Origin: Epithemia pelagica
Taxonomy: Eukaryota; Protista; Bacillariophyta
DNA length: 64,000 bases
Assembly (NCBI GenBank): GCA_946965045.2
Contig: OX337240.1
Span: 248,001 to 312,000, forward strand
Reading direction: 5' to 3'
A program made the position numbers and the translations under genes. Below are positions 1-64,000 of this stretch, piece after piece. The first letter of the stretch is position 1. Each line of letters opens with the position of its first letter. The notes under the pieces are model-generated. The model worked only from the letters and a program-made list of their open reading frames with translations, was not told the DNA's origin and did not search any database.

Positions 1-3000
1 CGATGGGGCTTCCTTTTCCTCCATTTCCGTCTCTCTGGCCTCGGCCAGTGTCGCCACGGGAACTCCCCCACGCACCACCACCACGACAAGTCCCTCTTCG
101 CCACGCGGCGTGGTTCATCATGCGACGACAGCCTCGACGCGCAGTACCCGCACGACGCATTCGTCCACGACCAAACGACCCGATACTCCCACCCCGAGCG
201 ATGCCCATCCCTTTACCAAGGCGACCCAGGAACTGCCCTCGTTGGAAAAAGCATGGGCCTGTACGTATACCCCTTGTTTTGTTTCATACAATGCAGTTAC
301 AATGCATTGGGATCCTCACAGTTGTGGACTTTTCTTGTCGTGTGTTGTTCTTGTTCTTGTGGTTGTGGTTCTTGTTCTTGTGGTTGTGGTTGTGGTTCTA
401 CGACACCATAGACTTTGAACATGTCGCCTTGGCTCGTTACATTGTGTCACCCTCGTCTTCGACAAGTAAAAATGCCTCGTGTTGCAATAATAAAAGTGCT
501 GGCTTGGATCGGGCCGATGCCAATGAACATTACTTACCGACCAAATTGTATTCGCCCTGGTGGTGTGCCACACCGCATGCCCAATTGGGCGATTGGGGCT
601 TGGGTATGGGCCTGTACTTTTCGGCCGTGCGGGCCATTGGCATTCTCATGTTGTTGGTGGGCCTATTGAATTGGCCCAATTTGCAATACTATGCCAGCAG
701 CGACTATCACAATCCATCCAATACAGCCCAAGCAGAGGATGCCTATGAGTCGTTGCGACCCGTCTTGCAAGGATCGGCCATTTGTACCGATACCACCTGG
801 GTGCCCTGTCCCGATTGTACCTCCACCTACTTTGCCAGTGACCGATTGGTCACCACCGCCACCAAGGTGGGTGGCGCCAATGGATCGATGCAAACCACGA
901 CGTTTGCCTTGCGCAACAATTGTGTGGCCATTGATAGCGTAGGGGAAACGGGAGTGTCCAATTACTTGACCTTGCTGCTCATTGTCGTGGGCCTCTACCT
1001 CGTCAACAAGTACTTGTCTGCCATGGAAATTACCTTTGATGAAGATGAACAAACGGCGCAAGATTATTCCATTGTCGTCAAGAATCCACCCGGCAATGCC
1101 ACGGATCCCAAGGAATGGCAAGACTATTTTGAACAAGAAGCCTTTTTTACGCACGAAAATCATTCATCCTTGGACGACCAAGACGACGACAAGGACGACG
1201 ACGAAGAACAACCGCAGTCGGATGAAGGCGAAACTCGTCCCACTCGTCGTAAACCACGTGGTCACAGTCGTCACCGTCCGCGTCGTCCGCATGTCACGGC
1301 TTGTACCATTGCCGTGGACAATGACTTGTTGGTCCGATGCCTCGTCGAACGCCGGGAAGTGTTGCGTCGTTTGGAATTCTTGGTCGATCCGGGCACAGCC
1401 CTGGATTCCTTGACCTTGGCCCGTGTCGCGGCCAAACTGGAACGCCATCGTACCGTCTTGCAATCCTTGTGGGCCCACGTGATTTGGCCCGGCATTCCCG
1501 AATACTTTGCCCGTCTCGTCGTCTTGACGGCCAAAATTCAAGGTCTGGCCCAACAGGCGTACCCGGCCACCAAAATTTTTGTCACGTTGGAAACCGAGGC
1601 CTCGCAACGCGCCATTTTGTCCGCCTTGACCGTGGGGAAACATCATGTCAAGCGCAACAACTCGGCCGCCTTGCCTTCCAGCAACAGTCCGCAAATGAAC
1701 AATCCCTTCTTGTTTCGGGGCAAACAAGTGTTGCATGTCAAGGAACCGGATGAACCCAATACCATTCGATGGCAAGATTTGAATGAAACCACGTGGAATC
1801 GAATCAAACAACAAGGCATTACCACCTTGGTATCCTTGGGTCTCATTATTCTCAATGCCTTTGTCATTGGTAAGGTCCACGATAGTTCCATTGTCGCCTC
1901 GGCCTTTTTGGTGGCCTTGACCAATGTGCTGTTCCCCACCTTGGCCAAGTTCATGACCTCGTTTGAAAAGCACGCGTCCGAGGGAAGCAAACAACGATCC
2001 CTCTATTTCAAGATTGCCGCCTTTCGCTTTGTCAATACGGCCGTCCATGTCTCCATTATTACACCCTTTACCAAAACCTTGGATGAAGATGGCGGGACCA
2101 TTCCTCATGTGTATGCACTCTTTTTTGCCGATATTGTCACCTCCAATGGGATTCAACTGGCTGGTACGTACCACAGAATGACCTAACATGATGTCATTTG
2201 GTTCTACTCGTTCTCATGATGTATTCTCTTTTGTGTTGCGTTTTTCACGACATTGTGATGCACAGACTTTGGCGGTCATTTCAAGCGTCATTTCCTCGCT
2301 CCTCGGGCCAAGAACCAAGATGCCATGAACACGTGTATGCAGGGAGCGGAATTCGAATTGGCGGAACGATACACCAACATGACCAAACTCTTGCTCTTGG
2401 CCTTGTGGTACTATACCATTTATCCTGCCGCTCTCTTTTTGTGTTCAGTGGCCCTCTTGATTACCTACTTTACCGACAAGTTTAGTTTGATGCGCACCTG
2501 GAAACGCGCCCCTCATTTGGGTACCAAAATGGCCAAGTTTAGTCGCAATTACTTTTTCCCCTTGACTGTCGTGGTCATGGCGGTACTGGCCTCGTATTAT
2601 TGGTCCGGATTCCCCTTTGACAATTTGTGCGCCCAAGATTCGACGGTGGATTCTGAAGTGGTGGGAACCTGGCTCCTGCAACCCACCACCGACAGCAACA
2701 GTGATGCCTCGTCCTCTTCTTCCGATACCATTGTCCGAGTCCAGGAGACGGACCAAGCCTATCGATTTTGTCTCCAAAACTTTTGGGAATACGACCGCGA
2801 CGAGAGCAGGTTCCCCTTTATTGCCGAATTTCAACGGGACGATGGAGAATGGATGACAGACGATCAGGAAACCATGACACGTCTTTGGGGATGGACGTCG
2901 ATTGCCGTCATTGTGTTGGTCTTGCTCAAAATTGGACATGCCCGCATCCGTGCCCTGGTCCATCAGTTTCGCGGACGGTACAAACCCGTGGGGGACAATC

Positions 3001-3353
3001 AAAACATTAACTTCAGTGAAGTTCCCTCCACAACCTTGTACACACCGCAAGTGCAGTCGTCCGTCTTTTCGTACCCCCTGTTGGCGTACAAGGTCAAGGG
3101 CATTGATCCGGAAAAGATTGGTGGTACCGATCCCGATCGGCCATTGGATTACTACGATCTCACCAAAGATGCAGATGTGCTGCTTCATGGAACCGACGTG
3201 TCGTCGAAAACAGTGTTTTCACGAGTGTTTCATTGGCCTCCACCATTGGATGAGGACGACGACGATGATGACGATGACGATGATGATGAATGGGGCAAGG
3301 AGGAGGAGGACGATCGCCATGCGGCTGGTATTGGGGAGACAACCATTCTCTAA
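1..3353 (+). CDS. OSCA/CSC1/TMEM63-like ion channel, 5'-partial; exons <1-260, 412-2163, 2266-3353
   Basis: GTACGT...AG introns at 261-411 and 2164-2265 join the frames as LEKAWA-Y-FEHVALARY and GIQLA-D-FGGHFKRHF. Multi-TM protein with DYSIVVKNPP, IFVTLETE, EPDEPNTIRWQDL and AERYTNMTK..LWY motifs typical of OSCA/TMEM63-related channels. Confidence 0.8.
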
Positions 3354-3779
3354 GAGTATGATTGGTTGCCGCGATCTATCCTGTAGTTGTTCGTGTGTCA
3401 AGCTGTTATTGGTTGCTGATTGTTATTGTCGCGTACACGAATCTAGTTTCAAGAAAAAAGTGTAATGAATACTATACTGCATGTGTTTCTTTCGAAATCT
3501 AGTTTGACCCAAAGATGTTCTCGAGAGACTTCTACCTCTATGCGTATTACTCCTCTAGTTTAGTTCCATCTTCCAACGTCATCCGTAGAAACCTCTAGGT
3601 CGCTTTTGAATCACGCCCTTTGGGCAAGCCCCTGCTGGAAGCCCAATGTTTCGGATACGAACGGAAACGAATGTTATGATAGCAACAGCAGTCGAAGCAG
3701 TCGTACCTCGTTGGATTGGTGGTTGTTTCCCTTGACAAACTTGTCCTCGTCCTCGCACCATTCGACCAACAGTACTACA

Positions 3780-5108
3780 ATGAATGATGAGGAAGGTACT
3801 CCGTCTCTGACATCCCTGCCCAGATCTTCTTTTTCTTCTTATTCATCATCATCATCATCGTCTTCTTCTTCTTCTTCTTTGTTGCGCCGTGAATGTCGCC
3901 GTCGCGTTCGATTCAATGAACGGTACAATCAAGAATACGATCCACCCACACATTGGTTCCAGGACAGTACTGTGCGTGAGGACCGTACCAAGGAGGAGGA
4001 AAAGGAGGAACGCAACGACGACAACAGCCCCTCCTTGGCCTCTGTGCAATGGTACGAACGATCGGATTATCAAGCCTTTCGTCTGGAACGACGACGGGAT
4101 ATTGTGCACGCCCAAAAACAATTTCAATTGGCCTTTTTGCAATTTCAAAAACTCCAACAAGAGCAACGAGAACAACGCAAACAAGAACGACGACAACGGC
4201 GACGTCGTCATCGTGATGAGGATGGTGTGTCCAGAAACAACGATATGACGACAGAGGTGGAGGAGGACCACCACAAGACTGCGAGTAACCTGGATTGGTC
4301 GCAATTGCAATTTCATGCCTGTGCCACACAATTGCAACGCTTGTATCACGAAGCCTCTCGCATTGACTTTGTCTTGGACAGTGCCCAACCCTTGTGGGAA
4401 GAATCGTGCCACGACAATCCCTACACGTCCCCATTATCCTCGCAGCAGCAGCAGCAGCAGCAGCAAGCACGGGTCGCAGAGTCGGAGGCCTCCAACACGG
4501 CAAAACCACAAGAACAAGAAGAAAAACAAGAACAAGAAGAAGCGCCCGTATGGTGGGAACGATTTTTGGGATTGGAAGTCATGGTCTTGGCCAACATTAA
4601 ACAAGACGTGTTGCATCGACGAGAAATGATTGGTCAAGTGGTGGCCGAAATTCAAGAAGAATACAAACAAGGCTTGTGGACCACATCTCCTTCTTCTTCT
4701 TGTGCTACTACTGCTGCGGTTGCAAGTCCATTTGTCATTAAGTCCGTGGAGGACCACACGCAAGACGGACAAGACAAGGAACAGGAAGTCGATGAAGACG
4801 AAGAAGAAGATGCCACATCTGTCTCATCGTCCTCATCCGAGGATGACATGGCTGGACTGGTCCTTGGCAGCAACAACACTTGCAACAGCAGTGGTTGTAC
4901 CATTCCTACAACCAATCTCTCGGGTCATTCGTTGACCAGCTTTTCGTCGTCCACCGTGCTATTGGAGGACGAGGAGGACGACGACGATGACGACAGTCTT
5001 CTTCTCGATGACTATCGTACCGAACTACGAGATTCGTGCTGCAACTATTCTCAAGCCTGCAACTTGTTTGCCCAGCTCGTGGCGACGATGCAGTATCAAA
5101 GCTACTAA
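3780..5108 (+). CDS. Low-complexity hypothetical protein with RRVRF and QWYERSDY motifs
   Basis: Long open frame (ORF 3606-5108; first plausible ATG 3780), S/E/Q/D-rich. The RVRF...WY..DY..F pattern is common in diatom hypothetical proteins. Confidence 0.65.
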   Translation: MNDEEGTPSLTSLPRSSFSSYSSSSSSSSSSSSLLRRECRRRVRFNERYNQEYDPPTHWFQDSTVREDRTKEEEKEERNDDNSPSLASVQWYERSDYQAFRLERRRDIVHAQKQFQLAFLQFQKLQQEQREQRKQERRQRRRRHRDEDGVSRNNDMTTEVEEDHHKTASNLDWSQLQFHACATQLQRLYHEASRIDFVLDSAQPLWEESCHDNPYTSPLSSQQQQQQQQARVAESEASNTAKPQEQEEKQEQEEAPVWWERFLGLEVMVLANIKQDVLHRREMIGQVVAEIQEEYKQGLWTTSPSSSCATTAAVASPFVIKSVEDHTQDGQDKEQEVDEDEEEDATSVSSSSSEDDMAGLVLGSNNTCNSSGCTIPTTNLSGHSLTSFSSSTVLLEDEEDDDDDDSLLLDDYRTELRDSCCNYSQACNLFAQLVATMQYQSY

Positions 5109-5339
5109 ATGCCTGCTCCAGGAGCTGGCAAGAGAAAAATGCTCTGTCTAAAGTCATGACCATGCTGGGTTGTGAAGTTAAATAGAAATGATTAATATGC
5201 TATTATCAGACGCCTATAAATGCAACGAAACGAATATCACAGAGTGGAGGCCAATCAATGCTGGTCACCAAAGAAAGGTATTCAGATAAACTGTGTTGGG
5301 TTCTTGTCCTTGTTCTCTTGCATTTGGATAATTGCTCAG

Positions 5340-6386
5340 CTAATTTTGGTACTCATCGCAAACCTTGGATTTCTTTTTCTTGGATTTCTTGCTCTTTTTT
5401 TCCTTTCCGGCAATTTGAATGTTGCGAAAAGCCACTGCCGACTCTCCATCCATTGCACCAGACAAGGTGAGGGTCAACGTATATCCATGAACACCAGCCA
5501 ATGGAGCCTGCAAGGTTCGAAAGTTGTCATCCAAGACAACTCCATTAAAAGCCATGGGGTCGATAAGAACGACAATATCATCATCATCCATTTGGTAAGT
5601 GTTAGTTGGGCGAGCGCCGGCACTTGTGCTCTCAACGACTGAGCTCTGAAATACAGCCTCATTTGCCCCACCGTCCACACTATAGCTCCAAGTCCACTGG
5701 TCATCATCCTCATTAAAATTTCCCATGGCGGCCATGTCAATGGCTAATACCAAATCGGAGTAGCCGTAAATGTCAAATTCCCAAGTGGCCATGCACGTTC
5801 CATCCGGTAGAGGATCCATAGCACCAATGGGGGCTTCATTCCGATCATTCACAGTATCGACAATGCCAAAGAATCGATCCGTCCCCAAGGTATTGGTGGA
5901 ATCAATAATGCCTTGATTGTCCCCTTCAAACGGATCTTCTTGTCCGTTACGGGAAACGTCCACAACAGAATCATCGGCCAATGCAAAGGGAACTCCAACA
6001 GTTTGTGGCCATTTACCAACAGAACCAATTCCACACCAATCGCCAGGTCGCCAATTGGCGGCCACCTGCTCTTGATCGTCACCAGCAGCAGTCAAGAGCG
6101 TGTATCTGTCCAAATTCAAATATTCAGCACCAACAAGATCAAATGCGATCACATAGCTTCCATGAGGAGGAAATGGGAGGGAGGCCATGGTAACTGTTGA
6201 TAGGACAGTTGTAGTGATTATGTTTGGATGCGGTAACAAGGCTCGTTTCCGCCAGTGGGTTCTTGCGCTGTGTTGAATTTTCCAAAAAGTGAGCAAGGGT
6301 GTGCATGCCGAAAGCAGTCGCGCAACGATGGTGCGGTGAGCGTGACTCGGGATTGGCGAGAGATACATAGAGCTTCCAGCGCACAC
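5340..6386 (-). CDS. Stand-alone copy of the ExeM N-terminal accessory domain with Lys-rich tail
   Basis: Clear paralogy to the protein encoded at 13300-14015 (FPPxGS..xDLVGA..LNL, WxPGDWCG, ALADDS, QGIIDSTNT..DRFF..VDT.N, LAxDxAAMGxF). Ends GKEKKSKKSKKKKSK. True start uncertain (internal ATG at 6188). Confidence 0.75.
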   Translation of the reverse strand: MCAGSSMYLSPIPSHAHRTIVARLLSACTPLLTFWKIQHSARTHWRKRALLPHPNIITTTVLSTVTMASLPFPPHGSYVIAFDLVGAEYLNLDRYTLLTAAGDDQEQVAANWRPGDWCGIGSVGKWPQTVGVPFALADDSVVDVSRNGQEDPFEGDNQGIIDSTNTLGTDRFFGIVDTVNDRNEAPIGAMDPLPDGTCMATWEFDIYGYSDLVLAIDMAAMGNFNEDDDQWTWSYSVDGGANEAVFQSSVVESTSAGARPTNTYQMDDDDIVVLIDPMAFNGVVLDDNFRTLQAPLAGVHGYTLTLTLSGAMDGESAVAFRNIQIAGKEKKSKKSKKKKSKVCDEYQN

Positions 6387-7853
6387 GTCGTGATAGCGAT
6401 CGCTATTGGACCTCGCTATTGGACCTAGCTAGAGGATGGTACCACGAAAGGCCTCCTAAGAAAATAATGATTAAATAGGTGTCCGATACAGATGTCTTCT
6501 CGCTGTTGCACTGTTTGTTACAACAACAACGACTAAGGAACTGGATTCTATAACGTCTGGGGGTTGCAAGTATTTTTCCTGTGACTTCTCATAATTCCTC
6601 TCGAGTGGTTCTTTGCTCATGCGTATGTGGTGTCATGCCTCGTATTCCCCCACTTCTATGACAGAAAAGGGTGAGTCAATCCTTGAGGGACAACTATGCT
6701 CGAGAGCAATATACCGGTGACAGCCAAAGGGCTTGCTAACGACATGGTCATTATGACACACAAACGAGGTTCCAACAGAAAAAGCAATGCATCAATCGAT
6801 GGCGAATGACGCAGCTGAACATCAAATTTCATGGAGTATTGGACACGGAAACTGGTTCGGCGTCATTCTTGAAAGGCTCTTCCCCCATCAACATGTGGTT
6901 CTCTTTGTTTTCCTTGGAATTGTCTCTACCGCTCACATTATCTTATCCTTTCCATCACCTTTATTTGTCCCTCCTGCGTCGTTGGTGGCATCGGAATGGG
7001 ATACCAAAATCTCATGTTCAAAAGATGCATCCCGTATTGTACCAGTTGCCGTAATACAACGTTTTCAAAGCAATACTAAGAGTTTCACGAAGATTTCGGT
7101 AGGAGGGGCCCCTCTGTGGTTCTGCACACGATCTTTTGCGGCGGTAGCAGCAGTAGCCGAGAACTGAACAGCCATTCACGGATTCTGTGTGTGGATTCCG
7201 TGTTATGATCGATTAGCGATTATTGCATCCCGAACTGGCATTGGTGCCAGATGAGACCGCTCCTCGTACTTGAAAGTGTTTCAGTGTTTAAGTGTGTACT
7301 TGCATCAAGATGGAGCACCATAGCAGGGAGGGAGCCATTTTTCTTTTGTGGCGATCGAATTCGGGAAAAGTGCGGTTTGTAGTGGTACCCTCGTCCGGCT
7401 CGTTCTTCCGAAAGGAATGGGCATGCGTGCTCCGCCTAATGTACTTGTAGGTGACGGACAGACACACGGAACCACAGACACGGCGACCATGATGCCATTG
7501 ACTTGTCATATACTCTTTCGAAAGAGGGGACCTACAATGACATGACGGCACACCAACAAGGAATCGAGCTTTGACCCATCTACAACTGAATGGATTGTTC
7601 CCCAAAAGAACTCCCATCCGAAGAAACACACAGAGATTCCAGAAAAGCCATTCATGTCCCTCTTGTCTTTTCGCCAGCAGCAACATGTACTAGACCTGAC
7701 TGGTTTGCAGATTTCAAAATAACTACCTATTACATTCAAACCGATCGAGCACCTTTCCTTTCACTCGTTGGAGATACATAAAGGCCCTGGATGCTTTTTC
7801 CAGTTAAGTGTTTGCCGTTTTTCTTCGCCGTCCTTATCTCTTCTGTAGTAGTC

Positions 7854-8252
7854 TTAGTGGTACCATGATCCATACTTATTTTTTCCGTAAGAACTGTCAT
7901 CCTTCTTTCCCTCCTTCTTACCAGAGTCATCATCCTTCTTTCCCTCCTTCTTGCCAGAGTCATCATCCTTCTTTCCTTGCTTCTTTTCCTTCTTGCCCGA
8001 AGAATCACGTGGTTTCAAGACTGGAGCGGGTGTGGGCTTTACCACTGGAGCTCGTGTGGGTGGGACCACCGTTCGGGTGGGTGACATGGTCGGCGCGACG
8101 GGCGCGGGTGTCACAACCTCTGGCACAAAGGAGACAATGGCAATAATGGGACTGTGATCCGAATGACGGGCCGGAGACGATCCATCGAAAATAGTCTTGT
8201 CGCGACCAAAGTCAAAATTGTAGTCGAGCGCACTCGCCTCGTCTTCGTTAAT
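7854..8252 (-). pseudogene. 3' part of ExeM/NucH nuclease gene, cut off by the Harbinger insertion
   Basis: Reads INEDEASALDYNFDFGRDKTIFDGSSPARHSDHSPII (EEP/ExeM C-terminal SDH motif), then a P/T-rich linker and (DDDSGKKEGKK)n, ending GSWYH*. In frame with GTWH on the far side of the element once one TSD is removed. Confidence 0.85.
7896..7996. repeat. 33-bp coding tandem repeat (~3 copies) encoding DDDSGKKEGKK
   Basis: Unit ccagagtcatcatccttctttccctccttctt(a/g) read directly from the sequence. Confidence 0.85.
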
Positions 8253-8305
8253 GGGTCCTTACTGAAATGTTTTTATCATAAACATAACATAAAACATAAA
8301 CACAA
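8253..8305 (+). repeat. Harbinger left TIR
   Basis: gggtccttactgaaatgtttttatcataaacataacataaaacataaacacaa is the exact reverse complement of 11435-11487. Confidence 0.95.
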
Positions 8306-8465
8306 AGTTTTTGCCTCTTTATGTTATGTTTATGTTTATGACTGCTCATACCACTGAAACTCTTTGAAACATAAAACATAATAGCAAAACATAAAACATA
8401 ACAGCGGGAACACAAAAGGTCTGTCTTATATAATCTTCATTGCCGTATATAATCTTTGCTGAATT

Positions 8466-8482
8466 CCCCCCCCCCCCCCCCC
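8466..8482 (+). repeat. C17 homopolymer just upstream of the transposase ATG
   Basis: Direct reading. Confidence 0.85.
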
Positions 8483-8488
8483 ACCTCC

Positions 8489-9742
8489 ATGGTTTCGCCT
8501 TTGTTGGCATCAAATTGGCACTTGGCATCAAATATCGTGACCATGGACTACGACGACCTCATCCTCCTTCTCATCCTCCTAGAACTCGATGAGGACGAAG
8601 AAGCAGAACAGGAAGCTGCCCGAGAACGTGACGCCCTAATGAGAAACATCATTCCTAGGGCTGCGCTAATGGATCCCGATCGATCTCCATTTCGCTACTT
8701 GTACCGGAGTGGGAGGAACGACGCCCTCATTTGTCTGTGTGGCTTCGATTTTCCATCGTATCATAGGTTGTTGGCTATGTTCGCCCCGGTCTACAACGCA
8801 TGGACCCCATATCCACAATCTGCGTCCAATAGGGGCAATATGCGTAGGCTTCGACGTCGTCCTGGTAAACGTCGTGGTCGTCGTCGATTGTTGGATGCAA
8901 CAGCTTGTCTTGCTCTTGTCCTAGCATGGTCTAGGACGAGTGGAAGCATGAAAGCACTACAACTTATTTTCGGCATTACGGCAAATCCTTTGTCTGTGTG
9001 GTTGCGGTTTGGCCGTAGGATCGTAGTTGCCATGCTTCGGGATCATCCGGATGCGGCCGTACGAGAACCTACAAGTGAACAAATCACGGCCTACAAAATG
9101 GCGATTAGCGCCTTGTATCCGGATCTAGTCGATGTATGGGCTATGATGGACGGTCTCAAGCTACGCATTGAGATGACTGCGGTACGCCGTGAGATTCAAA
9201 ACATGTTCTATAATGGCTGGCATCACGACCATTTCGTCTCTAACCTTTTTCTCTTTACTCCGGACGGACTAATCCGGATGTGCTATCTAAACGCCCCTGG
9301 CACCTGGCACGATTCGTCGCTCGCAAATCGGTCAGGCATCTATGCCAGGGCGCAAACAATTCACGAACGAGAGCTAGAGAATGGTAATGGGGGTGCCAAG
9401 ATTGTGGCGGACTCAGCGTTTGGTGCGTGCACGTATCCGTGCCTAATCAAGTCTCATCAGTACAACATTGATCGGAACGGAAACGAGCGACTGCCACACG
9501 ACGTCTGGCGAGCCGCTGTTTCCGTTCGACAAGCATCGGAATGGGGAATGCGGGCTCTACAAGGATCCTTCCCTCGGTTGAAGGATCGCATTCACTATGA
9601 AGAAGTTGGTGAGAGAAAGATTATTCTATCGATGATAGTGCTACTGTGCAACTATCGTACGAGAACGGTCGGATTTAACCAAATCCGTACCACCTACATG
9701 CCTCATCTTGAAGAGAACGCAGCTAGATTTGCAAACATGTAA
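8489..9742 (+). CDS. Harbinger DDE (DDE_Tnp_4/HARBI1-like) transposase
   Basis: MMDGLKL, FYNGWHHDHFVSNLFLFTPDG, NAPGTWHDS, IVADSAF and RQASEWGMRALQGSFPRL motifs; uninterrupted ORF. Confidence 0.92.
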   Translation: MVSPLLASNWHLASNIVTMDYDDLILLLILLELDEDEEAEQEAARERDALMRNIIPRAALMDPDRSPFRYLYRSGRNDALICLCGFDFPSYHRLLAMFAPVYNAWTPYPQSASNRGNMRRLRRRPGKRRGRRRLLDATACLALVLAWSRTSGSMKALQLIFGITANPLSVWLRFGRRIVVAMLRDHPDAAVREPTSEQITAYKMAISALYPDLVDVWAMMDGLKLRIEMTAVRREIQNMFYNGWHHDHFVSNLFLFTPDGLIRMCYLNAPGTWHDSSLANRSGIYARAQTIHERELENGNGGAKIVADSAFGACTYPCLIKSHQYNIDRNGNERLPHDVWRAAVSVRQASEWGMRALQGSFPRLKDRIHYEEVGERKIILSMIVLLCNYRTRTVGFNQIRTTYMPHLEENAARFANM

Positions 9743-9760
9743 TCCTATAGTTGTCTTATA

Positions 9761-11128
9761 CTAGTTTTCGTTGTCATAGTCGTCGTACTCGTTGTTCGTA
9801 TGGTCATTGTTCATGTGGTCGTTGTTTATGTGGTCGTTGTTGTTGTTGTTGTTGTTCATCATGCTCGCGGCCATCGCTCCCATGTCCCGACGGTTTCTGG
9901 ACATCATCATCATCATCATCATGAATTGTTGATTCGATTGCTGCTGTGCAGCGAGCGATGCTTGTTGCATCTGCTGCATCATTTGCATCTGTAGTTGAGA
10001 GTGTTCGCGTGCTTCTCGACGCTGGAGCTCGAAGCGCTCCTGACGCTCTTCCTCTTCTCGACGACGGTCGTTCTTGTCCGCGTCTTCTTTTGCAGCGCTC
10101 TTCTTCATGAGAGTCGCTAGCATCTCTTTGGTTGTTGATTTGGGCTCTCGTTTCTTACGAGAGTTGGTGACCCCAGGTGTTGTGAGGGGCTTTCCATCCT
10201 TGTCATCAACTTTGGGTGGGGTTTTTGTTGTTGTGATGTTGTGTTCTTCGGCCGTTGTCTCGTCCGCTTCCACTTCCTCTTCCGCTTCCTCTTCTTCTTC
10301 TTCTTCCTCGTCCTCACTGCCTTCAATGCCCAGCTCATCATCACCAGCCACCGTCCCTGACTGGCAGCGACGCTGGAGCCTCTCTTGAAGCTCCAGTGCC
10401 CGTTCAACGTATTTGGGCAAATCCGGATCTCCAGTGGGCGGCTTCATTCCGACGATCCCTCCAAACTTTCGCTTGAGCGACTCTAGATCGCGCTCCCGAC
10501 CATCTTCCACCAGTAAATTGAATCGGCGGGTCAACTCCTTCCATTCGTCCGGAGAAGTAGGCTCCAGGACTTCGTAGACGTCGAGAAGAATCTTGATGTC
10601 TTCTGAATTGTAGGTGGGCCCTTTGCTGCGTCCCAAGCCACCATTACCGCTCTTCTGCTTGTTAGGAGAGGATTGCACCGGGGCGGTCTTTTTCTTCTTC
10701 GTCGTTTTTGTTGTTTTCTTCGCCGTCGTAGGAGCGGCCTTGCGTTTTGCGGGTTGCTTCTTTTTCTTCTTCGACTCTGTTGCCTTCTTGTTCGAAACCG
10801 AAACCCGTTCCTTCTGTGTCGCTTTCGCCGCTTTCGTCGCCGCCGCTGCTGCTGCCGCTTTCGCCGCTTTGTTGGATTGTTGCAGCGCCGCAATCCGCGG
10901 GGACTGTCGTGATGAGGCAGGCGATGAAAGGATCGACGAATCTGAAGAAGCGTCGGATAGAGGGTTCATGTACCCTGGCGGCCTCTCCTTGTCTTTCTTC
11001 ATGATGGCTTGAGAAGGTTGTGGGTCTTGAGGAGGAGGAGGAGGAGGCATGAGGACGGTGGGATCAACATCCCTCGGGCGGAGCTCTGAGGGAGAGTCTT
11101 CGTCCGAGACATCCGAAAGCGTCGTCAT
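9761..11128 (-). CDS. Harbinger ORF2, Myb/SANT-like DNA-binding protein
   Basis: KGPTYNSEDIKILLDVYEVLEPTSPDEWKELTRRFN...RDLESLKRKF..KPPTGDP trihelix-like segment. Lys-rich region, acidic tract and Q/M/N-rich C-terminus. Lies between the TIRs. Confidence 0.85.
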   Translation of the reverse strand: MTTLSDVSDEDSPSELRPRDVDPTVLMPPPPPPQDPQPSQAIMKKDKERPPGYMNPLSDASSDSSILSSPASSRQSPRIAALQQSNKAAKAAAAAAATKAAKATQKERVSVSNKKATESKKKKKQPAKRKAAPTTAKKTTKTTKKKKTAPVQSSPNKQKSGNGGLGRSKGPTYNSEDIKILLDVYEVLEPTSPDEWKELTRRFNLLVEDGRERDLESLKRKFGGIVGMKPPTGDPDLPKYVERALELQERLQRRCQSGTVAGDDELGIEGSEDEEEEEEEEAEEEVEADETTAEEHNITTTKTPPKVDDKDGKPLTTPGVTNSRKKREPKSTTKEMLATLMKKSAAKEDADKNDRRREEEERQERFELQRREAREHSQLQMQMMQQMQQASLAAQQQSNQQFMMMMMMMSRNRRDMGAMAASMMNNNNNNNDHINNDHMNNDHTNNEYDDYDNEN

Positions 11129-11331
11129 CTTTTCGCGTCCAAAAGGGCAAAAGAACGAACAACGATCGATGAAGGGAGGCGGATAGCAAAATTACGATCA
11201 GGAGAAAGGATTCCTGGGGGGCAACCTTTATATAATATATATGTCTGTAGACCTATAAATGGCACGTCCGGCGTTAGGCATGCGTTGAGAATCTTTCGGA
11301 TGTGTTCGGATGTGTTATGTTTGAACACAAC

Positions 11332-11363
11332 GGTTATGAGGCATGAATTCATGCCTCATAACC
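11332..11363. promoter_or_regulatory. Perfect 32-bp palindrome in the Harbinger right subterminal region
   Basis: GGTTATGAGGCATGAATTCATGCCTCATAACC equals its own reverse complement. GGTTATGAG recurs at 11398 and 11409. Function is inferred. Confidence 0.6.
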
Positions 11364-11434
11364 AAGCGACAAATCATAAACTTAAACATAACCAATAGGT
11401 TATGAGCGGGTTATGAGCCCTACAAAAATTTGCG

Positions 11435-11487
11435 TTGTGTTTATGTTTTATGTTATGTTTATGATAAAAACATTTCAGTAAGGACCC
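11435..11487 (-). repeat. Harbinger right TIR
   Basis: Reverse complement of 8253-8305. Confidence 0.95.
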
Positions 11488-14015
11488 AATGTGCCAGGTT
11501 CCCGTCTCGATGCGAACCGGGGAGGATACTTCCAACAAAAAGTACGCCAAGGTTCCTACTTGTCCATCAAAGACATAGGAATAGGAGTCGGCCCCTTCGG
11601 TGTTGATATAGCCACCATTGGCCAGGACCTCCAGTGGCAATTCCGAAGCGTACGAGTTCAAGTCGCCCAAAATGGCCTTGCTTTTACAGGCCGCATTGGT
11701 GGGATCCGAGGCCATCCAATTCACCAAGACCCGTGCCGCATCGGCTCGGACAAAGTTGCAACTGGCGGTCCCATCGTCGGGAATGGGATCGGGATCTCCC
11801 ACGTCCTCACAGTCGGAACCTTTGGACTTGAGATGATTGACAGCCAAGGTAATACAATCACCCTCGCCACGGCCATCCCAATTTCGCAATTGAAAGGATT
11901 GTGCTACGGCCGGTCGGTTCTTGTTGTCCAAAAAGATTGGATCCACACTCGAATCCAATAGGGCCGCGTCATTGACCAATTCGACTCGGCTGGTACGGTA
12001 CACATAGGCATTGGCAATGGCATCGGTTCCCACAAACGGTACACCGGGATCGACAAAGTCGTACACGTCATTGCCGTAGGCCGTGTTGAGGGCTTTGACC
12101 AATTCGTCAATGGCAAAGACACCATCGCCGTTTTGATCTCCACCAAATTCATTTTCAATTTCATTCAAGGCGTAAATGTCCGCATTCATTTCCACCATGG
12201 CCGTGACGAGCTTCTCGAGCTGTCGACTATATTCCTCTTCATTGTCGGCACCACGAGGATTGAGTCCACTGGGCCCGGACGTATTGTCCCCTTGATCCAA
12301 GGTGGTAAAAAAGTTGAGGACATTGAGCGCAACGATCCGCATAAAGACTTGGGCTTGAATGGTCACGGCCAAGGGCGGTTCTTCCGGTCGAGGGTTGGTA
12401 GGAGCAAATTCATTCCAGGGTTCTTGCCCATTGCTGCGGACGCGCCAGGTAGAACTCGAGGCACCATTGCCCGCCCACTGATAGGACAAGACACCGGTAA
12501 GGCTAATGATACTATCGCCCATGCGTGGAGCATTGTCGGTACTGTATACCGGACCAAAGCCTTCGAGGTTTCCAATAAAGGCATTTTGTTGATTCAAACC
12601 AACCGTCGTCGTAGGTGATGCGACGACGGCCCAATGCTTCCAAATGACGATCGTAGGCCGCGGCGTTGGGTTGGTTGAGTTGTGTAAACTGAACCGGACG
12701 ATCGCCAGGCACCAACTTGATCTCGTTGAAGCGAGCGAGTCGGAACATTTCGACAATTTGCAAACGTTCCGGGAAGATCACCAACATGCCCTCGTAGGCT
12801 TCCAAATCAGGTTAGTAATCGTCATTGGCATCGATTGTGGTATTGAGCGGCGGCGAACTCAACAAATGAATCCTTGTTTTCGAGGGCAAGCATCCACAAT
12901 CGTGACCATGGTCACATCCCGAATTTGCGTTTCGCCAAAAAATTCTTGCACCGTTCCCACCACCTCCACAACATTTCCCACACTCACATCGACGGCCGGG
13001 TTGCGACCATCGTACACAAAAATTCCTTCGGATGTCAGGGGATTGTCATCGTAATTCTCTTCGGGTTCTTGCAGAAAAAAGCCATCCAAGTCTCGAGAGT
13101 CATCGGCATCATTGGCTTGAAAGTCACCCGTGACAATGCCACGAATACGGACCAATTTGCCCACCATGGGACTGGTCTCGGTCACGCCCTGAACTTCATG
13201 GATCAAGGCCGGCACGGGTGCCGTAGCAGTGGGAGATGCAGTCGGAGTATTGACCGTGGGAACGGTCGGCGCATCCGTGCCTTGTCGCCGTCCGGCAAGG
13301 CGCAAATTCCGAACGGCGATTGCCTTGGATCCTCCATCCAAACTTCCCGAGACAGTCACGGTCATGGTCGATGCTCGTGTTCCTCGCAGGGACGCTTGCA
13401 AGGTTTGGTAGTCATCCGTCAAGACCACATTACCGGGCGTGACCAACAAGGGTGCGTCCAAGGTCACTTCGGTGCCACTCTCCATGGTATACGTTTGCGT
13501 GGCGGTTTCTTGGACCAAGGTGGTAAAGATGCGACCCATGTCAATACCATCCATCGTATTACTCCACACCCACGCATCCGTGGCCGTGGCAAAGGCCCCC
13601 ATGGCCGCCAGGTCAACGGCCAGGACAAAGTCGGTCGCATCGGGAACCGCCGAAAGATCAAAGTCCTACGTCAAGGAGCACACGGCACCGGGATTGCGCG
13701 GATTGGCCGTATCGACGGCCGCAAAGAATCGATCGGTCGGCCCCGTATTGGTGGAATCGATAATGCCTTGAACATCGGGAGGAAAGGGATTGTCACCGGA
13801 AATCCCCGTGGCGGAATCGTCCGCCAAGGCATACCGGCCTGTTGCGGCCAGGCAGTGACCGTGGCTACACCACACCAATCGCCGGGGGCCCATTCAATGG
13901 GCGACAAGCCATTGGACGTGGTGAGCACGGCACGGGCGAGATTCAAACTCGACGCGCCCACCAAATCGTACGCCAACAAGGTACTGCCGGCGGGAGGAAA
14001 GGACGAATTGGACAT
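11488..14015 (-). pseudogene. 5' and middle part of bacterial-type ExeM/NucH extracellular nuclease (accessory domain, OB-fold, EEP domain), with several lesions
   Basis: GIVTGDFQ..LDGFFLQE..D.NPLTSEGIFVY (OB-fold), DLEAYEGMLV, LNVLNFFTTL..RGAD, ADIYALNEIEN, NRPAVAQSF, VNHLKSKGS and ILGDLNSY motifs. Lesions: frameshift ~13830, TAG at 13666-13668, frameshift(s) ~12830-12880, TAA at 12812-12814, 4-bp duplication at 12597-12604. The 5' end is unresolved (possible signal-peptide exon 14193-14426). Confidence 0.88.
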
Positions 14016-15066
14016 GCTCCTGCGGATGCTGATCGTCCAATATCAATGGCTGGAATGCCTTAGAGGTACTGAAGAAGATGATGATGAAGGAACCGTCGAG
14101 GCTTGTTTGGTTTATCTGTACATGTATATGGATGAGCTGTGATGAGAGAAAGTTTTACCCTCGCCTTGGTAGTGGTTGTATAGGGGTCCTCATTATTGGT
14201 CTTTTTTTTTTCCTCGGCCTCGAAGAACGACAATACTACTCCACACTCCAGGCGGTTCCAGTTTCTCTGGTCGGTATTGCACTGGATTCGTGGTGGTAGC
14301 AAGCAGTCGTTTGAACCAACGGAACGGACCACACAAGAGATTCCAGAATGTATCTTGTGTGTGTGCCCACAAGTAACAAAGAAGGAGAAGAAACAGGAAT
14401 CTCGAGTAGATTCCATTGGTTGGCATCAGAACCGTACTGCTCTGGCTCTGTGCTACTCTTCATTGGGTGGCAGCAAACAAGGAGGAACAATCAGGAAGGA
14501 CGGTGAAGTACCAAACAGAATCTTGTGTAGATTCCATATTACAGCCACTACTCATCCTTTTATTTCGCAATGCTTCTGCATGTGCCGACAGGCAGTGTCG
14601 TCTTGCAGCAGAACCAGGGAGGATTTGGATGGAATTTTCTCCACCGTTCTTCTAGTAGTAGGATGACCCCAACGGATGTGGTTTTTGGTCGAGCAACACA
14701 ACCATAACGGCAACGAATCTGTTGTTATAATACGTCGTGGAACCGCTGCCAAAATTGGGCTCGTTGGTGGGATCCATCGGTTGAAAGAGTCTCTCTCTTT
14801 CAGACTCTCTAACATGTTTCTGCGGAGGTCCATTGTCAACGGAAATTCGCTACTGGCCATTTTTGGTCACACCGAACTCGTGCCTGGATTGTGTGGCAAC
14901 GGAAACCTCGTCCGGCTCGCAAGTACTTCCGAATGAAGATTCACACCTGAGAATCGGCCGACGGGCGGACGGACGGACTGTGACCGACAGACCAATGGAA
15001 CGGGTGATGGACGGACACTCGGAACCACAGGCACCACCCACCTCTACAGAGAAGCACCACAGGACC

Positions 15067-16017
15067 ATGGGAAAACCCAAACGCTCTCCTCCAACGGCAA
15101 CAACAGCTGCCGTGGCAGAATTCAATCCTCAAGGAAGAATGAAAGCGGTTCCTGCCTTTTCGGAAACGAATAATAAAAGCAAACAAGAGTCGCCATGGTC
15201 ATTTCAACCGTCCCAGAACAACAACAAGGCCGACGTGTCGTCGTCGTCGTTCCTGCGACACTTGTCGTCGTCTCGAAGGGGCCTGGGAGCCACTACTACC
15301 ACTCGCAGCAAAGCCTCGACTTCCCAACACAATTTGGAACGCCGTATCTCGACCATTGGTCAGAAACGCAAAAATCGTCGTCACCAAGACCATGACGACG
15401 ACGATGATGATGACAAAGAAGAAGAGAACAGGCACGACGACCCGTTCGAAGATGAGGAAGGTGGTCGAACATCGATTGGGCCACTCGCCAAACCATTCCA
15501 GGCTCCAAACAGTCCAGTTCCAAACGAGTCCAAAATGACAAAGAAGAAAAAGAACAAGAAAAACAAGAAGAATCCACCGGAGGAGGAGCCAGTCTCTCGG
15601 CCACAATCATTGACGGAGGGGTCTACGACCATCGATTCCAACAAGAACAAGAACAACAAAGGCTCGATCGTCCTCAAAGAGGCGGACTCCCCAACGGCGA
15701 AGCAGCCAAACGAGACTCGACGCGTTGCGGCCGACACGACAAATCCTCCTCCTCCTCTTTCCACAGACAACAACGACCAACACAACCAACCGACTGCCAC
15801 CCACAACAACAACAAGAAAAACAAGAGAAAACGTCTCAAGGTTCGCAGTCGTCAAAAGAATATTCGCAAAGATACGCGTCCAGATCATGCCAAACCATTG
15901 CATTTGCAATTGCATGGTCGACCCTCCTTTCAACCCTACCAAGGACGACCCTTGACGGCCGAAACACGGCGATACTGCAGTAGGACTCGTCACGAGAAAC
16001 AACCAGCCGAACCATGA
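15067..16017 (+). CDS. Lys/Asn-rich hypothetical protein with ordered basic C-terminal motif
   Basis: ORF 14833-16017 (likely ATG 15067). Low complexity, then KVRSRQKNIRKDTRPDHAKPLHL..YQGRPLTAETR. Confidence 0.65.
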   Translation: MGKPKRSPPTATTAAVAEFNPQGRMKAVPAFSETNNKSKQESPWSFQPSQNNNKADVSSSSFLRHLSSSRRGLGATTTTRSKASTSQHNLERRISTIGQKRKNRRHQDHDDDDDDDKEEENRHDDPFEDEEGGRTSIGPLAKPFQAPNSPVPNESKMTKKKKNKKNKKNPPEEEPVSRPQSLTEGSTTIDSNKNKNNKGSIVLKEADSPTAKQPNETRRVAADTTNPPPPLSTDNNDQHNQPTATHNNNKKNKRKRLKVRSRQKNIRKDTRPDHAKPLHLQLHGRPSFQPYQGRPLTAETRRYCSRTRHEKQPAEP

Positions 16018-16895
16018 CGATCCAAACGGTGTTTGTGCTTCTTTCTGGACGGCGGGAGCCACAACACGGTTGACACCGAATCTACACGGTTGACACGACC
16101 AAATCAACGATAGACGTTCCACCCCATGCGCGCCTTGACACGAAAGGAGCCAACGCATGGTGGTGGTGGTGAGATTGAGTTCGGCTCGTTGTGGGACGGT
16201 ATGGTCGTCCTCTTGTCATGATTGTCATGGTCGTCAGGATGATGATTATTATTGTTATTATTATTATTATTTGTGGAACCACGCTTCCAAAGCCGCAGCG
16301 CCTGTCGTTCCTGGCAAACAACAAGACATGGATCCATATAAAGGACAACGACAAGAATGACAAGGAGTACTGCAACAAGTCTCCACCATCCACGTATCCT
16401 CCTATTAGGTATTACCATACTATAATAGGACATGGAACTCACACAAGACAATTGTTGGTGATTCTCTCATGTTCCTCTTCTCCTTTTTGATACAAACGTG
16501 TGTTGTTGTCTTTGGATCGCGTGCCACCATGTTTCTCTACGGAGTAGAGAGGAGTCTATACCTATACATAGGAGTGGAGCTGGCAGCTATTACTCCTTAC
16601 TCCTACCGTCTCTGCTCTAAATTGTGCTAGCTCTCCATAAAGGGAACGAGTTGATGGATCCATCAACAATCATTACTATAGAGTGGAATGTAGGACTGTA
16701 CAGCTAAAAGTAGAAGAAGATCCAAAAGATACCTCAAAGATACCCCTTTCAACGTTCCATCCTACGACTGCTGGTTGTTGCCATCTGTTGCCCATCAACG
16801 GTAGATCTCTTGCTCTCTCTCAAAAAGACACGGCATCTCATCATTGACTTGCTCCTTTTTCCTATTGATTGGAGTTTTGGTGCTATTTTGGGACC

Positions 16896-18315
16896 ATGAA
16901 CCGCATTATTTCACGTGCTCTCTTGTTCTTGATGGCGTCGGCGTCGACGCACGCCTTTCAACCATCATTGGTGGTACAAACTCGTCGTCGTAGTGCCACA
17001 ACGACTGCCTTGTCGTCGTCTACCAAACACGACGACAAGGATCGCCGTCACTTTTTGACCGCGTCGGCTGCGGCAGTCTTGTCGTCCCCGTTCTTGTGGG
17101 GCCTGTCCACCAGTCCGGCCCAGGCGGCCGATGCCTTGGATTATAAGGCCGTGTCGGCCGATATTGCCGAATTGATCCAAAAGAATCCGGATTGGGCACC
17201 GGTACGTGTCAATGCGAACACCACCAGAAACAGAGACTTGTGTGTGCACGCGCCCGTACACTATACTATACTCACAGGGTTTTTCTTGGCTGATCCTTTG
17301 GCATGTTCCACCGAATCGCGAATCTGGCATCATGGTTCCAAATTCTACGATACTCCTCCTACTACTTCTACTGCTATTCTACTATTAGACCTTTATTCGC
17401 TTGGCCTGGCACAGTTCGGGCACGTACGATAAGGAAACCAAGACGGGTGGATCCGGTGGGGGTACCATTCGATTCAAGTCGGAATTGGCTCATGGGGGCA
17501 ATGCTGGATTGGCCGATACCGCCGTTCCCTGGCTCGAACCGAGTACGTCTATAATAAAATGTCTCTCTATGTGTTGTTTGGTTGGTTGTGGTTTCTGCTT
17601 GTTGTTATGGGTGTTCTCATGATGCCACGAAACACACCTTTTTGTTTGCGTTCTGCTTGTTGTGGATTCGCCTTCCGGCCCTGCTACTCCATCTCCACAC
17701 TCGACGACAGTTTATACCAAATATTCCGAAGCCGGCTTGTCCTATGCCGATTTGTATACCTTGGCGGGTGTCACGGCCATTCACGAAATGGGCGGTCCGG
17801 TGATTGGCTGGAGTAGTGGCCGCGTCGATGCGCCGGATGAGAGTGCCGTGACACCCGATGGTCGCTTGCCCAATGCCGATGTCGGTCCGCCCTTGTCCGA
17901 TCCCAGCGATGCCGCCCATTTGCGTACGATCTTTAATCGCATGGGCTTTGACGATCGCGAAATTGTGGTCTTGTCCGGCGCCCATGCCGTGGGGCGGTGT
18001 CATACGACCGCCTCGGGCTATGACGGACCGTGGACCTTTACGCCCACGACGTTCAACAATGCCTATTATCAATTGCTGCTGACGCTGCAATGGATTCCCA
18101 AGGATTGGTCGGGACCGCCGCAATACGTCGATGGACGAACGGGAACGCTCATGATGTTGCCCTCCGACTATGTCTTGTTGAGTGACAAGAAATTTTTGAA
18201 ATGGGTCAAGGTCTATGCCAAGGACAATGCGAAATTTGAACAAGATTTTGCCAAGGTCTTTCAAACTCTCGAAGAATTGGGAACCAGTGGACTCACACCC
18301 ACCGAATGGGTCTAA
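16896..18315 (+). CDS. Class I heme peroxidase (cytochrome c peroxidase/APX family) with plastid and lumen-type presequence; exons 16896-17201, 17389-17542, 17711-18315
   Basis: The two GT-AG introns give [21 protein letters not shown] and WLEP-I-YTKY. Distal R-W-H, proximal [16 protein letters not shown] and MLPSD motifs are present. Confidence 0.92.
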
Positions 18316-18867
18316 GAAAACAACCAGAAGAAACCAAGAAACGACACGGACGAACCAAACGTAGTTTGGCAAGTACACTAGGAATACCGGTAAGAGAGGA
18401 GGAGTTTTGGGATCGGAAGAGAGAGAGAGAGAAGAAAGAAAAGGGTAGAGTTGGAGGAACAAAGAATGCTTTGTTGGTGGCTTTCGTAGTCTAGTATACT
18501 AGTAACCTGTGGTGGAAAGTAAACTGAAAAACATATACCTAGATCCTTTCCAGGAATCCAAACGTACCACGAATGCAAAAACCCACCTTTTACCACTAGA
18601 GAGTCCTTTTGCAGTGGCGCCAAAAAGGAGGTATATGATATATGTCACCCGCAAAGGAGCGGAGACACTCTATATACAGTGCAGCGATCAGCGATCTTTT
18701 GTGGAGTGACACTAATAATATATTATAGAGAGTCCTCTTGTGCCCACAACGAACCATGGTCGCCCTATCGCAGTAGTAGAAGTAGTCAAACTATACGGAC
18801 TATACTATAGAGAGTTCTGATGGGTGACCTTATTTTGATTGGGCACTACAATCATTTATTCACTCAC

Positions 18868-19165
18868 TCACTCATGCCGACGACGACAGAACAGTTTGGA
18901 CAAGGTGGGAGCATTGACAATGAAGAGAAATCCCACCAAGGCAAAGGAAACGATCCAAAAGGATGGATAAAACAAGTCTTTACAGTCATCCGGTCGCGAT
19001 GTGCCCACGTTGGGATACACCAAGGCGGCTCCATAACCCAACAAAAAGGTGAGAACCGCCATGCTCAAAAAATGATGTACCCCCCGCAACGAACCGCAAT
19101 ACGACGTGTTGTCGTTGTTGGTGGTGGTGTCGTCTTGCTTGTTGGAATCGTCTTGCTCGTCCTTG
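18868..19165 (-). pseudogene. 3' part of a 4-TM (TMEM272-like) gene split by the Copia element
   Basis: KDEQDDSNK...LTFLLGYGAALVYP..DDCKDLFYPSFWIV; continues in frame from 25365-25680 across the CCTTG TSD. Confidence 0.75.
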
Positions 19166-19458
19166 TGTTGGAAATAATGAGACAAGCGAAAAAATGATTC
19201 ACGAGTGCTCGGCATCGCCCGGAGTAAAAAATCAAACAATGACGGGAAGTACATACAGAAACAGTCACGAACATACACGCGAGCCAGAACGGAAACGCGT
19301 AACGTTCGCTGACGTGGTGAGATTTGGAAAAACAAAGACGAGCAAGGCGAAGAAATCCTGTGCTCATTCTTTGGAGATAATCAAGGCAGTAAAGTAAAAC
19401 GACGTTTGATTTACGACGATAGTGCTTAAGCTGACGGCTCTGCACCCATCGTACAACA
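19166..19458 (+). repeat. 5' LTR (293 bp)
   Basis: No difference from 25072-25364 seen by eye; the internal 67-aa ORF translation is identical in both. Confidence 0.95.
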
Positions 19459-19506
19459 TTATCTCCAAAGAAAAACGATTTGCTTTCTACCCAGTGTCAA
19501 AGTCCA

Positions 19507-20190
19507 ATGCCAAGCGCGCGAGATATCGGTCAAGAACGTGGAAATCAAGAATACAACGAGTTGATACAAGAGCTCATCAATTTGTCCATCCGACAACAAG
19601 AAATCGCACAACGACTGCGAGATCTCCGACCGGCCAATCCTCAACGGCCACCAGTGGCCGTCTCTGTGGCCCAACAAGTACAAGCTGATTACGAGACGGG
19701 AGACGGCGAAGAAGAGTTGACCCCAAGAAGCAACGAGACCTCTCACGCGGGTGCCAGTATCGCAAGTTCGTCTGTTGAGGTTGTGGGCGTTATCCGTCGA
19801 GTTGAGAGAGAGAAACAACGAGAGCCATCCGAGTACACGCCTGCCGAACTCACTGCACTCCAAAGTGGATGCACGTTGTGGACGTCTGCGACAACAGGGA
19901 AACGGTACATCATTCATCCCAGCCGACGCTCTTTTGCCATCGGGGATATCGTCAAGACTTCCAACCCTGCCAATCCGGGAAACGACCTGGCGCCCTCTCG
20001 ACGAGACGGAACAGGCGTGATTACTAAGGTGCACACTGTCCAAGTGTCGCTTCGTACTGACAGTGGACAAGAGATAAGGCGAAGCAGGAACAACGTTCGG
20101 TATCTCTCGGCCGAACGAGATGAGCAGTACGCCCAATTCGAGCCCGTCGAACCAGGCCGGCGCCCCAACTACGCCAAGTACCGCGCCTAA
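19507..20190 (+). CDS. Extra retrotransposon ORF (ORF0), 227 aa: coiled-coil plus SH3/KOW/Tudor-like segment
   Basis: Intact ORF between the 5' LTR and gag-pol. EYNELIQELINLSIRQQEIAQRLRDL helix and FAIGDIVKTSNP...GTGVITKVHTVQVSLRTDSGQEIRRSRNNVRYL beta-rich segment. Fold call is inference. Confidence 0.7.
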   Translation: MPSARDIGQERGNQEYNELIQELINLSIRQQEIAQRLRDLRPANPQRPPVAVSVAQQVQADYETGDGEEELTPRSNETSHAGASIASSSVEVVGVIRRVEREKQREPSEYTPAELTALQSGCTLWTSATTGKRYIIHPSRRSFAIGDIVKTSNPANPGNDLAPSRRDGTGVITKVHTVQVSLRTDSGQEIRRSRNNVRYLSAERDEQYAQFEPVEPGRRPNYAKYRA

Positions 20191-20191
20191 C

Positions 20192-23100
20192 ATGGAAGGA
20201 AACCAGTCCAACGGTGGACGTGGAAGACGTGGAGGTCGTGGTAGAGGCCGTGGTGGTCGTGGTGGTAGAGGAGGACGAGGTGGCCCACACAACAGTGGGA
20301 CAACATTCAAGGGTAATACAGAAGGTATGAACGGTAATATCTTTCAAGTGTTCTACGAGTGCAACGATAAGCGCCAGTTCGCACGAACGCTGGAGGCGCT
20401 GGAAGAATACATCGCCAAGAATTACAAGCATGCGGGTGACATGATGCCTTTGACGAGGGAATTGAAGAATCCGGAAATTGCTGAACCAGCCGACCTTCCA
20501 GAAGGAGAGACGAGTCGCGTGAAGACAATCCTCCTCGAGAAACAGATCGCTGCCTATGTTACACGATGTGACATATTGGAAAGCAACCTCCAGGCCACAT
20601 ATGCAGTGATATGGGGGCAATGTAGTGAAGCAATGCGCGCCAAATTACAAGGATTAGAAAAATACAACGACGCCCGAGACAAATGTGACTGTGCTTGGCT
20701 CCTAACACAGATCAAGGCAATACGACACAAGTTCGAAGAGAAAAGATATGGGTATGCGTCTCTGAATGACGCTTATAACAATTTTTATTCACACCGCCAA
20801 CAGAATGAAGAAGCCCTGGCGGATTATCTGCACCAGTTCAAGGAGAACGTTGATGTTCTGGAACATTATGGTGGTGCCGTGGGGGTCGACAAAGGTTCTC
20901 AAGAGCTCATTGAGAAGTATCTAGAGCCTGGAGAGACCGTGTCCTCCGAAACCAAGAAGAAGATGAGTCGTGATCGCGCTCTGGCGATCCAATTTCTCAA
21001 GGGTGCCGACCGCAAACGTTATGGAAATCTGCTGATTGAGTTGGAAAACCAGTTTTCCAGAGGAACTGACCAGTATCCTCCTGATTTGACGACGGCATAC
21101 GGCATGCTCGTCAGCTACCGAGGCGCTAAGCAGTCCGCACCGCCATCCTCTCCCTCGCCCAGTCCAGGCTTACAGTTTGCTCAGACTGCTGATCCCGTGC
21201 CCGGTCTTGATGGCGTTCTCCATGAAGGAATTACTTGTTTTCACTGCCGTGGGCCCGGACATTATGCAAGTCAGTGTCCCCACCGACAAGATGGGACTGA
21301 GGGTAATGCCGGAGTCACCATGCTCCACCATCACCAACCCTCCTCATACAACTTCACCTTCGCTCACGTTGATTGTTGCCTCTCCCAGTCACGTGTCGCC
21401 ATCCCATCCACCTGGGTGCTTCTCGACAGTCAATCAACTATCTCGGTTTTCCACAATGCCTCTCTGCTCCGTAACATTCGGCCATCCTCCCATCCATTGA
21501 CGGTTTACACTAATGGTGGTAAACAGGTTTCTCGTTTGGTGGGTGACATTCCCAACTTTGGAGAAGTGTGGTACAATCCACAGTCTTTGGCCAACATCCT
21601 GTCTCTGGCCGCTGTTCGGCAACAATGTCGCGTCACAATGGACACCTCTGGTGATCCATCCATTGCGGTCCACCGCCGGGATGGAACGGTAATGCTTTTC
21701 AAAGAGAGTCCCATGGGTCTATATTATTTTGATGTCAGTGACCCCTCTAACTTTACTAGTTCTCCCTCTGCTCCTTATCTTTTTCTCAATAACGCGACCG
21801 GATATTCCCCTCGGGAGGTCGAAGGAGCGGATCGCGCGCGGATTCTATACCGGCAACTCGGTCGACCCTCCCAACGCGATTTCCTGGACGCTCTCGCACA
21901 CAACGTGATTCAAAACTGTCCCGTCACCCCCGAAGACGCACGCCGCGCCCTCAAAATTTATGGGCCCGATCCCGCAACCCTCAAAGGCAAGACCGTCAAG
22001 CGACCAACACCAGCAGTCCCACAACTCATCCCAACGGACATCCCTACCAAAATCAAACAAGAGCACCAGCGCGTGACGATATGCGCCGACAACTTCTATG
22101 TACAAGGTCACATTTTTTGTCATACGATCAGCCGTCACCTACATTTCCGTACAGTCGCCGCCATCGAGAACCGACGCAAGGCGACCCTCGAAAAAGAAAT
22201 CAAGGACGTAATCCACATGTACCAAGCTCGTGGCTTCGAAGTGACCGACCTGCATGCCGACAACGAGTTCGCACCAATCCAACAGAACATCTTGCCCGTC
22301 CTGTCAAATATTGTGGCGGCCGATGACCACGTCGGCCAAGTTGAACGTTCTATACGAACAATTAAAGAGCGAGTCCGTGCTACCGTCCATGGCTTACCGT
22401 ACCGCCGATATCCTACACTAATGGTAAGGGAAGTGGTGGCCCATGCTGTCAGGACGCTCAACCAACTACCGAGCAAGAAAGGTGTCTCTGCAACAATGAG
22501 TCCGAGAAAAATCGTGACTGGTCTTCCCGACCCCGACTACAACAGCATGAAAATTGAATTTGGGCACTATGCCCAGATCTTCGAGGAACGACGACGAACG
22601 AATACGACGGCCCCAAGAACAATCGGAGCCATAGCACTCAATCCCACGGGTAACGCCCAAGGGAGCTATTTCTTTTTGTCACTCGCCACAGGAGCGCGGG
22701 TATCAAGACAGCAATGGACGGAGCTTCCCATCACACAAGCAGTTATTGACCGCGTCGAAGAATTGGCCGAACAACAAGAACAACCCCTCATAGATGGAGA
22801 ACTGGTTTTCGAGTGGGCCCCCGATATACCAATCCACGACGACGAACCAGACGGTATTGACGACAACGAGGACGAAACACTCGGTGAAGAAGAAGGAGCG
22901 GATCCAATGGATTCAGACGACGATGACGGAAATAACGAGGAGCCTGGACCTGAAATAGACGAAGAGTCCAGCCAAGACGAGATACCTGCGTCGGACGAAG
23001 AAGAAGAAGAGCCACCCGTCGTGTCAACAACAGACGAAGACGACACCGTCGACCCAGTCATCGATGACGAGCCGGAGATGGAAATCGAGGAACCATCGGA

Positions 23101-25069
23101 AAATGAAGGAGCGACGGAAAATGAAGGAGCGACCGATGAAGGAATGGATGAATATACCGCGGAACACGACGACGAAGTCGTGGACGTCGATCATGAGGAA
23201 ATGGACCCAGAAATGGCGGATGAAGATTTGGACGTTCCACAGCATACCTACAACCTCCGAGGTAATCGCGAACGGTCCTACGAACACAGACTCGATCATC
23301 AAATGGACACTGCTGATGGCAGTACGTCCTACATGCATATGCAATTCCTCCAGAGAGCAATCCGCCATGCGACAACCAACGTGAATGAAAGAAGGCCTAT
23401 ACATTCAATCGTGGCTGAATTCATGTTCACCCAGATGTCGGCACAAGCAGGTATCAAGAAGCACGGACAGCGGGCAATAGACGCACTGCTCAAAGAATTC
23501 ACCCAATTGGATGGACAAGACACATTCGACCCGCAGGACGCCTCAAAGCTCACCCCTGCACAAAAGAAAGCCGCACTACGATCCGTAAACGTGATCAAGG
23601 AAAAACGCTGTGGAAAACTCAAAGGACGGTCATGCGCTGATGGACGACCACAAAGGTCACTTTTCGACAAGAGCGAGACGGCGTCGCCAGCTCTTTCAAC
23701 GGACACACTCATCATGTCCTTAATAATAGACGCACAGGAACGTCGGAAGGTAATCACCGCGGACATTGCGGGAGCATACCTCAACGCCCACATGAAAGAC
23801 TACGTTCTCATGAAACTCGTTGGTGAGGTCGTGGACATTTTCTGTCGCCTAGACGAGAAATACAAGAAATTCGTGGTAATGGAGGGCAATACGAAAGTAT
23901 TATACGTACGCCTCAACAAAGCCCTATACGGGTGTGTACAATCAGCACTACTGTGGTACGAACTTTTCGTCACCACACTCAAAGAAATGGGTTTCAAGCT
24001 CAACCCCTACGATCCATGCGTCGCAAACAAAGTGATAAATGGGCATCAATGCACCGTGACGTGGTACGTAGATGACCTCAAAGCCTCCCACGTGGAAGAA
24101 AAGGTGGTGGAAGATCTGATTGAGGCAATTGAATCCAAGTTCGGAAAAATGACTATTTGCAGAGGGAACAAGCATACGTACCTCGGAATGCAAATAACAA
24201 TCAACGAAAATGGCACGGTCAGCATCATCATGCCGCAATATATTGACGAAGCCATCGAGATGTTCGGGGAGGATGTGAAACAAGGTGCATCGACACCCGC
24301 CAGAAAAGGACTGTTTGAGATAAAAGAGGCGCCCGACCTTGACAAAGAAAGACAGGAGAAGTTTCATAGCATTGTGGCCAAACTGCTCTATCTATCACAG
24401 CGGGCCCGCATCGACATCCAAACAGCCATCGCTTTCCTGTGCACACGAGTGGCGAAATGCACACAAGACGATTGGAAGAAGTTGAAACGAGTTCTCCAAT
24501 ATCTGCACTCAACAAAAGACATGGAATATATCGTGGGAGCGGATGACGTTCCCCACCTCCAAACTTGGGTTGATGCATCGTTCGCAGTGCACGATGACAT
24601 GCGCAGTCATACCGGTGGGGTGATGTCACTCGGCCGAGGTGCAATCATCGCCAAATCGAGGAAACAAAAGCTCAATACGAAAAGCTCTACAGAAGCTGAA
24701 GTGGTCGGAGCAAGCGACTACCTCCCAAATACAATATGGGCAAGAAGATTCCTCGAAGCACAAGGATATAGAATCGCAGGTACGAAATTTGCCCAAGACA
24801 ACCAAAGTGCTATCAGATTGGAGAAGAACGGAAGAGCATCCGCAGGCAAGCAATCACGACATGTGGACATTCGATATTTCTTCATAAAAGACAGGGTCAA
24901 ACAAGAGAACATCGAGATCCACTATTGTCCAACGGAAGAAATGCTAGCTGACTTTTACACGAAACCATTGCAAGGGGGTCTCTTCAACAAATTTCGAGAT
25001 GTACTACTTGGACACAAACCACTCAGTTCCCTCCAGAACCCCACGTGCGATTCCTCCACTCGCGAGTAG
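20192..25069 (+). CDS. Copia Gag-Pol polyprotein
   Basis: RGG-rich N-terminus, zinc knuckle CFHCRGPGHYASQC, protease LLDSQSTIS, integrase (ADNF..HADNEF..VERSIRTIKER), RT YVDDL, RNase H (VDASF, SSTEAE, QDNQSAI, ADFYTKPL). ATG 20192 preferred over 20120. Confidence 0.96.
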   Translation: MEGNQSNGGRGRRGGRGRGRGGRGGRGGRGGPHNSGTTFKGNTEGMNGNIFQVFYECNDKRQFARTLEALEEYIAKNYKHAGDMMPLTRELKNPEIAEPADLPEGETSRVKTILLEKQIAAYVTRCDILESNLQATYAVIWGQCSEAMRAKLQGLEKYNDARDKCDCAWLLTQIKAIRHKFEEKRYGYASLNDAYNNFYSHRQQNEEALADYLHQFKENVDVLEHYGGAVGVDKGSQELIEKYLEPGETVSSETKKKMSRDRALAIQFLKGADRKRYGNLLIELENQFSRGTDQYPPDLTTAYGMLVSYRGAKQSAPPSSPSPSPGLQFAQTADPVPGLDGVLHEGITCFHCRGPGHYASQCPHRQDGTEGNAGVTMLHHHQPSSYNFTFAHVDCCLSQSRVAIPSTWVLLDSQSTISVFHNASLLRNIRPSSHPLTVYTNGGKQVSRLVGDIPNFGEVWYNPQSLANILSLAAVRQQCRVTMDTSGDPSIAVHRRDGTVMLFKESPMGLYYFDVSDPSNFTSSPSAPYLFLNNATGYSPREVEGADRARILYRQLGRPSQRDFLDALAHNVIQNCPVTPEDARRALKIYGPDPATLKGKTVKRPTPAVPQLIPTDIPTKIKQEHQRVTICADNFYVQGHIFCHTISRHLHFRTVAAIENRRKATLEKEIKDVIHMYQARGFEVTDLHADNEFAPIQQNILPVLSNIVAADDHVGQVERSIRTIKERVRATVHGLPYRRYPTLMVREVVAHAVRTLNQLPSKKGVSATMSPRKIVTGLPDPDYNSMKIEFGHYAQIFEERRRTNTTAPRTIGAIALNPTGNAQGSYFFLSLATGARVSRQQWTELPITQAVIDRVEELAEQQEQPLIDGELVFEWAPDIPIHDDEPDGIDDNEDETLGEEEGADPMDSDDDDGNNEEPGPEIDEESSQDEIPASDEEEEEPPVVSTTDEDDTVDPVIDDEPEMEIEEPSENEGATENEGATDEGMDEYTAEHDDEVVDVDHEEMDPEMADEDLDVPQHTYNLRGNRERSYEHRLDHQMDTADGSTSYMHMQFLQRAIRHATTNVNERRPIHSIVAEFMFTQMSAQAGIKKHGQRAIDALLKEFTQLDGQDTFDPQDASKLTPAQKKAALRSVNVIKEKRCGKLKGRSCADGRPQRSLFDKSETASPALSTDTLIMSLIIDAQERRKVITADIAGAYLNAHMKDYVLMKLVGEVVDIFCRLDEKYKKFVVMEGNTKVLYVRLNKALYGCVQSALLWYELFVTTLKEMGFKLNPYDPCVANKVINGHQCTVTWYVDDLKASHVEEKVVEDLIEAIESKFGKMTICRGNKHTYLGMQITINENGTVSIIMPQYIDEAIEMFGEDVKQGASTPARKGLFEIKEAPDLDKERQEKFHSIVAKLLYLSQRARIDIQTAIAFLCTRVAKCTQDDWKKLKRVLQYLHSTKDMEYIVGADDVPHLQTWVDASFAVHDDMRSHTGGVMSLGRGAIIAKSRKQKLNTKSSTEAEVVGASDYLPNTIWARRFLEAQGYRIAGTKFAQDNQSAIRLEKNGRASAGKQSRHVDIRYFFIKDRVKQENIEIHYCPTEEMLADFYTKPLQGGLFNKFRDVLLGHKPLSSLQNPTCDSSTRE

Positions 25070-25071
25070 CG

Positions 25072-25364
25072 TGTTGGAAATAATGAGACAAGCGAAAAAA
25101 TGATTCACGAGTGCTCGGCATCGCCCGGAGTAAAAAATCAAACAATGACGGGAAGTACATACAGAAACAGTCACGAACATACACGCGAGCCAGAACGGAA
25201 ACGCGTAACGTTCGCTGACGTGGTGAGATTTGGAAAAACAAAGACGAGCAAGGCGAAGAAATCCTGTGCTCATTCTTTGGAGATAATCAAGGCAGTAAAG
25301 TAAAACGACGTTTGATTTACGACGATAGTGCTTAAGCTGACGGCTCTGCACCCATCGTACAACA
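25072..25364 (+). repeat. 3' LTR (293 bp)
   Basis: Direct repeat of 19166-19458. Confidence 0.95.
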
Positions 25365-25680
25365 CCTTGTCACGTGATTGTAGCAGAAAGATAATGGGAA
25401 ACAAGACATTGACGGAGAAAATCACCACTCCAAAGGAAATGGCTCAGAGGGGTAAGGTTCGGACCGTTTCGCACTCATTCCAATTCCTGGATCCCAAGAC
25501 AATCAGGTAAATCGAAAAGCTAGTCTGTGTCACCAGCAAGACTCGTTGCAGTATTCGAGACGACTTGCTGCTGCTGTCATCATGGTTGTTGCTGCTGTTG
25601 TTGGTACCCGAGGTTCGTCCCGTTTCCAGGTCTTGCGCCGGTTGGTCCAAATTGTTGGTACTGCTGTTGGTACTGGCCAT
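25365..25680 (-). pseudogene. 5' part of the 4-TM (TMEM272-like) gene; in-frame TGA at 25444-25446
   Basis: MASTNSS...IYLIVLGSRNWNECETVRTLPL*AISFGVVIF aligns with LVVLGVTQWNDCSAIPTLPLWSLTFG of the neighbouring paralog; the stop falls on the W. Confidence 0.78.
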
Positions 25681-26798
25681 TGTTGTTGTTGCAAAGAGAT
25701 CTGTCTCGAACGGAAACGCGTATGTTTTTGTGAGACACAATAATGGCTCTCTCTTTCTCAGTGATAATTTACAGACACCGCAATACTCACCGGCAGAAAG
25801 GTGAAAGGTGCTTTTGTGCAGCTTGGTGGCTGTTCCGAGTTCCGAGTTCCGCGTTACGTCACTTCCGAATAGAGAGAATCTCTCGTACAGAAGTGTGCAT
25901 AGTTCCTACTCTTTAAGGGATAGTACAAGTCGTTCAACGGTCCACCAAACGCAAGCGAGCTTTTCCCCACTTCTTTTGTGATATTCGTACTCTTTGCTCT
26001 ACTGTAAGTTCGACGCCCTACTACGAACAGGAACGAATCTCGGAAGACCCGCCAGCCGAGAAAGAAACGAGGCCATCATCACAAATTGCTGCTTGAGCAG
26101 CCTTTTCTGCTCTACCTCGTCTAATAATATCTCCATTCTCCATACGGATGTATTCGTAGTCTCGTGTCTCGGGTACTCCTAAGTAGTTGCAATGCGGATG
26201 TGCTCTCTCTCTCTGGGAACGCAACGAATGCCGGAAGCTGTCCTACAGTCTTCTAGAAGAAGAGCCACTCACATGTTTACTCCACAAAGACAAAGTGATT
26301 GCAATAGTACCACTCCCTCTCGATCTCTACTATAGAGAGAGACAGCACACTTTTGGCAGGAGCATAAAACAGTGTTGGTGTGTCTAGCTAGGGGAATCCT
26401 CCTATAGCTAGAGGTAGGTGTCGACTTGCAATACGTTGGAGTTCCATAGGTTGGCGGCCCACAACTCATCATTCCTCCACTCGATCGATTTCTCAGACAC
26501 TTTCTGTTTGTCTCCTCGAATGTTGTGTCTCTTTGTTTTTACTGGTACAAATCTCTACTCGAATGATACAACTAGTACTCCTACACAACCATGTGTTCTC
26601 CCACTCTCATCTCGTTCGGTGGTGGTGGTGTTGCTCCGTGTTCTTCCGTTCTGTGCGACAGAAACCAAAAGTGTCTCGGTCCCCCCCGCTCATTGCGGTA
26701 CGACACCATTGCGGTTGGTTTGGTTCTTTGGGGAGGAACCAACCTGCTGGTGCAGGCGCCGAATGACGCGGTTGTCGTCCTCCTCCTCATCATCATCA

Positions 26799-27506
26799 TC
26801 ATCTTCTTCTTCTTCTTCTTGTGGCACGCACCAACCGTAGAAAAGCCATTCCGGCCAGCATGCACAGAAATGACAGAACCACATACAAGGAGCACCAATA
26901 CAATTGGGGTGCACAACAAGAATCGTTGTGCGACCATGGTGTGGCAATAACCCCAGACGACACAAACAGGGGTGGCAGCACCAAACCATAGCCAATCCAC
27001 AGGGATTCCATAATGATGATGGTGGTGGTGGTCATGTCGTCGTCCTCCTCGTCCTTCGGCCTGCTGCTGGTGCAATCACCACCATTCGTACCAGTCTCCT
27101 CCTCCTTGTCACCACCACCATTACAACCCCCACGTGCTGCGACAATTGTTGTTGTTGTCACAGCGAGTTGCCAGAGACCAAACGTTAGAGACCAGAGGGG
27201 CAAGGTGGGAATGGCCGAGCAGTCGTTCCACTGCGTCACTCCCAATACGACCAACACGACGGCCAGTGTGAGTTGAATCATCCACAACAAGCATTGCAGT
27301 AGTGATGATGGTGGTGGTGGTTGCCAGGAACGGGTACCGCCGCCATCATGACGTGTCCTTGTTGTCGTACTTTCCATGCCTCCCTCCGGGTCGTCCGAAT
27401 GATCCTGTGGCAGTACTAGCAGTGGTTTTTGGAATTCTACATCCGGATCCTCTTCCCACTCCATCGTTGTTGTTGTCGTTGTCATCGTGCTTTTACTTTG
27501 TGGCAT
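26799..27506 (-). CDS. 4-TM membrane protein (TMEM272-like), intact paralog of the Copia-disrupted gene
   Basis: Hydrophobic segments, C..IP.LP.W...G and C...LY motifs. The family name is tentative. Confidence 0.7.
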   Translation of the reverse strand: MPQSKSTMTTTTTTMEWEEDPDVEFQKPLLVLPQDHSDDPEGGMESTTTRTRHDGGGTRSWQPPPPSSLLQCLLWMIQLTLAVVLVVLGVTQWNDCSAIPTLPLWSLTFGLWQLAVTTTTIVAARGGCNGGGDKEEETGTNGGDCTSSRPKDEEDDDMTTTTIIIMESLWIGYGLVLPPLFVSSGVIATPWSHNDSCCAPQLYWCSLYVVLSFLCMLAGMAFLRLVRATRRRRRR

Positions 27507-28001
27507 TGTGTTGCGACAGAATGTGTACGAATACTCGGCGAGTGTGGATGTTGTCTGGATGCAGTATATGTTGTTCTTCTTCTTCTTCTTCCCTCCTCAT
27601 CCTCGCTTGTCTCTGTCTGATGCTGCTGATCGCTGATCATCCGAGTCTTTCTTTGGACCAGAAGAAGAAGAAGAAGAAGACGTGTGTCAAGGAGTAACCA
27701 TCATCTTTGTTCATGGTCTCCTTCCCGTCTTTCTCTCTCACATTGTGCTTTCTGTCCGCCAGAAACACGTACTTGCGGCGTCCGTCCGTGGGTTTCATGG
27801 GTCGCGTTTATGTACTCTTGGTCGCTTTTAGGCTCGTCCGTCCTTCAGCCCACGAGAACTTCCGAATCGGGAGGACCATGGAATGGTGAGAGAGCCAGCG
27901 CATCGGAGGATGAGAGGGAGAGAGAGTCGATTGTCTGTGGGAAGAAAGAGAGAGTGAGAGAGAGAACGATCCGAAACATAGTATAGCAAAAGACATTCCA
28001 A

Positions 28002-29222
28002 ATGACGAGCGAACCGCCAAACGAGGAGGACCATGCTGTCAACGAACCAGCAGCACCCCACGACGACGACACAACTCCTGCGACAAACACTTCTTGTTTG
28101 GCCAACGACGGCCCCCTGGAACGAACCACGCATTCCTTTGACTTGGATCCGGCCATTTTCGCGGACAACAATCCTGTCACCACACTGTCGCTCGTCTTGG
28201 ACGGTCGTCCGGCCGTGGATGCCTATGCGACCAATTTGGAATGGACGGGAGAAACCAATTGGTATGGCTCCTACAATTTGTGCACCTGGCTCGGTTCCGT
28301 CCAAGGATGGCAGACGTTGCAACACTCGCACCGCATTTTGGAATTGGGCAGTGGTTTGGGACGCGCCGGAATCTTGGCCACGAAACTCTTGCACTTGCAA
28401 CATGAACAACAAGAACAACACCAACAACCACATGCCGGCCACAACAAACAAATTGTCTTGACCGATGGGGAACCACGAGTTTTGGAATGGTTGCGTCACA
28501 ATTGCCACCTCAATCAATTGACCATTACCCCCAATAATACGTCCTTGTTGTCGTTGGACCAGCACAACCACCCAACGACTCCATCACCCAGCAGGGAGAA
28601 TGAGAGCCATTCCTCCTCCCGTGTCCAGTTGCACGTTGGGCAATTGTGGTGGGGACCCAACGAACCCACCCTGAAACCCTTCTTGTCCTTCCAGTCGAAA
28701 AAGGAGGAGGACAATCCTAATCCTCCACATCCTTCCGATGATGATCATCATAAGGGCACCTTTGATTTGATTTTGGGAGCCGATGTCTTGTATCGTCTCG
28801 TGGCACACGAATTGTTTTGGACCGTGGCGCAATTGTTAAAACGGCCTCAGCCTACCAGTACTAGTAGTAGTACTACTAGCGCGAGTGGCACCCAGCCAAC
28901 AACCACAACTCCCCCACTCGACAATCCCAATCGTAACAATGGCGGCGTCTTTTACTTGGCCTATTCCAAACGCAATACGTATACCGAACAGGAATTGTTG
29001 GACGTGGCGGCCCAGTATGGATTGCACGGCCACAAACATGACGACTATTGCATTGATATTTGGGACAATTCCGTCGATCCCGACTGTGAATTGTGGCGCG
29101 ATGCCATTTTTGTCTTTGGTCACCAACCACAACAAGAACAACACAACGAACAACAAGAACAAGAACAAGAACAAGAACAAGAAGACAACGAACACAAAGA
29201 ACAAGAGCATCCCAGAGACTGA
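28002..29222 (+). CDS. SAM-dependent protein methyltransferase (METTL21/Methyltransf_16-like)
   Basis: ILELGSGLGRAG, VLTDGE...LRHN, L.WG and FDLILGADVLY motifs. Confidence 0.85.
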   Translation: MTSEPPNEEDHAVNEPAAPHDDDTTPATNTSCLANDGPLERTTHSFDLDPAIFADNNPVTTLSLVLDGRPAVDAYATNLEWTGETNWYGSYNLCTWLGSVQGWQTLQHSHRILELGSGLGRAGILATKLLHLQHEQQEQHQQPHAGHNKQIVLTDGEPRVLEWLRHNCHLNQLTITPNNTSLLSLDQHNHPTTPSPSRENESHSSSRVQLHVGQLWWGPNEPTLKPFLSFQSKKEEDNPNPPHPSDDDHHKGTFDLILGADVLYRLVAHELFWTVAQLLKRPQPTSTSSSTTSASGTQPTTTTPPLDNPNRNNGGVFYLAYSKRNTYTEQELLDVAAQYGLHGHKHDDYCIDIWDNSVDPDCELWRDAIFVFGHQPQQEQHNEQQEQEQEQEQEDNEHKEQEHPRD

Positions 29223-29982
29223 CACAACAACAACAACAACCACCTTCACACACACACAACACACAAGTTTGTCAGTCGTTTGCCGTGTGGATGAGAGAAA
29301 ACACGGAATGTCGAATGTCGATGGACCTACACACACAAGTGACTGTGCTGTTTGGTTGGTTTCCCAAAAAAAAAACTCTGGAACGACAAACGAGACTGTC
29401 CTTGTCGTCGAAAACGACAAACACAATCACAACAACGTGTTGGAACCGATATTAGAGAGAGCCTAAAGGTTTGGTATTGTGTTTTGGAAGAACCAGACTC
29501 GATTCTCTACAAGACATGCAATCCGTCTGCCGGGGTGGAGACAAGAGTCGGAACGGAACGAAACAAAACACCGCAAAACCTTATGAAAGAAAGAAGATAC
29601 GAGAGTGTGTATTGGAGACGACGACAAGCGTTTCCCAAAAAATGACATTTTCCTCCATACGATAGACTTCTTGCCTGGCTGGTTCAAACTCTACATCGTT
29701 TGTGGAAACGTTCCCTCCACCAGCGACTCTTTGCTACAGACCCTAGAGAGAACCGCCTGTACCTAATAAAACCTCCAGTTTAAATAAAGAGAGAGCATGT
29801 TACCACCATAAATCCGATCCTCGTTTGTTTCGTTGGCTCCATTCCTGGTTCCTTCTCCTCCAGGCCCACCCCTCTGCTCTCCAACTTGCTTCCCATACAA
29901 TATACCGTCGCCTCGTTCTTGTTCTTGTTGCTTACATTCTCCACCTATACTGTCCTGTATATCGAGTCCCATTTGTTGCCGA

Positions 29983-31759
29983 TTACGACGCCTGTTTGGC
30001 TTGGACTTGGTTCCACAACCATTCCGGTGTGACGGATTTGGGTCGTTCCAGGGGCAAGGCGAGGGCCCTATCCCAATACAATTGTGACAGGGCTCCAATG
30101 CCCCGACTCACACCAAACAAGACGGTATAATATTGAAATTGCGTAAAGCCATAATGCCACAACAAGACGCCGGAATGCGAATCGACATTGGGATAGGGAT
30201 TGGCCACCTTGCCATGTTCTTTGAGAATATCTGGCATGACTTGATAAATGGTATCCACCACATGAAACAATTCATCGTCCGGCATGTGTTTGAGGGCAAA
30301 TTCCCGTTGACACGTGTAGCGGGGATCGGTTTTGCGCAAGACGGCATGACCGTAGCCGGGAATCACCTTTTTGGCATTCAAGGTTTCCCAGGTGAATTCG
30401 GTAATGGTTTCGGCCGTAATGGGTTTGTTTTGGGCATCGAATTTGGCCTTGAGTTCTTGAATCCATTTCAACACTTCTTGATTGGCCAACCCATGGAGGG
30501 GGCCGGCCAAGGCATTGAGACCGGCGGCGTAGGACAAGTAGGGGTCACTGAGCGTGGATCCCACCAAGTGCGTCGTATGCGCCGACGCATTGCCGCCTTC
30601 ATGGTCTGTGTGAATACACAAGTACAAGCGCATCAATTCGTCAAAACTGGGATTGTCATAACCCAATTGTCGACAAAAGTTGGCCGCATAATCCAAGGAG
30701 GTATCCTTGGCCGCGACATGGCCGTCAAAATAGACATTGCGGTAAATAATGGCGGCCAATTCGGGCAACTTGGCCGCCACGTTCAAAATATCTTCCAAGG
30801 CATGTTGGTGATAGTCCGTTTTGGGCGCGCCCTGCGCATAGGCTTGAGCAAATTGCGATTCCGTTTGACACGCATTCAATCCAATCGTGAATTGCGTCAT
30901 GGGATGCATGGTTTTGGGCAAGGCATCCATGAGGGGCCGGACATGATTGGGCAGGGCACTGCGGGCATGCAATTCGGCCGTCAAGGTATCGACTTGTTCC
31001 TTGGTGGGAACTTCGCCCGTCAAGAGCAACCAAAACAAGGATTCGAGCAAGGGTTCGCCATCACCAGCCTTGCCGGATCGAGTCGGCAAGACGGCTTGAC
31101 ATTCCGGAATGGTATAGCCCCGAAATCGAATGCCTTCGTTGGGATCCAAATTGGATGTCTCCCACACCATGCATTTGACACTCCGAGCGCCACCGACACA
31201 TTTGCCAATCGTCACCTCATCAATCCTGTAAAACCAACAAAGCAGACAACGTCCATGCAAACAGACAGGACAAGAATACACATAGAAAACAACGCATGAT
31301 ACCAAATGACCATGAAACCAAAACAACATTGATTCTTTCAGTGTGAGACTCGACCAACGATTGCAATGGCACTCGTTCTTGCTTTTGACTTGAACTAACA
31401 CGTACACTTGATCGCCATGTTCTTTTTTGAGTTCATTCATTTTCTTGAGTTTTTCCGGTACTTGCGCATACAAGGTTTCTTGCAAGGTCGTGACGGATCG
31501 AACGGCGTGGGACGTCCACAACATCTGCGACAACATTCGTGTGTCAAAACCAAACAAACAAACAATCCAGAGCGTTGACAAACACAACAATGAGAACCAC
31601 ACTCTTTTGGATCGATTCTTCTAGGCAAAACCAACAAACAGGCAACCAGATCCTCCAAACAAGACAGACACAAACAAATACAAATCGACATGTGTGTATA
31701 CCTACCGACGGACGGCCACCCGCACGGTGACAGGAGTGAAGCATGTTTCGCATCATCAT
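29983..31759 (-). CDS. CS: Mitochondrial citrate synthase; exons 31759-31706, 31524-31406, 31225-29983
   Basis: [62 protein letters not shown] and PNVDSHSG motifs. Transit peptide [22 protein letters not shown] introns at 31705-31525 and 31405-31226. Confidence 0.95.
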
Positions 31760-32727
31760 CTTCAACTGGTTCTTTTAGTATAGCAAAATCTACTCCAAGA
31801 AAGAATTGCAGAGAAAACCAGTCAGGAAAAATGACACCCACCAAACGACAAGGCCAATTCGTTTCCATTACCAGAAACGAGAAGGACCGATCGATCGGCA
31901 CCATACAAAAACCAAACAACCAAACAAGAGCAGAGGGCAAGTGAGCATGGATATTTATGGACCTCTTTCTGATGTTGTTGTGCAATTCAAGTGGTAGGTT
32001 GTTTACCTTGGTGATGGGTGGTGAGCAAAAGCGCCGTAGTAGTTTGTGTTAGAGGGACTGTTGAGTGTTGATGGTGGTGCGGCGCAACAGAGGATTTGAT
32101 CCGTCCACGGAACCATCAGCAACGAATGTGCAACCATCGAATCCTTTTTGGATGCCGCGCGTGTGGCACGACAGAGACAGAGGGTGCGTTGGGTCGGTTG
32201 GGCCTTCCAATGGAAGGCCCAACCGACCAATCTTTTGTGGTGGTGGGGCGCGATCCGTCTGTCCATGGACAGATCCGTCTACATTATTATTTGTTCCACC
32301 TGGAGCTATTGTGCCAAAGCTAATTGCTACTCCGTACCTATTGCTACAGTATAGCTCTTCTCTCTCTAGCAGAACTCTCATCTCTCATGCTCATGGGATG
32401 GGTGCGGCCGATCCAGATCCAACTCTATTCAGTAGTCATCGGTCCTTCTTTTGGACGACTACCTACATCATCATCTTTGCATTATTATTTGTTCTCTCCA
32501 TTACATCTACGGAAACTAACTACTCGCTCTAACCAGGTAGAGCCATGACCAAACAACGGAAGAAGCAAGAAGCAACAAGAGGTAAAACGAATGGGGAAGC
32601 GCAAGACCTCTCCCATGTTGCACTACACACCAACTAGATAGAATTGCCAGGAATGAAAACCGTAACTAGTACAACAACAAGAACAGACCACTCTGCCAGA
32701 TCACCACGACGACGACAAGACCATTCG

Positions 32728-34808
32728 TTAGGGCTGCGCTCCGGCATCCGATTCGGATACAGTCGTCGTCGTCAAGGACCATTGTTGGGCGGCCCGGGCT
32801 TGGTCCTGGGCCGTGGCCTTGAGGTAGTGCACCCTTAAGGTCCAATCGCGTGGCAAGTCAATTTCGTGCGCTTCTCCAAATTCATGCGACTCCAAGACCC
32901 GCCATGAATCTTGGGACAACCGCCGTCCGGCTGGTCGATGAAAGACGGAATCGACCGCCGCGGTCAACCATTCCGGCAAATCTGGTACTTCTTCTTGTTT
33001 GTCGTCTCGTTGCTCGTCTTGTGGTGGTGGTGCTTGTCGCAACTTTCGTTGTCGTTTGCGTTCTCGTCGTCGTCGTCGGTTCGGTCCCTTGGGCAATTGT
33101 TCCGTCACGACCGTCACAGGCGAGGGCGTGGGTGCTTCCGTCGGGGGGAAATAGGGCTCGGCCCCCGGTACCGTGCCATATAAATACCACAAAAAGATAA
33201 AGTTGCGGGCCTTCGGTTTGCGATTGTTTTCCGGATTGTTCGTGTAATCCATACAATCGCCCAAATCCGGATTGCCAAAGGTTTCGTCCGTATGCGGCAA
33301 ACCCCAGGCGTGGCCTGTCCCGAGAGAAAAGAACAACAAAAAGGAGAAGCAACAAATGTGAGAAACTACCAGCCACCAACCAACACACACACACAACCCC
33401 TTCACAACACACACACACACACACTCCACAAATACCTACCCAATTCATGGCACATGGTGTGTTGCATTTGATCGTCGTCGCCTTTGATATAAAATTCATT
33501 CATGCGCGCGGACGAGGCGACAATGTAACCATTGCCATTAATCAAGACTTCGTTAATGCCCTTCCAAGCCGTATTGCCATAATTGCCATTGCACACCTTG
33601 ACCTTGCCCGACACGGTCGCACAGGCCACATCGTGACTGGCTCCACCGGCCGTCCCATGAAATTCCGTCCTCAGCGTCAAGGTATCGGGATAGCCCGAAT
33701 CCCAATCGTCCAGGGCATCGTAAAAGTATTGGTACCACTTGGTTTCCAAGGCATTAATGACGGTCAGCGAAATGCCATTGCCCGAATTGGCCCAGGAATT
33801 GGCGTCTTCGGGATTCATTTCATCAAAGGGATCTTCATTGGCAAAATCTTCCGGTGTCAAATTGATGCTCGGCACATCGCCGCCCAAAATGACAAAGTAA
33901 TAGACAATGCCCACCACGGCGCCCACCACGAGCGCAATGGTAATTAACGAACCATAGAGCTTTTTGCGAGGATTCACGGGCGCTCGTTGTCTTTGCTGCT
34001 GCAATTGTTGTTGATTGGCCAATCGTTGATCGGCTTGCAATTGGGCGGCCCGACGTTGATCGTACCGCTGTTGTTCGCGTTGTTGCAAACGTTCGGCTAC
34101 CAATTCATCTTGCATTTCTTGTTCGACTCGTTGAGCCACTTGTCGATCGGTAAAGAGTTCCGACGAGGTAATCTCGTCTCGCAACACTTCACTAGCGGGT
34201 GGAGCTTCTTCTTCGGTATCGTCCGTCATGGATTCACTGGCGGTAGGGACTGGAAAGACGTACCCGCCCGAGGCATTGAGGGGTTCCAGAGCGTCTTCTT
34301 CCTCTTCAATGCGAGTACTGGTTTCGCGCGGAAAGACAAAGCCTCCCGAATTGGTTGTGCTTCGTTTCGAACGCCACGGTCGATTGGAAGAGGAAGACGC
34401 CACGGCGGCTTGAGCGGCTGCTTGGGCACTTTGTTCTTGTTCGGCCGCCAAGCGGCGTGCGACGGCCGCATCGTCCGGTGCGTGTTCTGCTTGTACGGCC
34501 ACAGCAGCGGCTCCCGACGATCCAGCCGAAGACGTTCGAGGAGGAGGTTGTCTCCGTGACAAAGACGAAGATCGTTGTTGTTGTCGTTGTTGTTGTCGAT
34601 AGAGCTGCTGTTCTTGCTCTTGCACGCGGCGGGCAATTTCTTCGTCACTCACCACTTGCGGGTTGTTCGGGTTGTTGCTGTTGGAAGCGCTCGAGGATGC
34701 CGCAGCTTCCCGTTCAAATTGCAATTGCAAGGCACGTGCCAAGGCTTCGTCTTCATTCTCTTGTTGTTCTTGTTGTCCATCCGGACGACGAAACCGACGA
34801 GATGTCAT
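32728..34808 (-). CDS. Single-pass membrane metzincin-type zinc metalloprotease with N-terminal MIU/UIM-like repeats; intron 33439-33315
   Basis: Splicing creates HELGHAWGLPH (HExxHxxGxxH) followed by CMDY (Met-turn). TM segment LITIALVVGAVVGIVYYFVIL. Confidence 0.85.
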
Positions 34809-36939
34809 GCTTTGTACTAGTGATGGTTTTGGGGAGTGTCACAATCCAAGAGTGTTGTTGTTGTGGTGGTGGTTGTGGGAAGAAATTCCACGCTCAAGTA
34901 AAACCAGTAAAATGACTGTCACGTCTCTCAATGGAAACCAAGGAGGAGGAGAGCAAGTGATTGTGGTCTCCCGCACTTTTAGAGAGAGAAACGCACAAAC
35001 CCACGATCCATTCAGGGAACCAACCCAGTCACTCCAATTCCGTGTACACCGACCGTAACAAGAGACTGTTGCAATGGTGGTGGTTGTTGTTGCTTGGTCA
35101 AACACGACTGTGGATTTCACACACGCTGGACACTCCCAGAGAGGCAGACGAACCAAAAGCAAACCCGTTTCCGAGACAATCAGCGATGTGGATGAGTGAT
35201 GAGAGAAGAATCAACGACCGCAAACGACAACACTGGACACTGGGGTTGTTTCCTTCAAACTCCAGCAAGTCTCGTTGCTCGTTTGTTGGTTTGTTTTGAA
35301 GAGAGTCCTTAGTATTGTGGCATCGACTCGTTCGTTATTGTTGTGGTTGTGTCTGTTGTTGGAGACAAAAATAAAAGAACCAAAACTCACCCAAACTATA
35401 CGAAATTATGCGTGTAGCCGAGCAGAAAAAATGGGGCCACGATCCAACGATGATGCGAGAGTGCGAGCGAGAGAGGCCATTTCCCGTCGCTTCCAGTCTA
35501 TCGTGTCTGTTTTGCCTCGGTCGTGTGTCACGAAAAAGCACAGGGAACACGCTTGTGGTGGGGCGCCGTAAGGTTTAATTCAAGCAAGTTGTTTGGCGGT
35601 TGGTGGGGTGCAGGACGCTCCGAGGGTCACTCCCAACCAGAAACCGACTCCGAACGAACTTGAATTGCGTCATGGCCGGCGCGATCGTAGGAACGGTCGA
35701 AGCCTTCGTTCGATCCATCGGTCGGCTTGGCTGTTGAGTTCGTGTTCGAATATGTAACGACAATTGCCTCGTCGATAAGGCTCTACTTGTAGTAAACCAG
35801 TACTGGTTCGAATTTTCTATAGAAGAGCCTGTACTACGTATGGTTTTTCGATTCCTTAGGCCTTGGCTGGCATGCGTAGAAGGACCGTTCAAACCTATCT
35901 ATTGATTGTACACTATCGCCAGGCGATCCATCGCTGGATCGCTACTTAGAACCATCCTCATAATATCGATCAAATGTAGGTTGTGTGACCAGGCACGCAT
36001 GGCGACGCATCGGACACTTCCAAACCGGGATACGCAACACATTATTGTGGGAATGGACAGACACGATGACGGGGATGGAGCTCTATTTATATTCTACAAT
36101 AGTCTCTATTGAGAATTGAGAATGAATGATTGGCTTCCACAGGAATCGTACGTTCCATCCAGGCTTTCACGTGGAGAGTACACCACTGTGGGACCGTCCC
36201 TCCAGCCAACCTCACGTCGATACCTCCCACCAAAAGCCTCACGTCGATACCACCAGAACCAGTAACCCTACACCCACACATGCGTCTCCCTGGAAACACG
36301 CCAACCTGCGGCAGTGGTGGTGCCGATACTCATGGGCTGACGCGCCGCCCTTGTTGGCTCCTCCTCCACAAAAGAAGAGAACGACAACGCATCAATCGTT
36401 TGTGCGGTTCGCAGTGTGGCACCTCTCCAGAGTATTGTGTACGCGTACCGGTCGACGCGCTTACTCTTACTTGGTTGGTCCGTTGTTTTGCCTCGTGTTG
36501 AATGATTTGGTACCAGTGTGTTCGGAGACAGCGTGGTGGTCCAAAACCAACCGGTTGTCGTTCACCAACCTCCATTCCAATGCTTTACCACCATACAAGG
36601 TGTTCGTGTCGTTCCAAACACTGGTCGCTGACGACCAACGAAACCAAGCAAGCAGGACCACTTCTGGAGAAACACACACAACACACGGTCACTGTGGATC
36701 AAAACGACAAGGACAAAACAAACGTGGTGTGTGGATGGTTGGACCTTGGTTCGTGTGTACGCGGACTGCTGTAGGTCGAGAAACCGTATGTGTGCCTTTT
36801 TCGTTCATGGTTGGGAAACGACAACCATGAGGACACAAGTCGGTTCGTCCAGAGCAGCGCCCGTGGCCCAAATGTTTGCCATTCCCCACTATCACCATTT
36901 GTTTGCCTCCATTCAAATGCTACAGTGGTGTTGGTAGTT

Positions 36940-38710
36940 GGAAACAGGTGGCCCGTTTCGCCACTGGTTGGTATCTTGTGTGTCAACACTGACAAAAGAA
37001 ACCAAGCAGTGGAGAGAAGGACCGTCTGTGGATACATCATACACAACACACGGCCGCTGTGGACGACAAGGACAAACCAAACGCTGAGAAAAAGGCCACG
37101 GGACCAACGTGTCGGAACAGAATGAGATTCGTTTGGCGTTTTGTGAACGACGAGACCACTTTTGCCACGACAGGCATTCGGTGCCAAACAATCACTCACC
37201 GACCCACAATTGGACCAGACATGCTCCACTACCAACCAACCCCACATGGTGTTTGTGTCGTTTCGAGGTGGCCCTTTCCACCACTGCTTGGTTTCTTGTA
37301 TGTCAAGGCTGACAAAAGCAAACAAGGAGTGGAGAGAAGGACCGCCTCCGGATACACGACAAGGCCGCTGAGGCCGACGACAAGACAAGACAAGACAAGA
37401 CAAGACAAGACAAGACAAGACAAGACAAGACAAGACAAACAAGAAGCGAGCTCATGGCAGTACCAGACAATCACCGTCCAACAGTTGAACCACATGGTGC
37501 TGTTTGTTTGGTTTCGAGGTGGCCCTTTCCACCACTGCTTGGTTTCTTGTGTGTCAAGTCTGGCAAAGGAAACCAAGGAGTGGAAAGAAGGACCGCCTCT
37601 GGATCCACAACACACGGCAGCCATGGACAAAGACAAGACAAACAGGGTGTGTGGTGTGGTGGCACAGCAGAAACCTGTATTGTCGAGCTTGTGTGAGAAT
37701 CCCTCTTCTCTTTCATTGGAACTTTACAAGACACCTCATTGGAACTTTACAAGACACGAGCTCATGGCAGTACCAAACAATCACCACCCCACCAACAATC
37801 CACATGCTCCACTACCAACCAACCTGCTGTTTGTAGTTTCGAGGTGGCCCTTTCCACCACTGCTTGGTTTCTCGTGTCAAGGCTGACAAAAGAAAACAAG
37901 AAGTGGATCGAAGGGCCGTCTCTGGATCCACAAACACATGGCCGCTGTGGACGACCACCAGACAAACAAGGTGTGGTTGCACAGCAGAAAGCTCTATAGC
38001 CGAGCTGTGCAAGACACGAACTCATGGCAGTACCAAACAATCACCACTCCAACAACAGACCACATAGTCCACTTCCAACCAACCTGCTGTTTGTAGTTTC
38101 GAGGTGGCCCTTTCCACCACTGCTTGGTTTCTTGTGTCAAGGCTGACAAAGGAAAACAAGAAGTGGATCGAAGGGCCGTCTCTGGATCCACAAACACATG
38201 GCCGCTGTGGACGACCACCAGACAAATCTTGTGTGAGTCGAGGGAAGGACCGCCTCCGGATCCGTACAATACGCACAACACGCCAGCTGTGGACGACAAA
38301 ATGAGTGCGGTGTGATTAGAAACTGTGCAGTTGGAGCTTCACAAGAACAGAGCTCATGGTCAAGAAGGAAGAACAGCGAGAAAAGGGACATGAGATCATT
38401 TCGAAACGTGTCGAAAGAATGAGATCGATCCTTCTTGAGGCGTTTTGTAAACGACAATACCACTCGTGCCACAACAAGCTTTCTTCCGTCAGGACCACAG
38501 TCATGAAAAATTCGCAGGGGACAACCTCCACAAATCAATTCTGTGCCAAACAATCACCGCCCCACACTTGAACCACTAGCTCCACTGCCAACCAACCTGG
38601 TGTTTGTGCGGTTCCGAGGTGCCCGTTCCGCCACTGCTTCGTTTCTAGTGTGTCCAGATCTGACAAAAGAGACCAAGCAGTGGAGAGAAGGACCGTCTCT
38701 GGATACAAGC
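36940..38710 (+). repeat. Degenerate tandem repeat, ~250-325-bp unit, at least 6 copies
   Basis: Core gaggtggccctttccaccactgcttggtttc...tgtcaaggctgacaaa...aaggaccg.ctc.ggat starts near 36945, 37265, 37516, 37841, 38101 and 38616. Confidence 0.85.
37379..37438 (+). repeat. (GACAA)12 microsatellite
   Basis: Direct reading. Confidence 0.9.
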
Positions 38711-41700
38711 GAGGTGTGGTGTGGTAGCGCAGCCCCAAGTTGGCAGCGATTTCCTCATCATCATCATCATCTTCTCACCGCCCCATTCCAATAACGATGC
38801 GCGCACCTTTCGTCCATGAGCAAACGGGATCGTTTCGGCAGCACTTTGGCGTCATTGTCGTCTTGAGGGTCACGAGCCATTTTGGATTCTTCCACTCCTA
38901 CATGCGCGTGTAACCGTTTCGGCAGCGGTTCTTTGGGGCGTTTTCTTCTTCTTCGTCGTCGTTGTCTTGAGGGTCACGAGCCATTCGGTATTCTTCCACT
39001 CACTCCTACGTGGGTATGTTATAGATCTTGAGATTCCAGCACGGCGCTCATTGTCCTCTTGTTCCAAACGGATGAGGTATTCGTTTCTCGTAACCGTTCC
39101 GTAGAACCTCACAAACAGAGGAAACGTATACATGAGATCATTTCTCCAAGAGAACAGGGAAACGAAAATGCCTTGTGGAGGAGAATGCTGCTGGCGAGGC
39201 AATTTGGCGCCATGCCATTGGTTTTAACACCCTTGTGTCTGTGGAGAAAACACCCAAGGATTGCCGGTGGTGGTGGTGGTGCTTTGGTCTTTCCCCAACC
39301 AGCGCTTGTTTGCTGCATGACCATACCCCATTGTGTCATCCATACCATTGCCTCTGCTCTGGATCCAAACAGTTAGCCTGTGTGTGCACGAAAAAAGACG
39401 AGAATTGAATTGTGTGAGAGATTTCTTTTGTGACAGCAGTAAGTAACAGGAAACAAGACGTGTACCATCCGCCATCGCGGTCGTCCTCCAGTAGAGCAAA
39501 CACGTACAGGTTCCTCGATTGGACAAGACTTGATCATGACGATACATCCTTCTGCTTCTGGTACGTGGCTCCAACCCCACATTTGATCCGTTCTCGTCGT
39601 GTGTGTGTGTTCCACAACCATTCACCTTTTCTTCTTCGGTCCCATTCCATCCAACCAACCAATCAAGACAAGGCTCTCTCTCTCTCTCTAGTCTTTCGAG
39701 TTTTCCTTCTCCCTCCATTTGGTCGTCGGCGTCTTGGAGTAGATCGGACCAAAGAACCCAAGCAGTGAAGCCAAGGACCGTCTCTGGAGACAACCGTGGG
39801 GTGGTGGCACAGCACACTGTTGGCATGGTACCACAGAGCGAGTTCATCCTCATCCTCCTCTTCCCAGCGCCCCACTGAGACGCGCACCGTTCGTCCACGA
39901 GCCAAACCAATCGGTTCGGTTTGGGACCTAACGACGATGGAGGACTACCATCGTCCAGTTCCCCGCCTAGTGTCTGGAACGATCCGCTGTTCGACCCCGA
40001 TTTTGAGTTGGAGTCCAGTGAGGAATGCACTGTACATTCCGAACGCGACTCGTTCTCGCAATCCGGGTGGAGTAGCGGACCGTTCCAGACATGGTCTTTT
40101 TGTATCGCGCTGTGGTATTCGGTTTGTGAACCGCAATGGTGTGTGTGTGCGTGTGTGTGAGAGAGTTTGGACTCTACAGTCACAGGAAACATGACGTGTA
40201 CCATCCGCAATCGCGGTCGTCTTCCAGTAGACTCTCCATCTCCAACATTGTCATGGATGGATGGATGGAATCCAAGAGCCCTGCCCAACACGGACAGGTT
40301 CCTCGATCCGACGAGACTGGATAATACTCCTTCTGCTTCTGGTACGTTTCTCCAACCCCACATTCGCTACGTGGTCTTTGCGTGTGTGGTCCAAAACCAT
40401 CCATTCATCCTCGCTTCTTGGTTCAAAAGACTTGTCGTCGCTCCTCGTTTGGTCGTCGTCGTCGTCGTCGTCCTAGTGGTGGTGGTACGATCGTTACGAC
40501 TTTTGGTTGTTGTTGACATGGGCAAACGATGGTTTCGAGACGAGGTTCTAGAATGGGAGAGAGTGAGAGAGAGAGAGTGAGAACGAATGGTTAGAGAGAG
40601 AGAGATATATATTTTTTGTGTGGGAGTAAGCACACCCACGAGACGACGACGACGACGACGACCGAAACTGGGATAGGACCACGGCGACTGGGTCCACGAC
40701 GACAAGCAGCACACACATAAATACATTATACATACAAGAATGAGACTCTCGTTCTCTCACCGTCGAGTGTGTGCGAGTGTGCACGTGGAGTGGACCACAC
40801 GATTACACACACACACACACACATGTTGTTGGCTCTTGGGAGCACACCACGGCGTTCTCTGACACACGTTGGTTGGGTTCGTTCGTCTCTGCAAAACCCT
40901 CTCCTCCTCCTCCTCGTTTGTGTTGTATATTATGGAGCAATATAGGTGGTACAAGAGAAGAACCAAAGAAGGCACATCCTGGTGGTGGTGGTGGTTCCCC
41001 CCGCAAACCAACAACAGAAACCAATGACACTTTTACGAGAACAAAGACCTCCCTCCACGAGAGATTTTCCTGTCCTTTTCTAACCTCCAGCGTTATTGAA
41101 TAAAAGAATGGTTCGAATGCTAATATTATTTCTTGTTCGAATCTCTCACGTATCACCACCGCTGGAAATTTGGTGTGGCACCTACGGCGTTTGGGCCGCG
41201 TTTGAATCCGACGGACAGACCATCAATGGGCGTTCCACCATGACACCAAACCAAAACCACATGATGCGGAGGTAGAGAGGAGCGGCGACGACAACAACAA
41301 CAACAACAACCGCGTATTAGTGTTTCGCAACAGTCCATGTCCATTGGATTCGAACCTAGGATACCGGATCTCCCTAAAACTGACACAACGACGGCAAATG
41401 GTTCGGCTGGAACAAAAGCGTTCGTTTGTCAGTGCGTCTCTTGTCAGTGCCCTCGGCATGGGTGGTACAACAACGAGGAAGATCACACACACACACACAG
41501 AGGCACATCCCGGTGATTCGAGGAGAAATGGTTGGTTGGTTGGTATTGGGAGGTCGTGCCACACGGATGCGGTTGTCGCTCGTTCCAATAAAAAACACAG
41601 GGGACAAGGAACACAGGTTCTCTCCGATCGATTCCTCTTTTTGGTGGTGGTCTGATGGCGGTGGTGGAGACAAGACCAGACGGATGGAACCGCCACTGAA

Positions 41701-43255
41701 ACCACTGTTGATCCGCATCAAACAACCACAAGGACATTGTTGGGAGGGCACATGCTCGGTTTGGGGATGAAACATCTCGACATTCAGGAAAGAGCTTGCG
41801 ACGAGGGAAACGTTCACCAGCAACCACCAACCACACACTGGAACAAGAATTGGCTGGCGGAACTTCAGTCTGTAAAACCTTCAAATCGAATCAACGTAGT
41901 GCCAATGGTACCGGCAGAATCCGGGAAAGGGTTCCGAGTCGGAATAGAGCATGGTTGGTTGAGTTCGAGCACTGGCTCTTTCTCCATGGTTGGACCAGGA
42001 CAACACCGAAACGACCCAAACTCTGCTCGTTCCCTCGAGAGAGCGAAAAAAGTCCTGAACTAACGAATCGAATCCAGAGGAAAGCTCCGAGGGTGGCGGC
42101 AATCGTGTGTGAGCATGTGTTTGATGGCTGATCCGAGCAGATTCCGTGGGGCTTCAAGAAACAATATGTACCGCTTGGATGGTGTTGTGTGGTTTCCACA
42201 AGAGTGGAACTACTAGGAGAGAAACCACACCTCACGAGCCGCTGTGTTCCGGGTGTTTTGCACATTTGGAGAAACCCTGGATTCTCTTTTTTACACATGG
42301 CGATTCTGGAGGAGACATGCTATGAGCTTTGGTTCTCTAGGATGTCACTCAGCGTGGCGTCGTCGTCGTTTGTCCGCTCACCACCAGTCCGAAGGAGAGA
42401 GAGAGAGAGAGTCGCTTGTGGGACCGAACAGTTCTTTGGTTGTTGCCGCACCAGCAAGAGGGATATCAGAGATTTGCGTTTGTTCCGCCGCTGTATAGTG
42501 TGCGTTCTGGAGCGCCCGAGTAGGTTGTACCGTGTCGAACAACTCTTCCTATGGTCGATTCGTTGTTGGCGGTTTGGTCGGCCGCACACGAAAAAGCGAT
42601 CTGCCGGATGGATTCGATCGTTGCCCCTTGAAACCGCTACGAGTAGTTCTATAACATTTTCGTGTTTCTCAAAACCAATCACACTGTGATGATACAGTGG
42701 CATCATCCTCAGCCATTCGCGCAGCAGATAGGCTTGCAATCGCATACGACCCAACGAACCCTCGTACATGGCCACCCGCAATACTAGGATTGTCGCTCCG
42801 CTGCTCTACCATAGAATCGAATGCTTCCATTCCCTAGGAAAACACGAGGAGATCAAGTAGAGACTTGGCTTGATTGTTCTAAACGTTACGTTCCCAAAAA
42901 CACATACACGCTTTGGTATTTCTTTTTCGTAGTTCCTATTCCACCGTTCCAAACAACTCCTTCCGCTCCAATCCGTGCCCTGTATCAATCATCCCTTGGA
43001 AAAAAGAAAACCAACCCGGCAAGTTTGGTTCCAACAAGAGTTTTTCACGTTCCAATCTTGTGTGGTCAGCCCCAGTGTAAAATAATACTGTACGAATCGA
43101 TCGTTCCTGTTCTTCTAGTTCGTCGCCTTGCTTACTGTCCTTGAGGGTTTTCTTCGGGTGGATGACTTGACATGTATAAAAAAGATATAATGATAATAAT
43201 TGTGATGATGATAATGATGATATGATGCGTGATACTCTTGTGTGTTCCGTTTCTT

Positions 43256-43873
43256 CTAGCAGCATTTGCTCTTGGCAGGTGTTGCTTGTCCAGCCTTGAG
43301 GTTCAATCCACTCTTGGTCGCCGGTGCACCTTGTCCATCGGCTTGTAAACGTTCCTTGACGGCCGTGGCCAAATCCTTGAATGATTTGTCCACGTTAATG
43401 TCATTCTTGGCCGAGACTTCGGCAAAGGGAATGCCAAATTCCTTGGCCAAGTTCTCTCCTTCTTGCGTCGACACCACCTTCTCATCCTTCATATCACACT
43501 TGTTGCCTACCAAAATCTTGTTGACATGCACATCGGCATGTTGCTGAATTTGGGAAATCCAGTTGCGGATGGATTCAAAGGAACGACGGTCCGTCACATC
43601 GTAGACCAGCAAAATACCTTGGGCACCGCGAAAGTACGATGTCGTAATGGTACGGAACCGCTCTTGGCCAGCCGTATCCCAAATCTGTAATTTGATACGA
43701 GTTCCATCAATATCGACATTCTTGATTTTGAAATCAATTCCAATCGTTGTGATAAAGGTGGGAGAAAACGAGTCGTTCGCGTATCGCAACAACAAACAGG
43801 TTTTCCCCACACCGGAATCACCAATCATCAACAACTTGATTTGCATATCGTACGGAGCGCTGGCACTGCTCAT
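43256..43873 (-). CDS. RAB8: Rab8/Sec4/RabE-family small GTPase
   Basis: [38 protein letters not shown] and EVSAK motifs; C-terminal CC; intronless. Confidence 0.95.
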
Positions 43874-45070
43874 TTTGAGATTTGTCTTTTGGGTGGAAAA
43901 TACGAAACAAAGGGGTTATCAAGAGACGGAAGAAAGAGCAGGGGTACTTGGAGACCGCTACCACTACAAAATGCCAGAATCGAAATCCGAAACAGAGAAA
44001 CAACGGATCAACCAAAGAAATAGAAGAGGGGGTCTCTACACACTGGTTATTGTTGTTTGAGGTGGTGGTGGTGGATGTTGTTCTCAAGAGTCCAAGAACA
44101 CAACAGAGAGGGACTGAACGACACAGACAAGTGATGTAGCAGCAGCAATGATCCTGGCTTAGCTGTTCCGTCGTAGTTGCGGCTGTGTAGGCATGTGCGG
44201 CGTGGCTTTCCTTCGCTTCTCCCACTGGCTCATCCACATGACCTCTCGCAAATTCGGTCTTCCCATCGTTCAAAGAATTCTTTTTTACATATTATGCGTA
44301 TGTAAAATATTGATTCTCACCTCTGGGTTGTTTCCACGACCCAACTCATTGGTGCGATTCCTCGTTTTAAATTTCAAAGGGATCGCTCGCCAGTTTTTGG
44401 CGATCTGTCGCAACGGTACTCAATGTTAGAAGAACTGGCGAATTGAGACATTCCTGACCGGTCGCAGATATGGGCGTGCCGTCGCATGTGGTTGGACAGA
44501 CAGACGAACCAATGCTAGGTAGCCTCCCACCTCCCACACAACGATGAGATAGACTTGGGAAGAATTCTCTTGCGCACCCCTGCAATACACCTTTGTCTAG
44601 AAACAGAAGTTAGCCATCAGAAGTCAATGACTTTGGGTGCCATTGAGTGTGACAGACAATGGATGGATCACGGGTAAGATGGTGATTGGCTAAAGACAGA
44701 AGATTCAGATAACGAGGCCTCGGAGATTGCCTACCCAGAGGTGGATCAACACGACCGGAGATTCTGCCGGAACCATTCCGCCCTCCGCACTGCGATCACT
44801 CTACGATGATGCTTCTTATCCCCAGTAATAACAGTTGAACGATCCAAACAGATTGGCTCTCTGTTTCAAGGTCTAAGTATAATTATTATGTACATAAAAA
44901 CAGCCATCCGTGTCAGCCGTCGTCCTGCTCCTTTTGTCGAAACCCATTCGTTTCTCGGTCCAAACAAGGGTCATTATTGCTTCGGCTTTTCGCTGCACAC
45001 AACCATACTCCTGCGCCGCCGTGTTTGTTTCTCGCTCCAACAGTCCTGGAGGGTGGTGGTATATTTCTTT

Positions 45071-45598
45071 CTAAAAGCCACTCAGATTTTTGCGGAGAAT
45101 TTCATTTTGTTGGACTCCATTGCCAAATCGCAATCCATCGTATTGGACTCGTTCTTGCCAGGACAAGCCCTCTTTGAGTTTGGCCGTTTGTTCCTTGTCC
45201 CACTCTTCGGCACGGACATAGCCACGACGTTTTGGTTCCTCCTCTTGGTCGGAATGCAACGAGGCATGTTGCGCCGTACTCGACGAGGCAGCATTGGAAT
45301 CATGATGCGACGAGGACAAGACGGTTTGTTCAAACAAACTGGCATCGCTGGCCAATTTCGTCAACCGTTTCATGTAGTCCGAATTGGATTCGCCGGGTCG
45401 TTGGGCAAAGGCCGAGGATGTCGCTTGCAATTCGAACTGTCTTGTTGTTCGACGTGGTTGTGAGGATTGGACCATTATCCTGGAGGTCCAAGTCGACGAC
45501 CTCCTGGATTGTGGTTGAACTGCATGGGACGAACCAGGAAGAATGGACCATGCCATGGATGCATCCACCAAAAGCGTGGACAACAAGACAAGCATCAT
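45071..45598 (-). CDS. Hypothetical protein, probably plastid-targeted
   Basis: From ATG 45598: signal peptide MMLVLLSTLLVDASMA|WSI, S/R-rich transit-like stretch, ordered C-terminus GYVRAEEWD..LSWQERVQYDGLRFGNGVQQNEILRKNL. Confidence 0.65.
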   Translation of the reverse strand: MMLVLLSTLLVDASMAWSILPGSSHAVQPQSRRSSTWTSRIMVQSSQPRRTTRQFELQATSSAFAQRPGESNSDYMKRLTKLASDASLFEQTVLSSSHHDSNAASSSTAQHASLHSDQEEEPKRRGYVRAEEWDKEQTAKLKEGLSWQERVQYDGLRFGNGVQQNEILRKNLSGF

Positions 45599-46947
45599 GG
45601 CGACTGCGGACCAACTCCATGGAGAATGGTTGGTCGACCATGTTCTGCTGGATCGAGTCGTCGTCGTCGTCATGGTTCTTCCACGAGGTGGCAATGGACG
45701 TCTATTGTAGTGTGTCTGTGTCGGGAGTCGTGAAGCAATGCAACAAAGACAGATGTTGGTTCTCGTTCTCTCGAGAGTCTGTCACGTCTTGGTTCACGTT
45801 GTGGAAAGAGAGGTCGTGCTTCGGATCCTTGTGTGTCTGTCGTGGTTTTCGGTGTGTGGTCGAGATGATGAAGAAGAGATGAAGAAGAAGATGATTATGG
45901 GCCACCAAGAAGCTTCTTGTGGGTGTGTTTGCCGGAAAACGAAAGTGCAAGAGTTGCCCTGCTTCCGCGAATTCGCGATCGCGCGACGCAAGAATTCCTT
46001 CGGGTCAAACGTGGGGCGTGGGGGAGACGAAGAGCTACAATATGTCCCTCCGAATTCTGATCCCAACGAGTGGTAGATAGTTGCCAATTTGGACACTCTC
46101 CACCTCTCTACTAGCAGCACCACCAATCATCCCTAGGTACTCATGTGAAAAAAGGGAGAAGAAGATGGATGTGGCTTCCGAATTTTGGAACGCGAAAGGG
46201 TACAACCGAGTGAACTTCTTGCAACGGAATGATCAATTGGTTGCCCATTTTTGCTTCGTTGCATTCCAAGAGGAAGGAGATCTTCAACTTTTTCGACCGA
46301 CTCAAGAGTGATGCCGCCCAGAACGGCAAATACATCATTGAGCATTCTTCCTCTAGCTCCATAGTAGAGGATCTATTTTTTTCCATGTGGGGTGACGAGG
46401 AAATCTCAAGTCGCGCGGCCGTACTTGGTCTTGCTACTTAGTCGTGGTCACACTTTTATGGGACATGGCATGCGTGACACTCCGTTGGCGATGATCGCCA
46501 GCCGTCAGCCTCTACAACCTGGCTGTACAACAGAAGGAACGATGGATCGTTTTTGGAGAGAGCATGATCATTCCATCAATCGTCGATGCAATAAATAAAG
46601 AAAAGCGCAAGCGCAGTATCAACGACTTGACAACAGGAGCCTTTGCAATATTGGACCGAGCGCACCTCTTTCAGAGCATCTCACACACTTCACTTGCAAC
46701 AGACCCGTCACGACTCTATCGTTGTTCCCCCATCTGTGCTGCGCGTTGTTGCCTTGAAGCCGCATCTATCCATTCACACTATCTGGCTCTCTCTCGCGAT
46801 TGTTGTTGTTCCCTTTTGTGAATCTCTCTCTCGCGCAACTCTCAAGTCTTGCGCGTCTTTTCCAAAAAGCGTATACCATTGATTATTGATTTTGTTTCAC
46901 ACCATAAAGTTCAATATCTCCCACGCATCCTTCGAATTGATTGAATC

Positions 46948-47565
46948 ATGATTGCGGATCATCAACAACAACCCTTTGTTCCTACGGCTGCCACGACGGC
47001 CGAAGCCGCCAACGCCGCTGTGGCGGCATCCCAATCCTTGGACGATCAAGAGCGTCCATCCGATCCAACCCATGGTCCCAAGGGTTGTTATTTGGTCTAC
47101 GAAGGCAATTCGGGAGGCCGATTAATGTTGCATTACTCGCTCGGGTTTGTCCCCGACAACGCCGTGGGCTTTTGGTTGCCCTCCTCGAATCATTCCATTC
47201 AACCCTTCAAATTCAAACAAGCCGGCGGCCGGTCCGAACTCATCAAGGGCATTGCGGGCGGCGATTCCAATCGTCGCAAATACTTTGTGGGATGGTGTCA
47301 ATTTCTCAAACTCGCCAAGGCCAAAGAGGGACGCGTCATCATGTTTACACCCGCCCAAGGTGTGCCGGTGGACATTTATGGGTACAATACCGCCACGCAA
47401 CATCCCCAATTTTTGGATTTGTCCAGTGGACTCTTGAATATCAATGAATTTGATGCCTTTGCCGTCGTTCCCCGTCATGCCGCCTTTTTGCGCGGCGTCA
47501 AGTCCATTGTCGTGTCCAACTTTTTGGAATTGGGCAATCTTGCGGGAGCCTCAACCAGTGTGTAA
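46948..47565 (+). CDS. Immune-mapped protein (IMP1/IMP2)-like protein
   Basis: GCYLVYE..SGGRL.L.YS...NAVGFW.P...IQPFKFKQAGGRSELI....YFVGWCQFLK.AK resembles the apicomplexan IMP2 N-terminal domain as I recall it. Confidence 0.7.
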   Translation: MIADHQQQPFVPTAATTAEAANAAVAASQSLDDQERPSDPTHGPKGCYLVYEGNSGGRLMLHYSLGFVPDNAVGFWLPSSNHSIQPFKFKQAGGRSELIKGIAGGDSNRRKYFVGWCQFLKLAKAKEGRVIMFTPAQGVPVDIYGYNTATQHPQFLDLSSGLLNINEFDAFAVVPRHAAFLRGVKSIVVSNFLELGNLAGASTSV

Positions 47566-48358
47566 GAACAAGAGAAGACACACACGCTCTATCGAGACAT
47601 ATGCTTGACCCTTCTTTTGTATGATCGCAAACAACCAAAAGCCAAACGTCTCTCTGTCTCTCTGGATATGCACGCACCACGTTATCCTCGCATCGAGACC
47701 AGAAGGACTTGTTGTTGTTGTTGTTGTTGTTGGAACTGTGAATTTGTGCAACCAAACGGGGACACGGGGAAATCACAAATACACGTTTGATCCATTCGAT
47801 TGATCCATTCTTATTTCTTTTATTGCGTATTTTGGGCAAACGATTCTTTAACCTCTACTACTTAATCAAACACTACGATATCCTACTTGCTTGTATGAAT
47901 GCCTGCCTCGTTGGACTCTCTATCGATTGGTGTGCAGTCGTCCATCTTGGAAGCAGAGACCGACAGTTTCCTCTTGGCAAAGAGCCATATGTTGTTGGCT
48001 AGGTAGGAGTATGGTAGTCCAGATCCATGGAGAAGTCCTATTAAAACTTTTATCATGACAGATCATGCAATTGTAGCCGCTGAGGGAATGGCAACTACCA
48101 ATTGCCTGCTGCTCCAACAAAGTGGGGGATGGAACGGCAACAGCATCTTCTTGACGCAAGGAGGAAGACACAAGGAACAATATTTCGAGACGAATCTACA
48201 AGTACAAACGTTCAAACAAGATCCTTGGATCTTTGGACCTTATACCTGCCTCTAGGAGTACCTACAATACCTTTCTCTGAAGGAATAGCCAGACGGCATG
48301 GGGTAACCTTACGGAGTACGGACGCTTTGCTTCCGAGTCGTCGCCAGACCCGGAGTAA

Positions 48359-48961
48359 GGGCTGGGTAAGCCGATCCATGTTCGGCTAAGTAGGTTCAGT
48401 ACAAAAGCTACGTAGAGTACATAAAATCAGATAGTACACGTCACGCCGGAAATGGTCGGAATTTCAAAAAAATGCAAAAACACTCGACAATGATGGCGAG
48501 ATCCGGTGATGCCGCATGCATTCACCCATGCATCGCATAAACATCCAACGACCGTAAGTCCTTTGCCTTTACCTTTGAAATTGTTGTCTAAAATTAAAGA
48601 AGATTTGCCAAGTTGGCTGAAAAGGTACGCTCATTTTTCTGCAGTGATGAAATCGAACGACCGCCCTAACTCACTCATTTTTCAATGCTGACTCGACCGA
48701 ATTGAAAGCATAGTCACTCTAGTAGTAAATAATCTTCTTGTCAAAGCGGTCGAGGCAAGCTCTATTATTGAGGAAGTTATGGCCATGGGGGTGATGGCTT
48801 CCACCATTGTCGAGCGATGGCTTCCAATTTGCATTGTTTCTCGTGGCAGCAAGTTTTCAATTTGAGACCATCCGCCCCACTTGTTACACTGATGAAAATA
48901 GTACTACGTAGCTTAATGTACTGAGCCTACTTAGCCGAACATGGATCGGCTTACCCAGCCC
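48359..48961. mobile_element. Non-autonomous TIR element (MITE), 603 bp
   Basis: ~60-bp near-perfect inverted ends GGGCTGGGTAAGCCGATCCATGTTCGGCTAAGTAGG(T/C)TCAGTACA..AGCTACGTAG. Flanks are TAA on the left and TTA on the right. No coding capacity. Confidence 0.85.
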
Positions 48962-49003
48962 TTAGAACCGCCAATCGGGGCTCGCCCTCTGTCATAACAA
49001 CAC

Positions 49004-49762
49004 ATGTCATCAGCAGCAAAAAGCAAAACAGCACTAGGTAGACCTCCTACTAAGTATAACGACACTCTCAAGTCAAGAGCAATCGAGACTCTTAACATAG
49101 AGAGCAACATGAAGGATCAGTGTGACGAGGAGGGATTCAAGGAACAGCATCTCGAGAAGAAAGCACAACAAGAAGAAGAAACACAACAGAAGCAACATCC
49201 AGACAAGCCAGACTTTCTGTTGGGGACCACGCGGACACGGGCGCACTGGATGGTATGGTGGATTCAATCGGGAACATCCTTTTTGCTGATTTACGTTGGA
49301 GCGTTACACCTGAAAGACTTTCATTCCATCAAGACATGGCCTCTTTGGGAGCTTATCTACAAAGGGATCGTCTTCTGGTGGCTTCTCTTTGTTCTCTTTG
49401 GGACGTGTTGTTGGTGGCCTTCCCTCTGGGATCCCGAGAAACCGTTCCGTGCCAAATTCTATTATTTTTTGGCCAATCATGTGTATCATACGTTTTTTGG
49501 CATGTTCCTTGGTGTGGCGGCCTGGATCTTGCCTCATTTTTTATTATTGGAGCATGATTCTTTTGTTCGAGCAACTGATACTGCTTCGTGTCCTCAAGGA
49601 TCGTGTTACACGTTGCTTTATATGGCATTCGCCAACCTACAGGGACTCGCCGTGCTGTTTCGTCCTTCCTGGCTGTTTCCTGGTTTGGAAGCAACGAACA
49701 ATACGAAGCATCCAAATGACAATACCAGAACAACGACAACAAAAGTCAGTGAACCAAAATAG
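49004..49762 (+). CDS. Hypothetical multi-pass membrane protein
   Basis: 252-aa ORF with about four hydrophobic, aromatic-rich segments. Confidence 0.6.
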   Translation: MSSAAKSKTALGRPPTKYNDTLKSRAIETLNIESNMKDQCDEEGFKEQHLEKKAQQEEETQQKQHPDKPDFLLGTTRTRAHWMVWWIQSGTSFLLIYVGALHLKDFHSIKTWPLWELIYKGIVFWWLLFVLFGTCCWWPSLWDPEKPFRAKFYYFLANHVYHTFFGMFLGVAAWILPHFLLLEHDSFVRATDTASCPQGSCYTLLYMAFANLQGLAVLFRPSWLFPGLEATNNTKHPNDNTRTTTTKVSEPK

Positions 49763-50180
49763 AACCAAGACAAAAAGAGCACTCTTGAAAAACGATTTTT
49801 TCACTTGGCAGTTTGTTCTTGTTGTTGTTCTAGCCACATAGTTTCAGTTCTTCTTCTTCTTGTTGTTTCTCCAAACAGAGGTTGGCAGGGAGTAGTACAC
49901 CCGTCGTGTCGAGTTCATCCAGTGTGGTATAAAGTTAAGCCTCGATCGTCTCTCGGATGCGCAAAACGACCCAAATCTCTAAAGAGTAGAAGCAGTATTG
50001 GCTGTCCAGTGACAACATTGTGTAGAGGTAGAAAGAGTACGCCACATTCAAGCTACCAAGGTAGTTCTTGTTTGCCAGTTTGTTGTCGTCGTGACTTCTT
50101 CAACATCCAGCTACCTAGAGCCACAATCGGTTTGCCGTTTCGTCTTTCTACTCCTATACTCTGAGACTTTAGGAGTACTG

Positions 50181-50244
50181 TTGGGTATCAGACGGTCGAC
50201 GTGACGACGAGAATGGGAACCACCACAACCGCACTGCCCAGGGC
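50181..50244 (-). pseudogene. Orphan fragment of the MFS transporter gene
   Basis: ttgggtatcagacggtcgacgtgacgacgagaatggg matches sequence near 59550 and 63240. Translates GSAVVVVPILVVTSTV versus GAVVGVLPILVTSAV. Confidence 0.65.
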
Positions 50245-50694
50245 AACGAGAGGGCCAGCCGTTACCATATTATTCTACTATGGTAGCCCGGGTCGAACCC
50301 TGTGAGCAGCTCGCTCCTATAGATCACGCACTTGCTTGCGACTAGAGCCTGCACAATCTGGTGGTGGAGTATACTGTCCAGTCCACAATCCTCTTTCGAT
50401 TAATAGGTGTGTATTAGAGAGGCACGTTGTGTTTTGACCAACCACCGCGTGCGCAATCATTCTATTATATTCCTAGAGAGAGAGAGAGAGGGGGTACAAA
50501 CATTGGAAATGGCACACCCCCAAAACACTCCCCATCTCGGATACTATACATGGAGAAGGGTGTCATTCTTTAGTTCCTCCTCCAAGACTACTAGGAGACT
50601 TTAGGTATAGAGTCATGATCCTCGTTTCGCAGCAAGCGATACAGGTACCATTCCTCCACATCCACTCGACAAATATACATGCACATGCGACCCG

Positions 50695-52254
50695 TTAATC
50701 GAGAAGGGTGGCAAAATAATGTTGCACGAGGGACCAGACGGGACTTGTTGGATTGACCAAGGTTTGAATATAACGGCCCATGGCCACTTGTTCGGCCGGT
50801 GTAAACAAGGTATGGACGTAGGATTTACCAGCAACAAAGGGCAGCGACGACGATTTGCGGAACGTTGTCGTGTCGTCGTCGTCCTTTGGTTGTTGCTGCA
50901 AAAAGTCGACAATGCCTTGGACCGTGGCGGTAAAGTTGGTCGCATAGGATTCGTAATACACAGTCTGGACGGGAATTTGGAGCGCGTGCGTCATTTGCCA
51001 GGCACGGGCATGCCATTGGACATAGCGAAACAATTCCGTGCGACACAGGACGTTCTGCTGGGACAAGGGATGTTGACCGAGGAGCAACCTGAGGACGTAG
51101 TGAGGATCCGTTTCCCACAGGAGCAACGACTCGGACGATGAATTGTGGTGCTCATGGTTGGTGACAAAGGGCCAGGCCGCGGGAGGACGACGATGGGATG
51201 CCTCGTCCTCCGCATCTTGTCGCAACCACAGTTTGAGAGCCTGTTGCAACTTGGCCTGGTGTCGGCCATCGACCCAGTCGCACCAGGCCTCGAGCCGTTG
51301 GCGTTCCGTCGATACCGTGTCATTGTTCATCAGAATGGCTTGCAATTCGGGATAGCGGACAATGTGATGGGGTTTCAAGGCCAAGTGCAAGCGCGACACG
51401 AGATTGTCCAAGGGATGACGAATCAAATGAATGGCTCGGGCGACGGGCAGGGTGTCGGGAGAATAGTGACCAAACCGAGTCGTCGTCGTTGTTGTCTTGG
51501 TGGATGTGGACATTGCGGGCAGTTCGGTTTGTTGACAGCCATGTACAAAATCCTCCACGGTCGGTACCACATAGGCTTGGGGAGGACAGGCGGTACAATA
51601 GCCAGTACAATGCGTCTTGGTCAAGACAAACGAGTGGGGAATGGTCGTAGTGGCCGTGGGCGCTTTGGAAAAGGGACCTTGGGGCGTCCACGCAACAATC
51701 GAAGACGTATTTGTATTATTAGTGACGGTAGTGGTCCAGTTCCAATCCTTGGCATAATTGGTAGCCGTCCGGTATCCTGTGACGTGTTCGGTATTCATCA
51801 TGGTAAAGGATGTGCCGGAATTGGGAAAGGACAAGAGCCAGGCAATTTGTGGTTGTTGCTGTTGACGTGGTGCTTGTTCTTTGGATGATGCGGCAGTCTC
51901 GTGGAAAGAAGTGTCTTGTGGAGGTTTGTTCTGGTTCGGGTTGTTGTCCTTGTTTCCAAAAGAGGAGGAGGAGGAAGCACCAGCATCCAACGAACTGGAG
52001 GCCAAGATCCAATCGTGGTCTGGCTGTGGGTCCTTGTGGTTGTTTTGTGTTGTTTCATTGTGGTTCATTGGTTCATCCTTGTGTTGTTGTTCTCGTTGTG
52101 GTTGTGGTTGTTGTTGCTTGGACGACACGGACCAGAGAGGCGACGGCTGAGATGGAAACAAGGCCCATTGCAAACACAACAAGGAAAGGAGGGGTACTAC
52201 CACGAGGCGAGCCACCCATACGACATTGACCGTTGATGTTGAGGTTGGTGTCAT
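50695..52254 (-). CDS. Sulfotransferase-like type II membrane protein, copy 1
   Basis: N-terminal anchor LVVVPLLSLLCLQWALF. IAWLLSFPNSGTSFT (5'-PSB-like), VLTKTHC, IHLIRHPLDNLVSR (3'-PB-like) and YYESY motifs. Confidence 0.8.
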   Translation of the reverse strand: MTPTSTSTVNVVWVARLVVVPLLSLLCLQWALFPSQPSPLWSVSSKQQQPQPQREQQHKDEPMNHNETTQNNHKDPQPDHDWILASSSLDAGASSSSSFGNKDNNPNQNKPPQDTSFHETAASSKEQAPRQQQQPQIAWLLSFPNSGTSFTMMNTEHVTGYRTATNYAKDWNWTTTVTNNTNTSSIVAWTPQGPFSKAPTATTTIPHSFVLTKTHCTGYCTACPPQAYVVPTVEDFVHGCQQTELPAMSTSTKTTTTTTRFGHYSPDTLPVARAIHLIRHPLDNLVSRLHLALKPHHIVRYPELQAILMNNDTVSTERQRLEAWCDWVDGRHQAKLQQALKLWLRQDAEDEASHRRPPAAWPFVTNHEHHNSSSESLLLWETDPHYVLRLLLGQHPLSQQNVLCRTELFRYVQWHARAWQMTHALQIPVQTVYYESYATNFTATVQGIVDFLQQQPKDDDDTTTFRKSSSLPFVAGKSYVHTLFTPAEQVAMGRYIQTLVNPTSPVWSLVQHYFATLLD

Positions 52255-53090
52255 GGTTCTTGGATTCCACACAAAGCCTGTCAATCGAGGTAAAGTGTTG
52301 TGATTTCGTTGTTTTGGTTTGGTTTGGTTTTTGTGGTTGTTTGCTTCTGGTCCAATGGTCCGATTTTTGTGGCATCCAAACGGAAACAACGGGGAACCAC
52401 ACTGGGAGAGAAGAGAGAGTGATTTGTGTAGCGAGATGGAATTGGACCAGACGGTACCGTCGTACTTGGTAGGTATGCACACCGACTACTCTACCACCAA
52501 GGGGTGGTGGGTGTGGAACGGCGGTCCAATTCCATCAAGCAACGAGAGAACGTTTTGTGGGCGCCCGTCCCAGTTCGAAAGCGCCAAACGAGGTCGCCTG
52601 GCGTGGACCTGTTTTTCGGTCGCGCTCGAAGTCGTGTTTGAGACAGTTTCTCCGGGCAGGGAATCGGAAATGGATCTGTTCGCTGTCTTCACACTTGTCG
52701 TTTTTGTTGTTGTTGCTCTCTGGCTATTAGTGCTCTGCTGTCTTGTTTTTTGTTTTGCACCAGCAACAACAACAACAACAACAAGAACAAGAAGACAACG
52801 AAGAAGAAATGGTGGTTGTGTCGTCGTTGAGTTGGGCGGGTATTCGTCGTGGTGGAAGGTGGATACCATCCATGTTGCGACAAGCCACCACAACGATGTA
52901 CATGGCAACTGGAATCACCACCACAAACTCCTCTCAGAGGCGGAGGATGGTGGTGGTGTCGGGTTCCTCCCTCCATCCACATTGTTCCAATCCTTGGAGG
53001 AGCAACAACAGCAACCTCAATCCGGTCCCCCCAGTAGTATTGTCGTCGTCCTTTACAACCACGACTCCCAGCAATAAGGATCGTACTACC

Positions 53091-53576
53091 ATGAAGATGA
53101 ATATTCAATTAGCACTGAAAAAGGAATGGGAAGGTTCCTCCTTGACGACGCTGGTGGAACAACCCGTGACCATTTTGCAAGGAATTGGACCGGTTCATGC
53201 CCAACAATTGGCCGACTTGAACATTTCCACACTGCGACACTTGGCGAATTACAGGTATTTTCATGTGGCCCGGGCCTTGGTCACCTTGTCGCAGGTGGAA
53301 GATACTACGGCGTCGTCGTCGACCACGGGATTCAATCTGAACAAGGCCTTGGACAAGGCGTACGAAACGCAATCCTTGCACGACATTTGCCAAGCGCCAC
53401 CCTCGGCCTTGCAAGGATTGACGACAAAGTCCGACGTGGCCTTGGCTGGATTGGGCATTCACACCATTGCCGATTTGGCCGACTGGAAATTTGCCCATTG
53501 GGCCGAAGCCCTTCAAGTGGCACAAGCCTATGAACAACAAGAAGCACCACCCACCACAACGGAACCCAAAGACTAA
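53091..53576 (+). CDS. Protein of two tandem helix-hairpin-helix-like domains
   Basis: Internal repeat NxxxALxKxxExxSLxxxxxxPxxxLQG(I/L)...LxxLxIxTxxxLAxx(R/K)(Y/F)xxxAxAL, present twice. Confidence 0.75.
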   Translation: MKMNIQLALKKEWEGSSLTTLVEQPVTILQGIGPVHAQQLADLNISTLRHLANYRYFHVARALVTLSQVEDTTASSSTTGFNLNKALDKAYETQSLHDICQAPPSALQGLTTKSDVALAGLGIHTIADLADWKFAHWAEALQVAQAYEQQEAPPTTTEPKD

Positions 53577-54076
53577 GAACCACAAGAAGTAATAGGAATC
53601 AAAGGCCAACCTTTGGTGTACGTACGCATCCATATCTACTGGTTTCTGGGAGGATGGAACCAAACACCAAAACTGTGTACATTGACAACCGAGACAATAC
53701 TAATAATGGTGGACATATTAGATATCGTGGATTCCCCCGGTCGTAGTTTTCTTGCCGATCTCTCTCGTTCCTACACACACATATATATATATATGATACG
53801 ATGGGCCACACGATGGATGTTTCGTTCTCTCACTTTTAGAGTTGTTCTTCTCTCCACCCCATTTGTAGTAGTTTCTATACTAGTATTATTTCTCCCTACT
53901 GTTTCATAGGATGGCGATTCGTCCATTCCAAGGATTCTCTTTGGAATACCAAGAATCGTTGCATGTGCGTGTGTTGTTGTTCCAGAGACTGCAGTGGCCC
54001 ATTGGTACGTTACAGAGATATTCTTCTTCTTCTTCTTCTTCGTCATGACTATGTACCGTTTCATTCTCCTGTTTGT

Positions 54077-54078
<2 letters not shown>

Positions 54079-54170
<92 letters not shown>
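54079..54170 (+). repeat. Compound (CT)n(CA)n microsatellite
   Basis: Direct reading; about 10 CT units followed by about 36 CA units. Confidence 0.9.
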
Positions 54171-54172
<2 letters not shown>

Positions 54173-54247
54173 GGTTCCACAAGCACAATCCATAACAAGA
54201 TGGACTCACGACAAAACGACGGACAGTTTTTTTGTGTTTGGAATATA

Positions 54248-55741
54248 TCAAAAACTTCCCAACATGTAATCACTGAGTCGGGTCGAAATGGTGGATTCGT
54301 CATGACTGCGGACGCGAAAATCTCCCGCTTGGGCCTTGTTGGGAAAGGACGAAATGTTGGAAAAGACTTCTTGCGGAATCAAGGGACCGGCGGGACCCAC
54401 CACCTCCACGGGCGTTGTGGGCGGTTGCTGCGGCAGCCGTTTGGGAACTGAGGGTGGAGGACGCGTGGGAGTCGCAGCCTGCAAAGTGGGCCAAAAGGAT
54501 TGCAAGGGTGTCGTCTTGTGGTTGTGGTTGTTCTTGGTCGTTGTAGGTTGCAGTGGTTGCGTTTGGGGTCGTTGTCGTTGCTGACGAGGCAATTGTTTAA
54601 ACTTGGGCGATGGCAATACCAATTGATTTTGTTTGTTGTTGTTGTTGTTGGAGGAGGACTGCTTGGGTGGTTCACTCCCAGCCACGGCACGTGTCAAATG
54701 GGAGGGTTTTGTCATGCCCGAGTTTTGTTGGGTGTCATTGGTTGGCACACCACCAGCACCACCACCTCGGTACTTGTTGTTCTTGTTGGTTGTTCTCGCA
54801 ACCAAGTGTTCTTCCTCGTCCGTCTCCTCGTCCGAGTCATCGTCATCCATCAAGGGACGGTGTGGATACATGGTTGCACCAGCACCACCTCGATGATGAT
54901 GATGACGATGAGGCATTTGTGGTGGTTGGGAAGCCACAATGGGTGGTCCACAGGCAATTCCCGTCTTGGCAGCGGCATTCCCCAACGCAGCTCCGGCCGT
55001 ACATCCCAAGACCAAGGCCTTGGCCCAGGACGGCAAGGGATGCAAGTCTTGTGGCACAAAAAACTGCCCATCGTCGCCGTCGTCTCGAGTGAGCCATGTG
55101 GTACTGGCCAAGGTATCCGTCAAATCATCCACGCCGAGATTGGAATCGACCGTTTCCGATGTCGTGGTCAAGGTTCCAAACGTGTCCTCGTCATGGGAGG
55201 AGGAGGTGGCTTGGTAAAACAAAGCCTTCTGGTCGTCGTCTGCTTGTCCTTCCAGGGGAAGGGGAGTCCATGTGGAACTCAATTCCAACAAGGGTCTGCG
55301 CGTCGGAGCCTTCTTCATTGCATGACGAGAGGGAAGGATGGACTGGAGAATGGGAATGGATCGGTGGTTGTTTTCCTGTTGGTGGTCGTCGTCTGTTTCA
55401 ATCAATTTTTGGGCCACGACGGACAAACTCTGACGAAAGACGTTTCGTTTTTGGTCCGCATCTTGTTCCAATCGTTGAAAAAAGGAGGACGTGGACGTGG
55501 ACCCCTCCCGCGTCAATGGATTGGATGGTTGCTGCTGTTGCTGCTGCAGCAAGGGCAATTGACTCGACGTCTCTCCCCCTTGGTCCAATTGACTCTTGCT
55601 ATCCGCCTCGGTGGCTCCGGTTGTTGCTGCTGTTGTACCCTTTTTGTGATTGCTGCTGCTGCCACTGGTCGTCGCCTTTTTGGATTTGTTGTGGCTGTGA
55701 TTTACTGGCCGAAACCAGTTTCGATTCTTTTTGACCGTCAT
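54248..55741 (-). CDS. Low-complexity protein, tandem paralog A
   Basis: Long ORF sharing FRxSLxVxAQKxxE, PxWAKxLxxCT and xPQE..FP.K...DxSTISTxLSxY motifs with paralog B. Confidence 0.7.
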   Translation of the reverse strand: MTVKKNRNWFRPVNHSHNKSKKATTSGSSSNHKKGTTAATTGATEADSKSQLDQGGETSSQLPLLQQQQQQPSNPLTREGSTSTSSFFQRLEQDADQKRNVFRQSLSVVAQKLIETDDDHQQENNHRSIPILQSILPSRHAMKKAPTRRPLLELSSTWTPLPLEGQADDDQKALFYQATSSSHDEDTFGTLTTTSETVDSNLGVDDLTDTLASTTWLTRDDGDDGQFFVPQDLHPLPSWAKALVLGCTAGAALGNAAAKTGIACGPPIVASQPPQMPHRHHHHRGGAGATMYPHRPLMDDDDSDEETDEEEHLVARTTNKNNKYRGGGAGGVPTNDTQQNSGMTKPSHLTRAVAGSEPPKQSSSNNNNNKQNQLVLPSPKFKQLPRQQRQRPQTQPLQPTTTKNNHNHKTTPLQSFWPTLQAATPTRPPPSVPKRLPQQPPTTPVEVVGPAGPLIPQEVFSNISSFPNKAQAGDFRVRSHDESTISTRLSDYMLGSF

Positions 55742-56680
55742 GGTGGAAGACGAAATGTCCCTTTGGAGAAAGAAAGAAACACTGTGACAACGTCGAAGAA
55801 GCAACAATGACTCTTCTTCGTCTCCTTCGTTTGGACTTTTGTGGAGGAGGCTCTTGTGATTCGAACTGCCGTTTTGTGGTGACGTGTGGTTCCAACGATA
55901 TCAGGTCGCCACGCGTTCGCGGACAACAACGGATGTGTGAATTCTCTAAGCAATTTCCTTCGCATGCCTCTTATGAAACACGCCGGCCTGGCCATGGGTC
56001 GCTCCTTATTTGAATCCCACCGTTGCACAAAAATGGGCGCAGCCGCAGCAGCATGTGCCAACTTGATTCCAACGGTCCGCAAAAGTCTACTATGTAGAGA
56101 GAGACATAGCACCGGCATCTCTCTTCTCTAGCTAGAGGAATACTCCTACCTACCTGGCCGACCATGACGGTGCTCCTATTATACTCGGGAGTCTAAAACA
56201 AAAGAACGACAAAATCCTTCTCGTCTCCGACCTGACCCGCAGAGAGACACGAGAGTGTCATCTATGGTCATGGGTGCATTGTCGTGTTCCGCTACGAGTG
56301 CGTTGGGTTTCTCGGAGTTTGCGGCCCACGCGTACCCCTACTACAACAGTGGCAACGTGTGGACGATCGAATACAGTTCCGTAACTCTACTAACTTTGAA
56401 ACGACGAAACCTACAAATCGAACGAATCAAGGAATGTTGTAGTTTAGATACAGTAGAAAGATACAAAACAATCATGACATTATTGGTACACTGCACACAC
56501 AAGCTCGCCACACCCATTCTCCTCGAATGCAAGTGTGGGAGTGCGAGAGTGTGTGTACCCATGCCTCTTTTTAGGGGGACTCTTTCTTTGTCGTGCGCAG
56601 CGTCCAAGAATGTACGCCATTCGTGGTGCCTTGGCGTAGAGAGAGAAAGAACTTTGAGCCCTGTCGGTGTCGTCCCATGG

Positions 56681-58441
56681 TTAAAAGCTACTAATATTTT
56701 TGAATTGGTACCGACTCAATTGTGTGGAAATGGTCGAATCGTCACATTTGGGGACAGACTCTGGTTCCTTGTCGGGAAACTTGAACCCGGGAATAATTTC
56801 CTGGGGGACCAACTGAGTCACTGTCGCCGCCGCAGCCACAAAGGCAGTGGTGGGACCCGTCATGAGAGCATCGTGGGGTTGAGGAGACGATTGGGAGGCT
56901 CGAGAGAGGGGACCCCGTTGCGTGCGAGGTCGTTGTTTCTTTTGCGGAGAGACCATGGGTTGCGACGACGATCGACTGCCCTGTTGAAGCTGTAACGAAG
57001 AGGAACCAGCAGTTGCTTGGTCCACGGGAATCGACAAGACGGATGGACTGGTTGCCTCCTCATCCTCGTCATCGTCGTCATAATCTTCCATCAAGCCTTC
57101 GTCGTCGTCTTCGTCGTCGTCATCTGTTTCATCATAGTCCTCCTCGTCCGTTTCATCTTCGTCATCATCGTCATCGTCGTACTCCTCGTCGTCCATGGTG
57201 AGAGTTGGATCGGGATAAATGTGGGTGGGATACAAATAGGTTCGATCGGCCGCCCCACATCCCGTGGTGGGTACCGTACAGGCCAAGAGGACTTTGGCCC
57301 ATCCCGGCCACATGGGTGTAGACCGTGTGGTGGCCGCCGAAGAATAGTAACTCGTTCCCACCAAGGTGGATTCGTCTTCGGCCTCTTCCTTGCGACTACT
57401 CGCAGCACTGTCTTGCGAGAAATAGGTGGCGGATCCCGTCGTGCCCGTTCCCAACGTACCGGCTTCATCCTCATCGTAGTCGTCGTAGTCGGATTGCATG
57501 AGGAGCAAGTTTTCATTGGCTTCGTTTTGCGCGGTATTAAAGGTAAAGGCGGACAAGGCGGCCGACAAGACAGCAGTCGTTTCATCAAACGACTCTTGTC
57601 GTTGGTGTTGTTGTTGGTGCCGTTGTCGTGGTTGTGGTCGTGGTGCTTCGCGGTGACTGGAACGTCGTTGGGTCGGTTGGGGTGCTGCTGGTGCTTGTCG
57701 TGCCTTGTTGGAGGAGGAGGAGGAGGAAACTCGTGCCGAGTCGGCAGCCATGATCATTTGCTTGGTATCTTGATTTTCTTCCAAATACTTTTGCGCCAAC
57801 ACATTGAGACTTTTTCGGAAAAGTATCTTGCGTTCGTCTTCATTCATGCCCGTGGTGGAATAGGACGGAGCTTGCTGGACGACCCCTGGATCTTCAGGCT
57901 TGGCGGCATTCTTGGTAGCTTCGTTGGCCACCTTTTTGCCCATGGCCTTTTTCTTCTTTGCCATTTTGTTATTGTTGGCTATGTTGTTAGTCTTTTTGTC
58001 CATAGTCTTGCGAGGTTTCTTGTCTGGCTTCTTGTTATTCTTTTTGGCTTTGGGAGGAGGCTTATTGGAAGTATCCGGTTGTGCCGAGGATGTGCCAAGT
58101 TCGGAGGCCGGTGTGGCTCGAAACCATGATCTTCGCTTGTGAATGGATCGCGATCCTTTCGGGTCACCACTCTTCTCGGCAGCGGATGGCTCGTTCATCA
58201 CTTCTTTCGTGGCCATGGTCACGGTATTCGTCGTTGTCATGGCTGTGCTATCTATTAGGTACTTGCAATCAATCGTTTGAGAAACCACCAATTTGGTTCC
58301 TGGTCGTCGCCGTTTTTGAGGGATCCAACCCGACTTGTTGTTGTGGTTAGTGTTATGGTTGTTGGAGAGGTTGTGTGACTGCAACAATTTGGAGAGAGGT
58401 ATTGTTGTGTCGGCCTTCTCTCTCTGCTGTGTTATTATCAT
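56681..58441 (-). CDS. Low-complexity protein, tandem paralog B
   Basis: Same three motifs as paralog A; long acidic tract; start codon uncertain. Confidence 0.7.
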   Translation of the reverse strand: MIITQQREKADTTIPLSKLLQSHNLSNNHNTNHNNKSGWIPQKRRRPGTKLVVSQTIDCKYLIDSTAMTTTNTVTMATKEVMNEPSAAEKSGDPKGSRSIHKRRSWFRATPASELGTSSAQPDTSNKPPPKAKKNNKKPDKKPRKTMDKKTNNIANNNKMAKKKKAMGKKVANEATKNAAKPEDPGVVQQAPSYSTTGMNEDERKILFRKSLNVLAQKYLEENQDTKQMIMAADSARVSSSSSSNKARQAPAAPQPTQRRSSHREAPRPQPRQRHQQQHQRQESFDETTAVLSAALSAFTFNTAQNEANENLLLMQSDYDDYDEDEAGTLGTGTTGSATYFSQDSAASSRKEEAEDESTLVGTSYYSSAATTRSTPMWPGWAKVLLACTVPTTGCGAADRTYLYPTHIYPDPTLTMDDEEYDDDDDDEDETDEEDYDETDDDDEDDDEGLMEDYDDDDEDEEATSPSVLSIPVDQATAGSSSLQLQQGSRSSSQPMVSPQKKQRPRTQRGPLSRASQSSPQPHDALMTGPTTAFVAAAATVTQLVPQEIIPGFKFPDKEPESVPKCDDSTISTQLSRYQFKNISSF

Positions 58442-59365
58442 AGGCACAGCATGCTTTGGGGGTTATAGTTCTTGCTATCGCCATCGGTAGGCCTCCCCAA
58501 ATTTGGAGGCCTTCTCCTAGCTCGAGTCTTGCGGACCGACTCGTGCACAAAATTTCCCAAGGGAATCTCAGAGAAATTTAGTCTTGAAAAGAGAAATGAA
58601 TAGCACTGCCCCGCGAAATATTATCACACAGATAGTAGAATCTATGGATATTGCCCCTCACTCCATTCGTGGGTTTATGCGAAGCCGACATGTGGTTGCC
58701 TTCACTTTTTCATGTTTCCGTTCCTTCAAACGATTGGACGAGAGGACGCTTTCACAATTTGCTACCACACCAGTTTGACTCTCTCGCCTTTTCCCAACAA
58801 GCTACTTTGGAACGAGCGCGAGAGAAGCCGAATCGCTCTTCCCAGGGTAATAGAGTCGTATGTAGCATCGTTTCTTATTTGTCTAGAGAGAAGTTGGTGT
58901 TCAGAATGATGATGATTGTATTCCTTCCATGGTAATTTTTACATGCCGTCCAAGCCCACGATCCATCCAAACGCATTCCGTTTCATCCATACGAAACAAG
59001 GATTTGTAGGATGGTACGCCAACTCGTGTCTCTCTATATATCCTTGAAAAAGGACTTCTATGGAAGAAACAACACCTACCATGACATGCTGATCTACTAG
59101 AGGACGAATCAGAAGGCCTTGCTGGGACTTGGACGGCTCCGAGTGTACCCGCAGGAGCGAGAGATATAAAAGGAGTTGGAATGGAGTGGTTTCTTTGTCG
59201 TCGTGTTGGTGGTGGAAGTGAATTTCCGCTCAACACAGTGACAGTCAGAACCACCATACATAAACCCTTGTTTGCCATGACACTGTACTTTCCTTCTCTC
59301 TCGCTCGAGGGCCATGGCATGTATTCGTACGCAAAACATGGGCTTGGACACACAAAACCGTAGGA

Positions 59366-60240
59366 CTAGGAATGCTTTTCTGCAACATCAGGTAGATTGA
59401 GTAGTAGCTTTGTATTGACCCGACAAGGACACCTTCGTGGTTCTACACTGCTGCCGAGCGAATTGTCATTGAGAGCGGTGTCCTCCCCATCTAGTCGGAT
59501 ACTAGTGTCATCATCATTCTCAACATGATCTTGATCGACCAGATCCACGCCTTGGGTATTGGGTAAGACGGTCGACGTGACGAGAATGGGCAAGAGCAAG
59601 AGGAGCCAGCAGGAGAACCACCTGGTTGGCATCCATGAGCGTTCCCGACACTGTGTCGGTGGAAAGGTAGGCCACTCCAAAAACAAGTTTCAACAATGGA
59701 CAAACCCGTGCCCCGTTGAGCCGTGGGGAGAAGCTCGGCCGGCGTCCAGAGGCCATTGACGGTACCGGAAACCGTTCCGACTATGGTTCCTACCGATGAG
59801 GCTACCACCACGAGGATTATAGTCAATCCCATGGAAACCGCCTGGTTTTCGTCGTCTCCATCATTTGTAGTTGCCAACGATTACACGGTCATGGTAACGA
59901 CTGCTCCACACGCTGCTCCCACCAAGTGGGCACCCACAAAAGAGGACCCGTCGGGAGATTTGGTCCATGTAGAATAGGTTCAACACTTTGGCCTCTAGAG
60001 ACCCCTAAAGGAAAACCCACGGGGACGTGTGGTCCCGCAGAATGGTCCAGTGCCAGGGACTCGACCAGGCACCCGGAAAGATAAGGAGGGTTCGCAGAAC
60101 CATGAGGGCCAACAGGGTACGGCCCAATTGGACAACACTTCCCCGAAACATGTCCATGTTGCCTTGAAGCAGAGATTGGCACGTCACTTCATTGTCCTGT
60201 TGTTGTTGTTGTCGGGGAAACCGGGCGGTAGTCACTACCT
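59366..60240 (-). pseudogene. Decayed MFS transporter (C-terminal half), copy 1
   Basis: Pieces in different frames: TCQSLLQG..FRGS, GLWTPAELLPTAQRGTGLS, PILVTSTVLPNTQGVDL. Direct repeat of 63091-63990. Confidence 0.75.
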
Positions 60241-60656
60241 ACATATCTAGATATAAAGTAAGCAGATTACTCCCCTGTGATATCTCGTCGGGCGCCCGGC
60301 TTGTCGGGAGAATGACTCGACGGGCATATGTTGCGCCCTCCTCGAACATATGCCCTTCTCGTCATTCTACCGTCCGCGCCGGGCGACCCTCCTCTAAAGG
60401 ATTGGATCACCGTGAACGTACGTGAAGTCGTCTTTCTCACAACTCACAACGGATTCACTCTTCACAATTTTGGCAAGAGCTCTTCACAATTTTGGCAGGA
60501 TTTTACAAACAAGATCCAACGAAAAACTGAGTCCAGATAGAGTCCAGATAGAGTCCATTTTCCCCTTTGTTGGAATGAGTCCAACTCGTAGAAGAGTGTT
60601 CAACAACCTAGTCTTCGAATCGATTGACAGTGTTTGTTTTTAGGAATCCAAGAAGC

Positions 60657-62177
60657 ATGAGACCAACCACATCAACGCCAACACCAACAGTCAATGTCGT
60701 GTGGGTGGCTCGTCTCGTGGTGGTACCCCTCCTTTCCTTGTTGTGTTTGCAATGGGCCTTGTTTCCATCTTCGCCTTTGGTTGGGTCGTCCGTGTCGTCG
60801 AGACAACAACGAGAACATGATGATGATGATCCAATGAAACACACCACCGCAACACGAAACAACCACAACCACAAGGATCATCCGCCATTCAATCCTCATC
60901 ATGATTGGATCTTGGCCTCCAGCAGTACGGTGGACACTCCTGCTTCCTCCCCCTCCCCCAACAAGAACAACGACCCGGAACTAGACACTCCCGACCAGGA
61001 CAAGGACACGACCGAGGCACCACAACAACAGCAACATCCTCAAATTGCCTGGCTCTTGTCCTTTCCCAATTCCGGCACATCCTATACCATGATGAATACC
61101 CAACACGTCACGGGATACCGGACGGCCACCAATTATGCCAGGGATTGGAACTGGACCACTGCCGACACTAATAATCCAAATACGTCTTCGATTGTTGCGT
61201 GGACGCCGGAAGGTCCCTTTTCGAAAGCACCCACGACCACTACCACGATTCCCCACTCCTTTGTCTTGACCAAGACGCATTGTACCGGCTATTGTACCGC
61301 CTGTCCGCCCCAAGACTATGTCATTCCGACCGTGGACGATTTTGTTCATGGCTGTCACCAAACAGAACTGCCAGTAACGTCCACAGCCACCACCACCAAG
61401 ACAACAACTCGGTTTGGTCACTATTCTCCCGACACGATGCCCGTCGCCCGAGCCATTCATTTGATTCGTCATCCCTTGGACAATCTCGTGTCGCGGTTGC
61501 ACTTGGCCTTGAAACCTCATCTTATCGTCCGCAAACCCGAATTGCACGCCATTCTGATGAACAATGACACGGTATCGACGGAACGTCAACGGCTCGAGGC
61601 CTGGTGCGACTGGGTCGATGCCCGGCACCAAGCGAAACTGCAACAAGCGCTCCAACTGTGGTTGCGACAGGATGCGGAGAACGAGGCACCCCATCATCCT
61701 CCCGCGGCCTGGCCCTTTGTCACCAACCATGAGCACCACAATTCATCGTCCGAATCGTTGCTCCTGTGGGAAACGGATCCTCACTACGTCCTCAGGTTAC
61801 TACTCGGTCAACATCCCGTGACCCAAAACAATGTCCTGTGTCGGACCGAATTGTTTCGCTATGTCCAATGGCATGCCCGTGCCTGGCAAATGACGCAAGC
61901 CCTCCAAATTCCCGTCCATATGGTCCATTACGAATCCTATTCGACCAACTTTACCGCCACGGTCCAGGGCATTGTCCACTTTTTGCATCAATCCGACGAC
62001 GACACGACGTTCCGCAAATCGTCATCTCTCCCCTTTATTGCTGGTAAATCCTATGTGGATACCTTGTTTACACCGGCCGAGCAAGTGGCCATGGGCCGTT
62101 ATATTCAAACCTTGGCCAATCCAACGAGTCCCGTCTGGTCCCTCATGCAACACTATTTTGCCACCATTCTCGACTAA
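60657..62177 (+). CDS. Sulfotransferase-like type II membrane protein, copy 2 (inverted paralog)
   Basis: Highly similar to 50695-52254, with the same motifs; intact ORF. Confidence 0.8.
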   Translation: MRPTTSTPTPTVNVVWVARLVVVPLLSLLCLQWALFPSSPLVGSSVSSRQQREHDDDDPMKHTTATRNNHNHKDHPPFNPHHDWILASSSTVDTPASSPSPNKNNDPELDTPDQDKDTTEAPQQQQHPQIAWLLSFPNSGTSYTMMNTQHVTGYRTATNYARDWNWTTADTNNPNTSSIVAWTPEGPFSKAPTTTTTIPHSFVLTKTHCTGYCTACPPQDYVIPTVDDFVHGCHQTELPVTSTATTTKTTTRFGHYSPDTMPVARAIHLIRHPLDNLVSRLHLALKPHLIVRKPELHAILMNNDTVSTERQRLEAWCDWVDARHQAKLQQALQLWLRQDAENEAPHHPPAAWPFVTNHEHHNSSSESLLLWETDPHYVLRLLLGQHPVTQNNVLCRTELFRYVQWHARAWQMTQALQIPVHMVHYESYSTNFTATVQGIVHFLHQSDDDTTFRKSSSLPFIAGKSYVDTLFTPAEQVAMGRYIQTLANPTSPVWSLMQHYFATILD

Positions 62178-62865
62178 CTGGTCGCATGTATATATAGTGG
62201 AGAGAGGAACAAACGAATGGTATTTGTATCGCATGGTGCGAAACGAGGATCATGACTCTATACCTATATTCTCCTATTCGTCTTGGAGGAGGAACTCAAG
62301 AATGACCCCCTCTCTCTCTGTATAGTATCCGAGAGGGGGAGTGTTTGCTGGTGAGCCAGTTCCAGCGAGTGTTTGTACCCTCGCTCCCTCTCTATTCCTA
62401 TAATATAGCTTGTGGCACTCGGTGGTTTGAAACAACTTAGGTACAATTATTAGACACCTAGTAGTAGAGGATTGTGGGCGGGGCAGACATCTAGTACTCC
62501 TTCTCTCTCGTTATGGCGACCAGCACCAGGTTGCAGGGTCGTCCAGTGCGTGATCGAGCGAGCTGCTCACATGATCCTTGCAAATGCCTTGCCAAGACTG
62601 GTACTACTCGGACCCTTATGATTGGACGGCTCCGAGTGTATCCGGAGGCGAGGGAGAAAGTAGGAAGGAGAGTTTGCACATGGAGTGGCTTTTTTGTCGT
62701 GTTGTTGTTGTTGGTGGTGGGAGTGGATCTCCGCTCAACCACGCAGTCCGAACCAACCGAAAACCCTTGTGTGGACTAAGGGTAAAACGTCAGGTAGGAG
62801 TACTGCAGAGATTTCACAGGTTCTTCTTGCTCAAGCTCAACCTCCTTCACATTTCGAATCTAGAA

Positions 62866-62880
62866 GGGGGGGGGGGGGGG
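62866..62880 (+). repeat. G15 homopolymer
   Basis: Direct reading. Confidence 0.85.
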
Positions 62881-63090
62881 ACCTTACGCGCGTTCGATGC
62901 GTTCGTAGACTTTCTCTCCCACAGGCCACATTCCGATCTTTTTCCTAGAGTAGAGCGACTCACCAAAAAAGCGCCAGTAGTGTCATGAATCCCAAACACT
63001 CTCTGTGTTTCTGTCTCATGGGACGGTTCCACTTGAAGCATTGGTTGTACCTTGTCATGATATTGTCGTCATGTTTTGGTCCACTTGTTA

Positions 63091-64000
63091 CTAGTCGATA
63101 CTCCTAGTAGGAATGGCCATGGGTGGTAGTTCTAGAATGCTGCCAAGCGAATTGTCATTGGGAGCGGCGTCCTCCGCATCTTGTCGGATACTAATAGTAG
63201 TATCATCAACATCGTCATCCACATACCAGATCCACGCCTTGGGTATTGGGCAAGACGGCCGACGTGACGAGAATGGGCAAGACGCCCACCACGGCACCCC
63301 CCAGGGCCGACCTGGTTGGCATCCATGAGGGTTCCCGACACGGTATCCGTGACCAGGTAGGCCACTCCAAAACACGTTCCAATAAGGGACAAGCCCGTGC
63401 CCCGTTGGGCTGTAGGGAGAAGCTCGGCCGTCCAGAGGCCATTGACGGTACCGGAAACCGTTCCGACTATGGTTCCTACCGATGAGGCTACCACCAACAG
63501 GATTGTGGCCAATCCCATGGAAACCGCCTGATTGTTATTGTGCTTGTTGTTGCTGTCGTCTCCATCCTTTGTCGTAGTAGCCAGTGAGGCCACGGCCATG
63601 GCAATGACTGCTCCACACGCTGCTCCCACCAAGTGGCCTCCACAAAAGAGGACCCGTCGGGAGATGCGGTCGATATAGACTAGGTTAAACACTTTGGCCA
63701 CGAGACCCAGCAAGGAAAACCAAATACCGAGCTTGTAGACATGGTTCGCGAGCCATGGGGAGGTGTGGTCCCGAAGAATGGTCAAGTGCCAGGGACTGGA
63801 CAAGGCGCCCGGAAAGATAATGAGGGTTCGTAGAACCATGAGGGCCAACAGGGTATGGCGCAATTGGACACTTCCCCGAAACATGTCCAGGTAGCCTTGG
63901 AGCAGAGATTGGCACGTCACTTCATTGTCTCGTTGTTGTTGTTGTTGTTGAGGTGGAAAATGATGCTGTACTTCCTCGAGCTGCAACGGTTGGTAGGGAA
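63091..64000 (-). pseudogene. MFS transporter (SVOP/OCT/sugar-porter-like) copy 2, 5'-partial, with apparent frameshifts near 63300 and 63225
   Basis: YIDRISRR, LWTAELLPTAQRGTGL and VLPNTQGVDL motifs. The last TM helix and the tail lie in other frames; one shift is at a G6 run, so assembly error is possible. Confidence 0.6.

Follow-up and report, generated by a model that had tools for sequence, protein, structure and literature searches.

A bacterial-type ExeM/NucH nuclease gene in the diatom Epithemia pelagica, very probably a unitary pseudogene in both haplotypes

Does the diatom Epithemia pelagica carry a bacterial-type DNase on its cell wall? The question is raised by a minus-strand locus in a 64,000 nucleotide stretch of contig OX337240.1 (positions 248,001 to 312,000; the whole stretch is hereafter the window, and all coordinates refer to it). 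The initial annotation had read this locus as a horizontally acquired extracellular nuclease of the ExeM/NucH type, anchored to the frustule or to extracellular polymeric substance (EPS) by a silaffin/cingulin-like tail.

Domain order and bacterial derivation of the nuclease

Read on the minus strand from 14015 to 7854, the locus presents an accessory domain, a P/T linker, an OB fold, an EEP nuclease, a second P/T linker, and a Lys/Asp/Gly-rich tail. The features of the locus and its surroundings are as follows.

14335..14426, minus: mini-ORF upstream of the main frame whose start (MPTNGIYSRFLFLLLLCYLWA...) resembles a signal peptide; candidate exon 1, present in both haplotypes
13282..14015, minus: N-terminal accessory domain (an unnamed secreted-protein domain), broken; 42-47% match to the paralog at 5343-6188
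13213..13281, minus: first P/T-rich linker, from translation; its counterpart in alignment is the S/P-rich stretch that precedes the OB fold in Amphora P0123
12602..13212, minus: OB-fold (YhcR-like) part of the ExeM/NucH module; NF033681 1-170, tblastn against P0038, P0116 and P0123
11491..12600, minus: EEP nuclease core, frame open, cut by the transposon after '...GTWH'; NF033681 176-493, 277 bits
8253..11487, no strand assigned: intact PIF/Harbinger transposon within the nuclease codon row; terminal inverted repeats (TIRs) at 8253-8305 and 11435-11487
8127..8249, minus: closing segment of the EEP domain (NEDEAS...SDHSPIIAIVSF), continuing the frame of the segment ahead of the transposon; NF033681 507-542
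8007..8126, minus: second P/T-rich linker, from translation; comparable to the Pro-rich linker in Shewanella ExeM (PMC6085458) and to the P/T linker found in Amphora P0123
7854..8006, minus: Lys/Asp/Gly-rich tail (50 aa) and stop codon; 33-nt repeats at 7897-7995, composition
5343..6188, minus: stand-alone, intact paralog of the accessory domain with a Lys-rich end (KEKKSKKSKKKKSK), from ORF and alignment; absent from the other haplotype

The NCBIfam model NF033681 (ExeM/NucH) matches the minus strand in collinear pieces at model positions 1-79, 98-170, 176-493, and 507-542, scoring 66, 49, 277, and 17.5 bits. The sum is ~410 bits against a cut-off of 300; the best single piece scores 277, and no piece reaches the cut-off alone because the gene is in pieces. 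The EEP motifs NVLNF, EIENE, NHLKSK, GDLNS, and SDHSP are all present, and relatives align over every break. Excision of 8253-11487 together with one ATT copy yields '...GTWHI|NEDEAS...SDHSP', a junction that is exactly that of the relatives. The C-terminal 131 codons (8249-7857) are open, running from the EEP end, where identity to P0001, P0002, and P0038 is 54-71%, through the P/T linker at 8126-8007 and into the tail. The ancestral coding row would have comprised ~960 codons, 833 of them aligned up to the point at which the second haplotype breaks off and ~130 lying beyond.

Phylogenetic analysis placed the nuclease in a small eukaryotic clade, together with Amphora coffeaeformis P0123, P0001-3, and P0128 (SH-aLRT 93-96), within the bacterial ExeM/NucH radiation. 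This placement and the NF033681 match bear out the assignment to a bacterial-type enzyme. As for horizontal acquisition, the bacterial origin stands, but the transfer is older than this species; the family would have passed from bacteria to diatoms or their relatives ahead of the split between this species and Amphora. The nearest relative, A. coffeaeformis EP00977_P022953 (P0123), is 55% identical over the EEP domain and possesses a signal peptide immediately N-terminal to the OB fold, a P/T linker, and a hydrophobic GPI-like end; P0121 likewise combines a signal peptide, a P/T linker, and a hydrophobic end. Other C-termini vary, with an acidic tail in P0002 and no tail in P0001 and P0003, while L004 has a signal peptide on a separate 5′ mini-exon, an LTD, and an acidic end. 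Both P0001 and L004 lie on eukaryote-type contigs. By analogy with its bacterial and diatom relatives, the ancestral protein would have been a secreted metal-dependent DNase; Ca2+/Mg2+-dependent DNase activity is described for the ExeM/NucH family (PMC6085458).

The accessory domain is found in bacterial PEP-CTERM/IPTL-like proteins as well as N-terminally in ExeM/NucH enzymes of bacteria. Bacterial proteins that carry it include P0200 (Parahaliea), P0253, P0164, and P0181, and it is used by Parahaliea, Mameliella, and Actinomycetota enzymes. The domain belongs natively to the N-terminus of bacterial ExeM/NucH enzymes (Parahaliea P0200), arrived with the bacterial architecture, and was not added in diatoms.

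Independent lesions in two haplotypes

The window copy has accumulated three frameshifts and two in-frame stops in addition to an intact 3.2-kb Harbinger element. In the accessory domain, seven nucleotides are deleted after 13832 relative to the other haplotype, and a TAG at 13668-13666 occupies a position at which the paralog and the other haplotype encode Trp. The OB-fold part bears a 13-nt deletion after 12891, a TAA at 12814-12812 where the other haplotype and relatives have Gln, and, at its end, a 4-nt duplication at ~12605-12602. The frameshifts fall inside 'YDDG|LNQQN' and elsewhere, at sites conserved in relatives, and in the EEP domain the invariant Asp of 'GTLDY' is replaced by Ala. 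Several independent disabling lesions at positions conserved among relatives characterize the locus as a pseudogene. The domain order of the initially proposed 'rebuilt gene' holds and is corroborated by the collinear model pieces and the aligned relatives; as 11488-14015 is multiply broken, the 'rebuilt gene' itself represents a reconstructed ancestral state that is absent from the genome as a gene. No intron had been recognised in 11488-14015 and none is needed there, but indels and stops prevent this stretch from being a single reading frame.

The transposon is inserted between the His and Asn of 'WHINEDE'. Its inverted repeat, 54 nt as reported (8252-8305/11435-11488), is 100% complementary; we assigned the outermost base of each arm to the target duplication, leaving 53-nt TIRs and a 3 bp duplication at 8250-8252 and 11488-11490 (AAT on the plus strand, ATT on the minus strand). 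Within the window, the terminal 27-mer occurs only at the two ends of the element; read contigs contain further copies with different flanks. Both ORFs are open, DDE_Tnp_4 at 8456-9742 (plus) and DUF6818/Myb-like at 9761-11128 (minus). The transposase, the Myb-like second ORF, the TIRs, and the 3-bp duplication are as in the PIF/Harbinger family, from which the element differs in its AAT/ATT target duplication, the usual one being TWA.

A second haplotype (L001, same assembly) carries its own damage. It has one stop, which differs from the window stops, and three frameshifts of its own, and a partial copy of another gene has taken the place of its 3′ end. Alignment of the haplotypes revealed no lesion common to both. 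Three invariant sites are altered in L001, with GDLN changed to GGLN, and its truncated product is P0127; window positions 5278-7561 have no counterpart there. A Logan contig of run X1 matches the window form across 12377-14050 with zero gaps. The 7-nt and 13-nt differences are supported by the assembly and the X1 contig and are not among the listed contig indels of X2-X4; read contigs show the -4, +1, -1, and -22 indels of the other haplotype at about half depth. These runs are not fully independent of the assembly, as they stem from a single study and may overlap with its source data.

Over a frame-corrected alignment of the two copies (2499 columns, 833 codons), dN/dS was 0.205 at a dS of 0.10, compared with 1.1 and 1.7 in the wrong frames and 0.20-0.38 for intact neighbours. 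Given this likeness to intact neighbours, the gene evolved under purifying selection during most of the period after the haplotypes diverged; each haplotype then acquired private disabling lesions, and decay is recent in both. A neighbour-like ratio sits awkwardly beside nine small lesions, and by our estimate, which is not a fitted model, it is compatible with them only if the enzyme's own ratio was ~0.05-0.1 and about one third of the substitutions postdate inactivation. Overall, the locus is best explained, with a high degree of confidence, as a unitary pseudogene of a bacterial-derived ExeM/NucH-type nuclease, recently inactivated and dead in both haplotypes.

The C-terminal tail and the secretion signal

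The 50-residue tail contains 16 K, 9 D, and 8 G (32% Lys, 18% Asp, 14% Ser) and ends in YGKNKYGSWYH. In place of the three clean repeats described initially, we find two 33-nt copies at 97% identity and one degenerate copy at 70%. The same tail, with two repeats, closes a chimeric ORF in L001; among proteins of 174-555 aa, no other relative was found. The initial annotation had named orthologs without the tail as grounds for refutation, and the tail is indeed absent from every relative with a readable C-terminus, the Amphora protein ending in a P/T linker and a hydrophobic segment, P0002 in an acidic stretch, and P0001 and P0003 in nothing comparable. The tail is specific to this locus, and the charged segment would have replaced the hydrophobic C-terminal anchor of Shewanella ExeM and of the Amphora ortholog; it may have bound DNA, acidic polysaccharide, or silica.

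Silaffins possess an RXL processing site in a Ser-rich, phosphorylatable context, and in cingulins Trp- or Tyr-rich domains alternate with Lys-rich ones. The C-terminal piece contains no R-x-L (only RTV, RAP, and RDS), and the three Tyr and one Trp of the tail are all confined to its last 12 residues and do not form a cingulin-type W/Y domain. The pentalysine rule calls for a stretch of 12-14 residues with five lysines (PMC9650480). Such windows number 29 in the tail, 26 in the Harbinger Myb-like ORF, 21 in a neighbouring ORF, and 16 in the paralog; since a transposon protein and a neighbouring ORF also pass, the rule is unspecific here. The proposed silaffin/cingulin likeness is therefore reduced to composition. 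A silica-anchor reading cannot apply to this gene copy, which is broken.

All known wall proteins of Thalassiosira pseudonana carry a signal peptide (PMC9650480). The main ORF has none, and a stop stands 9 codons upstream in both haplotypes. The upstream mini-ORF could be joined in frame to the main ORF through GT(14334)..AG(14020); it differs between the haplotypes by 1 mismatch in 92 nt versus ~5% in the stretch behind it, a difference that is not significant. The ancestral protein probably used this putative small 5′ exon for its signal peptide.

Rival readings and known counterparts

That a working, horizontally acquired DNase sits on the frustule or EPS via its tail and scavenges extracellular DNA is scarcely credible. 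The nuclease is of bacterial type, the tail satisfies the pentalysine-cluster rule (PMC9650480) and is in frame in both haplotypes, relatives are tethered to the surface through other C-terminal signals, and selection was purifying until recently. Nevertheless, the coding row is broken many times in both haplotypes, orthologs are devoid of the tail, a transposon protein and a neighbouring ORF pass the lysine rule equally, the C-terminal piece offers no RXL and few Tyr/Trp, and the main ORF lacks a signal peptide; the transposon split and the further stops and frameshifts in both copies thus dispose of the working wall-bound system. It is very improbable that errors of assembly or consensus produced the breaks, or that a third, intact allele still makes the enzyme. 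Two small indels of the other haplotype (+1 G after 13601, -1 after 12313) are single bases, and contigs drop rare variants, so that a rare intact or empty-site allele could escape them. However, indels of 4, 7, 13, and 22 nt and three nonsense substitutions are atypical of consensus errors, the read contigs reproduce both the gapless window form and the variants of the other haplotype, and a whole-library search returned no copy closer than the two haplotypes, the next best being 55% identical.

Two further readings concern the tail. It might never have been part of the nuclease, closing instead a separate gene and lying in frame with the nuclease by accident; in L001, a tail with two repeats indeed terminates a chimeric ORF (10876-11829) composed of a signal peptide and two Cys-rich units. 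The body of this ORF, however, was recently copied (94-99% identity) from a gene that lies on another contig and ends otherwise, in a Cys-rich and hydrophobic sequence; the copy supplanted the 3′ end of the nuclease and joins the K repeat internally at a GGC microhomology. As the window row is open from the EEP end via the P/T linker into the tail, and P/T linkers after EEP are ancestral, we consider a separate gene quite improbable. That the ancestral tail was, in place of a wall anchor, a nucleic-acid-binding or nuclear-type extension rich in Lys/Asp/Glu, or a neutral low-complexity one, is a possibility worth retaining, if on the whole an unlikely one. The main ORF has no signal peptide and the paralog no evident one, the paralog ends in a classic basic cluster, the alternating KK/DD composition is common to many nuclear proteins, and a basic tail would increase the DNA affinity of a DNase; against this stand the secretion signal in every readable relative of the nuclease and of the accessory domain and the signal-peptide-like 5′ mini-ORF. 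We also entertain, as a rather doubtful proposal, that diatoms possess an undescribed clade of bacterial-derived ExeM/NucH surface nucleases in which lineages exchanged one C-terminal tether for another: a GPI-like one in Amphora, an acidic one in a further relative, and a Lys/Asp-rich one here. Selection would then have maintained the Lys-rich tail as an anchor to wall, silica, or EPS up to the recent loss of the gene in both haplotypes, and in the other haplotype a duplicated gene for a secreted Cys-rich protein would since have taken up the same tail in frame.

Under the preferred reading of a recently inactivated pseudogene, the locus is a dead gene, and annotating or citing it as a wall-bound DNase would be wrong. 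The two haplotypes show cleanly how a long-constrained gene can decay in parallel and independently, with a transposon striking one copy and a chimeric ORF arising in the other. The small eukaryotic ExeM/NucH clade, which includes at least Amphora, combines this enzyme type with eukaryotic secretion and anchoring signals; our literature searches returned no paper on it. Whether diatoms digest extracellular DNA at the cell surface would best be asked of an intact member of the clade.

Amphora P0123, P0001-3, P0128, and L004 share the OB fold, EEP domain, and P/T linker with the present locus and fall in the same clade, but do not possess the accessory domain. Shewanella oneidensis ExeM and Vibrio cholerae Xds resemble it in that an extra N-terminal domain precedes the OB-fold (YhcR-like) and EEP domains, while a Pro-rich linker and then a signal for C-terminal tethering come after them (PMC6085458). 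In contrast to these enzymes, the N-terminal domain here is of an unnamed type rather than an LTD, the C-terminus is a charged Lys/Asp/Gly tail rather than GlyGly-CTERM, and the gene sits, broken, in a eukaryotic host. The silaffins and cingulins of T. pseudonana are approached in lysine clusters that fit five Lys in 12-14 residues (PMC9650480); relative to them, the tail is Asp-rich rather than Ser-rich, is without RXL, has a single short Tyr/Trp motif, and stands without sequence relatives.

The nuclease gene and its allele

The ExeM/NucH-type nuclease gene runs on the minus strand from an ATG at 14015 to a stop at 7856-7854 and is the only nuclease copy within the 64-kb window. Six-frame ORFs and a three-frame translation demonstrated that 14015-7854 is not a single reading frame. 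Four pieces match, collinearly, the NCBIfam model NF033681 (ExeM/NucH family extracellular endonuclease, 546 positions), through which they were recognised, Pfam being silent (no match at E<=1, Exo_endo_phos included).

Window pieces matching NF033681
12859-13602, minus strand: piece 1, model positions 1-79, 66 bits
12512-12805, minus strand: piece 2, model positions 98-170, 49 bits
11491-12756, minus strand: piece 3, model positions 176-493, 277 bits
7857-8249, minus strand: piece 4, model positions 507-542, 17.5 bits

To place the lesions, relatives, the accessory-domain paralog nearby and the second haplotype were aligned. Contig ctg1339l of ENA assembly ERZ21939226 corresponds to the window (locus L002 is window 8374-15522 at 100%); the syntenic second haplotype, L001, is contig ctg1362l of the same assembly, at 93-96% identity, and carries an annotated, truncated nuclease product (P0127).

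Lesions of the two copies, in window positions
After 13832, minus strand: window copy, 7-nt deletion (haplotype alignment)
13668-13666, minus strand: window copy, TAG; TGG in L001, Trp in the paralog
After 12891, minus strand: window copy, 13-nt deletion (haplotype alignment)
12814-12812, minus strand: window copy, TAA; CAA in L001, Gln in the relatives P0116 and P0123
~12605-12602, minus strand: window copy, 4-nt tandem duplication within 'YDDG|LNQQN'
8253-11487: window copy, Harbinger insertion
13680-13678: L001, TGA; TGC in the window copy
After 13601: L001, +1 G
After 12313: L001, -1
After 11822: L001, -22
3' of 11533: L001, all sequence replaced

No lesion is common to the two copies. At residues invariant in relatives, the window copy carries D to A in 'GTLDY', and L001 carries T to K, R to H, and D to G in 'GDLN'. 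The module order initially proposed for the rebuilt gene (accessory domain, OB-fold, EEP nuclease core, Pro/Thr-rich linker, tail) was right; the gene itself is broken in the window copy. Introns were considered as the source of the frame changes and rejected: at every break homology carries on across it in overlapping frames, conserved Trp and Gln codons are the sites of the stops, and L001 differs by 7, 13 and 4 nt precisely at the three breaks. Among Logan contigs of four sequencing runs, all from one study and possibly not independent of the assembly, one from run X1 (2708 nt) matches window 12377-14050 without gaps, and those from X2-X4 carry the -4, +1, -1 and -22 forms, whose depth is roughly half wherever the contigs include both forms. 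Of the sequencing runs that contain this stretch, none is recorded as RNA.

The Harbinger insertion (8253-11487) is an intact PIF/Harbinger element. Its terminal inverted repeat was reported as 54 nt, perfectly complementary (8252-8305 and 11435-11488); assigning the outermost base of each arm to the target duplication leaves 53-nt repeats at 8253-8305 and 11435-11487, flanked by a 3-bp duplication at 8250-8252 and 11488-11490 (AAT/ATT, reading ATT on the nuclease-gene strand). The usual Harbinger target duplication is TAA/TTA.

Open reading frames between the terminal inverted repeats
8456-9742, plus strand: DDE_Tnp_4 transposase, open
9761-11128, minus strand: Myb-like/DUF6818, open

In contigs of public runs, the Harbinger ends adjoin several different flanking sequences (with loose ends at 8249/8250 and 11490), and the element is therefore multi-copy; no contig of these runs skips 8253-11487 as an empty-site allele would, and the insertion site is wholly missing from L001. 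Excising the element and one ATT in silico yields '...GTWHI NEDEAS...SDHSPIIAIVSF', in gapless alignment with every relative.

Constraint on the nuclease row was queried in a frame-corrected haplotype alignment of 2499 columns (833 codons), from which two haplotype-specific insertions had been taken out. Between window and L001, dS was 0.100, dN 0.0205 and dN/dS 0.205 (NG86); the two wrong frames gave 1.1 and 1.7, and intact neighbouring ORFs gave 0.20-0.38, with indels all in-frame save in one ORF, where they were ascribed to a likely intron. The ratio lies near that of the intact neighbours, so the row stayed under constraint through most of the period following the haplotype split, and both copies decayed recently and independently of each other. 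Assuming a ratio of 0.05-0.1 for the enzyme itself, an estimated ~30-40 of the 92 substitutions would post-date inactivation, a rough partition and not a model fit. Both the window copy and its L001 allele are pseudogenes, which contradicts the working wall-bound DNA-scavenging system envisaged in the initial annotation.

Window 1-19166 differs from L001 by 4-13% at the DNA level, with many indels and ORF dS of 0.05-0.11, unusually divergent for alleles; this divergence suggests that the Epithemia pelagica genome may be hybrid or long-asexual.

The Lys-rich tail

The tail comprises 50 residues (8006 to 7857; 16 Lys, 9 Asp, 8 Gly, 7 Ser), ends in YGKNKYGSWYH, and is built of 33-nt repeats, of which two copies are 97% identical and the third is at 70%. 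Its counterpart in L001 has two repeats, with 4 differences in ~105 nt, and ends a 317-residue ORF.

Chimeric ORF in the second haplotype
L001:10646-11829 region (ctg1362l): P0270, signal peptide, two Cys-rich units and Lys-rich tail

The body of this ORF derives from a gene on ctg1353l (P0271, L003:7761-8491), of which it is a recent partial copy at 94-99% identity. The 1.08-kb copy, which spans upstream region, signal peptide and Cys-rich unit and contains an internal tandem duplication, took the place of the nuclease 3' end and was fused in frame to the tail, with a GGC microhomology at the junction within the K repeat; the source gene itself ends differently, in a Cys-rich plus hydrophobic segment. 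The recent copy, the differing source end and the position of the junction together argue that the nuclease-plus-tail order of the window is the ancestral one.

A query with the chimeric protein, among proteins of 174-555 residues, found no other tail bearer, the matches being itself and its source gene. The proposed check for the tail in orthologs likewise came out negative for all relatives with a readable C-terminus; the tail stands as lineage-specific. The evidence for a would-be silica anchor is compositional: the tail contains a pentalysine cluster (5 Lys in 12-14 residues; PMC9650480), but so, equally, do the paralog, the Myb-like ORF of the Harbinger and an ORF next to the gene, and neither an RXL site nor a Trp- or Tyr-rich domain was found at the tail.

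Relatives and ancestry of the nuclease

A word search and a whole-library HMMER search identified thousands of bacterial ExeM/NucH proteins at ~40-50% identity. The best single match in the whole-library search was P0123 from Amphora coffeaeformis (EukProt, 55% identity), laid out as signal peptide, S/P-rich stretch, OB, EEP, P/T linker and hydrophobic GPI-like end. Trees of the EEP part place the window copy with P0123 and the eukaryotic relatives P0001-3 and P0128 (SH-aLRT 93-96), among bacterial sequences, and recovered no bacterial lineage as sister to this clade. This placement makes bacterial ancestry of the nuclease a reasonable reading, bears out its initial description as bacterial-type, and the transfer is older than this species. 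Literature searches turned up no publication dealing with diatom nucleases of the ExeM/NucH type.

The P0001 contig also holds RCC1, TRM13 and thioredoxin genes. A further relative, P0268, belongs to P0002's cluster; its locus, L004, neighbours TOP3B- and LRR-type genes and would serve well as a reference for comparisons within the family.

Eukaryotic relative
L004:64-3027 (ENA ERZ27264700 k141_306549): apparently intact; signal-peptide mini-exon, LTD domain, OB, intron, EEP, acidic Asp/Glu end

The main nuclease ORF begins MSNSSFPPAGST..., which has no hydrophobic core, and in both haplotypes the frame is closed by a stop 9 codons upstream. A mini-ORF ~320-410 nt upstream has a signal-peptide-like start, is nearly the same in the two haplotypes, and could be joined to the main ORF in frame through GT..AG pairs that are present. 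Because L004 carries its signal peptide on a mini-exon, this mini-ORF may be exon 1 of the nuclease gene.

The accessory domain and the ExeM layout

The accessory domain (alignment A1; P0274, P0276, P0277, P0200) is unnamed, spans ~230 aa, lacks a Pfam match and is a candidate new domain family. AF2 modelled the domain poorly (mean pLDDT 56, usable only at residues 130-265); weak matches to carbohydrate-binding-module and lectin-like beta-sandwiches (TM 0.2-0.5) give only a hint of a carbohydrate-binding-module-like fold, and an ESM Atlas search returned nothing above 0.87.

An intact stand-alone paralog lies at 5343-6188 on the minus strand (42-47% identity, own Lys-rich end). A short ORF at 6660-6751, minus strand, ~470-560 nt upstream of the paralog ATG, has a signal-peptide-like start (MTMSLASPLAVTGILLSS...) and may be a 5' exon of the paralog, as suspected for the nuclease. 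Window 5278-7561, which holds the paralog gene, has no counterpart in L001, a presence/absence difference of 2.3 kb.

Other relatives of the domain are few and all secreted, with a signal peptide in P0273, a PEP-CTERM end in the bacterial P0274 and IPT..W-type ends in the likewise bacterial P0276/7. The domain profile also matches the N-terminus of bacterial ExeM/NucH enzymes (P0200, P0253, P0164, P0181), directly after the signal peptide in P0200 from Parahaliea mediterranea, so the combination of accessory domain and nuclease is a bacterial inheritance and did not arise in the diatom.

Shewanella ExeM consists of a signal sequence, LTD, OB, EEP, Pro-rich linker and hydrophobic GlyGly-CTERM anchor (PMC6085458). 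The ancestral diatom protein resembles it in combining an N-terminal extra domain, OB, EEP, linker and C-terminal tether, and differs from it in its first and last modules.
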